In this document: positions 1-64,000 of the stretch, in pieces
How the letters are laid out: the number at the start of each line of letters is the position of its first letter
Numbering within the stretch: the first letter of the stretch is position 1
From: Marsupella aquatica
Taxonomy: Eukaryota > Plantae > Marchantiophyta
NCBI GenBank assembly: GCA_973895155.1
Contig: OZ316895.1
Coordinates: forward strand, 5,972,687 to 6,036,686
DNA length: 64,000 bases
Direction of reading: 5' to 3'
Program-made: the position numbers and the translations under genes
The notes under the pieces: model-generated
Seen by the model: the letters and a program-made list of their open reading frames with translations, nothing else
What the model was told of the DNA's origin: nothing
Databases searched by the model: none

Positions 1-1029
1 TTGGATTAATCTCAGTTCCCATGATTGCAAAAATTCCCTCTTGACTAATGATATACTCACAATTTAAGGACTTATAGTTCCAAAATTATATCTCTCTCCA
101 TCAACCAAAACTTAGACATGCACAAGTTAACTCCAAAATCCAGCGGTTCCCCAATATGGTCGCCACTTATGTCCGGATGACCGTGTTTTCTGGTAAGAGC
201 ATGTTGGCTCTTATAAAGTTCATCTTGCATGCCCATAAGTTCTACACTAAAACCAAAATGATAACTTTTGTAAGAAGGGTGATGGGTATTAAAGAAAGGT
301 TCAGGTAAAACTAATATACTATTAAATTCTACTTCATCATACTTGCGGATCAACACATCTTAGAAACTAATTTTTCTACGACATACAATCCTAATATCTC
401 CAAGAGAAAATGAAATAAAAATGTCATCTGGACTCTTATTTAGATCCATGACTTCAATAAAGGACAAAGATAATGCACTCTCACTCTTCTCGGTAAGACA
501 CTACTGGGTATACTATTGGCTCATTAGAACTCATAATAGCAGCTACAAATTGAGCTCCAAAGTGATAAGTTAAATGTTACCTCATGGATGACTTATCTAA
601 AAGATGGATTCTCACCAAAAATGGGATATGAAGGGGAAGATTAGGGATATCTCTTCCTCTTGGATTCATAATGATTCTCTTATTCTTTTGCTATCCGGGC
701 CAAAAGATGCCCCACCCCTAAGTTCCCAAAAAGACCTTGTTCTCTAAGGTCCCATCTATAAGTCTACCACTCATTCATTTGCTATCCGGGCCAAAAGATG
801 CCCCACTACTATGTACATAAGGCAAAGAATAGAAGAGAAAGATGAGAGAAGAAAAAAAGATCGCTTTGACGCGAAAATTATCAAAATGTAAGAATGAGGA
901 GAGAGTGCCCCTCGCCACTTTATTTATATTGAATCCAAGAGGGCATGGATTACGCCCAAACGCTTGGATGAAAGCCAAGTGGCACACATCCAACGTAGGA
1001 ATATGTGCTAATACTATTGCAATCAAAAT

Positions 1030-1410
1030 AAATAATGCATGCAAGTAAAACAACTAATGCATGCACCTAAAACAATTTGTGTATGCATGCACCTTGTGAC
1101 TTGCACATTTGCTCACCTTACATGAGCATATAAAACAACTAATGCATGCAAATAAAACAATTTGCATGCATTTTGTGGCTTGCACATTTGCTCACCTTGC
1201 ATGCACATAAAATAACTAATGCATGCAAATAAAATAATTTGTATGCATCTAAAACAATTTGTGCATGCACCTTATGGTTTGCACATTCGCTCACCTTGCA
1301 TGCACATAAAACGACTATTGTATGCAAATAAAACAATTTGCACATGCATCCAAACAATTTGTGCATGCATATTGTGATTTGCATAGTTGCTTACCTTGCA
1401 TGCACATACG
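1030..1410. repeat. Degenerate tandem repeat (~80-100 bp unit, ATGCATGCAAATAAAACAATTTG...GCTCACCTTGCATGCACATAAAA)
   Basis: About four recognisable copies of the GCACATTTGCTCACCTTGCATGCACATAAAA and ATGCAAATAAAACAATTTG blocks. Confidence 0.85.
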
Positions 1411-1519
1411 TAATAGTCAAATTATTTAGTTACCCCGTAACAAAATATAAATCTAACCTATATACTTACTAATATACTTAGTGATAATGATTTTATCATG
1501 AATAATTGAATTATCATGA

Positions 1520-2281
1520 CACCGGTTCCGCTTAGCTAGTGTTGTAGACGCCGAACTACCCTTCCGCTTCATCTCTTCAGTCCCTGATAACTCTCCAAGA
1601 ATGGTCTCCTTGATCGAAGCCAAAGTGTGACCCTTCAGCTCCCATACCGGCTACCCAGCGTTCTTAATCGCCTCTCAAATTCCAACGACTCGATCTCTCT
1701 GATCAGCAACTCGTCAAGCTCGACACTGGTTGGACTCCATAAGAATTTCTCGAGTACCTCCTCTATTCCCACAAAATCCGTCTTATAAATTCCCCATAAC
1801 CGCGCGAGCTCTGCCCTTTCCCTCAGTTGCTGCTCGTACCGGCTCGACGTATTTGTAAGTTGGTATGAGTTGTCGTGCTTCTTCAAGCAAACAGCCCCAA
1901 AACTTAGTCGCTTGATTCACCGTGGTCATTCCACCAAATAAAAAAGGAGCTTGAGCAATTTTCTACCCACCTCCCTTGATCGACCGACAGCTACTTTCGC
2001 CTCCCTAGGTCCCGATCGAACAAGAGAATGAGCGAATATATAGAGTGTTGGTCCCCTCCCCGCGAAGCCACCTCCTGATGGCTTGCATGATCAAGCCTGG
2101 ATTAGGTCATAACCCTAATCCCGCTTAATCGTGACCGTTGGATCCTACCCTATTGCAATCCTCCCCGTAACACGTTGTAATCAGCTTCGGTCTTTATTTC
2201 TACCTTATACTATCTGTCTAATCTTTATGTAGCCATTATTTTAGGCTTAACTAGTATCCATGATCCTGGCAAGGCATCACA
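1520..2281 (-). mobile_element. Truncated, diverged family-A LTR-like element (copy A0)
   Basis: Ends ...GGCATCACA at 2281, like 10700 and 34442. The minus strand encodes GMTTVNQATKFWGCL, ERAELARLW..FLWSPTS.ELDELL and ETILGELSGTEEMKRKG, homologous to the N-terminus of the 1210-aa ORF. Confidence 0.85.
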
Positions 2282-2282
2282 A

Positions 2283-2830
2283 TTACCCACTTTTGTGAGC
2301 CACTATGCTTCATATGCTTTCAACGCATGTGGTCCTGGACTTGTGTGGGATACAACTCTATGACAGTTAGTAGAGCCCACTACTGATGAAGAGAGCAGGC
2401 CATGGGATTCTCCATAGGCACTCGGGGGTTTCACTTCCACAAAAATGGCATATCACGTACGACGAAGGATAGGATCATTTTATTGGTTCTAAGGGAAGAC
2501 TTAAGAATTTTTGTAGAAGAACAATAGGGTCTTTTAAATTCAATTTTGAGACTTATAAGAACATTAGGGTCTTTTTAATCCATTTTTTAGAATATTCCAA
2601 GAATATTCCAACTTTATAGGGGTTAATTTTTTAAAAAAAATTCTTACATTTTAGGGGGTCCTAGGCCTCAAAACGTCGCAGGCGATGGGGAGGTCCCTAT
2701 ATAGTGAGACCCCCGAGCATAGGCACAACTGCTATTGCATCTGTGTTAGAGAGTTCACGCTGCCAAGTCCTTGGCCAAGCTTTGGATTTGAATTGTTGGA
2801 CTTGGATTATCAGCTTGGGAGTAGCAGAGC
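2283..2830 (+). pseudogene. C-terminal part of a DNMT3-like C5 cytosine methyltransferase domain inside a Gypsy pol
   Basis: Removing the MITE at 2421-2717 and one 1-bp frameshift gives LPTFVSHYASYAFNACGPGLVWDTTL*QLVEPTTDE(R)EQAMGFSIGTTAIASVLESSRCQVLGQALDLNCWTWII. This matches motif IX/X of DNMT3 (EMERVFGFPVHYT...ARQRLLGRSWSVP), with the same 18-residue GF-to-LG spacing. Confidence 0.7.
2421..2717. mobile_element. 297-bp MITE, hAT-like (8-bp TSD)
   Basis: 15-bp TIR CTCGGGGGTTTCACT / AGTGAGACCCCCGAG (1 mismatch). TSD CATAGGCA at 2413-2420 and 2718-2725. Confidence 0.92.
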
Positions 2831-3129
2831 AGTTTTGGATGCGCTCTGCTGGTGTTATAGATCGTCCATTGGTGAGCTTGCGGCCTACTGAGACAGTAGT
2901 GGCCACAATTGGGGGCGAGCAAATAGCCCATGGACCTATGGCAGGATTGACCAAGGTTGGACAAATTGTTGAGCAAAAAGGGACTGCTCTTGAAACTATT
3001 GCTATATAGCAATCATCAGCTATCTTTTCTACCCTACAAAAGGATATTAGGGATTTGGTGAAGAGTTGCGAGCCACAAATTGGTCCTAAGTTGATAGGGG
3101 AGGAGAGATATCGCATGCATCATTCCTAA

Positions 3130-4645
3130 AGAGTTACTGGAATTGTTTTGCATTTAGCATAAAGGATTTGGGAATTGAAGGGCCCTGGTATTCAAATTGA
3201 ATTGGCTAGTGATGCGCCAATCTTTGGTAGACCATACCGTTATAGTGACATAGAGAGAACTTTGATTCAGAGCAAAACTTAGGATTTGTTGGAGGTTGGT
3301 TTGGTGGAGATCTCATAAGGGGAGTATGCATCTGCCACAGTGATGCCAGTCAAAAAGGATGTGCATGGCAATTACACTAATAGGCGCATGTGTGGTGATT
3401 ACCAACCTATTAATCGTCATACAAAATATGATCGATATGCCATGCCTACACCTGAGGAGATCTTTGATGTTGTAGGGCATGCAAAGGGTTTTAGTTCATT
3501 GGACCTGAGGGCAGGGTACCATTAGCTTCCAATCAGACATTTTAACAGGTCCAAAACAACATTCTGGGGAATTGATTTGCATGGCAATGATTGTTTGTAT
3601 CAGTGGTTGTTCTTACCATTTGGGTTGAAGAATGCACCAGCTGAATTCCAGAGAGTCATGGATCAAATTCTTGCAAGTTTGGATTAAATTGTTAGATGTT
3701 ACATTGATGATATTTTGGTCTATTCTTCCACTGTGGAAGAACAGTAACAACACTTGCAGATTGTGTTGGAGAGATTGAGAGAATATGGGTTGAAACTCCA
3801 TCCTGGCAAGCGTAAGTTCTTCCAAGACCAGATTGAGTATTTGGGCCACCCAAGGGGATTGGGTGTGCAACAGAATAAGATGGAGGTCATTACACAGAAT
3901 CCTCATCCTACTGATGTGAGTAGAGTTCGTGCATTCTTGGGATTGACGAGCTACTACAGGAGGTACGTTAAAGGATTTAATTAGCCAGGTTGCTAAACCT
4001 TTAACCATACTCACTAAGTTGGATCATGAGTGGATTTGGGGTGATGATCAGGAGCATGCCTTTCAAGAGTTGAAAAAAAGATTGGCATCATCCCCTATTT
4101 TGAGAAGACCCATTTCAGGGAGACCATTTCAGCTACACACTGATTGGCGTGGAGTAGGACTTGGAGCAGTGCTTACTCAAAAGGATGATGAGGGGAATGA
4201 GTTTGTTGTGGCATATGCCAGTAGATCAAACAATTCAACATAAGCTAAATATAGCTCTTATGAGGGAAAGTGTTTGGCGGCAGTGTGGGCTATGGCATAC
4301 TTCCGTTGCTACTTATTTGGTAACCCTTTCACCTTGATAATTGATCATCTGCCTCTCAAGTGGTTAATGAAGTCTGACAAGCTTATTGGGAATCTTGCAC
4401 GATGGACATTGTTGTTATAGGAGTATGATTTCCAGGTTGTGGATAGGTCTGGAAAAGTGAACTTGGATGCAGATGGATTAAGCCACAATCCATGTACTAG
4501 TCAAGAGGATGAGACTGGAGCCAGATGGCATGATGAGTCAGATAAAGAGATGATGCTAGGATGACATACATCTGCCTTCCTTTATTGGGTTCTAGCATGC
4601 AGTGGATCTATGGACACTATTCATTGGATGAAGTAGATGATGAGT
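3130..4645 (+). pseudogene. Ty3/Gypsy pol remnant (reverse transcriptase + RNase H), multiple stops and frameshifts
   Basis: RRMCGDY, LDLRAGYH, LPFGLKNAPAEFQRVMD, CYIDDILVYS, FLGLTSYYRRYV, FQLHTDW, VVAYASR and DHLPLKWL motifs. Cut off at 4645 by a CACTA terminus before the integrase. Confidence 0.95.
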
Positions 4646-6031
4646 CACTAGAAGAAACCCACCCTTTCTGAGACCACAAAGAACGTGACTTGTCCGAGAC
4701 CTTCATGAAATAGCGACTCCAAAGTTGTTGGTGTCATGTTAGTCACACCTTCTTGACTGAGTTTTGGTGAAGTTTTGAGGAGTCATGTTTACAACTTTTA
4801 GGGAAGTTGTAACTATAACTCAGTTAAGGCAATTAGGTTGAAGTCATACAAGCGACTCTACATTAGCGTACAACTTATGAGAGCACAACATTTGAGCCCT
4901 TCAACCTTAAAGTATGAGATCTAACCCAATACATATGATTTTGGATACACCATATGTCATCCCACATAGATTTAATTATAGTCAGGTCATACCATTTTAA
5001 ACCATTAGTGAGTATTCCATCATTATTCCTGCCCCCATTTAGACACCATGAAGCGCGCCCCAGCCCCATTCAACTGCAAAAAGGATTTGTGAAAGCTTGC
5101 TAACCTAACTTAATGCTTTTTGTAGTCAATCTCTAATTTTTCTATCGCCGTCTTCTGGTCGTGCCAAAGGCGTGCTTAATTATCACCCAATTTCAGCCTC
5201 ACATATGTAGGTTGGGTTTACTTATTGCCATGCCCCGTAAACCTTCATGTTTCCCATGCCCCCTTCATATATGACAACCAATGCATGGTTCATGTTCAAT
5301 ATAAGTCCAACTTAAATGTTCAACTTAAATATATATGATCAGCTCTTCACTACCCCAACCCTAAAAAAATGTACTTTTCATAATGGTAATGTGGGGTCAT
5401 ATATACCTGACTATTTGGCCACATTTTCACCAAAGGGGGTGGTTCAAAGTTGTGACTAACCACTCACCCCACATATAACTATTGCGTAAGTCCTTTGGTT
5501 TCAAAGGAAAAAACTAATTAGGCAAATCATAGACTTTTGTGTCTCTTTTGTGAACTAATGTCTCCACTTCAATGTGCGTGAGTGTGCCTTTGGACACAAG
5601 TTTAGGGTGTGCGGGTTTTGTTTAACACGGCAGTAGAGTGCAAAGTTGAGTTGAATGTGCGCGGGAACTCAGCGGTGTGAGAAAAACTCGCTTGTCCATT
5701 GTGCTTACGGCCGGGGATATTCATCGTGCCTGAAGGTTTTGTGAAGGGTTTTGTGCGAGGAGCTTTACGGACTTCACTCCCGCTTGAGAGATGGTGATGG
5801 CAGGCAGGTGCAGCAGCAGCGCTTGATCAAGGTGCAACTTTATTGCGTAAGTCCCTGCTCGTCGTCTGGATATGTCATTGTTGTCGGGGTCTTCATGCTC
5901 ATCTGATTCGTCTTCTGCTCTTTGTGGCCGAGAGTCGACTACCTCACTCACTGACTTCTTGTCCAATGCATACCACAACCCTATTCCTTGTTCTCAGTCT
6001 GCGAGTTTGTGAGCTTTGGACCAGAGCAGAT

Positions 6032-9000
6032 TGTGGTGCGTCCCATGGCTCCCTAAACCCAAGAAACCCCCCAGCTCAAGCCGATTCCCGCAGGTTTCGT
6101 GCTTGGCGAGGCTGTTTCCGCGGCTTAGCGGCATGGGACGCTGCTAACCTTCTACTACTACTATTAACATTTTACACACATATACTGGACAGATCCTTCA
6201 TCGGGTCATGAGATACGTAGCCGGCCTAATATAGGCCTTCCCCTGTCTTCCCCTGTCTTCCCCTCCGTCTTGTTAGGTATGTTTGGATTCCGCCGCCGGA
6301 ATGATCCCCAATAGGCTTGGTTAAGCCGCTAAGACCTCTCTTAGCTCGACACATCCAACTCTCACTCCCCTGCTTACTTTCCTTCCTTCTGTTGATGTGG
6401 GCACTCTTCACACAAGTTAATGCGACACACAAATAGCAAAATGACTCATTCTGACTGAGTCATACCATGCACTTGCCATACAAACAGTACATCTCATACA
6501 CAAGTTCTGCGAACTAAGCCGTGAGGCCAACTCTATTCAGCTCTTAGGCATGAGGAAACATGAATATACACAAGGGTCACTGTATGACTAACCGAGAGCT
6601 TCTCGTACTACTTGATCCCAGCCCGGCTGGTGCAAACTAAAAACTTGCTAAAGAAGAGGCCCTGAGCTCCCCGCTGCCCAGGTACTTATCCTGGTAGTGG
6701 ATCCGCCATTCTTTGCATCGTAAGCCTAATCTACTTAACAGTAATCTACTTGCCCGAATCTACCTATGTACAGCAAGGCAGGAGCACAAGTGTTGCTCCT
6801 ACCAGTGGGACCGCAATCCCACTAAGCTAAGTGTCAGGGCCGCTCCTGGTTCTGATCCTAATCCTAAACGTGGAGATCCGCGCCCGCCCTGCCCACTCAC
6901 GCCTCCTCCCTCCACGTCCGCCCTCCCTAAAAGGAACGGCGCCCTTGCACCGTCACGACACCGGTGGTGGATCCTTAATGGACGCCCCCAGCGCTTCCTC
7001 CTCAGCCACTGCCGTAGGCTCATTCCCTGACAGATTACCTGCCCTTGACTGAGTCAACTCTCCATCGGCCTGACTGGGTCCACCATCGGCGTCGGCATCG
7101 GCTCGAGAATCGGTTACGGCCTCAGCCTCGGCTACGGTCTCCCCGGCCTGCTCAAGAGGCGGATCTGGAATACTGGCCTCCTTACTGAGTAGTTCGGCTT
7201 GGGCCGCACCATCCCTACCTGTGATCATAGCGGGATCTATTGCCGTATTCATGTCGGAGGATGGTGCTGGTTCTACCTCTTTGGTCACCACGGCTTGTGG
7301 AGTCGGATTACTCCTTGACCCTGAAGGTTTCCGCTTTTTCTTCTTTTCTGGTTCGGCAGCTGGTCCCTTCCCCTTCCCACTTACCTCCGGCACTGGTGCA
7401 GTTGGCGCGGCTTTTTCTTCGGCCAGTACCACTCTTGGTAACTTGGTTGCCCCAATTGGAGTTGGGCCTGATGAAGACAAGCACCTAAATACTGCGGCTT
7501 GTTTCTTCAGCCGCTCCGTTTGGTTGTCGGCCCGCCGCTGGAGGTTCTCCATCTTCCTCGTGATTTCCTCCAACTCCTCCTGGGTCTCATCCAGGTCCTT
7601 GCGTGCCTCCTCTAGTTCCTTCTGGGCTTCCTCCCGTTCTTGTTTCAAGGTAGTCCTCTCCTCCTGGGTTGCTTTTAGCTCCTTGTCGAGCTCTGCAATG
7701 ATGACAGACTCCATCTGGTTCATCTTGGCGTAAGTCTGTTCGAGCATCTCGTCCTTCTCCCTTAGGTCGGCCTTGAAGCTGGCCGTCAGGGACGCAAGCT
7801 CCTGCTGCAGCGCCATAATCCCTTGATAGGATTTCCCTAACTCGGCCTCCTGCTGCTCAAGGGCTCCGCAGATTTTCTCGAGCTCCCCTTTCAACGCCCA
7901 TTCCTTTCTTTGGGTCTCCGCCATGGCCCGGCTGTTGGCTGTTATGTGGGCCTCCTCTGTATTCTTCAGCTCTTGCTTCCACTTCTCCCTCTCTTTGATC
8001 GTGTCGGCCAACTCTTCCTGCGTCTGAGTCAGTTTATCCTTGATATTCTGATTATCAGCCTGCGCGGTGTCCAACTGCCCCTGCATGATGTTCAGCTCAT
8101 GTCGTTTAATCCGCAGTTCATCTTGGGCTTTCTTGGCCGCCCTTAGATCTTCAATCTCGGCTTCCATCCTCCTAAGCCGCCGAATGACCTCGTCCTTCTT
8201 GCTTCTCTCTAAAGCCACCGCTTCTTCTAATTGGTGCTTCTCCAACTGCTCCCTATGGAAAAAGGGTCCTACCTCCAACTCCTCTCCAAAGATGCCGAGC
8301 GCAAGTTCCCCACACATCTCACCATACTCCATGGCTCTATTCTTAGCGTAGGTGGAGTAAGTAAAAGTGATCGGCATCGCCCATCGCGGCCTCTGCTCCC
8401 AAGCCGTCCTGCGGATCTCTTCAATCGTGGCTAGAGGTTTGCTTCCTTTTTTGGCTAGCCGCCTGATGTCCTCCGGCCAATCTCCTCCTGGTAAATCCTT
8501 TTCCTTAGCCAGGGCGGCCTCCTCCTCCTGCTTGATTCGCTCCTGAAATTTCTGCACCGTCTGTTTTATGCCGTCGAAGCTCGGGGGAGCAACATCTGGT
8601 GGGGGAGACTCAGGGCTACTCTGCTGGTTGGGGTTCCCTCGCACTACCCTTGGAAGTGTGGGGACAAACCGGCCACAGGTCCTTACTCCTGGAACGTGAT
8701 GGTCCGACCCATAGCCGGAATTATCATGGCTGCAGTCCTCCACTGCCTCCTCTACCTCTTGGACGTCCGGCTTCTCCCTCTCCTCTTCGTCGGTAGGAGC
8801 TTCAGGCAATTCTGCCTCAGATTCGGAGCTTGAGGTTCCCACGTACATTCGAACACCTGGCTTGGATTCCGGCCTGATTCTCTCCTTGTCTCCAGCAAAG
8901 GGGTTTTCTCTTGTGAGCCGGTGTAGGCCTACCTCTGTAGTAGTGTCCTGCATTGTTGCCGTTGCCGTTGTTGTTGCCGATGCCGATTTCTTTTCTTTCT

Positions 9001-10700
9001 CCAGTAGTTTCAGCAGACTCTGCATGCCTGGTTGCTGCATCGGCAAGTCTTCCTTCCTGGGCCTAAACACCTGCTCGATCGTAGGACTAACAGGTGGTTG
9101 AGGCTTCTCAGCCAACGGCCTCGGCGTTGGAGCTTCCTCGGGTGCCCTTACCTGCAGGGGAAGTACCGGGGCAAAAGTCTGACCTCTGGCATACCGGCAC
9201 AACAGCGGCATGTGATAGCCAAGCCGCGACACGCTCCCCATGCCGATTACCTGCTGCTCCTCCTTTAAGATCTTCTTCAATTGGTTGAGGAGGTACCCGT
9301 TGTAGTCCCGGCTTGGGTCTGGCCTTTCTGCCAGATAGACCTGTGCCTTGCCGATCTCTGCCCTCGGCAAGTTACAATGCATGGTCACCCGCAAGAAGTC
9401 GATCATCTCTCCTATGTGCGGGTTGGTGCAGGTGTTCCGGAAGAAGCCATTCTTCGTTGATGGCCCGGGGAACGACCGGAACTCCTTGTCAGGCAAGGTC
9501 TTCCTGGTATCAACTTTGGTCTTATTGCCTATCGGCAAGCCAAACACTTCGGCAATTACCTTGGGAGTAAGATAGAAATCCTTCCCATATATCCTCGTGC
9601 AATTGGTCTCGGGTTCCCATGACCCCACGAATTCTAATAGGTCTGACTCCGGTACCTCCGGCTTCAGCCATGGTAATCTTACAAAGGCCTCCAAGCCGGA
9701 TCCGGCCATGAAGCCTTGGTACTTCTTGGTCTGCATGGCCGTAAAGCATGCATCCTCCTCCCGTGCAAAATGTAGTTGCACCTCCACCGGTAGGGTTGCC
9801 GCCCAGCCCTTCCAGGTGTCATCCCTGGTTGGAATGGCCTTGATGGGATCGACCTCCTCCTCTTCGGCTTCTCCCTGCCTCCTGCTCTGCTGCTCGGCTA
9901 GCTTCTTTGGTGCCGCCGACCTCGTTCTTTTTGCCGGGGTGGCTTCATCGTTGACGGCCCCCTTCCTCTTCATCTCTGCTGCCGTGGAGGTTTCTCCTAG
10001 CACCGTTGCCTGGGTCCACCTTTCCGTGCTACCCTTTAATTCCCAGTGTATGTCGTTGCATTTCTTGATGGCCTCTCGGATGCCGACGACGCTGTCTTTG
10101 CAAAACAGAAGATCGTCGAGTTGATTGGAAGTAGGCGTCCACAGGAACTCGTCCTTGATGAGTTTGCCTCCTAAGAAAGCCGTCTTCTGCAGCTCCCACA
10201 ATCGAGCGAGCTCCTGCCGTTCTCGAGCTGCCCTTTCTGACTCCTCGTCCTCGTAAGTCTTGATGTACTCAGTTGCCCGTTCGAACAGGCATCCCCAGAA
10301 ATGTGCCGCTTGATTGACGTTGCTCATACCCTCCTTAGGTCGATCGTCGGTATCTACTCTCTCCCCGAGTGCTTGCCTAAGCAGCTGACAGTAGTTGGCC
10401 TCCCGTAGTCGTCTGCCTAGTTCGTGCTCGCAAATGAGCCACCATCTCCTGCAAGCACTCCTTACCCCTCTCCTCCGCCGGTCCTTCTTCCCGTTGATCC
10501 TTCCTAGCCGCCGACGCTTAACGCGCCCTAACCCTAATCGGGTTTTCACCCTCAGCCTTACCTCCGGCCTCGGCCCGGGTTCCATGGTTGCCCCTAATTG
10601 TTTATATTTTCCTTGTTTTGTCCCTATACTAAGGTGTTCCTAGGGTGCCTTCCTGCTTTACCCACTTAACCGGCCGAGTGATTCCTGTCTAGGCATCACA
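6032..10700 (-). mobile_element. Family-A 4669-bp solo-LTR-like element (copy A1, intact)
   Basis: Termini TGTGGTGC...GCATCACA (imperfect inverted repeat). Perfect 5-bp TSD CAGAT at 6027-6031 and 10701-10705. No internal direct repeats and no RT/IN motifs. Confidence 0.95.
6953..10585 (-). CDS. 1210-aa element-encoded protein: PMD/plant-transposon-like domain, low-complexity linker, long coiled coil, basic NLS-like patch
   Basis: Uninterrupted ORF. The motif LLEFVGSWEPETN...FYLTPKVIAEVFGLP resembles the Plant Mobile Domain core (ERWxPETHTF...ITLxDVxxLxGLP). About 250 aa of heptad-rich E/K/Q/L sequence follow, then EKKKKRK. Synonymous-biased divergence from copy A2. Confidence 0.9.
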   Translation of the reverse strand: MEPGPRPEVRLRVKTRLGLGRVKRRRLGRINGKKDRRRRGVRSACRRWWLICEHELGRRLREANYCQLLRQALGERVDTDDRPKEGMSNVNQAAHFWGCLFERATEYIKTYEDEESERAARERQELARLWELQKTAFLGGKLIKDEFLWTPTSNQLDDLLFCKDSVVGIREAIKKCNDIHWELKGSTERWTQATVLGETSTAAEMKRKGAVNDEATPAKRTRSAAPKKLAEQQSRRQGEAEEEEVDPIKAIPTRDDTWKGWAATLPVEVQLHFAREEDACFTAMQTKKYQGFMAGSGLEAFVRLPWLKPEVPESDLLEFVGSWEPETNCTRIYGKDFYLTPKVIAEVFGLPIGNKTKVDTRKTLPDKEFRSFPGPSTKNGFFRNTCTNPHIGEMIDFLRVTMHCNLPRAEIGKAQVYLAERPDPSRDYNGYLLNQLKKILKEEQQVIGMGSVSRLGYHMPLLCRYARGQTFAPVLPLQVRAPEEAPTPRPLAEKPQPPVSPTIEQVFRPRKEDLPMQQPGMQSLLKLLEKEKKSASATTTATATMQDTTTEVGLHRLTRENPFAGDKERIRPESKPGVRMYVGTSSSESEAELPEAPTDEEEREKPDVQEVEEAVEDCSHDNSGYGSDHHVPGVRTCGRFVPTLPRVVRGNPNQQSSPESPPPDVAPPSFDGIKQTVQKFQERIKQEEEAALAKEKDLPGGDWPEDIRRLAKKGSKPLATIEEIRRTAWEQRPRWAMPITFTYSTYAKNRAMEYGEMCGELALGIFGEELEVGPFFHREQLEKHQLEEAVALERSKKDEVIRRLRRMEAEIEDLRAAKKAQDELRIKRHELNIMQGQLDTAQADNQNIKDKLTQTQEELADTIKEREKWKQELKNTEEAHITANSRAMAETQRKEWALKGELEKICGALEQQEAELGKSYQGIMALQQELASLTASFKADLREKDEMLEQTYAKMNQMESVIIAELDKELKATQEERTTLKQEREEAQKELEEARKDLDETQEELEEITRKMENLQRRADNQTERLKKQAAVFRCLSSSGPTPIGATKLPRVVLAEEKAAPTAPVPEVSGKGKGPAAEPEKKKKRKPSGSRSNPTPQAVVTKEVEPAPSSDMNTAIDPAMITGRDGAAQAELLSKEASIPDPPLEQAGETVAEAEAVTDSRADADADGGPSQADGELTQSRAGNLSGNEPTAVAEEEALGASIKDPPPVS

Positions 10701-13346
10701 CAGATGATCGGAAGCCTTGGACGAGAGACGCAGACTCCAATATCTAGCTTGAAAACAAACGGTGATTGATTTTATCAGGTGAGAAGATCGAGAGCTCTAG
10801 AGATGGCGATGGCGTGCGGGCGTAGCAGCAGCGCTTGATCAAGGTTTGTCTTCTGCTGCTAGTACTGGTGCGATTCTTTCTACTCTCGGCTTTTCTTGCA
10901 GAAACAACAGCTCGGATCTGAGGGCTATTGGCAGTGACACTGGTGCGCCAGTCCCCGCGGAGCTTATGGGATTGGGAGGTTTTGTTAGTTTCATTCAGTA
11001 GCAGAGTGGCAGGGTTGAAGGTCGTAGCGGAGAGCGGGTAGCGGAGTGGCAAGGTTTAGGGAGCTGTGACCTTCATTTGTTGTAAATGTTGGTAAGATGC
11101 CGTGACTTGATTGGTGTTGTCAAAGTTTCTTTTTACTTAGGTTCCTTCAAAGTTTCAGCAACGCAAATTTTTCTGAAAATGACTGTGACTGTGGGCTACA
11201 GCTGGTGAGGTGGAAGGGATTGCAAACGCGTTACTAATCTACAACCTTGGGCACGCTATCAACATATATCCAATCATCGAGCGCAAAGTCGATTAAACCC
11301 TCACAAGGTAAGACCCACTCATTCCTTTTCTTATAAGCTCTTATTGGGCAAACATCGCTCTCTGCGTACACCTTGCCAGCCAGGCAAGACCCATGATACT
11401 GTTCGACTACCACAGACAGTCCCAAGTGGCCAAGTGGTGCTTCTGAATTTCTGTTGTTGAGTTGCGCCTTCCCAGATGCCGTAGTCACTACTGCTCCTTA
11501 GCGTGCACCTACATAGGTGCTGACCCAATGAAGAGAGGGATTGAGCCTTGGTACTGTACTCCTACACAGTCTGAGCTCGGGTGCCTATTCTTCATTTCCT
11601 GTTGAATGTTCCATTTTTTTAGCGGATTGCTGCTCTGCCCTTTTGCCATGGGTCGTCGGTCTGCCGGATGCTATCAGCAGATTAAGAACAAGTCATATCC
11701 CAAGTCCCGGTGTTGCAGTGGTGTCCCCGACCCTAAGATGCCAGCCAAAATCATCTTTCTTGTTTCCTGCTACTGCTGATGTATGTATGTTCTCCCGTAT
11801 TTTTGCTTACTGATTGGTCTCTCCACACTTCTTGCTTGACATGACTGTTTCGCTCCTCCCTGTATGAGAACATGCCTTGTGCCCCGTGCTCTGGCGGTGG
11901 GGTGGGGGGGGGTAAACAGACAACCTTAAGGTCCACTAAATTTATAGGAACCGTGCAATCGTTCAGCTGATTTTAGCAGCAAGATCCCTTGCTTTCCCCT
12001 GTTTTTGCTAAGATCCCTCCCCACTAATCAATGCATCCTTTACTTTTCTCGGTGGCCCGTGCACCTGCCTTCCTACTTTCGTTCTTATGGACTTTCCTTA
12101 GGTTTTCTTTCACCTGATTTTGGACTTTTTGCTCCAGTGGAATCTGTCTTGACAACTTGTGTTTGTTCTAATTGTTAATATCTCAAGAGGGTCGTCAACT
12201 AAGCTGATAGGAGTCAAAGCTAACTACAAGCTAGCAAATACAGAGAATGCTCCCAAGTCGAGTCAGGAGGAAGTTACTAAAACTAGACCTTCACAACTCT
12301 CGAAACTGGAAAGTGAAATTCAGCCTGAGACATGCAGTTGAAGGCCACAAGGATAACTATATGGCCACACTGTCCCTCATTCAAGTTCAAAGTCCTCTTC
12401 AGATTGTCTGAACTCCTATCTGAACTCCTGAACTGGATGAAGTCCTGTCTGAATGTGAAGTTCAAATTGGCAATCTCAAATGGCAATTTCTGAACTCTTG
12501 TCTGAACTTCATCCACCCTTCTAAATTGGGATTTGTGCTACGTGTATAGACTCCACATTGTTGCTCCTCCCTTTCGGGCCAGCCCTCCTTGTGAAACGTA
12601 GGAGCACGATCATGGCACTTACACATAGTCTGACATTCAAAAAATGCTACTTCTCAGCAGCATGTTTCGAGCAGTTTGCCTGTGTGTTGAGCCTAATTAT
12701 TTGTTTATTGCTTTAGTAACATGCATGGCCAATTGGTTTCTCTTCATGTAAAGGCAAGATTTTGAAACTTACTACTTGAATTGGTGGTTTGAATTTAGTT
12801 AAGTGTTGAGAAATTAGCATTCACACTAACTATTTTTCTTTTGTGATTGAGTTCTCTTTGCTATTGAATGTATTGAATAATTATTTCATCACAGAAATTT
12901 TCAGAACAAACACGGAAGCACCAGGGGGCTGAGGATTGGATATTGAGGCTGAAGACATTGAGGTAATAAACTGGGTGTGGTTCGGGTGACAATGTTAGCA
13001 ACTGATGCTTCTTCAAGGGAACTTCCCATGTGCAGTTTATCCACACATGATTGACTTTGGTTCTTGCTGTTTTGCTTTTGGTGTACTCTTGAGTTTGGTG
13101 TCACTCTATCCTTTCCTGTAGCCTCGAAATAGGACGATTGTGTTTGGCTAAGATGCTAGATTGTGGCTTGTCTTCTTGCTTCCAGCTTGTGTATATTCAA
13201 TTAATAGAAGTTGGGAACGAAGTGATAATTGAATTTCCTTATATTAAGCATCTTGACCTAGAAACTCAATACATAAACTCCAGGAGTCCCTCGGGACATA
13301 AAATGAGCCAAATTGTTTCAAAATTGGGAACCTGCACCCGCACTAC

Positions 13347-13687
13347 TCAAACAAATGTGTTGGGCTTGGTGGCCTTGTAAGTCGTCTTTAGCTTTCGTGA
13401 TGGAGGTTGAATCTTGCGGTACGTCAAGGGGAACTTGATCTTTGAATCATGGAACTGCTTGGTACTTTCTCGCTTGCATAGAGAGACAGGGACTGTCGTA
13501 GTCTTGATGATCTGGATGCAAGGGAACCGAAGTCTATGACAAGAAGTCATATCATCATACATCTGTTCTACAGCTCCGTTCAACGTGGTATCATGATATT
13601 CCTTGTACATGTTGTGATAACCTGTACGACTCTGATACCTCACCCAGATACCGAAGTTCTTAATTGTGGTGGGCTTTTTTCGAAGAT
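13347..13687 (-). pseudogene. RPL18a: Captured terminal exon of 60S ribosomal protein L18a (eL20)
   Basis: [39 protein letters not shown]...IQIIKT...[18 protein letters not shown]...[12 protein letters not shown]. Preceded by an acceptor CAG (13690-13688) and a 1-bp frameshift. No upstream exons recognised. Confidence 0.92.
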
Positions 13688-14227
13688 CTGGTAGACACAT
13701 TATTCAGCATTTGCTAACTTCGAAACTAGAAGGGTAACACATTAAACAACAAAGAAACTCACAACATCCTTCTTTGGTCCTTCAGAGTCTGTACTTTGAT
13801 TATGAATTTTGACTGAGTTTCTGTTTACTGAAAGAATGTGACTGTGTAAGAGTTCCATTTGGCAGTGGATTGGTTGAAAGCACTTCATGCTAGTGTGTTG
13901 TCCATAGCTCTTCAACCAGCTTTCGTCTTCCTTGTCTTTCACCACTTACGATGACATCAATTCAGCTAAGACCATAGAAGGTTCCAAAGCATCTAACTTG
14001 TCAAATCGCATTCTGTTACATCAAGGACTAAGGTGTTGGGTATCAAAGGAGACAGCACAACAAACACGCTGAAAAGACTTCAGGACTGGGTTCAACAAGG
14101 TAGTGAAGGTGCTTACAACCATAGTAAGTATGCATTCTGTATCTTTCTCTGTTGATGCATAATGGGAGTTGTAGTTGGCAAGAGTTCCATAGGGCCAAAT
14201 ATGAACAGATCCAGAAGTATGTGTATG

Positions 14228-14266
14228 AACCAAGTGTAGAGTTGACTCTTTCTGAATATTGTAGTC
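14228..14266 (-). pseudogene. Ubiquitin C-terminal fragment
   Basis: Exact DYNIQKESTLHLV, plus a nearby degenerate TLANYN. Confidence 0.75.
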
Positions 14267-14779
14267 TCTTTCTGAATGTACAGTTTGGTAGGGCCAACGC
14301 CATGTGATCATGTACTTGCTCTATAAAGTTATGAAGATATAAGCATTTTCTGTTAGACCATGCAACTTGGGAGTTGGTAAGTGTCACCTGCATCTGAGGG
14401 GCTACACCGGGGGCATCAGTGGAGGTTCACTTGCACAACACGACAGCCAATGAATTTTCTCTCTGGTGCAACCTGCAAGGTGAGACTTTTGGTCTTTCTT
14501 GATGAAAAAACAGGATCTTAATATGATTGATATACATGTCCGTCGAGATCATGGGTTTATCACCAAGCTCTTTGTCTTAGGAAACTCATAAACTCATAAT
14601 CAAATATGTACTATGCACGTTTCATGCTATGTGTATACTATGACCTGTAGTTGGAACCAAGACAGTGAATGGGAACTGATTAGTTTAGGTTGGTCGCTGT
14701 TGGCGAGGCAAGTCGACCTCCTGCTCGCCTTGCTCATCAAAGGACGTGAACAGAGGACATCACAACAAAAGCAACACTT

Positions 14780-15687
14780 ATGGTGAGGACCCGCAACGCT
14801 GAACATGTGCGGCTTGCACGCAAGGCAGAGATGTTGCACCTTGAGTATGTCAGACTTGGGATCCTTCCAGCCCAGTCTGCATGGTACTTTGAGTACCCTG
14901 TTGTTTCCAGGAATAACTACAGCCGGCCTCTACCTGCTTCAGTACCCTTCCCGACATCCTTGGTATTTGTGTCTCTTGTACATGACCCGCCACAGGGGTA
15001 CACAACATCATCACTTATCAGTGGCTGATAACTGATATCAGTTATCTAAAAAAATTTAGAATCTCAGTTGAGAAGTTGAGATGGGGCCTTCAAACTTCAG
15101 CTCATCTCAATTGGGCAACTGAGGTTGATTCAATCTCGGCTGACCTCGCCGAGATGGGCGTACGGACCGAAAAAAAATCCCAAAAAAAAAAACCAAAAAT
15201 TTTCCCAAAAAAAAAATTTGAAAAGAAAAATTCCGGAATTTTTTTTCCCATCTCGGCTGGGCTCACCGAGATATGTGTCCGTACGGTACGGAAGCCTCAT
15301 GGCAAAAAAAATTTTCCTTCAAATTTTGAAGAAAAATTCAAGAATTTTTTTCTTCATTATTTTTTTTTTTCGCATCGCAACTTGGCGGCTGATATTAGGT
15401 ACACTAATGAAAGTGACTGATAACTGATGAGATTACTTATCTCCCCGCCACAAATTAGGTGCCAAGGGTGTGTGCACAGTTGCCAATATGACTGTCTTGC
15501 CTGTAGAGCTTTTGGCTCAAAATTGGATGACCGTTCTCTTGGATGCCGATTTTTGCACAGAGCACAATGTATCATCTGGAACCACTCGCCATCCTGCAGT
15601 GTGCCTGGTGATGTTACTTGTCCTGCCCTCCCAGACCCCACCACCGGTGACTTTGGTGTCTACACATATTTGGATCACATGCTCTAG
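14780..15687 (+). pseudogene. Small Cys-rich ORF (~160 aa) split by a ~420-bp insertion
   Basis: ORFs 14780-15028 and 15427-15687 join in frame (...YTTSSLI-SPPQIRCQGCVHSCQYDCLAC...) once the insert between the duplicated ACTTATC is removed. Confidence 0.55.
15019..15432. mobile_element. Non-autonomous DNA-transposon-like insertion (hAT-like CAGTG left end, defective right end)
   Basis: Flanked by TCACTTAT / TTACTTAT (7/8 match). Contains repeated CTGATAACTGA and TCTCGGC/CCGAGA motifs and A/T tracts. Confidence 0.65.
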
Positions 15688-16456
15688 AGGACCACTTGTC
15701 ACACCGCATGCATAGACCAGATACCATTGACCTATAGCTTAACACTCTGACTTCAACACAGAGGATATTTACTTAAAATTTTGATGTATGAGCAATTTTG
15801 GGTCCAGGGTTTAGGGTCAACAGTACATAACTTATCCTATTAAGCTTGCACTAAGTAAAATATCCTAATTTAAGAGGCTAGCAAACTCGCTTAAAAGTCT
15901 CTATTGAAAGACAGCTTTCATGACTGCTTTAACCTGGTGAACATTGCAACGTTCAATGAATTAATGGGCCATGTGATAACCTGTAAAATGTGATTTATGC
16001 CTCACTTATTGTCTCAGCCACTATCATAGCCTATTTAGGATGTATACATTTCAACTCTTATGACACTGCTTCATACCAATCCTCTTTGAAGAATGATTGT
16101 TTTACATGTCACGACTATTGTATGTGATTCAAATGCATGAAATGTTGTTGCAGATCTCATTTGGTGAATCATAGCCACAATTAAAATTGAGGTGTTGGTG
16201 GAGCAATTGTATTAGGGAATCAGTTTTGTGTGTTGGCTCAACATACCAAAAGTATGTTTGCTCTGCATCCTTGTGTGGCCATTCCAATTGATTGCAGTAG
16301 CAAATGCCTTTGTACCTTAAATGCTAAATATATTTTACTTTCTGTGCAGTTTGCTAAATTGTAGAGTCTATCTAAATACCTTTGTACCTTAAATGCTAAA
16401 TATATATATTACTTTCTGTGCAGTCTGCTAAATCGTAGAGTCTATCTCATGTGCAG

Positions 16457-17137
16457 GCATGGCACGACCTAAAATTCAAGCCAAAAAGTGTGTGACAGAG
16501 GTGAGGAACACAAGTGTACTTGGGGCAGATGCTACTAACTTCTCTGCAAGTCAGATTTTCCAGAAGGCAGCTCATTGTTGTGCCATTTGTGACGATGGTG
16601 GGGGCCTGGTCATTTGTGAGGGCCCTTGCATGAGGCATTTCCACCTCAACCTGGAGTCTGACCTTGCTGCAGAAAACAATTGTCCAGGGGTGGGCCTCCC
16701 GTCAACACACCAGGGAGACTGGATGTGCACTGATTGTTTGGAGAAGCAGGCTAAGTGTGCACAGTGTGGAAAGTTGGGGTCCTATGAGGGCTTTGTTGAT
16801 GCCCCAACAATTGTTAGGAAATGTCCAGACCGTTTTTGTGTGAGATTTTTCTGTTTTGAGTGTTTGCCTTCTCATGCCACAGCTTGCCCACTTCATAGGT
16901 GCAAGGCATGTGGTGAGCATGATCATGAGTACTGGACTGACATAGTCCACTGTGCTAGGTGTCCCACCATGTGGCACTATCATTGCCTGAAAGATTGTCA
17001 AGCAGAGGGTTATGCTTGTGACAGAAATCTATGATCACTCTGCACATGGTGTTGATCGATGGATATTTTATTGTCATCGCCATGCCATTGATCCTACCTC
17101 GCGCACTCCTATGAGAGATCACATATCTTGGCTGTGA
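16457..17137 (+). pseudogene. EDM2-like composite PHD-finger module (one frameshift near 17008)
   Basis: CAICDDGGGLVICEGPCMRHFH...C.GVG...WMCTDC...CAQCGKLGS...CPLHRCKAC...CARCPTMWHYHCL, then in the shifted frame WIFYCHRHAIDPTSRTPMRDHISW. Collinear with the EDM2 PHD region and its IYC.HEID...TP.RDH tail. Acceptor TGTGCAG ends at 16456. Confidence 0.85.
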
Positions 17138-17794
17138 AGCTGAACATTGTACATGCATAGTGCACCTGATGTGGATGTACAATTTTTTGAGATTGAAGAG
17201 ATTCCAATTTTGAAAAGGAGTTGGGTAGGCGAGTTTATATAGGCAGCACTTATCTTGTGCTCTGGCGTCAGTGGCTGGGTACATGCCTATAAAAACTTAT
17301 CCTTACAAGCCTTCTTGGAAGTATTTAGGTTGAGTGGTCATTTTCATAAACACTTTCATCAGACTGCTAAATTAAAATAGGACTTCTAAGTTGTAAGCGT
17401 ATAAATTATCAGGCATGCAATTAATCAAATTGCCCTATAAGTTTGTCATTGAACGTATCCTCCTTTACAACAAAATATGTATGTGCCATGACAAGTTGGT
17501 TGCACTTCATTTCACCTTCGATATGGATTTTGTAGTATATATTCAAACAATGTCCTGCATCCGTGCAGGTGCCTAGTACGTATTGTTCACATATCCCTTG
17601 TACCTATCAAAATTTGACCTGAGCACCAGTGGGCCAGATCAACTCAAAAAGCAGGAATTTTGTTGTCCTTGTATTGTCAGGTGAACCCATTCTTCCAAAA
17701 TTCACTATCATCACGTAGGGTGTGTGTACATGGAGCCTGGGAAACGTAGAAAGTGTGACCACCCAACAGTGTTTATAGGGGTCAGAGCCATTTA

Positions 17795-18761
17795 CGGTAC
17801 ATGAAGCTGCTCAAAGGTCACGTGAGAACATATTACAAACCTGAAGCAAGCATGGCTAAAGGTTACATCAAGGATGAGACTCTGGGATTTATGACCGAAT
17901 ACATAGCACAATATGAGCATGTGAAGACCAGGGTGTGGAATTCTGATGAGGAGGAAGGGGTGATAGGTGAAGTACTGGAAGGGGCTGCAACCACAAAGAA
18001 CCTGACCACATCTATGAGGGACTTGGCACATGACTTTGTATTGCACAACACTGTGGTGATGGAACCCTGGATACAATGAGTACATACATGTGCTATAATC
18101 CAGTTCATGAGCTGAAATGTTGTGTGTGTGATTTTCTCCTTCAGCCTGTTCATATTTACCCAAGCTAATGCTGTGTGGTTGTTTGTTTAGGGAGTATGAG
18201 TCATTGAAGGCGGCCCATCCCACTGTAGGAACAACTTTTCCAGGTTTCATGGAGTGGATTAGAGTGGCAATTAGAGAGCATCACGAGACCCACCCAGACA
18301 TGGATGCAGACGTTTACCTACTGTCTAATGCCCCTAGCCTGAAAGTGAAGACTTACAAATGGATGAGAGCATATGGGAATCACTTTCGAGTGAAGGATGG
18401 TGATAGTGCCTATAGGGTGACAAATGACTGTGGGCTCATCACTGTATTTGAGCAACAGAGCCACAATCACGACAGGGCCTGGATGGAGATGGGATATGTG
18501 GGAGAATTAGTTGATATATGGGCTCTGGACTATGGGGCGGTGTCCAAACCTGTGATTCTTATGAAAGGTTCATGGGTGCGGCAGGATTGGCTTGGTAATA
18601 GGGCTACCATGAAGAGAGACAATGACGGTTTCTTGCTGGCCAATTTCAGAGGGAAATTGCTCGAATGGTCTGAGCCATTTGTGTTTCCCAGTCAGGTAGA
18701 GCAAGCTTTCTTCTTGGATGTGGAACACTCCCCAGGTTGGCGTGTAGTGTATCATAAATAG
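17795..18761 (+). pseudogene. CACTA transposase TnpD/TNP2 C-terminal half (DUF4218/DUF4216-like); catalytic N-terminal part absent
   Basis: MKLLKGHVR...PEASMAKGYIKDETLGF, YKWMRAYGNHFRV, GYVGELVDIWALDYG and EPFVFPSQVEQAFF...GWRVV. Intron at ~18080-18190. Confidence 0.9.
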
Positions 18762-19747
18762 GCCAGGCAACGTCGGATGGAAGGATCAAACCTTGAGTTT
18801 CATTTACACTCTCATAGTGCCTTTGATCGTCGGCGTTCAGACCAAGTGCCTGTAGTTCATGATAGCGGGGACTTCATTGACAAGGGTAGATGCATTTGCT
18901 GAAGGAGGCGAATTCAGAGATGCAGATACCAATAGTGTGCCTGTGCCATGAGTAATGTGAATTGTTTGCATGGACAATAGTGAGGGGATGTGTAATAAAG
19001 TAATTCTGAAGCAACACAGATATATGGATGGATGCCTGGTGATTGTGGTTGCATTGTATTATACGGGGTGACCATAGATGACATGTTTTTGTGGTCCAGT
19101 AGGATGGAACAGAGTGACACAGAGATGTGTGAGTATGAAAGGAAAGCTATGGAACAACGAGCATATGTGAAAGCCAAAATTGCAGAACTGGATCTGGAAA
19201 AGGATGTGGCTGAATTGTAAGGGAACAATTCTCAACTACACCCCTCCGCTGAGTTTGTGTGACATGAATAGTTCAATGTGGCACTGAAATTGTGACTGTA
19301 TTCTCATATTGGAATGTCGTAGAGCAGCAGGTTTTTCAAAGAAACAAAAGGAGTACGCAAGAAGGGTGACCATCACGATATCTGGGCGTGTGCGTCGAAG
19401 TGACAGGTTGAGCAAGAAGGTCGTACCTACAATGGCAGAATGTGGAGATGACATGGATGCTACGCAAGTGGGTGCAGACACTAGACAAGAAGATACAGAT
19501 GATGAGTATTTTCCAGAGGAAATGGATGAGGATGGGGGTTATGAAGATGAATAAATTGCAGAGCAGCCCCAAAAGAAACAGGTAAGTAGTTTTCCCAACA
19601 AGCTAGGTTTAGAGTTAAAAACTCTTGTTGAGAGGTTTCATATGTTCAGTACTACACCCTATGTACCTTGCTTAGTTCCTGACATTGTAGTTGGTGATGT
19701 GATGCAGCGTCCTACCAGTTCTATTTTGCCTGCAAAGCCTGTGCATG

Positions 19748-22700
19748 TGTGATGCCTAGCCAGGAATCACTGGGCTAGTTTAAGGGGAAAAGGGAAGTGT
19801 ACCCTAGAAACACCTTAGTATAGTTACATAAATAAGGAAAATATAAACAATTAAGGGTGACTATGGAACCCGAGCCGAGGCCGGAAGTAAGGACGCCAGG
19901 GGAGAGAATACGATTAGGGTTAGGGCACGCTAAGTGCCGGCGGCTAGGGGTAACCAACGGGAGGGAGAACCTTAGGAGGAGAGGGGTAAGGACCGCTCGC
20001 GAGGAGTAGTGGCTCATTTTCAAGCACGAACTGGGTAGGCGACTACGGGCGGCCAACTACTGTCAACTGCTTAGGCAAGCGCTCAGGGTGGGAACAGATA
20101 CCGACTATCAACTCGAGAAGGGTATGAGCAACGTCAATCAAGCGGCACATTTTTGGGGATGCCTGTTCGAACGGGCAACTGAGTACATTGGGACTTACGA
20201 GGACGAAGAATCGGAGAGAGCAGCTCAAGAACGGCAGGAGCTCGCCCGATTGTGGGAGCTGCAGAAAGCTGCTTTCTTAGGAGGAGAACTCATCAAGGCT
20301 GAATTCCTGTGGACGCCTACTGGCAACGAGCTAGACGACCTGCTGTTTTGCGAAGATAGAGTCATCGGCATCCGAGAAGCCATCAAACACTGCAATGACA
20401 TACACTGGGAGTTGAAGGGTAGCACGGAGGGGTGGACAAAGGCAACTGTGCTAGGAGAGACATCCACGGGAGCCAAGATGAAGAGGAAGGGGAACAACAA
20501 CGAAGAGGCCACCCCGGCAAAAAGAACGAGGTCGGCGGCACCAAAGAAGCCAGCAGAACAGCAAAGCAGGAGGCAGAGAGAAGCCGAGGAGGAGGAGGTC
20601 GACCCCATCAATGCCATTCCAACAAATGATGACACCTGGAAAGGCTGGGCGGCGACCCTACCGGAGGAAGTGCAATTACACTTTGCACGGGAGGAGGATG
20701 CATGCTTTACAGCTATGCAGACCAAGAAGTACCAAGGCCTCATGGCCGGATCCGGCTTGGAAGCCTTCGTAAGATTACCATGGCTGAAGCCGGAGGTGCC
20801 GGACTCAGACTTGTTAGAATTCGTGGGATCATGGGAGTCCGAGACCAATTCCACAAGGGTGTATGGGAAGGATTTCTATCTCACTCCCCGGGTGATTGCT
20901 GAAGTGTTTGGCTTGCCGATGGGTAATAAGACCAAGGTTGATACCAGGAAGACCTTACCTGACAAGGAGTTTCGGTCATTCCCAGGACCATCAACAAAGA
21001 ATGGCTTCTTCCGGAACACCTGCACCAACCCGCACATCGGAGAGATGATCGATTTCTTGCGGGTAACCATGCACTGTAACTTGCCGAGGGCAGAGATCGG
21101 CAAGGCTCAGGTCTACCTGGCAGAAAGGCCAGACCCAAGCCGGGATTACAACGGGTACCTCCTCAACCAACTGAAGAAGATCTTGAAGGAGGAACAGCAG
21201 GTGATCGGCGTGGGAAGCGTGTCCCGGCTTGGCTATCACATGCCGCTGTTGTGCCGGTATGCCAGAAGTCAAATCTTTGCCCCAGTACTTCCTCTATCGG
21301 CAAGAGCACCGGAGGAGGTCCCGGAGCAGAGGCCGGCAACGGAGAAACCCAACCCGCCCGACAGTCCTACAATCGAGCAGGTGTTTAGGCCAAGGACGGA
21401 GGACTTGCCGATGCAGCAACCAAGCATGCAAAATCTGCTGAAATTGCTGGAGAAGGAAAAGAGAACGGCAACGGCAACGGCACCAATGCAGGACATTGCT
21501 CCAGAGGTGGGCCTAAGCCGGCTTACAAGGGAAAACCCCTTTACTAGGGTCAAGGAGAGAAGGAGGCCGGAACACGAGCCGAGAGTCCGGATGTATGTCA
21601 GAGCCTCAAGTCCCGAAGCCGAGGAGAAGCAGGCCGTAGCTCCCGGCCACGACAAGGAGAACAAGAGGTCAACAAGGAAGCCGGAGGAGGAACCAAGACC
21701 GGTGAGAGGTGAAGCCGTGTTCACAACAAAACCAAGAGAACAACGGGAGAAGCTGGTAGTCCAAGCCGAGGAGGAGGCGGTAGAGGACTACAGCAATGAT
21801 GACTCCGGCTACAGGTCGGATCATCATGTTCCAGGAGTAAGGACCTGTGGCCGGTTCATCCCCACGCTCCCAAGAGTAGTTCGAGGAGACCCGAGCCAGC
21901 AGAGCAGCCCCGAGTCTCCCCCACCAGATGTCGCTCCCTCGAGCTTTGACGGCATAAAACAAACGGCGCAGGAATTTCAGGAGCGAATCAGGGAGGAAGA
22001 GGAGGCAGCCCTGGCTAGGGAAAAGGATTTACCAGGAGGAGAATGGCCAAAGGACATCAAGCGGCTTGCAGAAAAATGAAGCATCCCTCCAGCCACAATA
22101 GAAGAGATCCGCAAGGCAGCTTGGGAGCACAGGCCGCGGTGGATGATGCCGATGACTTCTACTTCCTCCACCTATGCTAAAAATAGAGCCATGGAGTACG
22201 GGGAAATGTGTGGAGAGCTGGCGCTCAGCATCTTTGGGGAGGAGTTGGAGCAAGGACCCTTTTTTCAGAGGGAGATGTTGGAGAAGCGCCAATTAGAAGA
22301 AGCGGTGGCTTTGGAAAGAAGCAAGAAGGATGAGGTCATCCGTCGGCTTAGGGCAAGGGAAGCCGAAATCAAAGACCTGAGGGCGACCAAGAAAGCCCAA
22401 GATGAGCTGCGGATTAAGCGGCATGAGCTAAATATCATGCAGGGCCAATTGGATACCGCACAGTCTGATAATCAGATTATCGAGAATAAATTGACTCGAA
22501 CCCAAGAAGAGTTGGCCGATGCGATCAAGGAGCGGGAGAAGTGGAAGCGAGAGCTGAGGGATGCAGAGGAGGCCCACATAACAGCCAACAACCAGGCCAG
22601 GGCGGAGACCCAGAGAAGGGAAAGGGCATTGAAGGGGGAGCTCGAGGTTATCCGCGGAGCCCTTGAGAAGAAGGAGGCCGAGTTAGGGAAATCCTATCAA

Positions 22701-24485
22701 GGGATTATTGCGCTGAAGCAGGAGCTTGCGTCCCTGACGGCCAGCTTCAAGGCCGACCTGCGTGAGAAGGACAATATGCTCGATCAGACTTACGCCAAGA
22801 TGAACCAGATGGAGTCTGTCATCATTGCAGAGCTCGACAAGGAGTTAAGAGCGACCCGGGAGGAGAGAGCTGCATTTAAACAAGAATTGGTGGAAGCCCA
22901 AAAGGAGCTGGAGGAGGCGCGCAAGGACCTGGACGAAGTGCAGGAAGAGTTGGAGGAAAGCACGCGGAAGCTAGAGAACTTACAACGACGAGCCGACAAC
23001 CAAACGAAGCGGCTGAAGAAACAAGCCGCAGTATTTAAGTGCTTGGCTTCATCAGGGCCAACTCAAATTGAGGCCACTAAGTTACCAGGAGTGGTACTGG
23101 CCGAAGGACAAGCCGCGCTATTTGCACTAGTGCCGGAAGTAAGTGGGAAGGGGAAGGGGCCAGCTGCCGAACCAGAAAAGAAGAAGAAGCGGAAACCTTC
23201 AGGGTCAGGGAGTAATACGGCCCCATAGGCCGTGGTGACCAAGGAGGTAAACCCAACACCGACCTCAGGCAGGGTTACGGCAGAGGATCCAACTACCCTA
23301 GAAGAAGGGGATGACAAAGCCGAGGCCAGGATACTCGGTAATGAAGCCGAGGTACCCAATCTGCCACTTGAGTGTGCAGGGGAGGCCGTAGCCGTGGCTG
23401 AGGCCGTAGCCGAGGCTGATGTTGAAGCCGATGTCGTTGCCGGGGGTGGACCCAATCAGGCCGATGGAGAGTTGACTCAGTCAAGGGCAGATAATTTGTC
23501 AGAGAACGAACCTACGGCAGTGGCTGAGGTGGAAGCGTTGGGCCGGGGCATCCACTGAGGAACAGACACCGCTGCCATGACGGTGGTGGAGGGCCGCTCC
23601 TTTCAAGGAGGGCGGACGTGGAGGGAGGAGGCATGAGTGGGCAGGGCGGGCTCAGATCTCTAAGTTTAGGATTAGGATCAGGACCAGGAGGCGGCCTTGA
23701 CACTTAGCTTAGTGGGATTGCGGTTCCACTGGTAAGAGAAACACTTGTACTCCTGCCTCGCTGTACATAGGTAGATTCAGTTAGGTAGATTAAAGCTTAC
23801 GCTGCAAGGAATTAGGCGGATCCACTACCAGGATAAGTACCTGGGCAACGGGGAGCTCAGGGCCTCTTCTTTAGCAAGTTTTTAGTTGCACCAGCCGGGC
23901 TGGGATCAAGTAGTAAGAGAAGCTCTCGGTTAGTCATACAGTGACCCTTGTGTATATTCATGTTTCCTCATGCCTAAGAGCTGAATAGAGTTGGCCTCAC
24001 GGCTTAGTTCGTAGAGCTTGTGTATGAGATGTATTGTTTGTATGGCAAGTGCATGGTATGACTCAGTCAGAAGGAGTCATTTTGCTATTTGTGTGTCGCA
24101 TTAACTTGTGTGAAGAGTGCCCACATCAACTAATAGAGGAAGGAAAGTAAGCAAGGGAGTGAGAGTTGGATGTGTCGAGCTGAGAGAGGTCTTAGCGGCT
24201 TAACCAAGCCTATTGGGGATCATTCCGGCGGCAAAATCCAAATATACCTAACAAGACGGAGGGGAAGACAAGGGAAGGCCTAGATTAGGTCGGCTACGTA
24301 TCTCATGACCCGATGAAGGATCTGTCCAGTATATGTGTGTAAAATGTTAATAGTAGTAGTAGAAGGAGGTTAGCAGCGTCCCATGCCACTAAGCCGCGGA
24401 AACGCCCTCGCCAAGCGCAGAATCCGCGGGAATCGGCTTGTGAAGGGGGGTTTCTGGGGTTTAGGGAGCCATGGGACGCACCACA
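19748..24485 (+). mobile_element. Family-A element, copy A2 (4738 bp, opposite orientation to A1, diverged subfamily)
   Basis: TGTGATGCC...GCACCACA with perfect 5-bp TSD GCATG at 19743-19747 and 24486-24490. Confidence 0.95.
19863..23558 (+). pseudogene. Family-A ORF, copy A2 (broken by several stop codons)
   Basis: Fragments 20088-22079, 22143-23228 and 23232-23558 are collinear with the 1210-aa protein. Confidence 0.9.
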
Positions 24486-24618
24486 GCATGCACCATACCA
24501 GCAGGGGGGCTGACCTCTGATCAAGGTTGGCGAGGTGGTAGTAGTGGTAGATCCCAGGCTGGTGCCCAATACTATGGCAGGGGGCAAGCTCTAGGTTATG
24601 CCCGTGGTAGAGGTAGAG

Positions 24619-27025
24619 TGTCACGCGATTGACATGGGTCTTAACACCAAAAACGTCACTATGGGTGCCAAAACCATCTCCTTGTACCTGAGGATCACGA
24701 AGGGATGTTGTGAAGGCCGGTAAACACCAAATTATGCCCTTAACACCAGACCATCATAGCAAGACTCTGTCACACATCACCCAAGCTTAATCCCTAAGAA
24801 CCAAGGTTGGGAATCAGATCCAGTGCTCATGATAGTTCTGGTGAGAAGGGGTCTTCTTATCGGGCCCGTAAACACAGGGCCTAGCACTATGGTGCGCAAT
24901 GTCTATACGTATGCTTACTGTCATAGGTATATTTCTATTCCGCCACCGGAATGTACCCATAAATTAGTGACTCCTGACTGATTCCCGGCTTAGGGACTTC
25001 TAAGCCATTGCCCCATCACTCTGCCATTCCACTCTCAGCAATCAGAGCTGTGACAGCCCTCACCCAACCCACTTCAATGCACTTGGTACACCTCTCAGTG
25101 GCGCTGCTAGTCCCATCATACACTCAGATTGCCTCACACACACACACATCCATGAGAGAAATGAGGCATGAGAGGAAAACTCAATTAGATTCCCGATTAG
25201 ATTCAAAGATGTGCACAATAGTTCACTGAGAACACTTGATCAAAAATAGGCCCGAAGGCTGTCTCCTCTAGATTGCGACGTGCTTGCCATGCAAGCTCAA
25301 TCCTGAACCTGAGCCTGACTCACTCCAGATTGCGACGGCAGATTGGACTCGAACCAATCCCGTACTTGCCTTGCAAACTCAATCCTGAACTCAACCTCCT
25401 TCACTGCATTTCATTCTTGGGGGCACGTACAGATCTCACACCTCCATTCAGAACGTCAAGTTATGCATGCACAGTTGACTCGACTTCAAAGCTGGTACCA
25501 GGCCTAACGATGATCTATCCCAGATTGCAATGAGGCCCGGCCTCACGCTTGCCCTGCAAGCTCAGCTCTGGCCATAAATTCCTTAGTGCTCTTTGCCAAA
25601 CAAAGGTCGGGACTCCCCATGGATCACGTAGCCTTGCCAGACTGAAATGTAAATGCTCCTCCTGCTGCCCCTCAATCAGTGTCTCAGCCTTCCTAATGTG
25701 CTCACCGCAAATCACATTGAAATCCTCCCCACAATTTACAATCACCAACACATCACCTATCACCAAGGCTCTGTATCGGGGGAAAAGAACCCAGTGGTGT
25801 TGCCTACTAGAACGAGCCACAATCCAGGTTGCAAACTTGGCCAACTGTTGCTGTGAAGCGTGGCTGATTACTCCCTGAGTAATAGCACAACCAAGCTCTC
25901 CCCAACACACAGCTTCAAAGCCCAGCCTTCCTTGCACAGAGCTCCTCCCTACTGCTCAATCCACGTGAGATCACACAACTGAAGTTCCCCCCCCCCGCCT
26001 CTACCGGGGGGCTGCTCTATATACTCTCATACTGAGCCCAAATGGGTGGATACTACGCTGCTGGAGCCCCATCCCAGCCCTAACAGAGCGGCCACTATCT
26101 CTAACTACTGAACCCTAACTCGCAACTTTCTATCTCGAATTGGCTATGTACTTCAGATTTGGCCCTCCTCCATGGTTTTTGCGAGCTTGCATCTCCTCTC
26201 CCGATTTCTCTATTGAACCATTTGCTGCATGGATAGCAGCGTTGGAAGCGGGTTGAGCTCCTCTTTCCAACGAGGTCAATTATAGCCGATTTGGTCAAAT
26301 ACACAGAGAGTTATGCCCCCGCAACCGAGAGAGGGTACTCATTGCTGTGCTAACCCGAGTTACATAGCTAACCCGAGTTTGGCTAACCTAGCTATCCTAT
26401 CTAACCCGAGTAGAGCTAACCCGTGGTCTCGGGTTAGGCTGCTACCCGCTATCCGCTAACCTAGGCTAAGCTGAGCCCGAACCTGAACTTACTTATGCTA
26501 ACCCAAGCCCGAGTTTAGGCTAACCCTAGTTCAATCTAACCCGGGATAAATCTAATCTGAACCCGGGTTAAGCCTAAGCTGAAGCTGTGCTTACTTGAGC
26601 TAAGCTGAAGCCGTGCTTACCTGAGATAAGCTGAAGCCGTGCTTACCTAAGCTAAGCCGTGGCCGAGCTTGGGTTAACTCGAAACTGAAGCCAAACCCGC
26701 TAATTCCGGCCACAAGTTAACCCGTCACATTAATCAGGCCGTATCTTCCTTAATACACTTTCGTTTCCCAAGTGTTTTATATCGATTTTTCTCGCCTTCA
26801 CCAGATCTTTCCAATGCTCTTTACAGATCCGGATTTGGTGACATATTGAAAGAGATATGGTCGCCTACCACCCGCGACATAGCTTTTATTTCCCTACTCT
26901 TAACGCCATGATTGCCCTTATTCTTGCCATCTTGCTAATTGTTATGCAATATCAATAGCTACTCCTTGTATACAGCAGCCTAGTTAATCAAATTAAAGAA
27001 TAAGGACCATGTCATCGGCGTCACA
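24619..27025 (-). mobile_element. 2407-bp solo LTR (family B), related to family A but without the long ORF
   Basis: TGTCACGC...GCGTCACA, TSD TAGAG/CAGAG (4/5 match). Removal restores the host exon frame. TGGGCT plus TATATA on the minus strand near 26020-26040. Confidence 0.85.
26345..26705. repeat. Degenerate GCTAACCCGAG / GCTAAGCTGAAGCCGTGCTTAC repeats inside LTR B
   Basis: More than 10 CTAACC(C) units, then three ~30-bp GCTGAAGC.GTGCTTAC units. Confidence 0.8.
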
Positions 27026-29086
27026 CAGAGCAGGTCCAAACCCACAGTCTTGTGGGTATGGACGTCCACCTCAACCATGGGGATGTGAGTATATATCTAT
27101 ATGCCAGTTACTTGTGAAGGCATGGCACTCCTGAATTTCAGACTGCATATCAATTTTTGACATTGTTTGGGATGTATTGGATTCAGAGAACATGAAATTC
27201 TGTCCACCTGCCATTGCATGCAGATTCTGCCCAACCTGATTGGGCAAATGCTGGTAATGATCAATTCCAATGTCCACAAGGACAGACATGGGTTGAACCA
27301 GGTTGGGAGGATGGTGGTGGGTCGTGGAATGAACAAGGTTGGGAAGGTGGTGAAGGTGATTGGCAGGGATTTCAAAATACAATACCTACAAACGCTGGAA
27401 GAGGGGCAGGTAATGTCTGATCTTGTCAGCAATGGAAGAACTCATTATATGTGGAGTCCATTGACGTGGGGGGGATTCTGCACATGTATAATAATAGAAA
27501 ATGTATGTGTGCAGGTTGGATAGTCGAACCATCGACTCAAGTATTCACTAATGCCCCTATGCAGATGCAGCACGGAAGGGGGCCAGGTATGTTGGTGAAT
27601 GTTCATATATTTTCCTATAGTTTGTACTTAGTTTTCAGTGCATATGTTTGCACACACATACCTAGAAAGTGACATTATTTGGCTCCTGTACTAGGCTGGA
27701 CAGGTGGTCCAGGGTCACAACAATTCCAGAGTGCAGTCCCTGCACAAGCATCTACAGGCAAAGCTACAGGTATGTATGTTTGAAGAATTTTTCTTGAAGT
27801 GAAGCATTGAATGTTGCCGTCATCCATTCTTCTGTATGTAGTTCTCAAGCATGAATGGCATTGTATTTTCCTAGGTGGCTTCAGAACCCCTGGTAGGGTG
27901 AATGAAGGGGTGGCCAATACAACGCCCAGTACTACTGAGAGCAGTGCACGAGGGGAGGTGACAAAGAAAGGGAACGTAAAGTTGAATGAGAGACAATGGG
28001 TGGATGCTGAGTGTCCTCGTAAGAACCGTTGGCATGCTGATTTGAAAGCTGAAGTATTGCGTTGGTTAGATGTGAGTGTTATTAATTTTAAAAAACAACA
28101 TCCAAAAGATTGGAAGACTGTATGTGAAAATGTTGCTGCCAAATGGAATTATGTGGGCAGTGATTCAGATGGCGTGGACATAGGTTGCCTAGAGAGTACA
28201 GCAGGTAAAATCATAAAGCAAGAGAGGTGGAGAATGCATAAGGCTTGGAAGGAAGGTGGGGAGAAGCCAGATATGCCTCCACCAGCCAGTTGTGATGATA
28301 AAGTGTGGGCAAGGTTAGTAGCTTATTTTGTAACAGATGCTTCGAAAAAGAAGAGTTCACAGATGACCGAGGCCAGGTTGAGTGTTCAGAACCCTAATCT
28401 GACAGGAAGGACCGGCACTGCACCGACAGCAAAACGTTTGGTAAGAATCAATGGCCTAGCTATGTAATTTATGCTACACTATGTACTGTTTTTTAGTGTA
28501 AACCCATACATGTCAACTTTGTTTTTTAGTGTACATTCCCTGAATAATAATGATAACTTGTGTTTGCCATGCATGTGCAGAAAGCCCAATTGGGGCAAAG
28601 CCCTTCAAAAGAAGAGTTGAGGGCTGAAATTGTGAACACCCGGGCTCAAGTGGGTGCATTTGAATCCTCCAAGCATGTAAGTTATATGAGTTCTGATTGG
28701 TAATTGAATGACCTGCGTTGAATTTCAGGTGTACACTGTATATAACATTGATTGTGCATATATTGCCCAACATTTCATATGGAGTGATTGAACCTATACC
28801 CCTGTGTCATGTAGGGAGGTGGATCTTCACTTACAGAGATAAGTGGTCATTTGAAGGCTGTCGAAACATGTCTTCCAGAGATCAATGAACGTTTGAATTC
28901 ATTGACTGACTTGTTCCATGTGAACTTCAAGACATTAATGGAAGCTGTTGTGTCGGTGAGAGATGAAATTGATTCCAATTCTGCAGGAGTTCCACCATCA
29001 CCACTTGAGGTGGCAAAGTCAATGCACTCTTCTGGCATGCCAATGACATGTAGGCTTGAAGGTAAGGCCTTTACAACTGTGTGGGA

Positions 29087-29965
29087 TTTCCTCTCATGCC
29101 TCATTTCTCTCATGGATGTGTGTGTGTGTGAGGCAATCTGAGTGTATGATGGGACTAGCAGCGCCACTGAGAGGTGTACCAAGTGCATTGAAGTGGGTTG
29201 GGTGAGGGCTGTCACAGCTCTGATTGCTGAGAGTGGAATGGCAGAGTGATGGGGCAATGGCTTAGAAGTCCCTAAGCCGGGAATCAGTCAGGAGTCACTA
29301 ATTTATGGGTACATTCCGGTGGCGGAATAGAAATATACCTATGACAGTAAGCATACGTATAGACATTGCGCACCATAGTGCTAGGCCCTGTGTTTACGGG
29401 CCCGATAAGAAGACCCCTTCTCACCAGAACTATCATGAGCACTGGATCTGATTCCCAACCTTGGTTCTTAGGGATTAAGCTTGGGTGATGTGTGACAGAG
29501 TCTTGCTATGATGGTCTGGTGTTAAGGGCATAATTTGGTGTTTACCGGCCTTCACAACATCCCTTCGTGATCCTCAGGTACAAGGAGATGGTTTTGGCAC
29601 CCATAGTGACGTTTTTGGTGTTAAGACCCATGTCAATCGCGTGACACTCTACCTCTACCACGGGCATAACCTAGAGCTTGCCCCCTGCCATAGTATTGGG
29701 CACCAGCCTGGGATCTACCACTACTACCACCTCGCCAACCTTGATCAGAGGTCAGCCCCCCTGCTGGTATGGTGCATGCTGTGGTGCGTCCCATGGCTCC
29801 CTAAACCCCAGAAACCCCCCTTCACAAGCCGATTCCCGCGGATTCTGCGCTTGGCGAGGGCGTTTCCGCGGCTTAGTGGCATGGGACGCTGCTAACCTCC
29901 TTCTACTACTACTATTAACATTTTACACACATATACTGGACAGATCCTTCATCGGGTCATGAGAT
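29087..29965 (-). repeat. Inverted duplication of ~24300-25178 (LTR-B end + host exon + A2 terminus)
   Basis: Appears base-identical in reverse complement. The ORF-track translations 24303-24587/29678-29962 and 24370-24624/29641-29895 are identical. Confidence 0.95.
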
Positions 29966-32900
29966 ACGTAGCCGGCCTAATATAGGCCTTCCCCTGTCTT
30001 CCCCTGTCTTCCCCTCCGTCTTGTTAGGTATGTTTGGATTCCGCCGCCGGAATGATCCCCAATAGGCTTGGTTAAGCCGCTAAGACCTCTCTCAGCTCGA
30101 CACATCCAACTCTCACTCCCCTGCTTACTTTCCTTCCTTTTGTTGATGTGGGCACTCTTCACACAAGTTAATGCGACACACAAATAGCAAAATGACTCAT
30201 TCTGACTGAGTCATACCATGCACTTGCCATACAAACAGTACATCTCATACACAAGTTCTGCGAACTAAGCCGTGAGGCCAACTCTATTCAGCTCTTAGGC
30301 ATGAGGAAACATGAATATACACAAGGGTCACTGTATGACTAACCGAGAGCTTCTCGTACTACTTGATCCCAGCCTGGCTGGTGCAAACTAAAAACTTGCT
30401 AAAGAAGAGGCCCTGAGCTCCCCGCTGCCCAGGTACTTATCCTGGTAGTGGATCCGCCATTCTTTGCATCGTAAGCCTAATCTACCTGACAGTAATCTAC
30501 TTGCCCGAATCTACCTATGTACAGCAAGGCAGGAGCACAAGTGTTGCTCCTACCAGTGGGACCGCAATCCCACTAAGCTAAGTGTCAGGGCCGCTCCTGG
30601 TTCTGATCCTAATCCTAAACGTGGAGATCCGCGCCCGCCCTGCCCACTCACGCCTCCTCCCTCCACGTCCGCCCTCCCTAAAAGGAACGGCGCCCTTGCA
30701 CCGTCACGACACCGGTGGTGGATCCTTAATGGACGCCCCCAACGCTTCCTCCTCAGCCACTGCCGTAGGTTCATTCTCTGACAGATTACCTGCCCTTGAC
30801 TGAGTCAACTCTCCATCGGCCTGACTGGGTCCACCTTCGGCTTCAGCCTCGACACCGGCCTCGGCAATACCCACGGCTTCGGCCTCAGCCACTCCCACGG
30901 CTTCGGCTTCAGCCACTCCCTCGGCTTCGGCCTCCCCTTCCCCTAGGGTAGTTGGATCCTTAGCCGTGACCCTGTCTGGGGTCGGTGCTGGGTCTACCTC
31001 CTTGATCACCACGGCCTGTGAAGTCGTATTACTCCTTGACCCTGAAGGTTTCCGCTTCTTCTTCGTTGGTGGCTCGGCAGCTGGTCCCTTCCCCTTCCCA
31101 CTTACTTCCGGCACTGGTGCAGTTGGCGCGGCTTGTCCTTCGGCAATTACCACCCCTGGTAACTGGTTTGTCCCAACGGGAGATGGACCTGCTGCAGCTA
31201 AGCATTTAAATACTGCGGCTTGTTTCTTCAGCCGCTCTGTTTGGTTGTCGGCCCGCCGCTGTAGGTTCTCCATCTTCCTCGTGATTTCCTCCAACTCCTC
31301 TTGGGTTTCATCCAGGTCCTTACGTGCCCCCTCCAGCTCGTTTTTGGCCTCCTCTTGCTCCCTGTGGGCTTCCTCCAATTCCTTCTTCAAGGTAGCCCTC
31401 TCCTCCTGGGTTGCTCTTAGCTCCTTGTCGAGCTCTGCAATGATGACAGACTCCATCTGGTTCATCTTGGCGTAAGTCTGTTCGAGCATCTCGTCCTTCT
31501 CCCTTAGGTCGGCCTTGAAGCTGGCCGTCAGGGACGCAAGCTCCTGCTGCAGCGCCATAATCCCTTGATAGGATTTCCCTAACTCGACCTCCTGCTGCTC
31601 AAGGGCTCCGCGGATTTTCTCGAGCTCCCCTTTCAACGCCCATTCCTTTCTTTGGGTCTCCGCCATGGCCCGGCTGTTGGCTGTTATGTGGGCCTCCTCT
31701 GTATTCTTCAGCTCTTGCTTCCACTTCTCCCTCTCTTTGATCGTGTCGGCCAACTCTTCCTGCGTCTGAGTCAGTTTATCCTTGATATTCTGATTATCAG
31801 CCTGCGCGGTGTCCAACTGCCCCTACATGATGTTCAGCTCATGTCGTTTAATCCGCAGTTCATCTTGGGCTTTCTTGGCCGCCCTTAGATCTTCAATCTC
31901 GGCTTCCATCCTCCTAAGCCGCCGAATGACCTCGTCCTTCTTGCTTCTCTCTAAAGCCACCGCTTCTTCTAATTGGTGCTTCTCCAACTGCTCCCTATGG
32001 AAAAAGGGTCCTACCTCCAACTCCTCTCCAAAGATGCCGAGCGCAAGTTCCCCACACATCTCACCATACTCCATGGCTCTATTCTTAGCGTAGGTGGAGT
32101 AAGTAGAAGTGATCGGCATCGCCCATCGTGGCCTCTGCTCCCAAGCCGTCCTGCGGATCTCTTCAATCGTGGCTAGAGGTTTGCTTCCTTTTTCGGCTAG
32201 CCGCCTGATGTCCTCCGGCCAATCTCCTCCTGGTAAATCCTTTTCCTTAGCCAGGGCGGCCTCCTCCTCCTGCTTGATTCGCTCCTGAAATTCCTGCACC
32301 GTCTGTTTTATGCCGTCGAAGCTCGGGGGAGCAACATCTGGTGGGGGAGACTCAGGGCTACTCTGCTGGTTGGGGTCCCCTCGCACTACCCTTGGAAGTG
32401 TGGGGACAAACCGGCCACAGGTCCTTACTCCTGGAACGTGATGGTCCGACCCATAGCCAGAATTATCATGGCTGCAGTCCTCCACTGCCTCCTCTACCTC
32501 TTGGACGTCCGGCTTCTCCCTCTCCTCTTCGTCGGTAGGAGCTTCAGGCAATTCTGCCTCAGATTCGGAGCTTGAGGTTCCCACGTACATTCGAACACCT
32601 GGCTTGGATTCCGGCCTGATTCTCTCCTTGTCTCCAGCAAAGGGGTTTTCTCTTGTGAGCCGGTGTAGGCCTACCTCTGTAGTAGTGTCCTGCATTGTTG
32701 CCGTTGCCGTTGTTGTGGCCGATGCCGATTTCTTTTCTTTCTCCAGTAGTTTCAGCAGACTCTGCATGCCTGGTTGCTGCATCGGCAAGTCTTCCTTCCT
32801 GGGCCTAAACACCTGCTCGATCGTAGGACTAACAGGTGGTTGAGGCTTCTCAGCCAACGGCCTCGGCGTTGGAGCTTCCTCGGGTGCCCTTACCTGCAGG

Positions 32901-34442
32901 GGAAGTACCGGGGCAAAAGTCTGACCTCTGGCATACCGGCACAACAGCGGCATGTGATAGCCAAGCCGCGACACGCTCCCCATGCCGATTACCTGCTGCT
33001 CCTCCTTTAAGATCTTCTTCAATTGGTTGAGGAGGTACCCGTTGTAGTCCCGACTTGGGTCTGGCCTTTCTGCCAGATAGACCTGTGCCTTGCCGATCTC
33101 TGCCCTCGGCAAGTTACAATGCATGGTCACCCGCAAGAAGTCGATCATCTCTCCTATGTGCGGGTTGGTGCAGGTGTTCCGGAAGAAGCCATTCTTCGTT
33201 GATAGCCCGGGGAACGACCGGAACTCCTTGTCAGGCAAGGTCTTCCTGGTATCAACTTTGGTCTTATTGCCTATCGGCAAGCCAAACACTTCGGCAATTA
33301 CCTTGGGAGTAAGATAGAAATCCTTCCCATATATCCTCGTGCAATTGGTCTCGGGTTCCCATGACCCCACGAATTCTAATAGGTCTGACTCCGGTACCTC
33401 CGGCTTCAGCCATGGTAATCTTACAAAGGCCTCCAAGCCGGATCCGGCCATGAAGCCTTGGTACTTCTTGGTCTGCATGGCCGTAAAGCATGCATCCTCC
33501 TCCCGTGCAAAATGTAGTTGCACCTCCACCGGTAGGGTTGCCGCCCAGCCCTTCCAGGTGTCATCCCTGGTTGGAATGGCCTTGATGGGATCGACCTCCT
33601 CCTCTTCGGCTTCTCCCTGCCTCCTGCTCTGCTGCTCGGCTGGCCTCTTTGGTGCCGCCGACCTCGTTCTTTTTGCCGGGGTGGCTTCATCGTTGACGGC
33701 CCCCTTCCTCTTCATCTCTGCTGCCGTGGAGGTTTCTCCTAGCACCGTTGCCTGGGTCCACCTTTCTGTGCTACCCTTTAATTCCCAGTGTATGTCGTTG
33801 CAGTTCTTGATGGCCTCTCGGATGCCGACGACACTGTCTTTGCAAAACAGAAGATCGTCGAGTTGATTGGAAGTAGGCATCCACAGGAACTCGTCCTTGA
33901 TGAGTTTGCCTCCTAAGAAAGCCGTCTTCTGCAGCTCCCACAATCGAGCGAGCTCCTACCGTTCTCGAGCTGCCCTTTCTGACTCCTCGTCCTCGTAAGT
34001 CTTGATGTACTCAGTTGCCCGTTCGAACAGGCATCCCCAGAAATGTGCCGCTTGATTGACGTTGCTCATACCCTCCTTAGGTCGATCGTCGGTATCTACT
34101 CTCTCCCCGAGTGCTTGCCTAAGCAGCTGACAGTAGTTGGCCTCCCGTAGTCGTCTGCCTAGTTCGTGCTCGCAAATGAGCCACCATCTCCTGCAAGCGC
34201 TCCTTACCCCTCTCCTCTGCCGGTCCTTCTTCCCGTTGATCCTTCCTAGCCGCCGACGCTTAACGCGCCCTAACCTTAATCGGGTTTTCACCCTCAGCCT
34301 TACCTCCAGCCTCTGCCCGGGTTCCATGGTTGCCCCTAATTGTTTATATTTTCCTTGTTTTGTCCCTATACTAAGGTGTTCCTAGGGTGCCTTCCTGCTT
34401 TACCCACTTAACCGGCCGAGTGATTCCTGTCTAGGCATCACA
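29780..34442 (-). mobile_element. Family-A element, copy A3 (chimeric; no TSD)
   Basis: Same termini as A1. Flanks CATGC and GATGT do not match. The first ~120-190 bp match A2 and most of the rest matches A1. Confidence 0.92.
30704..34327 (-). pseudogene. Family-A ORF, copy A3 (two CAG>TAG stops)
   Basis: ORFs 33956-34327, 31823-33943 and 30704-31816 are in one frame and near-identical to A1. Confidence 0.92.
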
Positions 34443-35895
34443 GATGTGGAAGGACCATGGGATGTGGAAGGTCCATAGGATGTAGATGCCTCATCACCAG
34501 AAGTAGGTCTCACTTGGGAACTAGCCATGGCAACTAGTAGTTGCTCTAATTGAGCAATCTTAGCATCCTTTGGATCTATGGTTATAGCAGGGGTAGCGTC
34601 ACCTCCCTATCTCCCTGCATGTGGCATGCCACGACCACGTCCACCACCTCTACCTCCTCCTCCTCTTCCCTGATCATGTGTACGGGATCCTCCCCTCCGT
34701 AACTCAGGGTGGAGTGAGAAACACCTATCCTTGGTGTGTCCAGGAGCTCCACCTGATCCTCTATGATCTGGGCACTATCTCTGTGCATGATCCCCACCGC
34801 AGGTCCAATATCCTGACTGCTGTCCAACATAAGGGGGCACAAATCTCTGGCTGGTAGACTCTAGTGCAGTAGGCTTCTCCCTCTTGCTCTTCCGTGTAGT
34901 AGGCTGTGGTGTGGATCTAGATGCAGCCTTTGGTGCTTCCTTGGAAAATTTGGAAGTCACCACCTTCTCATTCACCATATTGAGCTCAATGCGCTCAGAA
35001 AGGGTAAAAACAACTACTAATGTGGGATCTGCATCCCTAAGCAGAGTGACATCTCTCACTCTACGTCGCAATTCTATGTCCAGAATTGCATACCAAAACT
35101 GGACTGCCTGAGCCTCTGTCACTCCCTTGGTGACAGTGATCAATCCGTGCATACGAGTGTATGTCTCACATTGACTCTCTCCAATCTTGCGCTGAAACTC
35201 CTGGAGACCCTTCAACTTATCAGTTCTCATACCCTGATAGTTCTGCTTCAGTACCTCAAAGAACTCCACCACAGGGTTAAATGCTGGTGCAACTCTAGTC
35301 CCTGTCACAATCACACCGGCAGGAGTAGCGGTGGATGCTACTGGAGTGCTACTGGTGGAGGGTGTGCCACTTTGGCTAGTGCTGCTAGAAGAAGCAATAG
35401 CTGTGGCAATGGGTTGGGGAGCCGCACTAGTGCCATAGGTGATGGACACGTAATTAGGGGACCAATGCTGCCTCCATGCCTCAATCTCAACCAAATGACC
35501 CTTCCAAAAGTCATGGTAGTCATCCATGGGTGGTCCTTCCAAATGCTGAAATAATCCCTTCCATGCCATGAAAGGGGTAAACAATGTGGCATTACGCAAT
35601 GTCTGCATATCGCACCACATATCAAACTCCTGGATGAAGTCATCCAGATCAATCATGCCAACTGCACCAGAGTATCGTCGTGGGCCCTTTGTAGCCCCGT
35701 ACATCTCGTCATATCCCACAACAAAGGTGCAACCACCTGATGATGAGGAGAACTGGTCACCGAGTCCTCGTCGGAATCATTGTTTGAAGCTGCACTACTG
35801 ACTGCTACCAATGCCGCTGGCCAAAACTGTGCCCCACTTCGAGTGAAACTGATCCGTTGTCCATCGGGTAACCCAGCAGCATCAGAAGAATCCAT
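34443..35895 (-). pseudogene. Ty3/Gypsy gag remnant with degenerate zinc knuckle, truncated by A3
   Basis: FIQEFDMWCDM...LFQHLEGPPMDDY, LQEFQRKIGES..ETYTRM and YWTCGGDHAQR*CP followed by an RGG-rich tail. Frameshift near 35725. Confidence 0.85.
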
Positions 35896-35946
35896 GGTGA
35901 CCAACCTAACCTAATCTATATGTTAACCCTAAGGGCAATCTATCCC

Positions 35947-37750
35947 TGTCAGTAACACAAACACTCACCATGGTGTGTTGGGCATCACTCCAACATCACT
36001 AGGAGAGAAATACGTAGCATAACTAGAATGTCCGGTTGCAAACCCGGATCACTCTTATAGAATCAAGCGCCCACGCCAAACTAACATGGCGCATAAACAA
36101 GAAGCATATGTGGAGAGGATCCAATCAACAAGAAGAGATCCACAATAACTCTCCACATCAATAGTGATCATACATCAATCAAATAATGTTCAATGTGGGG
36201 CCTTCATAATAGGCCTCTCAATGTTCAATGTTGTAGCCAAGGATCCATGCACAATTGGTTCAATCCATGCATCTAGGTGGATTCAAAAGCCTCAAAAACC
36301 CAAGGAGAGCTTATGATTTGGCTCAAAATGGCAATCTAAACAAACCAGAATGTGTATAAAATGCCTAAGTGCTCATTCCATTAACATCAAAGTGGAAAGG
36401 AGTGTGTGTACACAAGAGCACTTAAGAACCACATAGTTAAGCGTGTGGGGGAGGAATAGCTTTGGGATGGGTGACCTCTCACTTGTCATTATGCACCAAA
36501 TCTGGCACTCAAATCTGCAACACTTGCAAGTTCTCCTCATGTACCAGCAAGTTGACTTGCTGGACCGCCCGTTCCTGCTCCGCCCTCACATGCCCCTCGT
36601 CCCGAGTAACCACGAGTTGCCTCAAAATGCCGAGATGAGCCAAAGAGTGAGCCCTTCATGCCCGCAACGCTTTGCTACGCCGGACCCAACTTCCAGATTT
36701 GGCAACATCCACACTTCGGCCTCAGGTTTGCTTAAGAGAAATGCAGCAGACAGTGCGTCGGCGCACTGCCTTGTCGTAATGAATCCGCAATCCAGCCCTC
36801 ACAAAATGAGCAACATTCCCGAGTCGTTTCCCTTCGCAAACACGTAGGCGATAGTGCCTCCGTGCTACTGATCAGCAGCAGCCCGCCTCCGCACAGTCAT
36901 CCGCTACCAAAACAACAACATTCGAACCCGCATTTGAAGTTCTATTTCTTCAACAAAATGCAGAGGTCGACATGCAAGTTTTGCAAATCGCTACAAAGGC
37001 GGTGTCGTTGCTCAGCAACATCCGCGGCTGTTTCCCTTGCGAAAAGAATAGATCGGCCCAACAGATCTACATACGACAATGATGCAGGCCTGATCTATCA
37101 ACATCCGCACCTCAACAGGCCCGATCTACTTCACAAAAATGCGAATAGCAGCATACTGTTCATCAAATGGCAGCATAGATCCCAGATCGACACACTGTCT
37201 CCTTGCAAATCTTGCAAAATGTTGAGCGCTCTGTGAGACACAAACTGCAGCAGATCAAAATACTAACGATCTATTCAATATGATCGAGCTACCACGGATC
37301 CACGCAACAGCTTCAAACGATTTCCATGAGCCGTCGCCAACTCAATCGCCACGAAACGAACTTCTGTTTGCACAGTCCGCACAACAGAGTTCGCATTTGA
37401 TCTTTCAATGTAATCTTCTCAACAATCGGCACAACGATCCCGGTAGACAATACCCCATCGATCCCGCACCGATCTGATCACACACGTATGTCAAGCCAAC
37501 GCACCTTGCACTACTCAAGGAATCCACGTTACACAAGCGGAGCTCCCAGCCATCATAGCCACACTCAAGCTCCTCTCTCTCCAAGGCTCAACATTGAAAG
37601 ATAACCTTTCAATGCCTCACAAGAGAGAACTACCCTCTCACACAAAGCTAACGGAACCTTATTAGCTCATATAGCACACATACCAAACATACGGATCTAG
37701 ATAGTATGATACACTCTAACACTACCTAGAATGGTGTGACACGGTTGACA
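35947..37750 (-). mobile_element. Probable 5' LTR (~1.8 kb) of the gag-bearing element
   Basis: TGTCA at 35947 and TGACA ending at 37750 bracket a non-coding block directly upstream of gag. The boundaries are not confirmed by a second LTR or a TSD. Confidence 0.55.
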
Positions 37751-38918
37751 TACACTCTCATATCTTCACCTTGTGTGCATGACGGGCAGTGCAAGATAGC
37801 AAACCACATCGAATGACAGGACCAACAGGCAGCAATAAATGAGTTCCCCAGGAAAGCTTGTCCATAATCAATTCACAGCCTTGAGTGATGGTGTCCTGCG
37901 CTTTATGAAGCTGCCTCAATGCCAAATGTGACGAGCCCACAGCCCAGGTTTGACACCCTAATCATATCTCTCCCTCCTGGTATGAGTCTCCCTGCAGGAT
38001 CCTCTTGTGGGCTACCCTATATCTCTAGTGCATATTCCCACAATGATCAGCCATGGATGGATGGACCATAGCCTTGGGTGACACAATGCAACAAAACAAA
38101 TAACCTCCTTTCTGCACCAAATTTTGAAAACCTTTTTTAGCTTTGCATGGATACTGGTAGTTTCATTAAGGCTAGCGCAAATTTGATGACAAGATAATAT
38201 TTTCTCTTTGCCATACTTTTTCATATAAATTTGGATATCCTTTAATAATTTACTAACACTACAAGGATAGCGCAATAACCAGAAACCACATAAGATATAT
38301 GCAAATTTTGAGAAAAAACAGATTAGGGCTTTTTAAAGCTTTATAGTTGCTTTCAAGGAAAGTTTCATACTGCGGACAATGGCTTTTGGCCATGAACAAA
38401 TGGCTTAGCTTTCTCACAGGTATTTTCCACTATCCTCTAGAGAGACTTATTGTCATGGGATATGTAAAATCATGCATTATGAATTTGGTAGACCATATCT
38501 TTTTTTGTCCCTCATTAGTTAAGGTTCATCAAATTTTGAGGTTCATCAAATGAGTGTGGAGCATCTATAAATATCAAACCCCAAAAGTAATATAAAGCAA
38601 TCATTATACGTATTAGACTTCTCTTGACTTTCTGCGCACTCTGTCGAAGCTTTCGTAAAGTACTGGATATCTGTGAATTTAAATTGAAGGCAGCAAAGCA
38701 AATTTCAACTCAACTAATTGGTCAGTCAACCATGAGACTGTCTCGAAGACCTTCCTAAACTGCCAGCTAGATTCACTGTCCAATATGATTGTGAATTTGT
38801 GATCAACCCAGCTGCTGATTGTGCAAATTAAAGAACTTTAGTGGTTTGTGCGAGCACGCAATTGCACGATATGTCACCCGTTTACAGTTCACCATGAGTC
38901 TAGTAGAAGGCAGCTTAG

Positions 38919-39383
38919 AGACACCAAATTAGATCGTTTCCTGAATGTGTCAATAGAGTGGTGCACAATGTATTGCAATAGACCTTCTAAATGTAATTGC
39001 CGAATACTTGGAATATGCACTCAGATGAAATTTCCGTTTCTGATGTCGTCATTAGACAGAGTTTTGAAAAATCCTTAAGCCACTATTCGGTTCCAGATGC
39101 AGATTATAAATTTGAAGTTGGATTTCAGAATAGACGCCAAATTAGATCGTCTCGTGAGTGTCGTTGTCAATAGAGTGGTGCACAATGTATTTCAATCGAC
39201 CTTCTAAATGTAAGTGCCGAATAGTTGGTTTAAGGAATTCTTTTAGTTTTTTCGAGGCAAAAAAATAGTTGGAATACGCACTAGGATCAATTTCCATTTC
39301 CGATGTCATTCACTAGACAGAGTTTTGAAAAACCCTAAGCCACTGATTCGTTCCAGATGCAGATTAGAACGATTGAAGTTGGA
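38919..39383. repeat. Diverged tandem duplication (~205-250 bp x2)
   Basis: CCAAATTAGATCGT...GTCAATAGAGTGGTGCACAATGTATT...TAGACAGAGTTTTGAAAA...TTCCAGATGCAGATTA occurs twice. Confidence 0.9.
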
Positions 39384-42300
39384 AGGGAATTTTTCCCTCA
39401 TTTCCAGTGCAAGCGGTAGACGCACTGATGAGCTGTTTTGTTACCAAAAATGCCACAGGGGTCTAGAAATTTCTGCTGCATAGCCCACCTCATGGTCTGT
39501 TGTCCACTAACTGGACCGGGGACCATTTCTAACAAGATGTTGTGTGAAAGAAAAAGATAAAATGAAACAGATATTCTCACCTACAACTGCGACTGTGGCT
39601 GAGATACTAGAAGATTAACTTGTCATTTGCCCTGGCCGCCCGGATGAGGTGGAATAAGGATTGATTTGAGATCGACAATCCGGTGCATAGTGAGCATATC
39701 CACATCAATATCACTCAACCAAGGTAACACAAAGACCCCAGTTAAGCAACTCGTCCATGAGTTTGTTTTCGAGTAAATCCTTCGCAACTTGCTGGGAATT
39801 CCTTCAATCCTAAACCTACTTTAATTCATGAGGGCAGATGCTCCTGCCTTTTTGTTTGGCCTGACACCAAATCTCTGTGTACATATTATTGAAGCTGACA
39901 ACTGTGACAAGAATAAAAGACGATCTGTCATTAGACTTTCAGAAAACGTCAAAAAGTAAACTACTGTTCAGGAAACACAGCCATTATCAAACAGATTTTT
40001 CTTGCATCATTCGCGGGTGGTTGTTTCTTGCTCTCTGTGATTTTATTGTCATGGATTTACAGTGTCCATCAATGCCAGTTGTGTTGTAATTAAAAGATAA
40101 CGATGAATATAATTAGTATTTCAGCTAAACCTGTGTTTTGCAGTGATTCGATTGAATTTGGAAGCAAGTCTCTAAATGTTACATTCACCCCAGGTTTACT
40201 AGATTCACCCCAAATAGAAACTGTCCCACTTTGATGATGGGTTAGTACCCAAGGGCCCTTCCTCCTGTTGCTGGACTTTTTGTGCAGTGTCCTCACTAAG
40301 ACTTTGAGATGGAATAGAATAGAAGTTTCAGCTTGCATCAATATGAGTACAAGCCACACGACATGGACACATTCAGCGAGCTTTTCATGCGGCTATACAT
40401 GTCTTACTAGTGAATTGTTCAAAATTGGCAAAAGAAGTCTTTGACATCTTTCTCGACATTGGATGTAGTATAGACCCTTCAATCAGTTTACGCACATCTT
40501 CAATCATGGGGCAAAATACATACGCATGGTTTTGTAAGTCTATTATATCCTTCAGAACTGATCTTCGATTTCTCACTAGTTTCCAGACTTTTCTTTCAAC
40601 AGCTGTTTACAGTCAGACCAACAGCTGTTGGCCGTCCTTTATCTATCCGTAAAAGAATTCATTTCATAGAAATCTTCTGGTTCTGTCCCAAGTTTTCATG
40701 CAATGCTCGTGTTGAACATCTAATTTTGTAGCTTAACCTCCTAAATTTGTTTTCTACATTGCCCCTACAGTGCACAACATTTATTTGTTGGACAGAATTC
40801 AGGATTCGACGAATTCCCGCTTCCGGATGCCCACATCAGTGGCAAGTTTTCCGTTTCTAGCTCAGTTTAGCATCCGGAACACTTCCTGCCGCAGAAAATG
40901 TCGCCCACGGTGGCATCCTACCCGATCGATTGAGCACTTGAGTCCTACTGTAGACACGGAGGTGACCAATTTCCTTCGAGCTCAATCATATCCACGTCCA
41001 GGGCCATTGTGTCCCTGAAACTTGTCCCTATAGTCATCAACTTGGAGCACAACAGAATATGCCACTTTTCTGGCGTTGTCGGTTGTAGATCTGTGTAGCT
41101 GACGGTATAGATTATCCCGACTTTCGCGTTCCCCTTCGATTCTACATTTCAATGGAGTTTTTTGTTCTGTTTGTTTCAGGATCGATCAATGAAGAATAAG
41201 TTTCCAGTTGAGAAGAAGCATTCGTTGGGAACGAGTGGCCAAGTTGGACTTCGTGCATTGCGGCATTAACCAATCTCCCCTTTCCTCTTTTGTCAGTGTG
41301 TGGCGGCTTTAACCTTATTTTCACCACTTTGAGCTGTCGGAGAGGTTTGGAGCAGGTTTTGCATGTCCAGGACCACCGTTGAGAATGAGATTCTGCTGGC
41401 ACTGTCAGTGAGAAAAAAGTGAGGGACGAGGATGTCGCCCTGACATATATTAAATGTTTTGCGGCCCCCACCGGAAGATAGTCAGAAGCTTCCCAAGGTC
41501 GTCCACTCGTCAATGAAAATCCTTTTCACTTTTCCCATTTTAATCACAGTACTGGACTGAAGTACGTTTTTGGGCAACTACGTGGTAAATGTTCCAGAAG
41601 GTCGTGGCAATGGAGAGAAAGGCAGTTGGAAGGTGACATCCGTCAGTTTGTGTCATTGACAATTATCTTTGCATTGTTGTGCCCTCGAGATGGAATTTTT
41701 CATGTTGTCCCACTGTTGCTTCGATGGAAGTTGGACGAAAATTAAATGATATTTTTCCTAGTTTTTTGCTTATGCACCTACGAAAAATTCAGTAGTCTAT
41801 GGAAATGGGAATCAATCATGGTTTTGTGCCTCAAGCTAGACTCGTCCGACACGGTAATCTGGTAGTGTCCAGTAGCTGGTGCACCATTGACACAGACCTA
41901 GCTCCTAGACAACTTACTGTTCTTCCCTTGTTGGTTTTATCCCTCGACCCCCTCTCTGTATAGCTATTCGTCATTGTTAGGAGGGACCAGAATTTTTTTG
42001 GTTGATTTTTGATGACTTGGCATTGACACTGTGCGATCTCGTCCACAACAGTCAATATTTGTTCGTTCTCTCACTTATTGCAATGTTTGTCAATTGGGTT
42101 TCGGAGCAATCAACCGCCTCTGTTCTCCATGTGCTATGTACCGGGGTCATCTCGATTCGGAACCATCTCATTATGATTGGAATGATGCAATGAATGCAAG
42201 GTCTCTGAAATTTCTCGGAATGTTCCACAAGTTTATTGTAGGCAGAATGTTATCAGACAATTGGAATCTGACACTGGGTCGACAAGTGAAAGACATACTT

Positions 42301-42581
42301 CGTACTGGATCCTAGTCCGCTTTTAAAACGGCCCACAAAATAGTGTCTCCCATGAAAGTTCTGGGGCGATCTAACTCAGGAAGTGTGTTTGAAGCAGCTA
42401 GCATCAGCAGACGCCCAAGAATCTTGTAGATGTCGAGATCTAGGGATGAGTAGCCAAGACTGAAAGGACGAAGGGGAGGGAGACGACCAACGGAGAAGAT
42501 TGGAGAAGTGGGAGATAAACAGAGGAGGAGCATGACGAAGAAAGTTATATAGCTTCTTAAGCGTGGGGTGCATCTTCGAGG

Positions 42582-44891
42582 ATGTCAAACGTGGAAGTCG
42601 AGGGAGTGGTGTTAGTGGTCGGGGGATCAGGCTACCTGGGCCTGCATCTCCTGCACTATTTTGTGACCAGCACGAGATTTCGTCTAGCTTTCACGTACAG
42701 CAAAAACGACTCCCCTCCGCCTGCTCCATTCTTGCAAAAGGTTCCGTCCTTCCGTATGGATCTGCGCACAGGTGCCGGTCTCAGCGAGATATCTGACGCT
42801 CTCGGGCCGGTAAGAAAATTTTTCTCTTGTCATCATCTGTGCTTGTGTCTCCCAATTTTTTTATTGTGTTCGCTTCAGTGCCATTGAAGAGGGACCCGAA
42901 GCTGTACGGTAGAGAGGGACATTGCTCTTAGCTTTTTCAGTTCACAAGAGCACAATCTGGAGCGCTTCTGCTGAGACGGTTCTCATTATGTAGCCTCTGT
43001 CGCAGTCTTTTGGACATTAGATCTCCTAGCTTGGTTGGGAAGGTACTAAGGCTGCACACTGATGGTAGTGAGAGTTATGCAGACGATCCTCAGCATTTGT
43101 GTATCTATGTTTGGATGGTTTGTGGGGGGTAGGTTTTGTGATTTTCAGTGGTCAAATTTTTTGGGTCTCGCCGTCATTTGCCCTAAAGTTGAGTGTTGGG
43201 TATCCCTTGAAAGTAGAGTTGGGAACGTGTTGGGAACGTGTTGGGAGAGTGCTCGAAGGGAAGGGAGCAGATTTTTTTCACCCGCTGAGCTTGTAATATG
43301 AAATTGAACTAGTGTTGAGCTCGCTGCAAGTGGCTAATTAGAGGAATCCTGTTTGGGTGGCCCAGCCATCTGTTGTGGTGAATTGTGCAGCAATCGCAAT
43401 TCCCAGGGAGTGTGAAGAGAATCCCGAGCTAGCTGACGGTGTCAATGTGCCAAGATCGATCGTTCACTGGCTGAAATCATTCGCTCATAACAAGCCGCTG
43501 CTCATTCACCTTTCCACTGATCAAGGTACTTCTCTCTCCCTTGTTTTTCCCACGTACAGCACAAGTTCAGCTGAAATCTGAAACTTTGCAATTGCTTGTT
43601 TTACAATAAATCGAGTGGGTTAACGATATGGTGAAGTTTGCAAATCTTGCACAGTTCTTCCACTTTTGGGTTGCGACTAAATTTGGGTTCCTCCAGAATG
43701 TTCCGGAAATACAAATACACGAAATGTCTTGCATAGACAATTTTCGCATGGATGTTGATTTGTTTGGCCGATCGGGGTGGTTTTTAAACACCCTCTGTAC
43801 GGCTGAAACTCGACTAGTCTTAAGAGTTTTGTCTTGGTGATTCACAGTATATGCCGGCACGAAGGCGTTTTACAAAGAAGAGGACGAAACCAAGCCTGTA
43901 AACGTTTACGGTAAAACTAAAGTCGATGCTGAGAAACTTATTCGAGCTAATTGGCCTAATTATGCAATTCTGCGGAGCAGCATCATTTATGGACCACAGC
44001 CCGCTTTTCCAGTTCCCAAGACACTTCCAATTCAGGTGCTTGTGACAACAGTTCTTCCCTGCTTGGTGTTTGTAATTATTCACAATGTCCCTCTTTTGCA
44101 GATGTTTGACTTGACCCTTCATTGTCAAATGTGCAGTGGATCGATTCCACTCTGGCATCTGGGACGAAGACAGATTTCTTCTCCGATGAGTTCAGATGTC
44201 CTGTCTATGTCAAAGACGTTGTGAAGGTGGTGGTGCTTGTAATGATGAACTCAATGGCAGGTGCTAATTGATTCTTTCAACTTACTTTGCCCATAATTAG
44301 CCTCCAATTCTCGATGTCGCTTCACACATAAATTTCCTTGCCAATAATCTGAGTTTTTCATTTGCTCACTCAGCCTTCCTTAGTCAGTTTTGCTTACACT
44401 TCGTTCATATTGCAGCGGGGGGTTTTGCACAACTGTTGCTAAATGTTGGTGGTCCAGATCGGTTGTCACGAGCTGGTATGGCTGAAGTGCTAGGTCAAGT
44501 TAGGGGACACGACTTGACTCTTATTAATAATGTCTCGGCATCAACGGTAAGAATTTTAACACGCTTGCCTTCTCTTTCTTGGAGAGCATGTTTCGTGTCC
44601 GATGTACTTGCCTATTCAGAAGAATGCAGATTTCTAGTCCTAGAGATTCAGCTCTGTTACCCACTGCGGGGTTTTTTCCGGTAACATCTGTAGGAAATTT
44701 ACTCTTGACATATTTCCTTCCAGGTGAATCGAGGTGTGAAGAGCCCCCCTGACATTTCCATGAATATCTCGAAAGTAAAGGCACTACTCGGCATTAACAT
44801 GACGAGTTTTTCTGACGGAGTGAAGAAGACGTTTGAGTGTATTGCAGCAATTACCAAAGAAAACGTTGAGGTTATTGAGACAGACCTCTAG
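42582..44891 (+). CDS. RmlD-like / methionine adenosyltransferase 2 beta-like extended SDR (NAD(P)-binding Rossmann) protein; exons 42582-42809, 43366-43525, 43848-44035, 44137-44260, 44416-44546, 44724-44891
   Basis: VLVVGGSGYLG, VVVNCAA, LIHLSTDQVY, PVNVYGKTK (YxxxK), LRSSIIYG, DEFRCPVYVKD and LNVGGPDRLSR motifs. All GT-AG junctions keep frame. Confidence 0.95.
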
Positions 44892-47029
44892 GATGGTACG
44901 AAGCAGCCTCTTGATGACAGTAGACAAGAAGAGCGATGACAACAGAACAATCAGATTTTCAGGAGAGACTGAGGACACAGGTTTGAGCACAAGAGGAGAC
45001 AATCTCTATGTTCAGTTTGGATCTCCTTCCGAAGAGTTCATCACTCGATCCTCTAGGTTATAGCTCACTCCAATTCGTATCGTTAGGATGAAAGTACAGG
45101 ACCCTAGTGCGACTGAAGTCCAATTTGTTGTAGTCTCACAGACAAAACAGGATGTCGAGTGCAAATGAACAATACCTAATTCATGCTGATGACCAACATG
45201 AGATGCTCTGCAATATCATGGAGGTTGGGGAGGATGCTCACTTTTCCACTTGTGGACGTATTATGAAACAAGCGGGGCAGAATTGGTCTTCTTGGGACTC
45301 CATCTAGTGGCCCGAAGTCCGCTGTAACCCGAATGTGATCGATAATCAGAGATTGATTCTGGTGCTCGCTGATACCGATAAAGGGGCTTTACGAGAGCTG
45401 CACTCGGGTACCAACATTCATGCAAGACTTATTTTTGTTGTCAACGCATGAGTGATAGCTGTTGTTATTTACATTACTTCGTGTTCTCTGGGAGTGCTGA
45501 CCGAGTTTTCCTTACAATTGAAGGGACCTCATCTATAAAGATCTAGTCACAATCGGATTACTTGACCTTTGAATCCTGGGTGAGCTTCTGGAAGTAGGTT
45601 TTCTTCAAGAGTATTCTACTATTTCGTCCCTCTATTGCGATGTATGGGGAAATTTGGTTTACAAACTACATGGAAGTTGCTGATCTTGCTGTGGAATGGG
45701 TGATCTTATGTTTTGAGCAACTTGCAGTTACAGACTATGGACCCTTTGATTTTCTCTGACCCTGCTCCAAGACTGGAACGCCATTTGGTCCAAAAGTTTA
45801 CACGATCCCACAACTGACGCCAGTATAGGCGACCTCATGTCTCGTCTACAAGCAAGGAAAAAGGATTTCAGCTTGGGCTTCAATATTCGCATCTCCCTAA
45901 ATTCACTCAGACAGTGAAATGTTCAGATAACTTGGTGCGGCAGCTGTGTATGGCTGGGCCGGTAGCGGTGCAGTAGTAGTGTCACTTGGGCTCCTGCAGT
46001 CGTTTTTGGCCGCCATGGTAATACGAGACCTTACCTCTGCTACCGCCAGTGGGCTGGTTAATTTTGTGGACGAGTGCGTCAGGGCAATTCTCGACTTTCC
46101 TTGTTTTTTAGGCAATCTTATAAAGCCAATTTCGAGCTGAATTTTCTTCTGTAAGCGATCTCTTGAACTCAATTTCGATGGCTTTGTGTAGTTTCATTTC
46201 GAATGTAATGAATGCTTGGGGTGTAGGGTTTCGGACAGTTCGTGAGTGGGAGGTCGAGTTCGTGAATGGGAGGTCGAGTTGGAAAGTCCTCAGTACCTGA
46301 TTCCAACGGATGATTTTCGATGTAACAGGTTCTGTTCGATCCCATCGGCCCTGGCTTCGCCGGGAGGTCTTTCACCGTCCACTGCAAAGTAACATCCCAA
46401 TTTGTGTCGGGATTGCTTAATGTAACGAATGCGGAGTGTCTGAGCGTCAAAGAAGCTCGTATTGTTTGTTTGTGGCAGGCGAAAAGAGGGATTCAGAGAA
46501 GCTTCGGTGAGATTTCTTTTCGGATCAGTCTCAGTGGTTGGATAATTGGTTGGAAAAGTTGAACACAACGCTGTCCACACTGCGAAAGTTGTCTTCTGTC
46601 ACAATGTTCTTCTGGACGCAGATCAGGACGGTGTTCTCGTTTACAGCACCTGACCTACATCATGTGGTGAGAAATGCAGTGGTGATTAGCAAGAGTTGTC
46701 TTTGGTGGCAGGGAAATTCGATGTATCCAGTTATCAAACATAAGGAGACACAGCAGTCACTCTGGCTTAAGATTGGCTCGCATGGGTTGAAGCTGAGCTT
46801 GCAGTAATGCAACCAGGCACTGTATAGCTAAGAATATGTTCGTGGAACAAAAGGCTTCCAAAATGTGTCAAATTGGGGCAATGTGAGAATCTGATCAAAC
46901 TCTTCCGACGGCACAATATGAATACATCCAGACAGGTTTACAACATCTGGTTGATGGAAAAAAATATGTCCCCACTCTCTACCCTACAAAGAGTGATGTC
47001 TTACTAATAAATCAGGATTAGAAGCTAAA

Positions 47030-47156
47030 ATTGGGGTCTAGGTTTCTAGAGGAATGCCTCTAGAATTGGGGTCTAGAAATGGTCTAGGCTTCTAGAGTGA
47101 TGCCTCTACAATTGGGGTCTAGAAACTGTCTAGGGTTCTAGAGTGATGACTCTAGA
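47030..47156. repeat. ~48-bp tandem repeat rich in TCTAGA
   Basis: AATTGGGGTCTAG...TTCTAGAGTGATGCCTCTA occurs about 2.5-3 times. Confidence 0.85.
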
Positions 47157-48289
47157 TTGTGACTCAAGGGTCTCACCAAAATGTATATGGATGGAAAAAA
47201 GAATAAATGCTACATATGTCAAATGATAATCATGTATGATGATGTTTGTATAATTTTCTATTAAAATTTAAAAAATGGGTAGTCAGGCAACTTGAGGCTA
47301 AAAATCCATATGGGGTTTCTGCTATGAAGAACTGGCCAATTTCTCACTATTTGCAACATGATACCCTTGAATTTGTTTTTTGAAACAGCCATCAGATCTC
47401 TTGTTCTTGTGGACATAACAAATGAAAGAAGAAAGCCACTCCCATGGCCAGACCCAAATTTCTTTTAGGAGCAAAAGTTTCACTAAAATACCCTTGCTGT
47501 GTTTGGGCTCTCCTTGATTGACATAAGATAAGGGCACAGGGTCATCAACATCTTATCTCCTCCATCAATCTTAGATATTTGGCCCCATTATTTGTGTAGT
47601 TGTCTTTCCATCTTGTTGTTTCTTGTCCTGTCAAGGACACTTTTTTTATGATCCAAGGGTCTAATTGTTTTGCTGGCATTGACTCAAACACACAAAGTTG
47701 ATTTATTACCAAACAAATTAATGAATATTCTGTTTGAATATAACCAAAAATTACTGGTGTAGTGGAGCTAGGAAGCTACATAACATTTCCCATGGGGATC
47801 CGTAATTAATATTTAGTATATAAGATATTGTCTAGAAAAATTCTAATCTATTCATAGGGTCCATCTTTGTTATGAAAGTAAATTCTAACATGTTAGTAAA
47901 CTACTAATCCTAATTTTTGATATTCCTTTAAATAAAAAAATTTAGAAATTTAGAAATTTAGAAATTTTAAAAGTTTTGTAAAAAAATGATCTAATTTGAT
48001 AAATTGATAATTTTTAAATGATATAAAATTAAAATATATTTTAATTGAACATACTATCTACATTTGTTTTTATAAAATTTTGATTTTATTAGACTTTTTT
48101 TAACTAACACTCAATTTACAGTAATTTTTCTTTTGATTTGCTCCATATCTATGTGTGTTCTTTAAAAACATGTGAATCCATATCCAAATAGTGTAAAATA
48201 TTTTTTCATCTAACATGCTATACTAAAGACTTATAAGAAGATATCATAAATACACATAAAATTGTTTTGACAAATGTTCAAAACTATTT

Positions 48290-48800
48290 AATTTATTTAA
48301 ATTTTTATTTTTCATTAGATTTCATTAGGTCTCTTATCATTAGATTATATTTTTTAGTTTAATATTTTATTTTTTAATAATATAAGATATTTTAAAGTAT
48401 CTAATAATAAATATTTTTTATAACAAAAATTTATATTTAAATACATATATCATATATAATTTATTAAAAATTTTAATTATATTATTAATAATTATATTTA
48501 GATTATATATTAAATTTTAATATATTAAATATATTATTTGTTTTATATATGTTTTATTTAGATATATTATGATATATTATAAATTAAATATTTATAATAT
48601 TATTAAAATTAAATACATTTAATCCATTTAATTTTAGTATATAATAAATTTTAATTATTATCATATATTATAATTAGATGAATTATATGTATTTAATTTT
48701 TTAAAAATTTATTATATTAATATATTATAATTTTAATATTTGATAATATATTATAATAATTTTAACATAAATTATATTAATATTTATTATATTTAATCAT
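48290..48800. repeat. Extremely AT-rich low-complexity tract
   Basis: Almost exclusively A/T (TATTA/ATAAT runs). Confidence 0.9.
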
Positions 48801-49162
48801 TTTAATTGTGAAGAGAATTTATGATACTTAAATTTATTTTCTTACTTTTTTGGATAATTAGAGTATCTTAAAATGAAATAGACTTTAAAATTAAATTTAT
48901 ATACATGAATAAGTCCAAAATACAAGAACATTCACATGGGTACAAGTGATATAAGAAGTGGAAGGTTTATATATATAGCCTATATTCCATCCTTGGTGGA
49001 TATGTGTCATTGACAACAAGGGGAGAAAAAGAGAATGAGCAAGCAAGTACTTTTTTCCCAATCAAACAAAAGACTAGGGAAGAAAAGAAGTAAAACATGT
49101 AATCAAGCTTGAACAATGACTCTTAGGCAAGGAAGTATATCTTTTTCACAATATCATTTTAG

Positions 49163-50416
49163 AGAGATATACTTAGTGGACCTCCAAACTAAACTTTTTC
49201 TCTTAATGGACCAAAAGATGGAGATTCTTCCCCAATGGACCCAAACTTTTGGATCCTCTCCCAATGGACCTTTGGGTTCACTCCGTACAACAAATAATTC
49301 TTTGTCAAACGGCTTACCACAGAGTTTGAACTGATTATGTAGCCTGATGACAGTGTGGTTGGTCAAGTGTAGTGACATGAAAAGGTAAATGTGTACTGCA
49401 TGGATAACACAAGGGCCATAGTGCAACGACCTCCAAGCAGTCTCCCACTAGAAGGATCTATGGTTGCATTGGAGCACCCAAAGCGCTGTAGCAAGACCTC
49501 CCAACTCAGTTGACTACATTGTGGCTAATGCATTCAAACAAATGAAAGATCTTATGACCACATTGGGATACCCAAGTGTCAGAGTGTCGTCTCCCTTCTT
49601 GGTTGAATACAATAAATTTGGCTGTTGTATCCAAATTGAACTTCAAAAAAGAGAGTTCATGACCACATTGAAGCATGCAAACTCTGCAGCGTCCTCAAAC
49701 TCATTGTTTTTTTGAGGAGAATACAAAAATTCAACAAGTTTTATAATTGAAATGTATCCTCCAAGTTTTTTATGAAATCTATAAGGAACCTGTTTAGTTC
49801 TCATTGAGTTTAGGTTTATTTCTTGACATTTTCTTCCGCCGCTTGTTTTTGGTTTTCCTATTCATGTTCTTGCTCATGTTCCTCCTACAATTACTTTTTA
49901 ACATGTGCAAACTGTAGTGAAGGATCGGCCATAAATATAATTGGGTCAATCCAAGTTTATGTTTGCAATTTGATGCATTTTAGGCTAAATTTATTTTGCA
50001 TAATGTATTTACTATTCTTTCAAGATACACATAATTATGCATTTTGATTTTATGCATTTACGTTGTGGTTTGCCCAAAATTATAGTCATCTAACTATGTG
50101 TATACATTGTTGTCAATTTATACAAGTTCTGGGACAAGTTCTAAATGTCACTCTCCATATTGTGCTGCGGCCACATGGCAAATGATTCACTTCACATTGC
50201 AATTGTAATCAGATGCATTTGGCGATGTAGTCAGACACTCATCAATCGTAGCACATCTTGCATTTTATAGTGACTTTCTCATATTGTAACGGCTGAAAAT
50301 TGTGTTATAAGAACTTCTGAAACGAAATGGTACCTTTAGTGGACCTCTACTGGGATAAAATACACATATTTTGGCCGGTTAACAAAAAAGGTTGCATTTA
50401 GAGGTCCATTAAGTTT
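49163..50416. mobile_element. Non-autonomous TIR element (~1.25 kb)
   Basis: Left ACTTAGTGGACCTCCAAACTAAACTTTTT..GGACCAAAAGATG versus reverse complement of right ACTTAATGGACCTCTAAATGCAACCTTTTT..CGGCCAAAATATG. The same GAGAGATATACTTAG start recurs at 57519. Confidence 0.7.
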
Positions 50417-53400
50417 ATTAGTCCATCATTTTATCTGCAACATCTTTTAGGCTGACAACATCTTTGCTTAAGACCATCTTCTGTGCAATGATATCCTCTA
50501 CAATGATATTTTTTTCCAATGTCATATTTTTCACAAACATTATCTTCTATGTGAATGACATCTTTAATTTGCCCAACAACATCTTTTGTGCAATCCTGCA
50601 AATGACAATGTGTGCCACGATGCCTTCATTGACATTGCTAATCATGGATGCATTGAGCTCGTCATACAGTTAATACCAACGGATATAAAATTGATTATGA
50701 TAGCACAGTCCAAGAATTGATTTTTAAAGTTTCCCGTGCTCCCGGCCTCCACTTTATATAGGTACATTTCTTCTCAAGACAAAATAAGATAATTTATTAA
50801 ATATTAAATATAATTTTCTAAGAAATTGTAAACGTCATTACTCAAAACACTGCCAGACAAAACATGAAGTATATATGGACATGCTATATCATATGTCATG
50901 CTAGAGCGTGCTATATCAGCAAACCATCACGAGGTACATCCGGGGCATCATTTTCCTGTAACCATCCATAGCCTAAGGATGAAAATTGCTAAAAACAAAT
51001 AAACAATTGGATCAGTGGTACACAAGTGTGACATGATGAGAGTCATTCCCTGGGACCGGTTCCCGAATGCTGTCAGGATCGAGGGAGAATGATTAATGAT
51101 GCGGGATCTACAGTAAGGTACCTGTAGATTTCCATGTCCTAAAGAGGTGAAAAATGAAAAGTGGGTTTGAAGTGTCCTAAAAATAACAATCAAAGTGCGC
51201 TGATTGGTATTTGCGACATTTTTGTTGTTGGAAATATACCTTTTCGAAGCAACCATGAACAACGCACTGAGTGTGTGTGACCTCACGAGCACTAGTGTTT
51301 GAGAGATGTGTTCGAAATACAGTGAGACACGTCTCGTGTAGCACAATAATCCATCAGCCTAAAAGATTTGGTGGGACTCAGATCGATGCCATGCAGCGAG
51401 CACGATCTTCAGGTAGAAGCGCGTCATCCTTATTCAATAATAAAATTCAACGGCAATTCTGCATGATATCGATCGGAAACTGATGAGAGCAAGGCAAAGA
51501 AAATTCCACATTCCGGGAAAAGTAAGAAATGAAACACGGCACAAGATACGAAAGCCTTAAGCAATCACGGTTTCATTGCGGTTTGTCTCTCTTGGATCGC
51601 ACCTTTCATTAAGATTAATTTGGTTTTGGGTTTCTTGGTCATCTTGCCATTCAACTCTGCATCAGCATAGTACCCTGAGTCTCAGCTGTGCAGCTGAAGA
51701 TTTCTGACAGATGAGGATGGCAGCAGAGGATTTGCCTTGCCCTTGTGGTGTGAGAAATCGAGTTGGCAGTGTGCACTGTGTAGAAAGTTTAGACCTCCAT
51801 GCGGGTGCCCAGAGAAATCAGGACGATCGAGTGTGTAGCATGTCACTTAATTCTTGCATAGTTACCAGTGGACGGTGCTTCATAACTTAGTTTTAAATGA
51901 AGTTCTCTGCTAAACCCATCAAAGTTCAAACTATGCACAATAGAATTCTGCTTTGAAATCTGAACACAACGTACAGAGACCTCTGGCAGATTCTTCGATA
52001 GCCTCATGGAAGTTCCAACACGAACGTCCTGTCTGGCGTGCAGTTATTTTTAAATCAATGCATGAAGTTACTTTAATTTGCATTAATTAATCTTTCATGG
52101 TAGTGCGATGCAACACTTGGGAAAACCACTGATTTGAATACATTAGCATGTTTAAAGCATTTTAATTGGATTGATCAAACCTGATCTACCGACCAAAACA
52201 TTTAAACTAGGAGCTATCCAAGTTACTATCTAGCCAAATCTTTATCCAGTCAAATACTGGAGTGCTATTTGTTGATCCCTGGATTGCTCACAATGGTGAT
52301 CTACGAAGGACAGGAAAATCTCAATCAGGGTAAGTCATGCCCCATGATCACAGGTATATATTATGTCACTTTGGGTGAACTGGACACAGTTGCCAATGTT
52401 GGTCGGTGTTCACTGTAACAAGTTTTGACTATAGTAAGACTGTATGCTCTCTCAGATTAATTGTGTCGATGCTAGAAAATATTACACGGACATCATCATT
52501 AATTTTCCATATGAATTCCCATAGTACACGAAACATCTAGAGAGAGAGGACTCCAAAATATCTAGGGGAGAGAGAATGAGATGAGGAGGTTCATCAAATA
52601 GAGAAACAGAGAAAGTATCAAGTAGACAAATATCTTGGATCGTGGCAAACCCTCTCAAACTTAAGAATCTTTCTCGTTTTTTCGTTTAAAACGTCAAATT
52701 GATTAACAATCTTTCTCGTCCTAACAATTCCCTTCCTGCCTTTTAAAGCTAGGTGACACTATTATGGTTACTCCTACCCAATCATCTCTTGAATCATTTT
52801 ATATACGTTCAGTGGGAGGGAGCTCTAGCAGCTGATGAACTCAGTGCCAGACAAAGCTGTCATCTCATCTCCGTCAGCTACTGTGCCTCTTCCATTGCAC
52901 ACTGTCGTACGTAAGCTGAGCACATCGATAGATACATCTTCGAATAATATTGAGCTTTTGTGGGAACGCGTGCGGCTCTGATAGCTCATGATCAGTCACG
53001 GTTATCTTCGCGTCATCATCCCCTTGACGCTCTACCCGATAGTTCAATTCCGCCTCTGTCATGCAGTGGCTCATCTCGCATTGGTGCCCTTCTACGTACA
53101 TCTTGAGCCAGGCAGGATCCACCAGTCATTGCAAGTCTGTCTTAACAGTTGAGGAGGGAACTCACGATGGAGTCAGCAATGTCAGTCAGTCCCCACCAAA
53201 ACGTTTTCGGGAGGGTGAGCTAGTATTACAGTTCTGCACACAATGAGGACAAAGCCCACTCAAGCGCTAACTTGACGACCTACACCAACCAGCAGTGGCC
53301 ACACCAACTTGCAGCATTGGCTCGGAGTGTTCTAGTAGGGTCACCGCCGTGTCTCATTGATATGATGTTTGCGATTTCCATTTAGGAAAAGCAAAATTAT

Positions 53401-55341
53401 CAGTCTAGGGTACTTTCACTGAAAAAGAAAATTAAGATGGTCTACAATTACAGTTGCTTCCAAATTTACAGATGCGGTCTGACTGTCTCCGTCCCATCAA
53501 ACACTTGAAACGCCAAAACAAAATATTTAACCCAACTAAGTCCAAAAACACACTCCCATGACTACAGCTCGAACGTCACAGCTCCAGCGCGTGTGGTACC
53601 GGAATTCTCTCGTCAGGCAGCATACGGATGGTGATTGCCTTTCCCCGAATACTTTGCACACTAGAGTGATGCAAGCTTCTTCGTTTTTGGCCATGAAAGT
53701 CGCATTTTAATGAAGAAAAGGTGAAAGAATAATTAATGACCTTCGTCGTCGTCCTCCAGGTATTGTAATCAGTAATCGGGATCTTCCCCAGTCCCCACTG
53801 TTTCGAAAAGTGTCCTTCTACAGTTGCTTGACCGGCTTGGCTACTCTCGTGGTCGTTTAGGGACCTCAGCAGCTGCACCTCTTTGCCCTTATTAATTTGA
53901 AGATGAACGAGCAATAGAGTCTTTCTTTGCCTTTTCCGTTCTCCGTTTTTCGTTTTTTGCGAAAGGAAAGGGAAATGAGCAATAGAGATGTCATGGCCGT
54001 TTTTGAGCCTCTCGTTTGCTGCACGGCTCAAGAAAGGTACTTAAAAGGAGAGACTCAAATTTGATTTCCGAGGCAAAAAAGGAAGGTCCTTAAAGCCGCC
54101 TTTTAGAGCTCTCAGACCAGGGGGACCCACATGGTGATTGCATGACAAGACCTCTGTCCGTCTGTCGAGTAGGCAAATTTTTAAAAGTAAATGATTGTGT
54201 ATGTGTAACTTTAAGCCCAGATGGACCCACCCACAAGGTCACTGACAAGACCACAGTAATAAGCAAATTCTTATAAGTACACGTCTACAGTACATAGCTT
54301 AACAGAACTTAACAGAACTTAATAAAATAATGCTGCCAAATAAGAAAAGGCGCCATAGGGGGAGACAAGATCCCAAAGGCAAGAATCGCAATAGAGGAGG
54401 ACAAAGGAAGAAATACGTGAAGACAAAGAAGCCCCAAAAAGCCCAAGGGTCCCAAACGGCTGCCTGAGAACTCCTTCTTGATTTTCTCTTATTATACTGT
54501 AGTAGGGCATCCAAAAGCTGGGCCATGGCTGCAAGCTACTGATTTATGGTACATCTTGTAACTGTGGCTCTGGGACCCACTCAAGGATTTTACAAAATGG
54601 AGAGAGGCAGCATTGACTCGCCCCACAATGCAGGGGTTACTGCCTCACCTCAGTCTGATGCCATATATCCCTTAGTTTTCTTTCATTGTAGGTCATCCGC
54701 TCACAAAACGAAGCAACCACCACCACATTCCGCCCACATGCCTTCAATTGAACACTTCTTCCAGATTTCTGGATTTGCGCCTAAGTTCAGGAAACTCTTG
54801 ATATTGGTGTTGAGCTGCCAGGCTTTCCTTCCTGTTCCTGAACATTGCTCTCACAATTTTCGTCAATGGGAGTTTCCATAACTCAAAAGAGTTATAGGGA
54901 ACATGCCAAATTTGGCTCCCACAACTTTAGTCAATGGGAGTTCTCATAACTCTTTGAGTTATGGGAAAATATCATTCTGGTATCGCCAAGCTTTGGGAAA
55001 ATATCATTCTGGTATAGCAAGCTTTGAGATGCCCTAGTACATTGAAATGACTGAGTTGATATTAAATTGCATCACTACTAGACAGTAACCGACAAGCTAC
55101 CCACTGATAGACCAAATGAGAAGAGCAATGATGACCAAAGACGGAGGGTATCTTTTATGGGAAATGGTGACATAAGATGTCTTTTTCTTAACAAAGACTA
55201 TTCTATTTAATATACAACAAATCATGTCCCAGAGTACTTATCTAACCTATCTAACCTACAAGTCTTTCAAGTAACTAGCACCCCTCGTAGTGTTCTTCCG
55301 TTCAGTTAATTAAGATTTCAACCTAGGCCTGGCCTGATGAT

Positions 55342-55521
55342 TAATCCCCCAAAAGATATACTTTATCACACAAGTGGTGGTTGGCCTGCGTGGTAGCGGC
55401 CCTCTAGAAAGTAGTGAACGTCTCATATGACTGCCGGCACTGAAGGAGGAAAGGGGCGGGGGGTCAGGCTCCCTGCTCTAAGTCCATGATAATAATTGGT
55501 GATAACTAATCCCCCAAAAGA
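55342..55521 (+). mobile_element. SINE-like 150-bp insert between 15-bp direct repeats
   Basis: TAATCCCCCAAAAGA at 55342-55356 and 55507-55521. GC-rich body with an A-box-like TGGCCTGCGTGGT and a TGATAATAA tail. Confidence 0.5.
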
Positions 55522-55840
55522 AATTGTCTGCTTGGAAATGATAGAGGTGGCATTGTCAAGGCATTCAAGAATTAATGCCTATGAAGTAACAATTAATTTT
55601 TGTTTGAAATTGGAAAGCAGGAGATTTATTGCAAACAGGCTTTTGCAGCACAAGGAGATTAAATTGGAAAAATACCATAGCAGAGTTTCAACTATCCCTA
55701 ACACACTAGAGTAAACTCTAGGGGCAAGTAGTAAGGACTAAACCACTTTTGGACCCATTGCCAGTGAGTTGCCATAAAGTCTCCCAAAAATTGAAAATGT
55801 CCAAAAACTGACGCTCGATCAGTGAGATGGACACTGCACT

Positions 55841-56232
55841 CACTACAACCCTTTCTCAAGCTCCCAGCAAGAAGTTTAATCATGCACTAGCCTGGCCCTC
55901 ACTACAACCCTTTCTCAAGCTCCCAGCAAAAAGTTTAATCATGCAGTAGCCTGGCCCTTACTACAACCATTTCTCAAGCTCCCAGAAAAAAGTTTAATCA
56001 TGCACTAGCCTGGCCCTCCTACCCTGGCACTGAGTCTCTCACAAAACTATAAGTGCTATGTGCTCCTTGCCCCAGTCCTTGCCCTCGCCAGCAGCAAAAC
56101 CAAGCTTCACTCACTACAACCCTGGCATTCTCAAGGTCCCAGCAAGAATTTTAATCATGCACTACCCTGGCCCTCTCACCCTGGCACTGAGTCTCTCACA
56201 AAACTATATGCTCCTTGCCCTCACCAGCAGCA
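55841..56232. repeat. Tandem repeat, ~59-bp unit x3 plus an extended higher-order copy
   Basis: CACTACAACCCTTTCTCAAGCTCCCAGCAAGAAGTTTAATCATGCACTAGCCTGGCCCT repeated, and ACCCTGGCACTGAGTCTCTCACAAAACTATA twice. Confidence 0.92.
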
Positions 56233-56512
56233 AAATAGAGTTTCACCTCTAGTGTGATCCTATGTACACTTACTGCCAGGGGCAAACTAAATATTTAACC
56301 CTCACTTTTAGGCAGAACTGAAAACTACTTGCCCGCAATGCCAGGTTTAATGGAAAAATTACTCACCCAAACTATAACCATGGCCAAGCATGGGCTGAGA
56401 AACAACCACACTGGCTAGAGAGACAGGTCTGAAGGAAGACAAGAAAACCTCAATTGATCATACCAGATAAGAGTCACAAACAATGTCTGACAATCTCCTC
56501 CAAAACTGAAGA

Positions 56513-56581
56513 AGTGGTTAGTTGGCCAGGGGATGAGCCTAGAACCAAGAGGTCCCAGGTTCAACCCCCCCCCCCCCCCCC
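56513..56581 (+). mobile_element. tRNA-derived SINE head or decayed tRNA
   Basis: A-box-like TGGTTAGTTGG and variable-loop/B-box-like AGAGGTCCCAGGTTCAACCCC at tRNA spacing, followed by a poly-C run. No complete cloverleaf. Confidence 0.5.
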
Positions 56582-58077
56582 ACCTCCACATAGGGTGTCT
56601 GTGCGTGGGCAGGGTGAAGTAATGGGATCGAATACTGGTTTCTTCTCAGCCCTAGCTGGTCTGCTTTGGCTGGGCTCTGGTCCAACCTTCTCTCCCTCCT
56701 GGTCCTGAGTATGACCCCCCCTTGTGGGCTACCCTACAGGGTTGCATCTCTGGAGTTGGTAGTCTATCCTCGATCTGTTGGATGGGTCAGCTTTTGGTTT
56801 TCATGACAAAAATAAAACAAAATTGAAACCAAGGCCAAACATAGGCCAAGAAACAACCAGACTAAGGCTAGACCAATCACACAGGTCTGGTGACAAACGG
56901 GGTAACAAATAGAACGGACAGAACCAACAAAAATTATATCTTGCCAATAAATCATCTTTGACAGCCGCTAGCAATTCTTGTAGCAATTCAGAACTCTATG
57001 TTATTAAACATATGTGGTCTACAGCTAAACTCTCTTGAAGTTGTGCCTTTGTGTGACATAAGGTATCACTAAGGCAGGGTTTCACATCATGTTTGAAATA
57101 ATAAATTGAATGTTCAACTAAGTTTGAGTTAGTCGTTTTGACTGGATTGGGTTTGCTCCCCTGATGTGGAAAGCCTTTGCCCTCCCCTCTGAATTTTTTA
57201 TTTGAGAATACTTTTAAAGGGAACTAGAAACGGAAAAAATTAATTGGAGTGACTTAGCCCACCTAGAGAAACGAGTAAAGCTGGCTGATGATGGGTCCAT
57301 GCCTGGGGAGAAACCAAGGGGTAAGGAATGACTGATGCTATATGGGTCCATGCCAGGGAGAAACCATGGGGCAAGGAACCTGGGCCCAGTCATACATACA
57401 CTAGGGGACAACCTGAGTGACTCTACAAGGATATTAAAAAGTGAGAACCTAAACACAAAACTTAGATTCCACGCATGGAAGGATCACAACGTCACCTGGT
57501 TCATTCAGGAGAAAAAGTGAGAGATATACTTAGCTGATCTCCTGGAGAGAGTGTCACAGGCTCTTTAGGGACCAAAACTTGTAGATTGCCCACCATTGGA
57601 CCAAATGTTTCATATTCTCTCCAAGTGGAGCTCTAGGCCTGATCCGTACAGTCGTGTGTGTTTTTGTGAGGTGCGGGCTCTACCAAAGAGTTCGGGTTAC
57701 CATGTTTTCTCATATCACCGGGCATATCACCGTCCATCGAAGATAGAGTAACATGTCTTGTTTTTTGGTCTTGTAATGATATGTAATTCATTGGATTTAT
57801 TTTATGATAAAAGAAACAAATACATGTAAGTATATGCCAAGAAATTAACATATGTTGATTAAGAGTGAGTGACATAATACACATGCAAAAAAAAGCACAT
57901 TATGACCAAAAAAGTACAAAGGTACTAAAGAGTTGTGCATTAGAGATTTTTGTTTGCTTCTAGGTAATGATAATTAACTCATTTAAAATCATAAATTTTG
58001 TGAAGAAAACGACAAGGGTTCACATTGTTCAAATTCATTTATGGTACTCTCATGAGAAAAAAGATAATGGATGCTCC

Positions 58078-58598
58078 CAAATTTGCCTCGGTATGCAACT
58101 CCTCTTTCATAAGGCAAGTTTTTGAATTAGTACTTATAATGACCTTATATCCAATTGACCATGTTAGTTAAGTTTCATTTCAGCCTACTAAACTCTTTGA
58201 CAGGCTGTCGGGGTACCTCTCAACTCAAGGAATAGAAAAAATGCAACTTTATAATAAACTCAAGAATGATGTTCTGATGTGGAAAAACCTGATCAAACGA
58301 GTTTGTTTGGTTTTTTTTAATACAGGAGTCTACAACCAAACTAGCCAGCATTTTAGGATTTTTATTAAGATTCTAAAAATATTTAAAGAAAATTTACAGC
58401 TAAGAATTAAGAAGAAAACCAAATTTTATACATGACTTAAATGAATTGTAAAGTGGAAAACCCAGGTTTTTCCAAAATATATATTTTTATGATAGCCAAC
58501 CTTTCAGTCCATATAAAAAATAATGTACAGTCAATTGGATATAAGGTCATTTGGATATATAATTTAAATATGTAGAGTTGCATACCTTGGAAAATTTG
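58078..58598. mobile_element. ~520-bp MITE/foldback element
   Basis: Perfect 22-bp inverted match AATGACCTTATATCCAATTGAC (58138-58159) / GTCAATTGGATATAAGGTCATT, plus an outer CAAATTT...GGTATGCAACTC inverted match. Confidence 0.8.
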
Positions 58599-59745
58599 AT
58601 CCATACACCACCGTGCACCTGTTCAAGACAATGCACAATGAAGAGAATTGCTCAGATGCCAGATTGTGTGCAAGTAGATTACAACAGGAGCAAACTCTAC
58701 TAGCTGAACATTGTGACCAAGCTTCTCATTGAGAGTACACAATGCCCTCTTGAGTGTGCTCCTATATATGCAGATGAACGTTGAAGGCTAGGAGTGATTA
58801 ACAAAGGAAATTAGGTGGATGTTGATGGTCCATGTTCTTATGCAGCAACAGGAGCCTGCGGCCGCAATAATGATTTCTAAGTTTCAATTGTCCCCTCGAT
58901 TAATCCACAGAGCAATGAAAATGTGGATTAATGAAATTGAGATGGCCAAATCTTCCTTACATTAGCCATGAGGCTGGGAATCAGAACCTTATGACTATCC
59001 AACATTACTACAAGTTTTACACTACTGATGTCACATAGGACTTTGTCAACTATCAGTCTATTCATTAAACTGGAAAATTCTTTGATCTTTGGACATTTGG
59101 ACACCAAAATATATACTTTTGAGCACAAGAATTGTACATTTGGGCAGTGAAAGTTGTATATTTGGGCACCAGATCATGTACATTTGGGGAATCAAGATTG
59201 TATATAGGGGAAAATGAAATATTAATTTGGATTCTAAAGAAAAATATTTGGGTGATAATAATGTAAAATATGTTGGATAAGAAGTAGAAAATTGATTCAA
59301 TCTGACTAACTAAGTAAGTAATATAATATAACTAAAGCTAACTTCAATATGATCTTGACCCTAGCTAAACCTTCTACGTAATAAATGAAAGCATTAATTT
59401 ATAAACTTGTCAGACAGAATGGTATCTAGTATCCATATTAATTCAAGTAACTAACTAATTTGTTACATTCTAAGCAACTCGAGTTGAAACTAAGGTTTAC
59501 TAGAGGCAGGCACATCCCATCACGGATATGACTTCTTGTAATATAGTCAGATAGTACTATGTAATTATAATTAAAGCAATTAATATAAAGGTATCCAAGT
59601 CCAACTAATACCTCCTGCCCACCTATTCAAACTAGTCTCCCAAAATATTATAAAAGTTACTTAGATTCACTAGTAACCAACTAGTACTAAGTAAACTAAG
59701 ACATTCCAAACCAATTGACATACTTAAACTCCCTCACTTTGACTA

Positions 59746-61205
59746 CTAGAAAACTTTTGACCTAATCACCAACCAGAAAAGTTCTTTGCCATTCTTCTTT
59801 TCCAATTCATCCTCTGGATGAAGAAATACAAAGTGGCCCTCTTGAATGTCCTGGAGAGGAATCCAACGGGCAAGTTCTCGCTCGTGTCGAGCGCCAACAA
59901 ATAGTGCAGCTTGATCCTCCATCTCTTCCAGGTACTCATTCTGAAGCTCCACCATTTCTGGATTCTGTGTACTACTACTAGGTTCCCCCAACGGTTTAGA
60001 GGTTCCTGTACTATTCACCTTGTAACCAGTTCCGTGGTTGGTTTTTGGCCAAAACTCACATGTCAATGTCAACTGTATTTCGGCCCCCCCTTCAATTGTA
60101 AGCTCCCCTGATAATACTTGCACCACCATCTCCCAATATTTCACCAAAGGAAACCTCTCACGATATGCTGTAGAGGTCTCATCCTTACAACTCTTCTTCA
60201 AAAACTCAATGTAACGATTAAGGAATGGGATGATTTCTTCAACCTTGCCTCGTACATCCCCGGAGATGGGTTTTGCAAATGGTTGACCTTCTGGTAAAAT
60301 GAGAGCATTGGTGTTGGAATCAGTTCTCCAAATGGACCTTCCGGTTGGAGGGTACCAAGGTTGTTTCACATGTGCTTTGTATTGATATATTGGAACATTA
60401 TCTCTCATAGAGAAAAGAAATGCCACTGGTTTTGAGTGACCCTCTATGTCTTTTACCTTGATTGTTTTCAAAAACTCTTTGTAAGCTGCAACCTCTTGAA
60501 TCAACCGTGGAACAAGATGAATGCTTTCACACTCCCAAACCTCAGCCATCAACCCCAAAAGGGTAGAAACCTCCTTGTACTTCACTTGGTTGGATACTTT
60601 TGAAAACAATGCATCGACATCCTCATGGGTGTGACCAACCATGAGAAATGACATCTGCACTGTTTCAAAGACCCCTCTACTAACAAGCTCACTGCAAAAT
60701 GCCATCACATACTGGTTTTTGTTATCTTTCCCTGAATTATCCATTTGCAAGGTCAGGTGCCTTGGCAATGGTTTGAAAGAGGTAGCAGCCTTGGGATCAA
60801 TACCAAAGTAGTCATCCACCACATTTGATAACCCAATATCTTGGTCATCTTCAGCTCCTTGAAATCTAGCAATTGAGACTTTTTTGGGTTCTAAGTAACC
60901 TGCGAGAAATGCTTCAAAGTCCAAAAGAGATTGAAAAATTGGCCTCGTTGCAGCCCAATATAATCCTTCAAGGAGGTCTCTAGATTTGTCCCCCTTGTAA
61001 TCCTCCAGATCTCTAAGGCACTTGGCCAACGATGTCACTGTGAAGTCTGCATCTCCCGGCCAAAGCCCAGTGAAACTGAATTGAGCATACACTCCGGGAT
61101 CCCTTCCATGGGTCAACATCCCAGTGAGCGCAATGGGGAGAGGTTGACCACTGCCGGACAATGATTTAGGAGTGGGGACCAACCTAGGGATCCATGTCTT
61201 GGCTA
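59746..61205 (-). CDS. Sola-type DDD transposase (C-terminal two-thirds; 5'-truncated or spliced)
   Basis: PLPRHLTLQMDNSGKDNKNQYVMAF...LVSRGVF..VQMSFLMVGHTHEDVDALFS. The superfamily call is from recalled motifs. Confidence 0.8.
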
Positions 61206-61239
61206 CCTTCAGTCCTGAAATTCAGCCATCTAAATTATT

Positions 61240-62515
61240 ATGTCTACCTTCACAGTGATAGGCGGGCTATTACCAATTGTGGATTGCATCGACAATAGTC
61301 TCCAAAGCTTTCCAGATTCTTCGACATCTGCCCTTCAGCCAGTTGCAGGTTTGTCGAGCACTGTGGTTCATTTACTTGCTTGTCATGCTCAAGATCATCT
61401 CGAGCCTACCTTTATTCTGTCTCACACAAATCTAACATAGGTGTCTCTTGTTCGCAGGATCCTTGCCTCCACTTCACGGTCCAATTAGACGAAAACTATT
61501 GATTCTTGACCTCAACAAAATATGTTGGGATTCCCTTAGAACTCCGAGTTCCGGACCGCGCCGAAGTGCCACAAGTGTCAAGGGTGTCCATTGGGGGAGA
61601 CGTGGAGGATTTAACTTTATGTATGTTGAGCGTCCCCATCTTCACGAGTTCTTAATCGCAGCTTTTGCTATATTTGATGTTGCCATCTGGACTTGTGCGA
61701 GAAAGCCCAGGGCAACTGAAATGATTCATTTGATCTTCACTCAAGAAGAGCGGGAGCAATTCAAGTTTATTCTGACGCAAGAAGATACTTTTGACACTGG
61801 AATCCAGAGGCCTGACGTCATCGATGGAAAGACAAATATTCTTTTGAAGGATTTGAGGGTTGTTTGGAAACGTTATGGTTTATTATACGACGAGACTAAT
61901 ACACTCCTCCTTGATGACTCTCCAATGAAGGCGTTTGCAAATCCAGAGAATTGTGGGTTGTTCCCTTCTTCATTTTCGCATCACCTCACAGATGATACTT
62001 TCTTTCCTGAAATACTGTGGCCTTTGTTGAGGAAATTGTATCATGCCTTCAATCTTCAACACTACCTATTTATCAATCAACCAAAGTGGTCTATGATCAA
62101 TGTTTTATCGGATAGGGATCAACAGGCTGCCATTTATGCGCTGTTGTCGGAGAGGTGGGGTAGTATGGTATGGGTTCCCACTGTTTTCCATATAGTCTTG
62201 GATGTTACATCGGACAAAATTCCCTGGGATATCAAGAATGAAGTGCAACAATTGCCACCAATTGAGGAATTGACGGAGGAGGCGATCGAGGACCTTATAA
62301 AGACATTAATTGGGGATCAGTATACAGGACCCTATAGAGACAATCATCTGGCATTTGTTTCGGAAATTCTGAGGACTAGAGACCTCACGACTAAGTTCTG
62401 GAATAGAAAGCCTCTGGATTTTTGCAATCGCGATATGAAATATGACCCGTCAGGGTCTAGATTTACTTGCTCAAATGAATTCTGTGGGGAGGAGGGTCAT
62501 GAGATTTGGGTCTAG
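61240..62515 (+). CDS. FCP1/NIF-homology HAD phosphatase-like protein; exons 61240-61348 and 61458-62515
   Basis: RKLLILDLNKI, ERPHLHEFL, FDVAIWT, LLKDLRVVW and NTLLLDDSPMKAFANP motifs. A phase-1 intron GCAG|GT...CAG|GA keeps frame. Confidence 0.85.
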
Positions 62516-62850
62516 ATTATCTCGACCCTACACCAAACACTGATTATTAGTTAGGGGTGTATATTTGCAGAAAAGTGTGAAGCTTACCATAACATCCATT
62601 TGGGTCTAAATGTTCTCGACCCTCTACTAAAGAAATAGGGTTTTACTTATAGATACATACTCATAGAAAGGTTAGTCTATTCGGGTCTTAACCCTGTACA
62701 AAAAGAATAGTAAGTTAAAGATATACATTCAACAACGGGTTAGAATTATCTGGACCCTCCATTTGGGTCGAGATGATCAGCATATAGATTTTTACATAGT
62801 AATTGATATGCATTCAACAACTGGTCAGAACCATCTCGACCCTGTAAAAG
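62445..62850. repeat. Array of short palindromic GGGTC-N(8-11)-GACCC motifs (subterminal-repeat-like)
   Basis: GGGTCTAGATTATCTCGACCC, GGGTCTAAATGTTCTCGACCC, GGGTTAGAATTATCTGGACCC and GGTCAGAACCATCTCGACCC, among others. Confidence 0.75.
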
Positions 62851-64000
62851 TAGGGTTATAATTTTATAACACATCACTTGTTTTCCCGGAGTTCCGTGTT
62901 CATGACCCTTGGTTAGAGTGTGTCATTTTTAATGTTATCATTTGAATTTATGGTATTGTCAAACTAATATTGTCTTATTCTATATTTTTATCTGTTTATC
63001 TGTTTATATTTTAATTAATAATATTTATAATTATAACTTAGTTATTTAATAATTTGAGCATTACAATTGTAAATTTAGACTTTGAAAAGTGTACATTTGC
63101 CCACTAAAATGTATGTTTTTGGGGACAATGTTATAGAATTTTGGGGTGTAAAATAATAGATTTGAACGTCAACTTCTAGACTAGAGAAATTCCAGTTTTA
63201 ATGAATAGGGTGATAACTAATATTGTGAACCAAAGCCAGTTCTCCTTGCATTCTTGTTGAAGCATGTAGCCAAAAAGACTACGTTGAGTTGGATAAGGGT
63301 TGCATACAGGGTTGGATACTTCCTATTCTTAATGTGACATGCATCTAAGCTAGTTACATAATCATACTTAGGTTGAGTATAGTTAAGTGACTTCTCTGCT
63401 TGTTGGATGCACAATTAGGCCTTCCGTTAGAGTGTATTTCCGGTTCATCTCTCTTTCTCTGGTTTTTGTCTTTACCCTCACTTTCAATTATGCTTTAATT
63501 AGAAGTTACTCTCTAGAGGCTTCACTCTAGACAACATGCTTTCAACGTAGCTTTCCATCACATATTAGTAGCAGAAGGTCACGAGAAGCACAAGACAATG
63601 TGCATCAATTTACAAGCTGTGATAATATGAGCCTCACCCTTAGTTGACTCTAGTACAATGTACTCTAAAGCTAGGGGCAATTGTCTTGTGACTCCTGGAA
63701 GGCCTTCTGGTCATGGTGCTCATGGCTGAAGCTCCAATAGCAGACAGCTTCCAAACTTTCTGGGCAGGTCTACTTGAGTGCTGGCCAATGAACCAGGTAA
63801 CCATACACTAGTGAGTTAGACTACAGACTTTGGTCTATTGTTCAAGGCAAGGTTCAAAGCTCTTGCTTGACAATGACACACTTGTTTGCATGGTGCTCAA
63901 TTCAGTTGATAAAAATGGCGCACAAGATTACTATGATTGGTCATGGCAGTTTCAAATTGACAATCTGCAATCTGAAAAACCCTACGTACTTCCCAACGTA

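Follow-up and report, generated by a model that had tools for sequence, protein, structure and literature searches.

A Gypsy retrotransposon remnant with the end of a DNMT3-like methyltransferase in Marsupella aquatica, and a stop codon conserved between methyltransferase and reverse transcriptase in its relatives

Gypsy retrotransposons that carry a DNMT3-like cytosine methyltransferase (DNMT) have been described from one charophyte alga, and their activity was not demonstrated (PMC5890265). Two later papers mention 'streptophytes' in connection with such elements, without detail. Our literature search returned no report of Gypsy-DNMT3 elements in land plants or of a readthrough site in them, though subscription journals, Repbase, figures or supplements could hold one. 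A 64,000 nt stretch of contig OZ316895.1 from the liverwort Marsupella aquatica, here called the window, contains at positions 2283-4645 a sequence that an earlier note had read as a Gypsy element with a DNMT3-like methyltransferase ahead of the reverse transcriptase (RT). The locus raises the questions of whether this fragment belongs to an element family of that kind, and what the in-frame stop codon between the two domains represents.

We found that 2283-4645 is a dead remnant of a Gypsy retrotransposon, made up of the last quarter of a DNMT3-like C5-methyltransferase domain followed by RT and RNase H. The features in and around it, and one related fragment elsewhere in the window, are as follows.

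1559..2281, minus strand: diverged, incomplete 'A' element adjoining the DNMT fragment on the left (alignment to three 'A' elements).
2283..2412, plus strand: first piece of the DNMT3-like C-terminal part, target-recognition region to motif IX (77% identity over 39 aa to residues 588-626 of the relative P0001; translation).
2421..2717, no strand: 297 bp MITE with terminal inverted repeats and an 8 bp target duplication, 2413-2420/2718-2725 (sequence; contigs of other copies join across it).
2719..3006, plus strand: end of the DNMT domain (motif X, LGQALD) and ORF1 tail (69% identity over 89 aa to P0001 residues 633-721; motif X aligned to DNMT3A in the family profile).
3007..3015, plus strand: conserved in-frame stop in CAR-YYA context (TAG CAA TCA), natural end of a Gag-PR-DNMT ORF1 and likely readthrough site (junction comparisons across loci).
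3016..3174, plus strand: ORF2 start, spacer and pre-RT segment, frame-broken in the window copy (translation, comparison with relatives).
3175..3981, plus strand: Gypsy RT with several stops (PF00078 on two pieces; 64% identity to Marchantia P0008).
3983..~4590, plus strand: RT connection and RNase H, downstream of a frame break (PF17919, E 4e-19; PF17917, E 2e-15; 68% identity to P0008).
4646..4660, plus strand: CACTA-like transposon end, which truncates the element ahead of its integrase (sequence).
34443..35776, minus strand: Gag fragment of the DNMT-Gypsy family, a separate second copy in the 64 kb, cut by an 'A' element at 34442 (48-54% identity to Marchantia Gag-PR-DNMT proteins).

Three-frame translation of the DNMT part reads LPTFVS..GPGLVWD..EPTTDE from 2283, EQAMGFS after a frame break, and GTTAIASVLESSRCQVLGQALDLNCW from 2722, past the insert. 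The earlier note had allowed for a single 1 bp indel, which corresponds to a 1 bp loss seen as the frame break near 2391, but it left out an in-frame stop at 2361-2363 in the same piece. It had also described a MITE with an 8 bp target duplication; both insert and duplication were confirmed, with the register one base to the left of that given. The outermost bases of the MITE inverted repeats pair at 13 of 14 positions, other MITE copies align over the identical span (2421-2717), and contigs from other copies of the element bridge the site (2389>2721, 2418>2735, 2356>2718) in three of four public runs. From the length of the target duplication, we take this MITE to be of the hAT type. The proposal that the methyltransferase shares the overall frame of RT holds, but the frame is interrupted by a TAG at 3007-3009 and the stretch ~3090-3176 reads in a different frame from the DNMT and RT around it.

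Only motifs IX and X remain in the window copy. As motifs I-VIII are absent and a stop, a frame break and the MITE leave no complete open catalytic domain, this copy cannot make the enzyme. Neither an upstream DNMT remnant nor an integrase was found anywhere within the 64 kb window. The N-terminal catalytic motifs are missing, as had been noted, and the 'A' element remnant adjoins the fragment on that side; over 1559-1932 this remnant matches the three 'A' elements at 59-61% identity (E 3e-25 to 3e-18), and at 2261-2281 it looks like the end of one (19/22 bases, E 7.8, weak when taken alone). Contigs from the four public runs (two studies, among which may be the source of the window) cover this stretch by the thousands, and some of these bridge the MITE; the DNMT-Gypsy family thus has many diverged copies in those runs. 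When 1400-5400 was compared with other copies, the window copy gave A>G at 76-81, T>C at 58-66, G>A at 20-28 and C>T at 32-35 places, which is the pattern expected from the decay of methylated cytosines.

The profile search suggested by the earlier note had a divided outcome. The bare pieces 2283-2360 and 2719-3006 matched no Pfam family, PF00145 included, at E up to 10, but a protein search with 2719-3006 returned a single match among 333 candidates, P0001 (E 1.5e-29), and this closest relative consists of an aspartic protease followed by a DNMT with motifs I, IV, VI, VIII, IX and X that matches PF00145 (E 6e-12). The three window pieces, joined with an X at each break, also scored 129 bits against a family profile built from 41 relatives. 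As the best of 1000 shuffles of the same pieces reached 3.6 bits (447 scored at all), the match to the family profile is not due to chance. With the DNMT region of P0001 as query, 64 and 45 further matches were returned in two length classes, and among representatives clustered at 50% identity, 230 proteins matched at E up to 1e-30. Named relatives come from Marchantia polymorpha, Calypogeia fissa, three Sphagnum species, Klebsormidium nitens and Cymbomonas. One clade member, P0021, has been assigned in the database to an Obscuribacterales metagenome-assembled genome, on a 2.4 kb contig; its source is probably eukaryotic DNA in a bacterial bin.

The catalytic motifs missing from the window copy are present in its relatives, where the earlier note had suggested looking for them. 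Among 77 relatives with a DNMT span of at least 300 aa, drawn from P0001-P0109, the motifs occur in canonical order, with motif I kept in 70, motif IV with its cysteine in 71 (PC in 59), VI in 72, VIII in 72, IX in 73 and X in 67. Against the PDB, the family profile of 41 relatives matched DNMT3A/B best (E 2.5e-25), followed by DRM (1.6e-10) and HaeIII (3.6e-9), and the part of the profile with motifs IX and X aligns to the segment of DNMT3A cited in the earlier note. The predicted model of P0003 (pLDDT 80) found only DNMT3 structures (DNMT3A/B) among its best Foldseek matches (E 2e-18, TM 0.81 on the target). Profile and structure searches hence place the family domain nearer to DNMT3 than to DRM, to DNMT2 or to the enzymes of bacteria. 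The dN/dS of the DNMT was 0.095-0.175 in five of seven pairs, indicating purifying selection; of the other two pairs, one gave 0.72 between two decayed sibling copies and one was saturated. From its sequence, the DNMT of the relatives probably encodes an active enzyme, and 2283-4645 almost certainly belongs to the Gypsy-DNMT3 retrotransposons.

More complete relatives were found in metagenomes. A first scan with P0001 alone as query had given 55 pattern matches, none of which was confirmed, and the set described here is the best 80 of 151 loci. DNMT precedes RT in 57 of these 80 and lies behind RNase H in seven. The longer loci, such as L009, L019, L037, L045, L052 and L056, read Gag-PR-DNMT-RT-RH-IN-PHD, and a PHD finger follows the integrase in many of the 80. 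The order DNMT-RT-RH in the window copy is consistent with that of Gypsy-DNMT3 elements, in which DNMT lies between PR and RT. Of 23 long loci, three (L045, L046, L080) have both pairs of split direct repeats like those of DIRS elements (A1..B1-A2-B2), and several others have one pair; the repeats are not present in the window copy, which is cut at both sides. L045 (1676-10805) and L046 (6132-15346) combine split repeats and a DDE integrase with TG..CA ends and 4 bp target duplications, and no obvious tRNA primer site was seen by eye after their repeat A1. The ends and duplication of these two loci led us to reject Troyka as the family, since Troyka is described as having CG..CG ends and a 3 bp duplication and as occurring in animals only (PMC12440569).

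DNMT and RT share a frame but are not one open frame, as a conserved stop lies between them. The junctions of the 57 DNMT-then-RT loci (from the best 80 of 151) have a stop followed by CAR in 44, two stops in a row in four, a fused frame in three (L065, L069, L070), no stop in one (L033) and a broken junction in five (L026, L038, L047, L048, L050); for L049 and L079, the first of two stops was taken by hand. In the 44, the stop sits 21-28 codons before the RT seed, with RT in frame. The exact CAR-YYA context is found in the window and in six of the 57 (L022, L051, L052, L056, L061, L062), and CAR-YYC/T in 38 further loci. The largest family, with 37 of the 44 stop-CAR loci (37 of the 57), has CAA-CCC, which departs from the CAR-YYA consensus at the sixth base, after 22 TAG and 15 TAA; these 37 are near-copies and not independent in these counts. 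L033, without a stop, belongs to that family too. When seven family representatives were compared, the stop was TAG in all seven and the next six bases were 65% alike, versus 36% and 32% for the 45 bases on either side. L052 is an intact element with 1,369 open codons, one stop and 1,047 open codons, i.e. a single stop in 2,417 codons. Other copies in the four runs have no alternative letter at 5% or more at 3007-3015, and positions 2999, 3005 and 3026 are variable. Many of the relatives' proteins end 78-150 residues past motif X, P0001 at the place of the window TAG. As a stop followed by CAR recurs in 44 of 57 loci, the stop is invariant and its next six bases conserved among representatives, and L052 has only this one, comparison across loci indicates that the TAG at 3007 is a conserved feature and not decay. 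The earlier note had placed DNMT in pol; in this clade it instead ends the Gag-protease frame, before the stop. In plant viruses, CAR-YYA by itself directs readthrough, and retroelements need Gag and Pol at about 20:1 (PMC2194720, PMC4132726). Judged from the conserved context, ribosomes likely read through this stop at a low rate.

RT and DNMT trees including the Klebsormidium proteins, also proposed in the earlier note, were built with IQ-TREE in quick mode and without bootstrap; 24% of the columns in the DNMT alignment are filled by the window, the DNMT tree has no host DNMT3 root, and in the RT tree the outgroup was not separated from the rest by a single branch. Within these bounds, the two trees agree. 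A single branch separates the stop-bearing elements from the rest in the DNMT tree (19 rows, 99) and in the RT tree (13 rows, 99, one row being a second RT of L046 for which no DNMT was detected). This group includes the Marchantia, Calypogeia and Sphagnum proteins, and Klebsormidium and the other fused types fall outside it.

A second layout, RT-RH-DNMT-IN-PHD, was seen in loci L066, L067, L072, L073, L074, L077 and L078 and in proteins P0086 and P0089-P0104. Both trees give it a branch of its own (100), with which Cymbomonas P0105 groups, and it fits 65 of 142 new representatives, against six with DNMT before RT. Several members have G-W-E-C in place of G-W-P-C. This layout suggests that the domain either moved inside pol or was captured a second time.

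Our overall explanation, to which we give a probability of about 0.6, is an element that encodes Gag-PR-DNMT3, a leaky conserved stop and RT-RH-IN-PHD, with a DNMT made at Gag level that methylates new cDNA. Most ribosomes would stop after DNMT and produce Gag-protease-DNMT in bulk, and the few that read through would add RT-RNaseH-integrase-PHD, giving a ratio of about 20:1. DNMT would be made at Gag level because it lies ahead of a stop read through at a low rate. The protease would then release DNMT within the particle, and the element's own cDNA would be the first double-stranded DNA that DNMT encounters; cytosines of that cDNA would be methylated there or close by. Methylation ahead of integration could let the cDNA be taken for host DNA or enter the genome already silenced, ideas put forward in PMC5890265, and the PHD finger may steer integration. 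The packaging of DNMT and self-methylation of cDNA, as a part of this scheme read from sequence, we consider an even bet. More tentatively, and with somewhat more doubt than belief, we propose that a Gypsy-DNMT3 clade reaching land plants moved its translational switch behind DNMT, that an active DNMT3 became a bulk particle component methylating cDNA before integration, and that multi-copy families may add de novo methylation to bryophyte genomes.

An active or DNA-binding DNMT might instead have a target other than new cDNA: it could bind nucleic acid in the particle, or it could damp the activity of the family by methylating, in trans, other copies or the chromatin of the host. De Mendoza et al. 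name such roles, and the Klebsormidium Gypsy-DNMT3 enzyme did not methylate yeast DNA in their hands, a result that they call inconclusive (PMC5890265); output at Gag level would also exceed what is needed to mark one cDNA. Retention of the catalytic Cys, ENV and RxR in 71-72 of the 77 relatives argues for catalysis, and two DIRS-borne DNMT3 domains methylated CG de novo (PMC5890265). We regard a different target as rather unlikely.

Improbable in our estimate is that the element and its two-ORF layout are as described and that ORF2 is expressed through splicing, re-initiation or an internal promoter, and not through readthrough; this and a different DNMT target are not mutually exclusive. An intron separates Gag-protease from RT-RH-IN in Ogre elements (PMC6317226), and Tca2 is described as having a stop context that gave no readthrough in yeast and a promoter at the junction (PMC2194720). 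Predicted introns bridge the stop in the database gene models P0008, P0041, P0066 and P0067, and P0008 and P0041 cross the junction only as such spliced models, but the predicted joins vary between models, and in L052 the ORFs adjoin in frame with a single stop and no spacer. Re-initiation would be possible in the CAA-CCC family, where a Met lies three codons past the stop, and the first Met is at codon 5 in L051 and codon 14 in L056. However, it is 48 codons on in L022 and L061 and 117 in L052, behind a conserved pre-RT motif, so that three of six loci examined have no Met ahead of that motif. Conservation of the six bases past the stop, and not of the flanks, also speaks for readthrough. Finally, a host DNMT3 gene fragment lying beside an ordinary Gypsy RT through chance or one-off capture, which the incomplete window DNMT and the lack of Pfam matches to its pieces alone might suggest, has a negligible probability and is refuted by the recurrence of DNMT-then-RT in 57 of the best 80 of 151 loci and in K. 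nitens P0097. The agreement of the RT and DNMT trees speaks against it too, as does the absence from 26 relatives scanned of DUF3444, which host plant DNMT3 carries (PMC6453930).

The kind of element is already known from K. nitens (PMC5890265), and the earlier note's link to Klebsormidium is borne out by matching domain order and by the split repeats of relatives. KnitGypsy-Dnmt3 resembles the window's clade in its DNMT3-like domain in a Gypsy element, DIRS-like split direct repeats and purifying selection, and its DNMT was placed in the Pol ORF (PMC5890265). K. nitens P0097 has the order PR-DNMT-RT-RH-IN and is 47% identical to P0001 over the DNMT stretch. However, no stop interrupts P0097 between PR and IN, whereas the window's clade ends ORF1 with DNMT at the conserved stop, and the named relatives in the stop-bearing clade are land plants where KnitGypsy-Dnmt3 is from a charophyte alga. 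The DNMT that ends ORF1 at a conserved readthrough-type stop is new here, and the land-plant relatives also set this clade apart. Tobacco mosaic virus (UAG-CAR-YYA), MuLV gag-pol and soybean SIRE1 pol-env are described as readthrough systems (PMC2194720, PMC4132726), and the window and six of 57 loci match CAR-YYA; in contrast to those systems, the stop follows a protease and a methyltransferase, so that the more plentiful product, upstream of the stop, contains enzymes. Two ORFs are also present in Ogre elements, Gag-protease then RT-RH-IN, but an intron of ~274 bp lies between them, whereas the ORFs of this clade adjoin in frame; that survey mentions neither a methylase nor a PHD (0 occurrences; PMC6317226). 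Retrotransposon-borne C5 methyltransferases are shared with SymbioDIRS-Dnmt3, which also has two domain orders (PMC5890265), and with EpiLTRs, whose DNMTs are sister to DNMT4 and accompanied by DAM and a chromodomain (bioRxiv 10.64898/2026.05.21.726589). Unlike this clade, DIRS elements use a tyrosine recombinase.

The conserved stop predicts a need for DNMT in the amounts of a structural protein, a dose not foreseen by the 2018 model with DNMT inside Pol, and it explains gene models that end after DNMT or invent introns. The Marchantia polymorpha relatives, a cluster of 18 proteins around Mp4g09160, bring the question of why a transposon carries its host's silencing enzyme to a genetic model plant, and they come with the warning that bryophyte DNMT gene counts include transposon copies.

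Elsewhere in the window, 'A' elements are present as three near-complete copies (6032-10700, 19746-25178, 29087-34442) and the remnant at 1559-2281, and two of these four adjoin DNMT-Gypsy pieces (at 2281 and 34442). The 'A' element has a TG end and an ORF of 1,228 codons that encodes a coiled coil and matches no Pfam family; Atlas searches with this ORF gave matches all under 0.9 and a weak lead to Transposase_28-like extra ORFs. An intronless ribosomal protein L18a-like frame at 13347-13700 (minus strand; PF01775) is probably a retrocopy. NSD-like PHD fingers, DUF4216, Transposase_24 (CACTA-type), DUF7869 and an NIF phosphatase domain were found at 16432-17031, 18132-18758 and 27811-28464 (plus strand), 59749-61221 (minus strand) and 61436-62512 (plus strand).

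Follow-up and report, generated by a model that had tools for sequence, protein, structure and literature searches.

A 4.7-kb TG...CA unit in Marsupella aquatica, probably a solo LTR with a conserved accessory gene inside it

The unit, its ends and its copies

The window, a 64,000-nt stretch of contig OZ316895.1 from Marsupella aquatica, carries several copies of a repeated 4.7-kb unit. Its insertions are exact at the ends and duplicate 5 bp, and its subfamilies recombine. The features discussed are as follows.

~1519..2281, minus strand: copy 4, an old truncated relative (terminus and gene-start comparison)
6027..6031, plus strand: left 5-bp target duplication CAGAT (flank comparison; empty-site contig in run X1)
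6032..10700, no strand assigned: copy 1, a complete unit of 4,669 bp (TG...CA ends, terminal inverted repeat, depth steps)
6032..6952, no strand assigned: non-coding 920-bp end (subfamily comparison)
6953..10585, minus strand: 1,210-codon open frame whose translation probably begins at Met87 (ORF list, dN/dS, copy 4, homologues)
7466..8245, minus strand: long predicted coiled coil, aa ~780-1040 (composition, heptad score)
9176..9835, minus strand: conserved globular core, aa ~251-470, candidate PMD/DUF1985-like domain
9836..10327, minus strand: conserved N-terminal part, aa 87-250, assigned to no family (dN/dS 0.16; homologues P0006, P0009, P0010; copy 4)
10328..10700, minus strand: probable promoter and 5' leader (motifs in copies; function inferred)
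10701..10705, plus strand: right 5-bp target duplication CAGAT (flank comparison)
19748..24485, plus strand: copy 2, complete at 4,738 bp and from another subfamily (GCATG duplicated on both sides)
29780..34442, minus strand: copy 3, a complete but recombinant unit (no matching duplication)

Copy 1 starts with TGTGGTGC and ends with GCATCACA, which are complementary at 7 of 8 nt and thus form the imperfect 8-bp inverted repeat at TG...CA termini that the preliminary description reported. Read depth steps at both ends in read runs X1, X2 and X4, and the empty site is spanned by one contig (6028->10704, run X1). Joints in X1, X2 and X6 often fall at GATC (5 positions checked), resembling proximity ligation, and such joints were left out; those at 6032 and 6028->10704 do not lie at GATC. 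The TG...CA termini and the short imperfect inverted repeat are retained in copies 1-4, and a perfect 5-bp duplication flanks both ends of two of the three full copies (CAGAT for copy 1, GCATG for copy 2), again as first reported. Two such exact 5-mer duplications would be expected by chance at about 1e-6. Exact ends with a 5-bp duplication support the proposed LTR-integrase-type signature, and together with the contig across the empty site they support a self-contained unit.

Within the unit, self-comparison found no direct repeat longer than 28 nt, and neither a second TG/CA boundary, a second LTR nor gag-pol was found. Pfam searches of its only long ORF returned no match to gag, RT or IN, or to DDE transposase/integrase, which agrees with the earlier claim that internal LTRs and these genes are absent. 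Rfam matched nothing in 1400-11500. At the 6032 end, the first ~800 nt are 93-97% alike between subfamilies, and the gene 71-94%.

Copy 2 lies on the strand opposite to copy 1, is 85-86% identical to it, and interrupts a CACTA-like coding region; its reading frame is broken by stops at codons 48, 714 and 1097. Copy 3, with stops at codons 124 and 835, sits in the gag-like frame of another element. Together with ~700 nt of flank, its left ~200 nt repeat the copy 2 end in inverted form, with 5 differences in 924 nt. Copies 1 and 3 run in direct orientation, 23.7 kb apart, and copy 1 bears its own duplication. The gag-like frame beside copy 3 was considered as its interior and rejected, since copy 3 interrupts that frame and the junction is pyrimidine-rich. 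Copy 4 matches the unit's terminus at 16-17 of 18 nt and holds the start of the gene at 42% aa identity. An RT-RNase H fragment lies ~380 nt beyond copy 4; neither gag nor a primer site was found between the two, and an interior could have been deleted there.

The gene and its predicted product

The 1,210-codon frame is present as described, with its first ATG 115 bp from the unit end and 78% of the unit filled, and the protein length given for it is probably 86 codons too great. Codons 1-86 have a dN/dS of 0.74 (p 0.37), compared with 0.20 for codons 87-1040; copy 4 lacks the first ATG and keeps that of Met87; and homologues P0009 and P0023 begin at the Met87 place. Met87 (10327), which lies 374 nt from the end, is therefore the probable start of the protein, giving 1,124 aa and 72% of the unit. 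The distance of the gene from the same terminus stays at 353-377 nt down to 42% protein identity, and the gene has no introns.

Across four gene regions dN/dS is 0.08-0.26 (0.22 for codons 721-1040, the coiled-coil part), rather than near 1, and in the other four frames it is 1.06-2.04. A low ratio, 0.24, is likewise seen in the mirrored antisense frame, which shares third positions with the gene and has 26 stop codons against 1. Judged by these substitution patterns, the gene has evolved under purifying selection, which upholds the earlier suggestion that it is functional. Upstream, TATAAA stands 95 nt from the unit end in copies 1-3 and ATTAGGGTT 171-174 nt from it in copies 1, 2 and 4; the latter resembles a telo-box, and the region is a probable promoter and 5' leader. 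A possible RNA run, X11, matched only in scattered short pieces, and read runs with small matching shares are no evidence of habitat.

The product had been guessed to contain a PMD- or Transposase_32-like fold. Pfam gives no match to PMD (PF10536), DUF1985 or Transposase_32 (PF20167) on the whole protein, its isolated domains or 26 homologues, and what speaks, weakly, for the guess is a fold match and a lead from one homologue. A fold search placed VANC21 (PDB 9lnk) first, weakly and below the tool's trust level; the predicted model is mediocre (pLDDT 57, pTM 0.59), and single-sequence prediction was unusable (pLDDT 30). The suggested Foldseek comparison matched nothing among PDB or viral models, a second look included, and PDB sequence searches gave nothing under E 0.3. 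An Atlas lead on one homologue points toward the PMD/Transposase_32 group, Atlas scores below 0.9 counting as leads only. The coiled coil has sub-threshold Pfam coiled-coil matches only, and beyond it, at aa 1081, lies the basic stretch KKKKRK. Tentatively, these predictions suggest a PMD/VANC-like DNA-binding regulator. No short-motif array, typical of VANC targets, is evident in the unit's two non-coding ends.

The homologues are unnamed or hypothetical, and none is a known host family; P0005, a tandem-repeat artefact, was left out of alignments. Word-index protein searches found no match with residues 85-480 at near lengths or 240-480 at shorter lengths. A search with alignment A2 found none either and missed A2's own members, so it was insensitive. 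No related locus was recovered from viral contigs with the window protein or P0020, from metagenome contigs by alignment or terminus pattern, or from prokaryote genomes; P0026 gave one confirmed stretch in viral contigs and no locus. Pattern matches L001-L002 (only 14-29-nt matches to the unit) and L003-L005 (T4-like phage contigs) were set aside as chance.

Solo LTR or stand-alone element

The reading that we favour as the probable one is that the unit is a solo LTR of a giant Ty3/Gypsy-type retrotransposon, with a conserved accessory gene inside the LTR whose product may be a PMD/VANC-like DNA-binding regulator. The parent would carry two such LTRs around gag-pol; reverse transcription would rebuild both, and the TG...CA junction and 5-bp duplication would be the work of integrase. 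The interior would often be lost by recombination between the very long LTRs, so that most copies would be solos; these could continue to express the gene from a promoter in the first ~370 nt. Further, and more doubtfully, the globular domain may bind family DNA motifs and the coiled coil oligomerise; the protein would then counter host silencing in trans, in the manner of VANC in VANDAL transposons.

No pair of units around gag-pol is seen within the window, and no contig from the read runs spans the unit. Among eight individually readable flanks (five at the 10700 end, three at the 6032 end), no two share sequence, and none shows a primer site or a polypurine tract convincingly. TGG stands at offset 4 in one of them, but inside another element's gag frame, and one has purines at 10 of 15 positions, but bears the target duplication. 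Pooled X4 junction contigs agree at 0.55 and 0.52, against a random level of 0.53, and neither the flanks in X8 and X12 nor the six flanks of copies 1-3 in the window showed a self-priming match. The test has little power: at 2.6 solos per intact element the probability of meeting no internal end is 0.23 (n=6) or 0.09 (n=10), and at 10 solos per intact element 0.59 or 0.42.

The different flank at each readable junction and the random agreement of the pooled ones would also fit a complete, independent element with no two-LTR parent, in which minimal att-like ends enclose a single regulatory gene and which an integrase-like enzyme of Gypsy or Ginger type, encoded elsewhere, moves as DNA. Both ends are present in each of the window's three young copies, gene and terminus are linked across deep divergence, VANC21, the best fold lead, comes from DNA transposons, and TG...CA ends are described for Ginger DNA transposons as well (PMC6839031). 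This is nevertheless the less likely account. It offers no known copying route, the unit having no terminal direct repeats for strand transfer; its inverted repeat is 8 bp, compared with 100-150 bp in GingerRoot, and Ginger duplications are given as 4- or 6-bp rather than 5-bp (PMC6839031). The junctions are too few to rule out an LTR family rich in solos. A fuller version is unlikely: a VANC/PMD-like anti-silencing gene between bare integrase ends, forming a new kind of plant mobile element at high copy in several related species, with no two-LTR parent, and with an effect in trans on the transposons that supply the integrase for its movement.

It is improbable that the unit is the LTR of a non-autonomous, LARD-like parent without gag-pol, or an internal extra ORF absorbed between the halves of a formerly short LTR and then amplified. 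The similarity of the first ~800 nt at the 6032 end, far above that of the gene, would suit a shared core LTR part, extra ORFs normally adjoin the 3' LTR (PMC7264820), and LARDs are described (PMC6431247). However, two LTRs around a non-coding interior (the TRIM/LARD feature) were not found within the unit, which also lacks an internal direct repeat or second TG/CA boundary, and the end-to-gene layout kept in copy 4 at 42% protein identity argues against a recent rearrangement. That the frame has no function and is a by-product, or that an ordinary repeat captured a host gene, is, on codon evidence, largely refuted and scarcely credible: stops in two of the three full copies and the low mirrored ratio would fit such a reading, but the gene's dN/dS, the other frames, the mirrored stops, the absence of introns and the lack of a known host family among the homologues speak against it.

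Significance and comparison with known systems

Solo-LTR formation is the host's main route for deleting retrotransposon genes. If the solo-LTR reading holds, a kilobase-scale accessory gene inside the LTR would escape it, each deletion leaving a gene copy with its own probable promoter, and the gene, with its possible VANC-like fold, would bring that fold to a retroelement of a seed-free plant. Should there be no parent, the unit would be a new type of integrase-moved element. The function of extra ORFs in plant retrotransposons is an open question (PMC7264820). The anti-silencing idea can be tested directly on this gene, which is intact, under selection and high in copy number and may encode a VANC-like fold. 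LTR finders would probably overlook such units, and annotation would record them as host coiled-coil genes.

Ogre/Tat/Athila (OTA) Ty3/Gypsy elements resemble the unit in long LTRs (up to 5-6.5 kb), 4-5-bp duplications and extra ORFs with PMD, Athila ORF-1 or Transposase_28 domains (PMC6317226, PMC6431247). Those ORFs lie in the interior, up- or downstream of gag-pol, whereas this gene fills 72-78% of an LTR-like unit with no parent seen. Retrosat2, RIRE3 and RIRE8 likewise have LTRs above 3 kb, many solos (2.6 per intact element) and an extra ORF0, but in the interior, upstream of gag-pol (PMC3485330). Retand and Grande share a conserved antisense accessory gene with its own promoter, a predicted nuclear/DNA-binding role and SMC-like coiled coils; they differ in LTRs of 315-1,194 bp, an ORF between pol and the 3' LTR, a TRP28 domain and, in the text drawn on, restriction to seed plants (PMC11963269, PMC7264820). 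Ginger has TG...CA ends and GingerRoot occurs in bryophytes and lycophytes, but these carry a DDE transposase, 4- or 6-bp duplications and long inverted repeats, which the unit, complementary at only 7 of 8 nt, lacks (PMC6839031).

A full gene inside an LTR was not found for plant elements in the literature searched. The layout is known from the sag gene in U3 of MMTV-like betaretroviruses, most surviving copies of which sit in solo LTRs (490 of 527 contigs) (PMC4667437). Sag is a superantigen of an animal retrovirus, and the likeness is one of layout only, with no sequence relation implied. Its gene is also much smaller. For the protein, the closest structural match, weak and covering most of the core domain, is to VANC21 of VANDAL21 (PDB 9lnk; PMC5735166, PMC13547354), with which the PMD proteins MAIN/MAIL1 are grouped here; shared with the unit's product are a conserved domain plus variable regions and a coiled coil, and a transposon origin.

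Copies of the unit in the window

Besides copy 1, the window contains two further full copies of the unit, an LTR-like mobile element of 4.7 kb, and an old truncated relative.

Copies of the unit and associated features
6032-10700: copy 1; 4,669 bp, starts TGTGGTGC, ends GCATCACA
6953-10585, minus strand: open frame of 1,210 codons
19748-24485, strand opposite copy 1: copy 2; 85-86% identity, GCATG on both sides
29780-34442: copy 3; 95.8% identity, without a matching duplication
34443-35776, minus strand: gag-like frame with zinc-knuckle-like motifs, interrupted by copy 3
24260-25183 and 29082-30005: recent inverted duplication, carrying the copy 2 end onto copy 3
approximately 1519-2281: copy 4, old and truncated; terminus matches 16-17 of 18 nt

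The termini of copy 1 are complementary at 7 of 8 nt, and CAGAT on either side is its target duplication. The TG...CA ends with an 8-bp imperfect inverted repeat and the perfect 5-bp duplications on two insertions (CAGAT, copy 1; GCATG, copy 2), reported in the preliminary description, were borne out, as was the lack of internal LTRs, no direct repeat >28 nt being found within copy 1. The flanks of copy 1 (5782-6031 and 10701-10950) are repeats themselves, with depth in the thousands in sequencing runs X1 and X2, and a 47-52-nt direct repeat is present on both.

Copy 2 is located in a CACTA-like element (approximately 16430-29100, plus strand) with DUF4218, DUF4216 and Transposase_24 pieces, all below the Pfam cut-off, and the CACTA-like frame runs on across the reconstructed empty site. 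The upstream frame of this element (16459-17031) has NSD-like PHD fingers, also below cut-off. Over its first ~200 nt plus 698 nt of adjoining flank, copy 3 is an inverted near-copy of the copy 2 end (5 differences in 924 nt); this duplication is recent, and unit copies appear to seed local rearrangements. The remainder of copy 3 is 99% like copy 1, bar a block of ~770 nt at 73-94%, and its other end breaks into the gag-like frame, which was labelled by eye and has no Pfam match.

Copy 4 shares 42% identity with aa 86-223 of the unit's protein. A degenerate Gypsy-type pol fragment with RT and RNase H Pfam matches (approximately 2665-4620, plus strand) lies ~380 nt past its end, with no gag between and no integrase seen. 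A 10-nt word just outside that end (2283-2292) recurs on the same strand at 10659-10668, 33-42 nt inside the copy 1 end; this was seen by eye and is probably due to chance.

Elsewhere, divergent intact intron-less frames encode DUF7869 (59749-61221, minus strand; E 3e-44) and a NIF-like phosphatase (61436-62512, plus strand; E 4e-13), possibly one more transposon. An intron-less ribosomal protein L18a-like frame (13350-13703, minus strand) is probably a retrocopy. At 42561-44700 (plus strand), parts of a host gene resembling NAD-dependent epimerase/RmlD look like exons; they were labelled by eye and have a weak Pfam match. The stretch 48001-49000 is a palindromic, very AT-rich tandem region (14% GC).

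The gene and its protein

Between copies 1 and 2, dN/dS is 0.20 over codons 87-1040 (p 7e-49), falling to 0.16 in codons 87-250 and 0.08 in codons 251-470, with four control frames at 1.06-2.04. For the antisense mirror of the gene frame the ratio is 0.24, a low value expected from third positions shared with the gene frame, yet this mirror holds 26 stops. Judged from these substitutions, the gene is real and selected, and the earlier claim of a functional gene survives, the ratio not being near 1. Stops are present in the gene frame of copies 2 and 3.

The ratio is higher in codons 1-86 (0.74, p 0.37) and 1041-1210 (0.71, p 0.16). The first ATG is missing from copy 4, which does retain that of Met87 (at 10327), where the homologues P0009 and P0023 also start. 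In copies 1-3 a TATAAA sits 95 nt in from the end, just ~20 nt upstream of the first ATG. Copies 1, 2 and 4 retain a telo-box-like motif at 171-174 nt from the end. Given the higher ratio, the ATGs of copy 4, the homologue starts and the position of TATAAA, codons 1-86 are likely a leader. Thus the 1,210-codon frame described earlier stands, while the protein is probably shorter, at 1,124 aa. It opens with a conserved N-terminal part and a core, likewise conserved, at ~251-470; beyond a linker of low complexity come a coiled coil (~780-1040) and a basic stretch. Pfam gave only three coiled-coil matches on the unit, all sub-threshold, and the sole named homologue is from a liverwort, which suggests a seed-free plant as the host.

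Mobility, and solo LTR or stand-alone element

Part of the unit occurs in 14 of 16 listed runs, and at least half of its words in six, which bear four organism labels. Summed contig depth in X1 and X2, which is not a copy number, is 1.7e5-1.3e6 across the unit vs 1.3e3-5.1e3 in the outermost flank bins, the step coinciding with both termini. One X1 contig connecting 6028 to 10704 is the empty site or its paralogue, and three X2 joints from the interior to 6032 are read as self-nested insertions. More contigs depart exactly at 6032 and 10700 in runs X4, X6, X8 and X12; many other joints coincide with GATC and were excluded as junction evidence. The unit is repeated and mobile.

None of the eight individually readable flanks is shared, and neither a primer site nor a polypurine tract is convincing in any of them (copy 4, X8 and X12 flanks were judged by eye; self-priming searches for X8 and X12 gave no match). 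Pooled X4 contigs, four per end, agree at 0.55 and 0.52, vs 0.53 (0.48-0.58) for random and 0.63 for two of four shared. These results argue mildly against a family with many intact elements and are still compatible with a solo-rich one; contigs would seldom cross the ends of a high-copy repeat. The unshared flanks and random-level agreement also favour a stand-alone element, which we hold to be possible but doubtful, since no copying route is known for a unit that has neither terminal direct repeats nor long inverted ones. Ginger DNA transposons, by comparison, have long inverted repeats and 4- or 6-bp duplications (PMC6839031). Because, in addition, long LTRs favour solos (PMC7497039) and LTRs of 5-6.5 kb are on record (PMC6317226, PMC6431247), we consider the unit somewhat more probably a solo LTR. 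Its tentative Gypsy assignment follows from where such accessory domains are known rather than from pol sequence.

Comparison with known systems

PMC7264820, PMC3485330, PMC6317226 and PMC11963269 describe the extra ORFs of plant elements as internal, adjacent to gag or located between pol and the 3′ LTR. No plant case of a gene inside an LTR was found in listings of the open literature. The Tat, Athila and Phygy lineages occur in liverworts (PMC13468544, PMC12885004), and the passages on them do not mention such a layout. Motif arrays are described for VANC (PMC5735166); they were looked for in the unit's non-coding ends and not found. MMTV-like sag is a known example of an LTR-borne gene that persists in solos (PMC4667437). 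The unit is real, selected and high-copy; if it is an LTR, it is a variant of a known element type, and if no parent exists, it is a new kind.

Follow-up and report, generated by a model that had tools for sequence, protein, structure and literature searches.

The window analysed here, a 64-kb stretch of liverwort DNA taken at its full length, carries a broken copy of a gene whose sequence places it in a hitherto undescribed clade of short, stand-alone EDM2-type triple-PHD proteins. A selected gene family of this kind on mobile DNA is well supported, and its membership of a CACTA element is probable. The PHD fingers of EDM2 bind H3K9me2 (PMC7472560, PMC9910501), and EDM2 together with AIPP1 and ASI1 favours full-length transcripts through intronic heterochromatin (PMC7472560, PMC9910501, PMC7529245). 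Besides the PHD fingers, EDM2 has acidic, PGR, methyltransferase-like (ELP) and proline-rich domains (PMC7529245).

A clade of short stand-alone PHD proteins

A word-index search returned three matches among 14 candidates, all of them 220-245 aa long, 55-77% identical and ending at HISW. When 1.84 billion representative sequences were searched with no length limit, 224 matches were obtained and the best 150 were examined. Among these best 150 of 224, the first eight were proteins of 131-245 aa, and plant EDM2-type proteins came next, several of which carry a DNMT1-RFD domain (52 proteins scanned). A best match to an unrelated PHD family, which would have spoken against the original prediction of an EDM2-like module, thus did not occur.

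A clade-motif screen of 156 proteins matched 24, and 23 of them are clade members of 77-257 aa; P0016 was excluded because it retains the host-type His. Whole members are 220-245 aa long and end right after the module, and none of the 23 is longer than 257 aa. The module is clean and whole in P0001, P0002, P0003, P0008, P0153 and P0154, and nearly so in P0009 and P0268; the remaining members are partial, several visibly frameshifted and some perhaps cut by contig ends. A metagenome scan gave two loci (L001 and L002) out of 198 pattern matches, both with an uninterrupted coding region, L001 having a stop in its leader and L002 a frameshift; no transposase was found within their short flanks of at most 750 bases. 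This mix of whole and broken members fits a transposon gene.

The protein had been described as a reader-only version without the C-terminal domains of EDM2. Whole clade members do stop after the module, and the acidic, PGR, methyltransferase-like (ELP) and proline-rich regions are absent from them. However, the missing domains need not be the work of a transposon, because liverwort paralogs already end at or soon after their PHD fingers. Trimming to the reader module has apparently happened more than once.

Outside the clade we also noted five short PHD-only EDM2-type proteins of 226-344 aa (P0134, P0064, P0016, P0017 and P0024). P0064 is a named Marchantia protein, 280 aa long, short and PHD-only.

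The window holds a decayed copy from a multi-copy family

The gene and its upstream region are laid out as follows.

16302..16456, + strand: putative 3' end of a 5'-UTR intron, with a 72-bp tandem duplication and an AG two bases before the ATG
16459..17137, + strand: triple-PHD gene with a basic leader, three NSD/EDM2-type zinc fingers and then a stop; broken here

The intact relative P0001 has 226 codons in a single coding exon. For the window copy, the three fingers and the FYC.RH...TP.RDH tail expected between 16457 and 17137 were found, but they do not lie in a single frame. The frame that begins with the ATG at 16459 runs for 191 codons to a stop at 17032-17034, and the tail with FYCHRH and RDHISWL sits in a different frame whose stop is at 17135-17137. 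Compared with sister contigs, a 2-base deletion near 17023-17026 cuts the last finger of the window copy. Part of the stretch occurs in seven public sequencing runs, none of them recorded as RNA, and two extra bases that restore the frame at the break were present in contigs from all six runs compared (X1-X6). One allele, AG after 17022, was seen in 8 contigs of X1, 12 of X2, 4 of X3, 2 of X4 and 1 each of X5 and X6; a second, with C after 17025 and C after 17026, occurred in X1, X2, X3 and X5. The deletion seems to be private to the window copy or nearly so.

Seven substitutions in the gene relative to sister contigs, a tool-chosen subset, comprised three silent and four residue-changing ones, and in three of these four the sister letter encodes the residue of P0001. 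Sister contigs over 4.7 kb numbered 260 to 4659 per run, at 80-100% identity, and some of them matched parts of the PHD gene of the window copy at about 86-88% identity. Because the sister contigs restore the frame and show these 86-88% subfamilies, the window locus is a dead, decayed member of a many-copy gene family with subfamilies. It is not a single-copy fragment absent from its sisters: many copies were found in the sister contigs of the six runs.

Upstream of the gene, the tandem duplication appears as a self-match of 16302-16373 with 16374-16447. The acceptor-like AG claimed at 16456 is indeed present, at 16455-16456, and the transcript may be spliced there.

The PHD module is conserved in its ligands and remodelled around them

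Pfam profiles placed three NSD-type PHD fingers in order on the window copy, PF23011, PF22908 and PF23004, with E-values of 3.6e-5, 8.6e-3 and 1.5e-3, each below its curated cut-off. Fourteen host proteins, and no clade members, served to define 24 Cys/His ligand columns; with its break bridged, the window copy has Cys or His in 24 of 24. Around these positions the module has been rebuilt throughout the clade. Finger 2 has a Cys in place of His and has lost about 22 residues, a basic leader is present, and Q-x-A/S-A/P-H replaces the acidic patch before finger 1. The finger-1 core, D/E-D/E-G-G-x-L-x-x-C-D/E-G, is largely retained and resembles PHD1 of AIRE. AIRE PHD1 was also the only protein matched (two matches) in a sequence search of solved structures, and a structure with histone H3 is listed for it. 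Since the acidic residues are replaced and finger 2 has both the His-to-Cys change and the loss of about 22 residues, the mark specificity of the clade fingers may differ from that of EDM2.

The fold of an intact clade member was predicted with a pLDDT of 87 and a pTM of 0.82 from a 46-row, mostly host alignment, and this confidence is partly borrowed from the host rows. This prediction replaced an earlier, poor one made on nine rows (pLDDT 62). The best structural match of the predicted fold was the NSD2 PHD-C5HCH module (Z 5.4, rmsd 2.6, 75 residues aligned), a middling score. PZP domains, which had the best Foldseek E-values, were rejected as the fold at a TM of about 0.2. No solved structure of the EDM2 PHD module turned up in the structure searches.

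The clade is under purifying selection

In ten clade rows, the ligand columns hold Cys or His in 239 of 240 cells. Pairwise comparison of five sublineage representatives showed 23-24 of the 24 ligands to be identical, compared with 32-54% of other sites. For three DNA sequences compared over 184-188 codons, pS was 0.79-0.83 and pN 0.33-0.41; pS and pN were used in place of dN/dS because synonymous divergence is saturated. Neutral simulations were run 2000 times at each of 0.05, 0.1, 0.2, 0.3 and 0.4 changes per site, and the open frame survived together with all 23 cysteines in 54, 1, 0, 0 and 0 of them, respectively, so that at comparable divergence none of 2000 simulations retained both. Ligands preserved in 239 of 240 cells, against 32-54% identity at the remaining sites, amount to strong purifying selection on the clade.

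The original prediction had proposed retention under selection, unlike a passive fragment. At the level of the family this is borne out by the ligands, by pS and pN and by the simulations, although the window copy itself is decaying. Neither neutral decay of the family nor, among the host genes found, a near donor was seen, given the purifying selection and the long stem of the clade. Such long retention in a mobile gene would imply a benefit to the copies carrying it.

Liverwort paralogs are the likely relatives of the clade

The whole module could be extracted by pattern from 98 of 159 sequences, and 39 of these were placed in a careful tree, for which the labels of the flowering-plant and outgroup rows come from clustering and only in part from look-ups. 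The ten clade rows group on one branch (support 100/100) whose stem measures 1.36 and which splits into four deep sublineages. The sister group of the clade has no support in this tree, where long branches are in play. A fast tree had placed it near liverwort paralogs, but with weak support beside a long branch, and we did not retain this placement, which is absent from the careful tree. The host paralogs of Marchantia, Riccia and Calypogeia fall outside the clade in the careful tree. In AU tests, a join with flowering-plant-type EDM2 rows was rejected (p 0.026), but joins with liverwort C-terminal-PHD paralogs (p 0.46), a moss group (0.45) or liverwort long EDM2 (0.18) were not. EDM2-type homology is supported, but flowering-plant-type EDM2 is an unlikely donor.

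Several characters are shared with liverwort proteins. The finger-3 loop has 13-14 residues in the clade, 12-13 in liverwort paralogs and mostly 15 elsewhere. A Trp after C..CP is found in 10/10 clade rows and 7/7 liverwort paralogs, against 9/81 others, and an aromatic-x-His tail in 10/10, 5/7 and 2/81, respectively. Against the clade profile, the three top-scoring host proteins are liverwort C-terminal-PHD paralogs. These shared characters favour liverwort EDM2-like paralogs as relatives of the clade, and the donor may have been a paralog already without C-terminal domains. The paralogs in question (MARPO_0005s0286 and MARPO_0172s0021 of Marchantia, R1sor_003797 of Riccia and CAM6087769.1 of Calypogeia) resemble the clade in ending at or shortly after the module, in a finger-3 loop of 12-14, and in the Trp and the aromatic-x-His tail. 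Unlike clade members, most of them retain an N-terminal region of 400-550 aa, the finger-2 His and a helical insert.

The gene probably lies in a CACTA element

The surroundings of the PHD gene contain the following features.

13347..13703, - strand: captured fragment of ribosomal protein L18a (RPL18a; E 1.3e-16), with a depth in sister contigs that resembles the rest of the family
14780-14985 + 15444-15684, + strand: Cys-rich frame of 149 codons with 9 Cys, split by the insertion at 14995-15443
14995..15443, no strand assigned: insertion with a 9-bp target duplication (14986-14994/15444-15452) and an empty site in sister contigs
17138..17794, + strand: spacer separating the PHD gene from the TnpD remnant, present in many copies in sister runs, up to the junction 17794/17795
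17795..18875, + strand: 3' remnant of TnpD (end of DUF4218, then DUF4216), from profile matches
19748..24485, + strand: 4.7-kb TG...CA insertion with a 5-bp target duplication, between TnpD and TnpA
27811..29141, + strand: TnpA-like exons (Transposase_24, E 2e-4, below cut-off), from a profile match

TnpD- and TnpA-type coding sequence stands here in tandem on one strand, and the PHD gene lies on that same strand; the DUF4218, DUF4216 and Transposase_24 matches are all below their curated cut-offs. The PHD gene had been placed just 5' of TnpD. The two are adjacent, but only the last quarter of TnpD is there, matching positions 746-1038 of a 1120-position profile (66 of 96 full-length matches used), and it is broken by an in-frame stop at 18759-18761. 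The catalytic Transposase_21 part is absent from the window, which therefore holds no whole TnpD of the kind that an autonomous CACTA would have. No TnpD profile match was found upstream of 17795 in the 127 frames scanned in the window. Within the spacer the TnpD profile likewise detected neither TnpD similarity nor a TnpD start, and a CCPC stretch near 17660, considered as such a start, found no support in the profile of 66 full-length TnpDs. The remnant is 52-56% identical to TnpD of the liverwort Calypogeia, the only longer TnpD relative found (1 of 154 candidates). Our reading is that an internal deletion removed the first three quarters of TnpD from the window element; a single such event is the simplest account, since the 5' part of TnpD would be expected on the left had something inserted into the gene.

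Sister contigs bear on how these parts belong together. Spacer contigs cover 17191-17739 in X3 and X5 and 17191-17476 in X6, and none of the contigs listed for the sister runs bridges 17739-17795. In X1, X2 and X3, contigs extend beyond 17794 on its 5' side with what looks like intact TnpD: translated, their loose ends give the TnpD motif found ahead of RYMK in intact relatives. In X6, 81 letters of the main TnpD contig are unaligned before 17794. Because the X1-X3 contigs continue into intact-like TnpD and the X6 contig diverges, the junction 17794/17795 is not universal. In X3 the contigs of all four parts (RPL18a side, spacer, TnpD and TnpA side) have depths of about 1300-2000, which hints weakly at a single family. 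Later insertions and rearrangement separate the TnpA-like exons from the TnpD remnant; sister contigs show the joints 19742>24486 and 24613>27026, where the later insertions are absent, as well as 14985>15444, a joint with 9 shared letters. In this rearranged locus, no candidate pair of CACTA/G terminal inverted repeats scored above 11/14 and none had a matching 3-bp duplication. Adjacency, a common strand and similar depth thus speak for a CACTA element carrying the PHD gene, while the termini and a bridging contig among those listed did not come to light; on balance, the gene probably lies inside such an element.

The Cys-rich frame at 14780..15684, which matched no Pfam family and nothing in the atlas, shares the many-copy region of the PHD gene and is a candidate second accessory gene. 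The insertion that splits it is bounded by long, imperfect inverted ends and contains an A/T-rich palindrome, and we infer it to be a Mutator-type MITE.

Other features of the window

The 4.7-kb TG...CA repeat is present in three copies that are 85-96% alike, at 6032-10702 (-), 19748-24485 (+) and 29780-34446 (-). Its coiled-coil frame reaches 1228 aa and has no Pfam family above cut-off; the repeat resembles an unusually long solo LTR that carries its own gene. A 704-base inverted copy (24475-25178/29087-29790) is 100% identical, and the adjoining repeats are only 88-96% alike; it is either a very recent inversion-duplication or an assembly artefact. Two frames stand head to head, a DUF7869 frame of 491 aa at 59746-61221 (-; E 3e-44) and an NIF/FCP1-like phosphatase domain of 359 aa at 61436-62515 (+; E 7e-16). 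The pair is possibly a transposon with a phosphatase partner gene.

Near the RPL18a fragment, a short frame at 11650-11750 (+), which had no Pfam match at E 0.5, resembles the start of ribosomal protein L10 and may be another captured piece of a host gene. Short AACCCG-type repeats are clustered in both orientations at 26340-26720 and could be subterminal repeats of a rearranged element. At 3526-4417 (+) and 34775-35776 (-), reverse transcriptase and RNase H fragments and a gag-like 333-aa frame that has no Pfam match are LTR retrotransposon remains. A weak match to the middle of TnpD at 50277-50562 (-; E 0.026) is perhaps a second decayed CACTA fragment. We also observed exons of a host RmlD-substrate-binding (epimerase-type) gene at 42561-44684 (+) and a very A/T-rich simple-repeat tract with a GC content of 14% at 48001-49000.

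Discussion

The clade shares with Arabidopsis EDM2/ELP1 (PMC7529245, PMC7472560, PMC3632883) three NSD-type fingers with the same 24 Cys/His columns, and the YC..H...TP.RDH tail is common to both. It differs from EDM2 in length (226 aa against more than 1000) and in the absence of the RFD, acidic, PGR, methyltransferase-like and proline-rich parts. It also has the basic leader, a shortened finger 2 with the His-to-Cys change, and many copies beside transposon genes.

Host genes with chromatin-related domains have been captured by DNA transposons before. Cases in point are VANC and KIU/Ulp1, captured accessory genes of VANDAL MULEs (PMC13317346), TET/JBP genes captured in fungal EnSpm and other elements (PMC12730594) and an NDX-B-like domain in EN/SPM3 TnpA (PMC13547354). 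Like the clade, these are cases of a host chromatin-related domain long held by a DNA transposon, and help against silencing is proposed or shown for them. In contrast, the clade gene, known from sequence, is a separate gene of the histone-reader type without a DNA-binding or catalytic domain. Among retroelements, CR1-like LINEs are said to carry a PHD finger. The polyprotein of Chlamydomonas Gypsy-7a_cRei also has one (PMC9940879). The retroelement PHDs so described are single fingers fused in element proteins, whereas the clade has a free-standing triple module beside CACTA genes. In the literature searched, with supplements and Repbase outside its scope, we found no CACTA/EnSpm element with an EDM2-type PHD or histone reader. 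The main text of a 2026 gene-capture review (PMC13317346) and that of a 2026 Arabidopsis transposon-protein atlas (PMC13547354) contain no mention of PHD.

Our best explanation, which we hold tentatively, is that the gene is an old accessory chromatin-reader gene of a CACTA lineage, probably a liverwort one, that would read silenced chromatin and so aid transcription and mobility. An EDM2-like host gene, probably a liverwort paralog with C-terminal PHDs, would have been captured, and the PHD protein would be expressed from its own ATG after a 5'-UTR intron. The basic leader would drive nuclear import, and the zinc fingers would bind histone H3 tails on the silenced chromatin of the element itself, which would help the element stay transcribed and mobile. 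Lacking any DNA-binding or catalytic domain, the protein plausibly works as an adaptor with a partner, and that partner, for instance the DNA-binding TnpA, might confer element specificity. It is doubtful that the PHD protein recruits AIPP1/ASI1, since it lacks everything that EDM2 has besides the PHDs.

The same accessory gene might instead be tethered to the TnpA/TnpD transpososome and steer insertions to chromatin that is safe for the element. A reader without an effector domain suits an adaptor, surface and ligand positions are strongly constrained, and a TnpA-TnpD complex has been modelled (PMC13547354). However, the PHD protein is encoded by a separate gene, unfused to the transposase, and we consider this role unlikely.

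A different element could be involved altogether, the PHD gene coming from another mobile element, or shuttling between transposon types, and being merely juxtaposed to the TnpD remnant. The sharp junction at 17794, the sister contigs that continue there into intact TnpD, the failure to find termini and the nested and inverted insertions close by would all be in keeping with this, and fungal TET/JBP genes do move between superfamilies (PMC12730594). Yet an insertion should have left the 5' part of TnpD on its left, where none was found in the window, and neither ends nor a target duplication of a second element were found, while contig depth is similar on both sides in X3. We regard such a juxtaposition as quite unlikely.

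Passive cargo is a third possibility: a selected short host gene family, one copy of which was amplified by a Pack-CACTA as happened with RPL18a. The window does resemble Pack-CACTA (PMC13317346) in having the RPL18a host fragment inside a non-autonomous CACTA-like region; short PHD-only host proteins such as the Marchantia P0064 exist, and the window copy decays. Unlike Pack-CACTA cargo, however, the clade gene has long been under purifying selection, we could find no near donor for it among host genes, and it is no recent neutral fragment. In addition, broken members occur in several deep sublineages, the same runs hold 86-88% subfamilies and two different in-frame alleles at the break, and the Marchantia, Riccia and Calypogeia host paralogs lie outside the clade, all of which makes passive carriage very unlikely. 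Least probable is a selected transposon accessory protein that is no longer a histone reader and binds another host or element protein with its fingers: the clade-wide loss of the acidic patch, the His-to-Cys change and deletion in finger 2 and the long stem would suit it, but the finger-1 core is largely kept and matches AIRE PHD1, for which a structure with histone H3 is listed.

Returning to the accessory chromatin reader, its most specific form is that a liverwort CACTA took the EDM2 reading module, trimmed it to a 226-aa third gene that together with TnpA counters the element's own silencing marks, and possibly added a Cys-rich fourth gene. In all its parts together this is rather doubtful. 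Maize TnpA binds the element ends and activates the promoter. The anti-silencing genes described so far in plant DNA transposons are mainly those of MULEs and act through DNA binding. If the accessory-reader explanation is true, reading the marks themselves would be a second anti-silencing route, in an early-diverging plant lineage. The clade protein would also be a compact natural version of the EDM2 PHD module, predicted to fold well and easy to express and assay.
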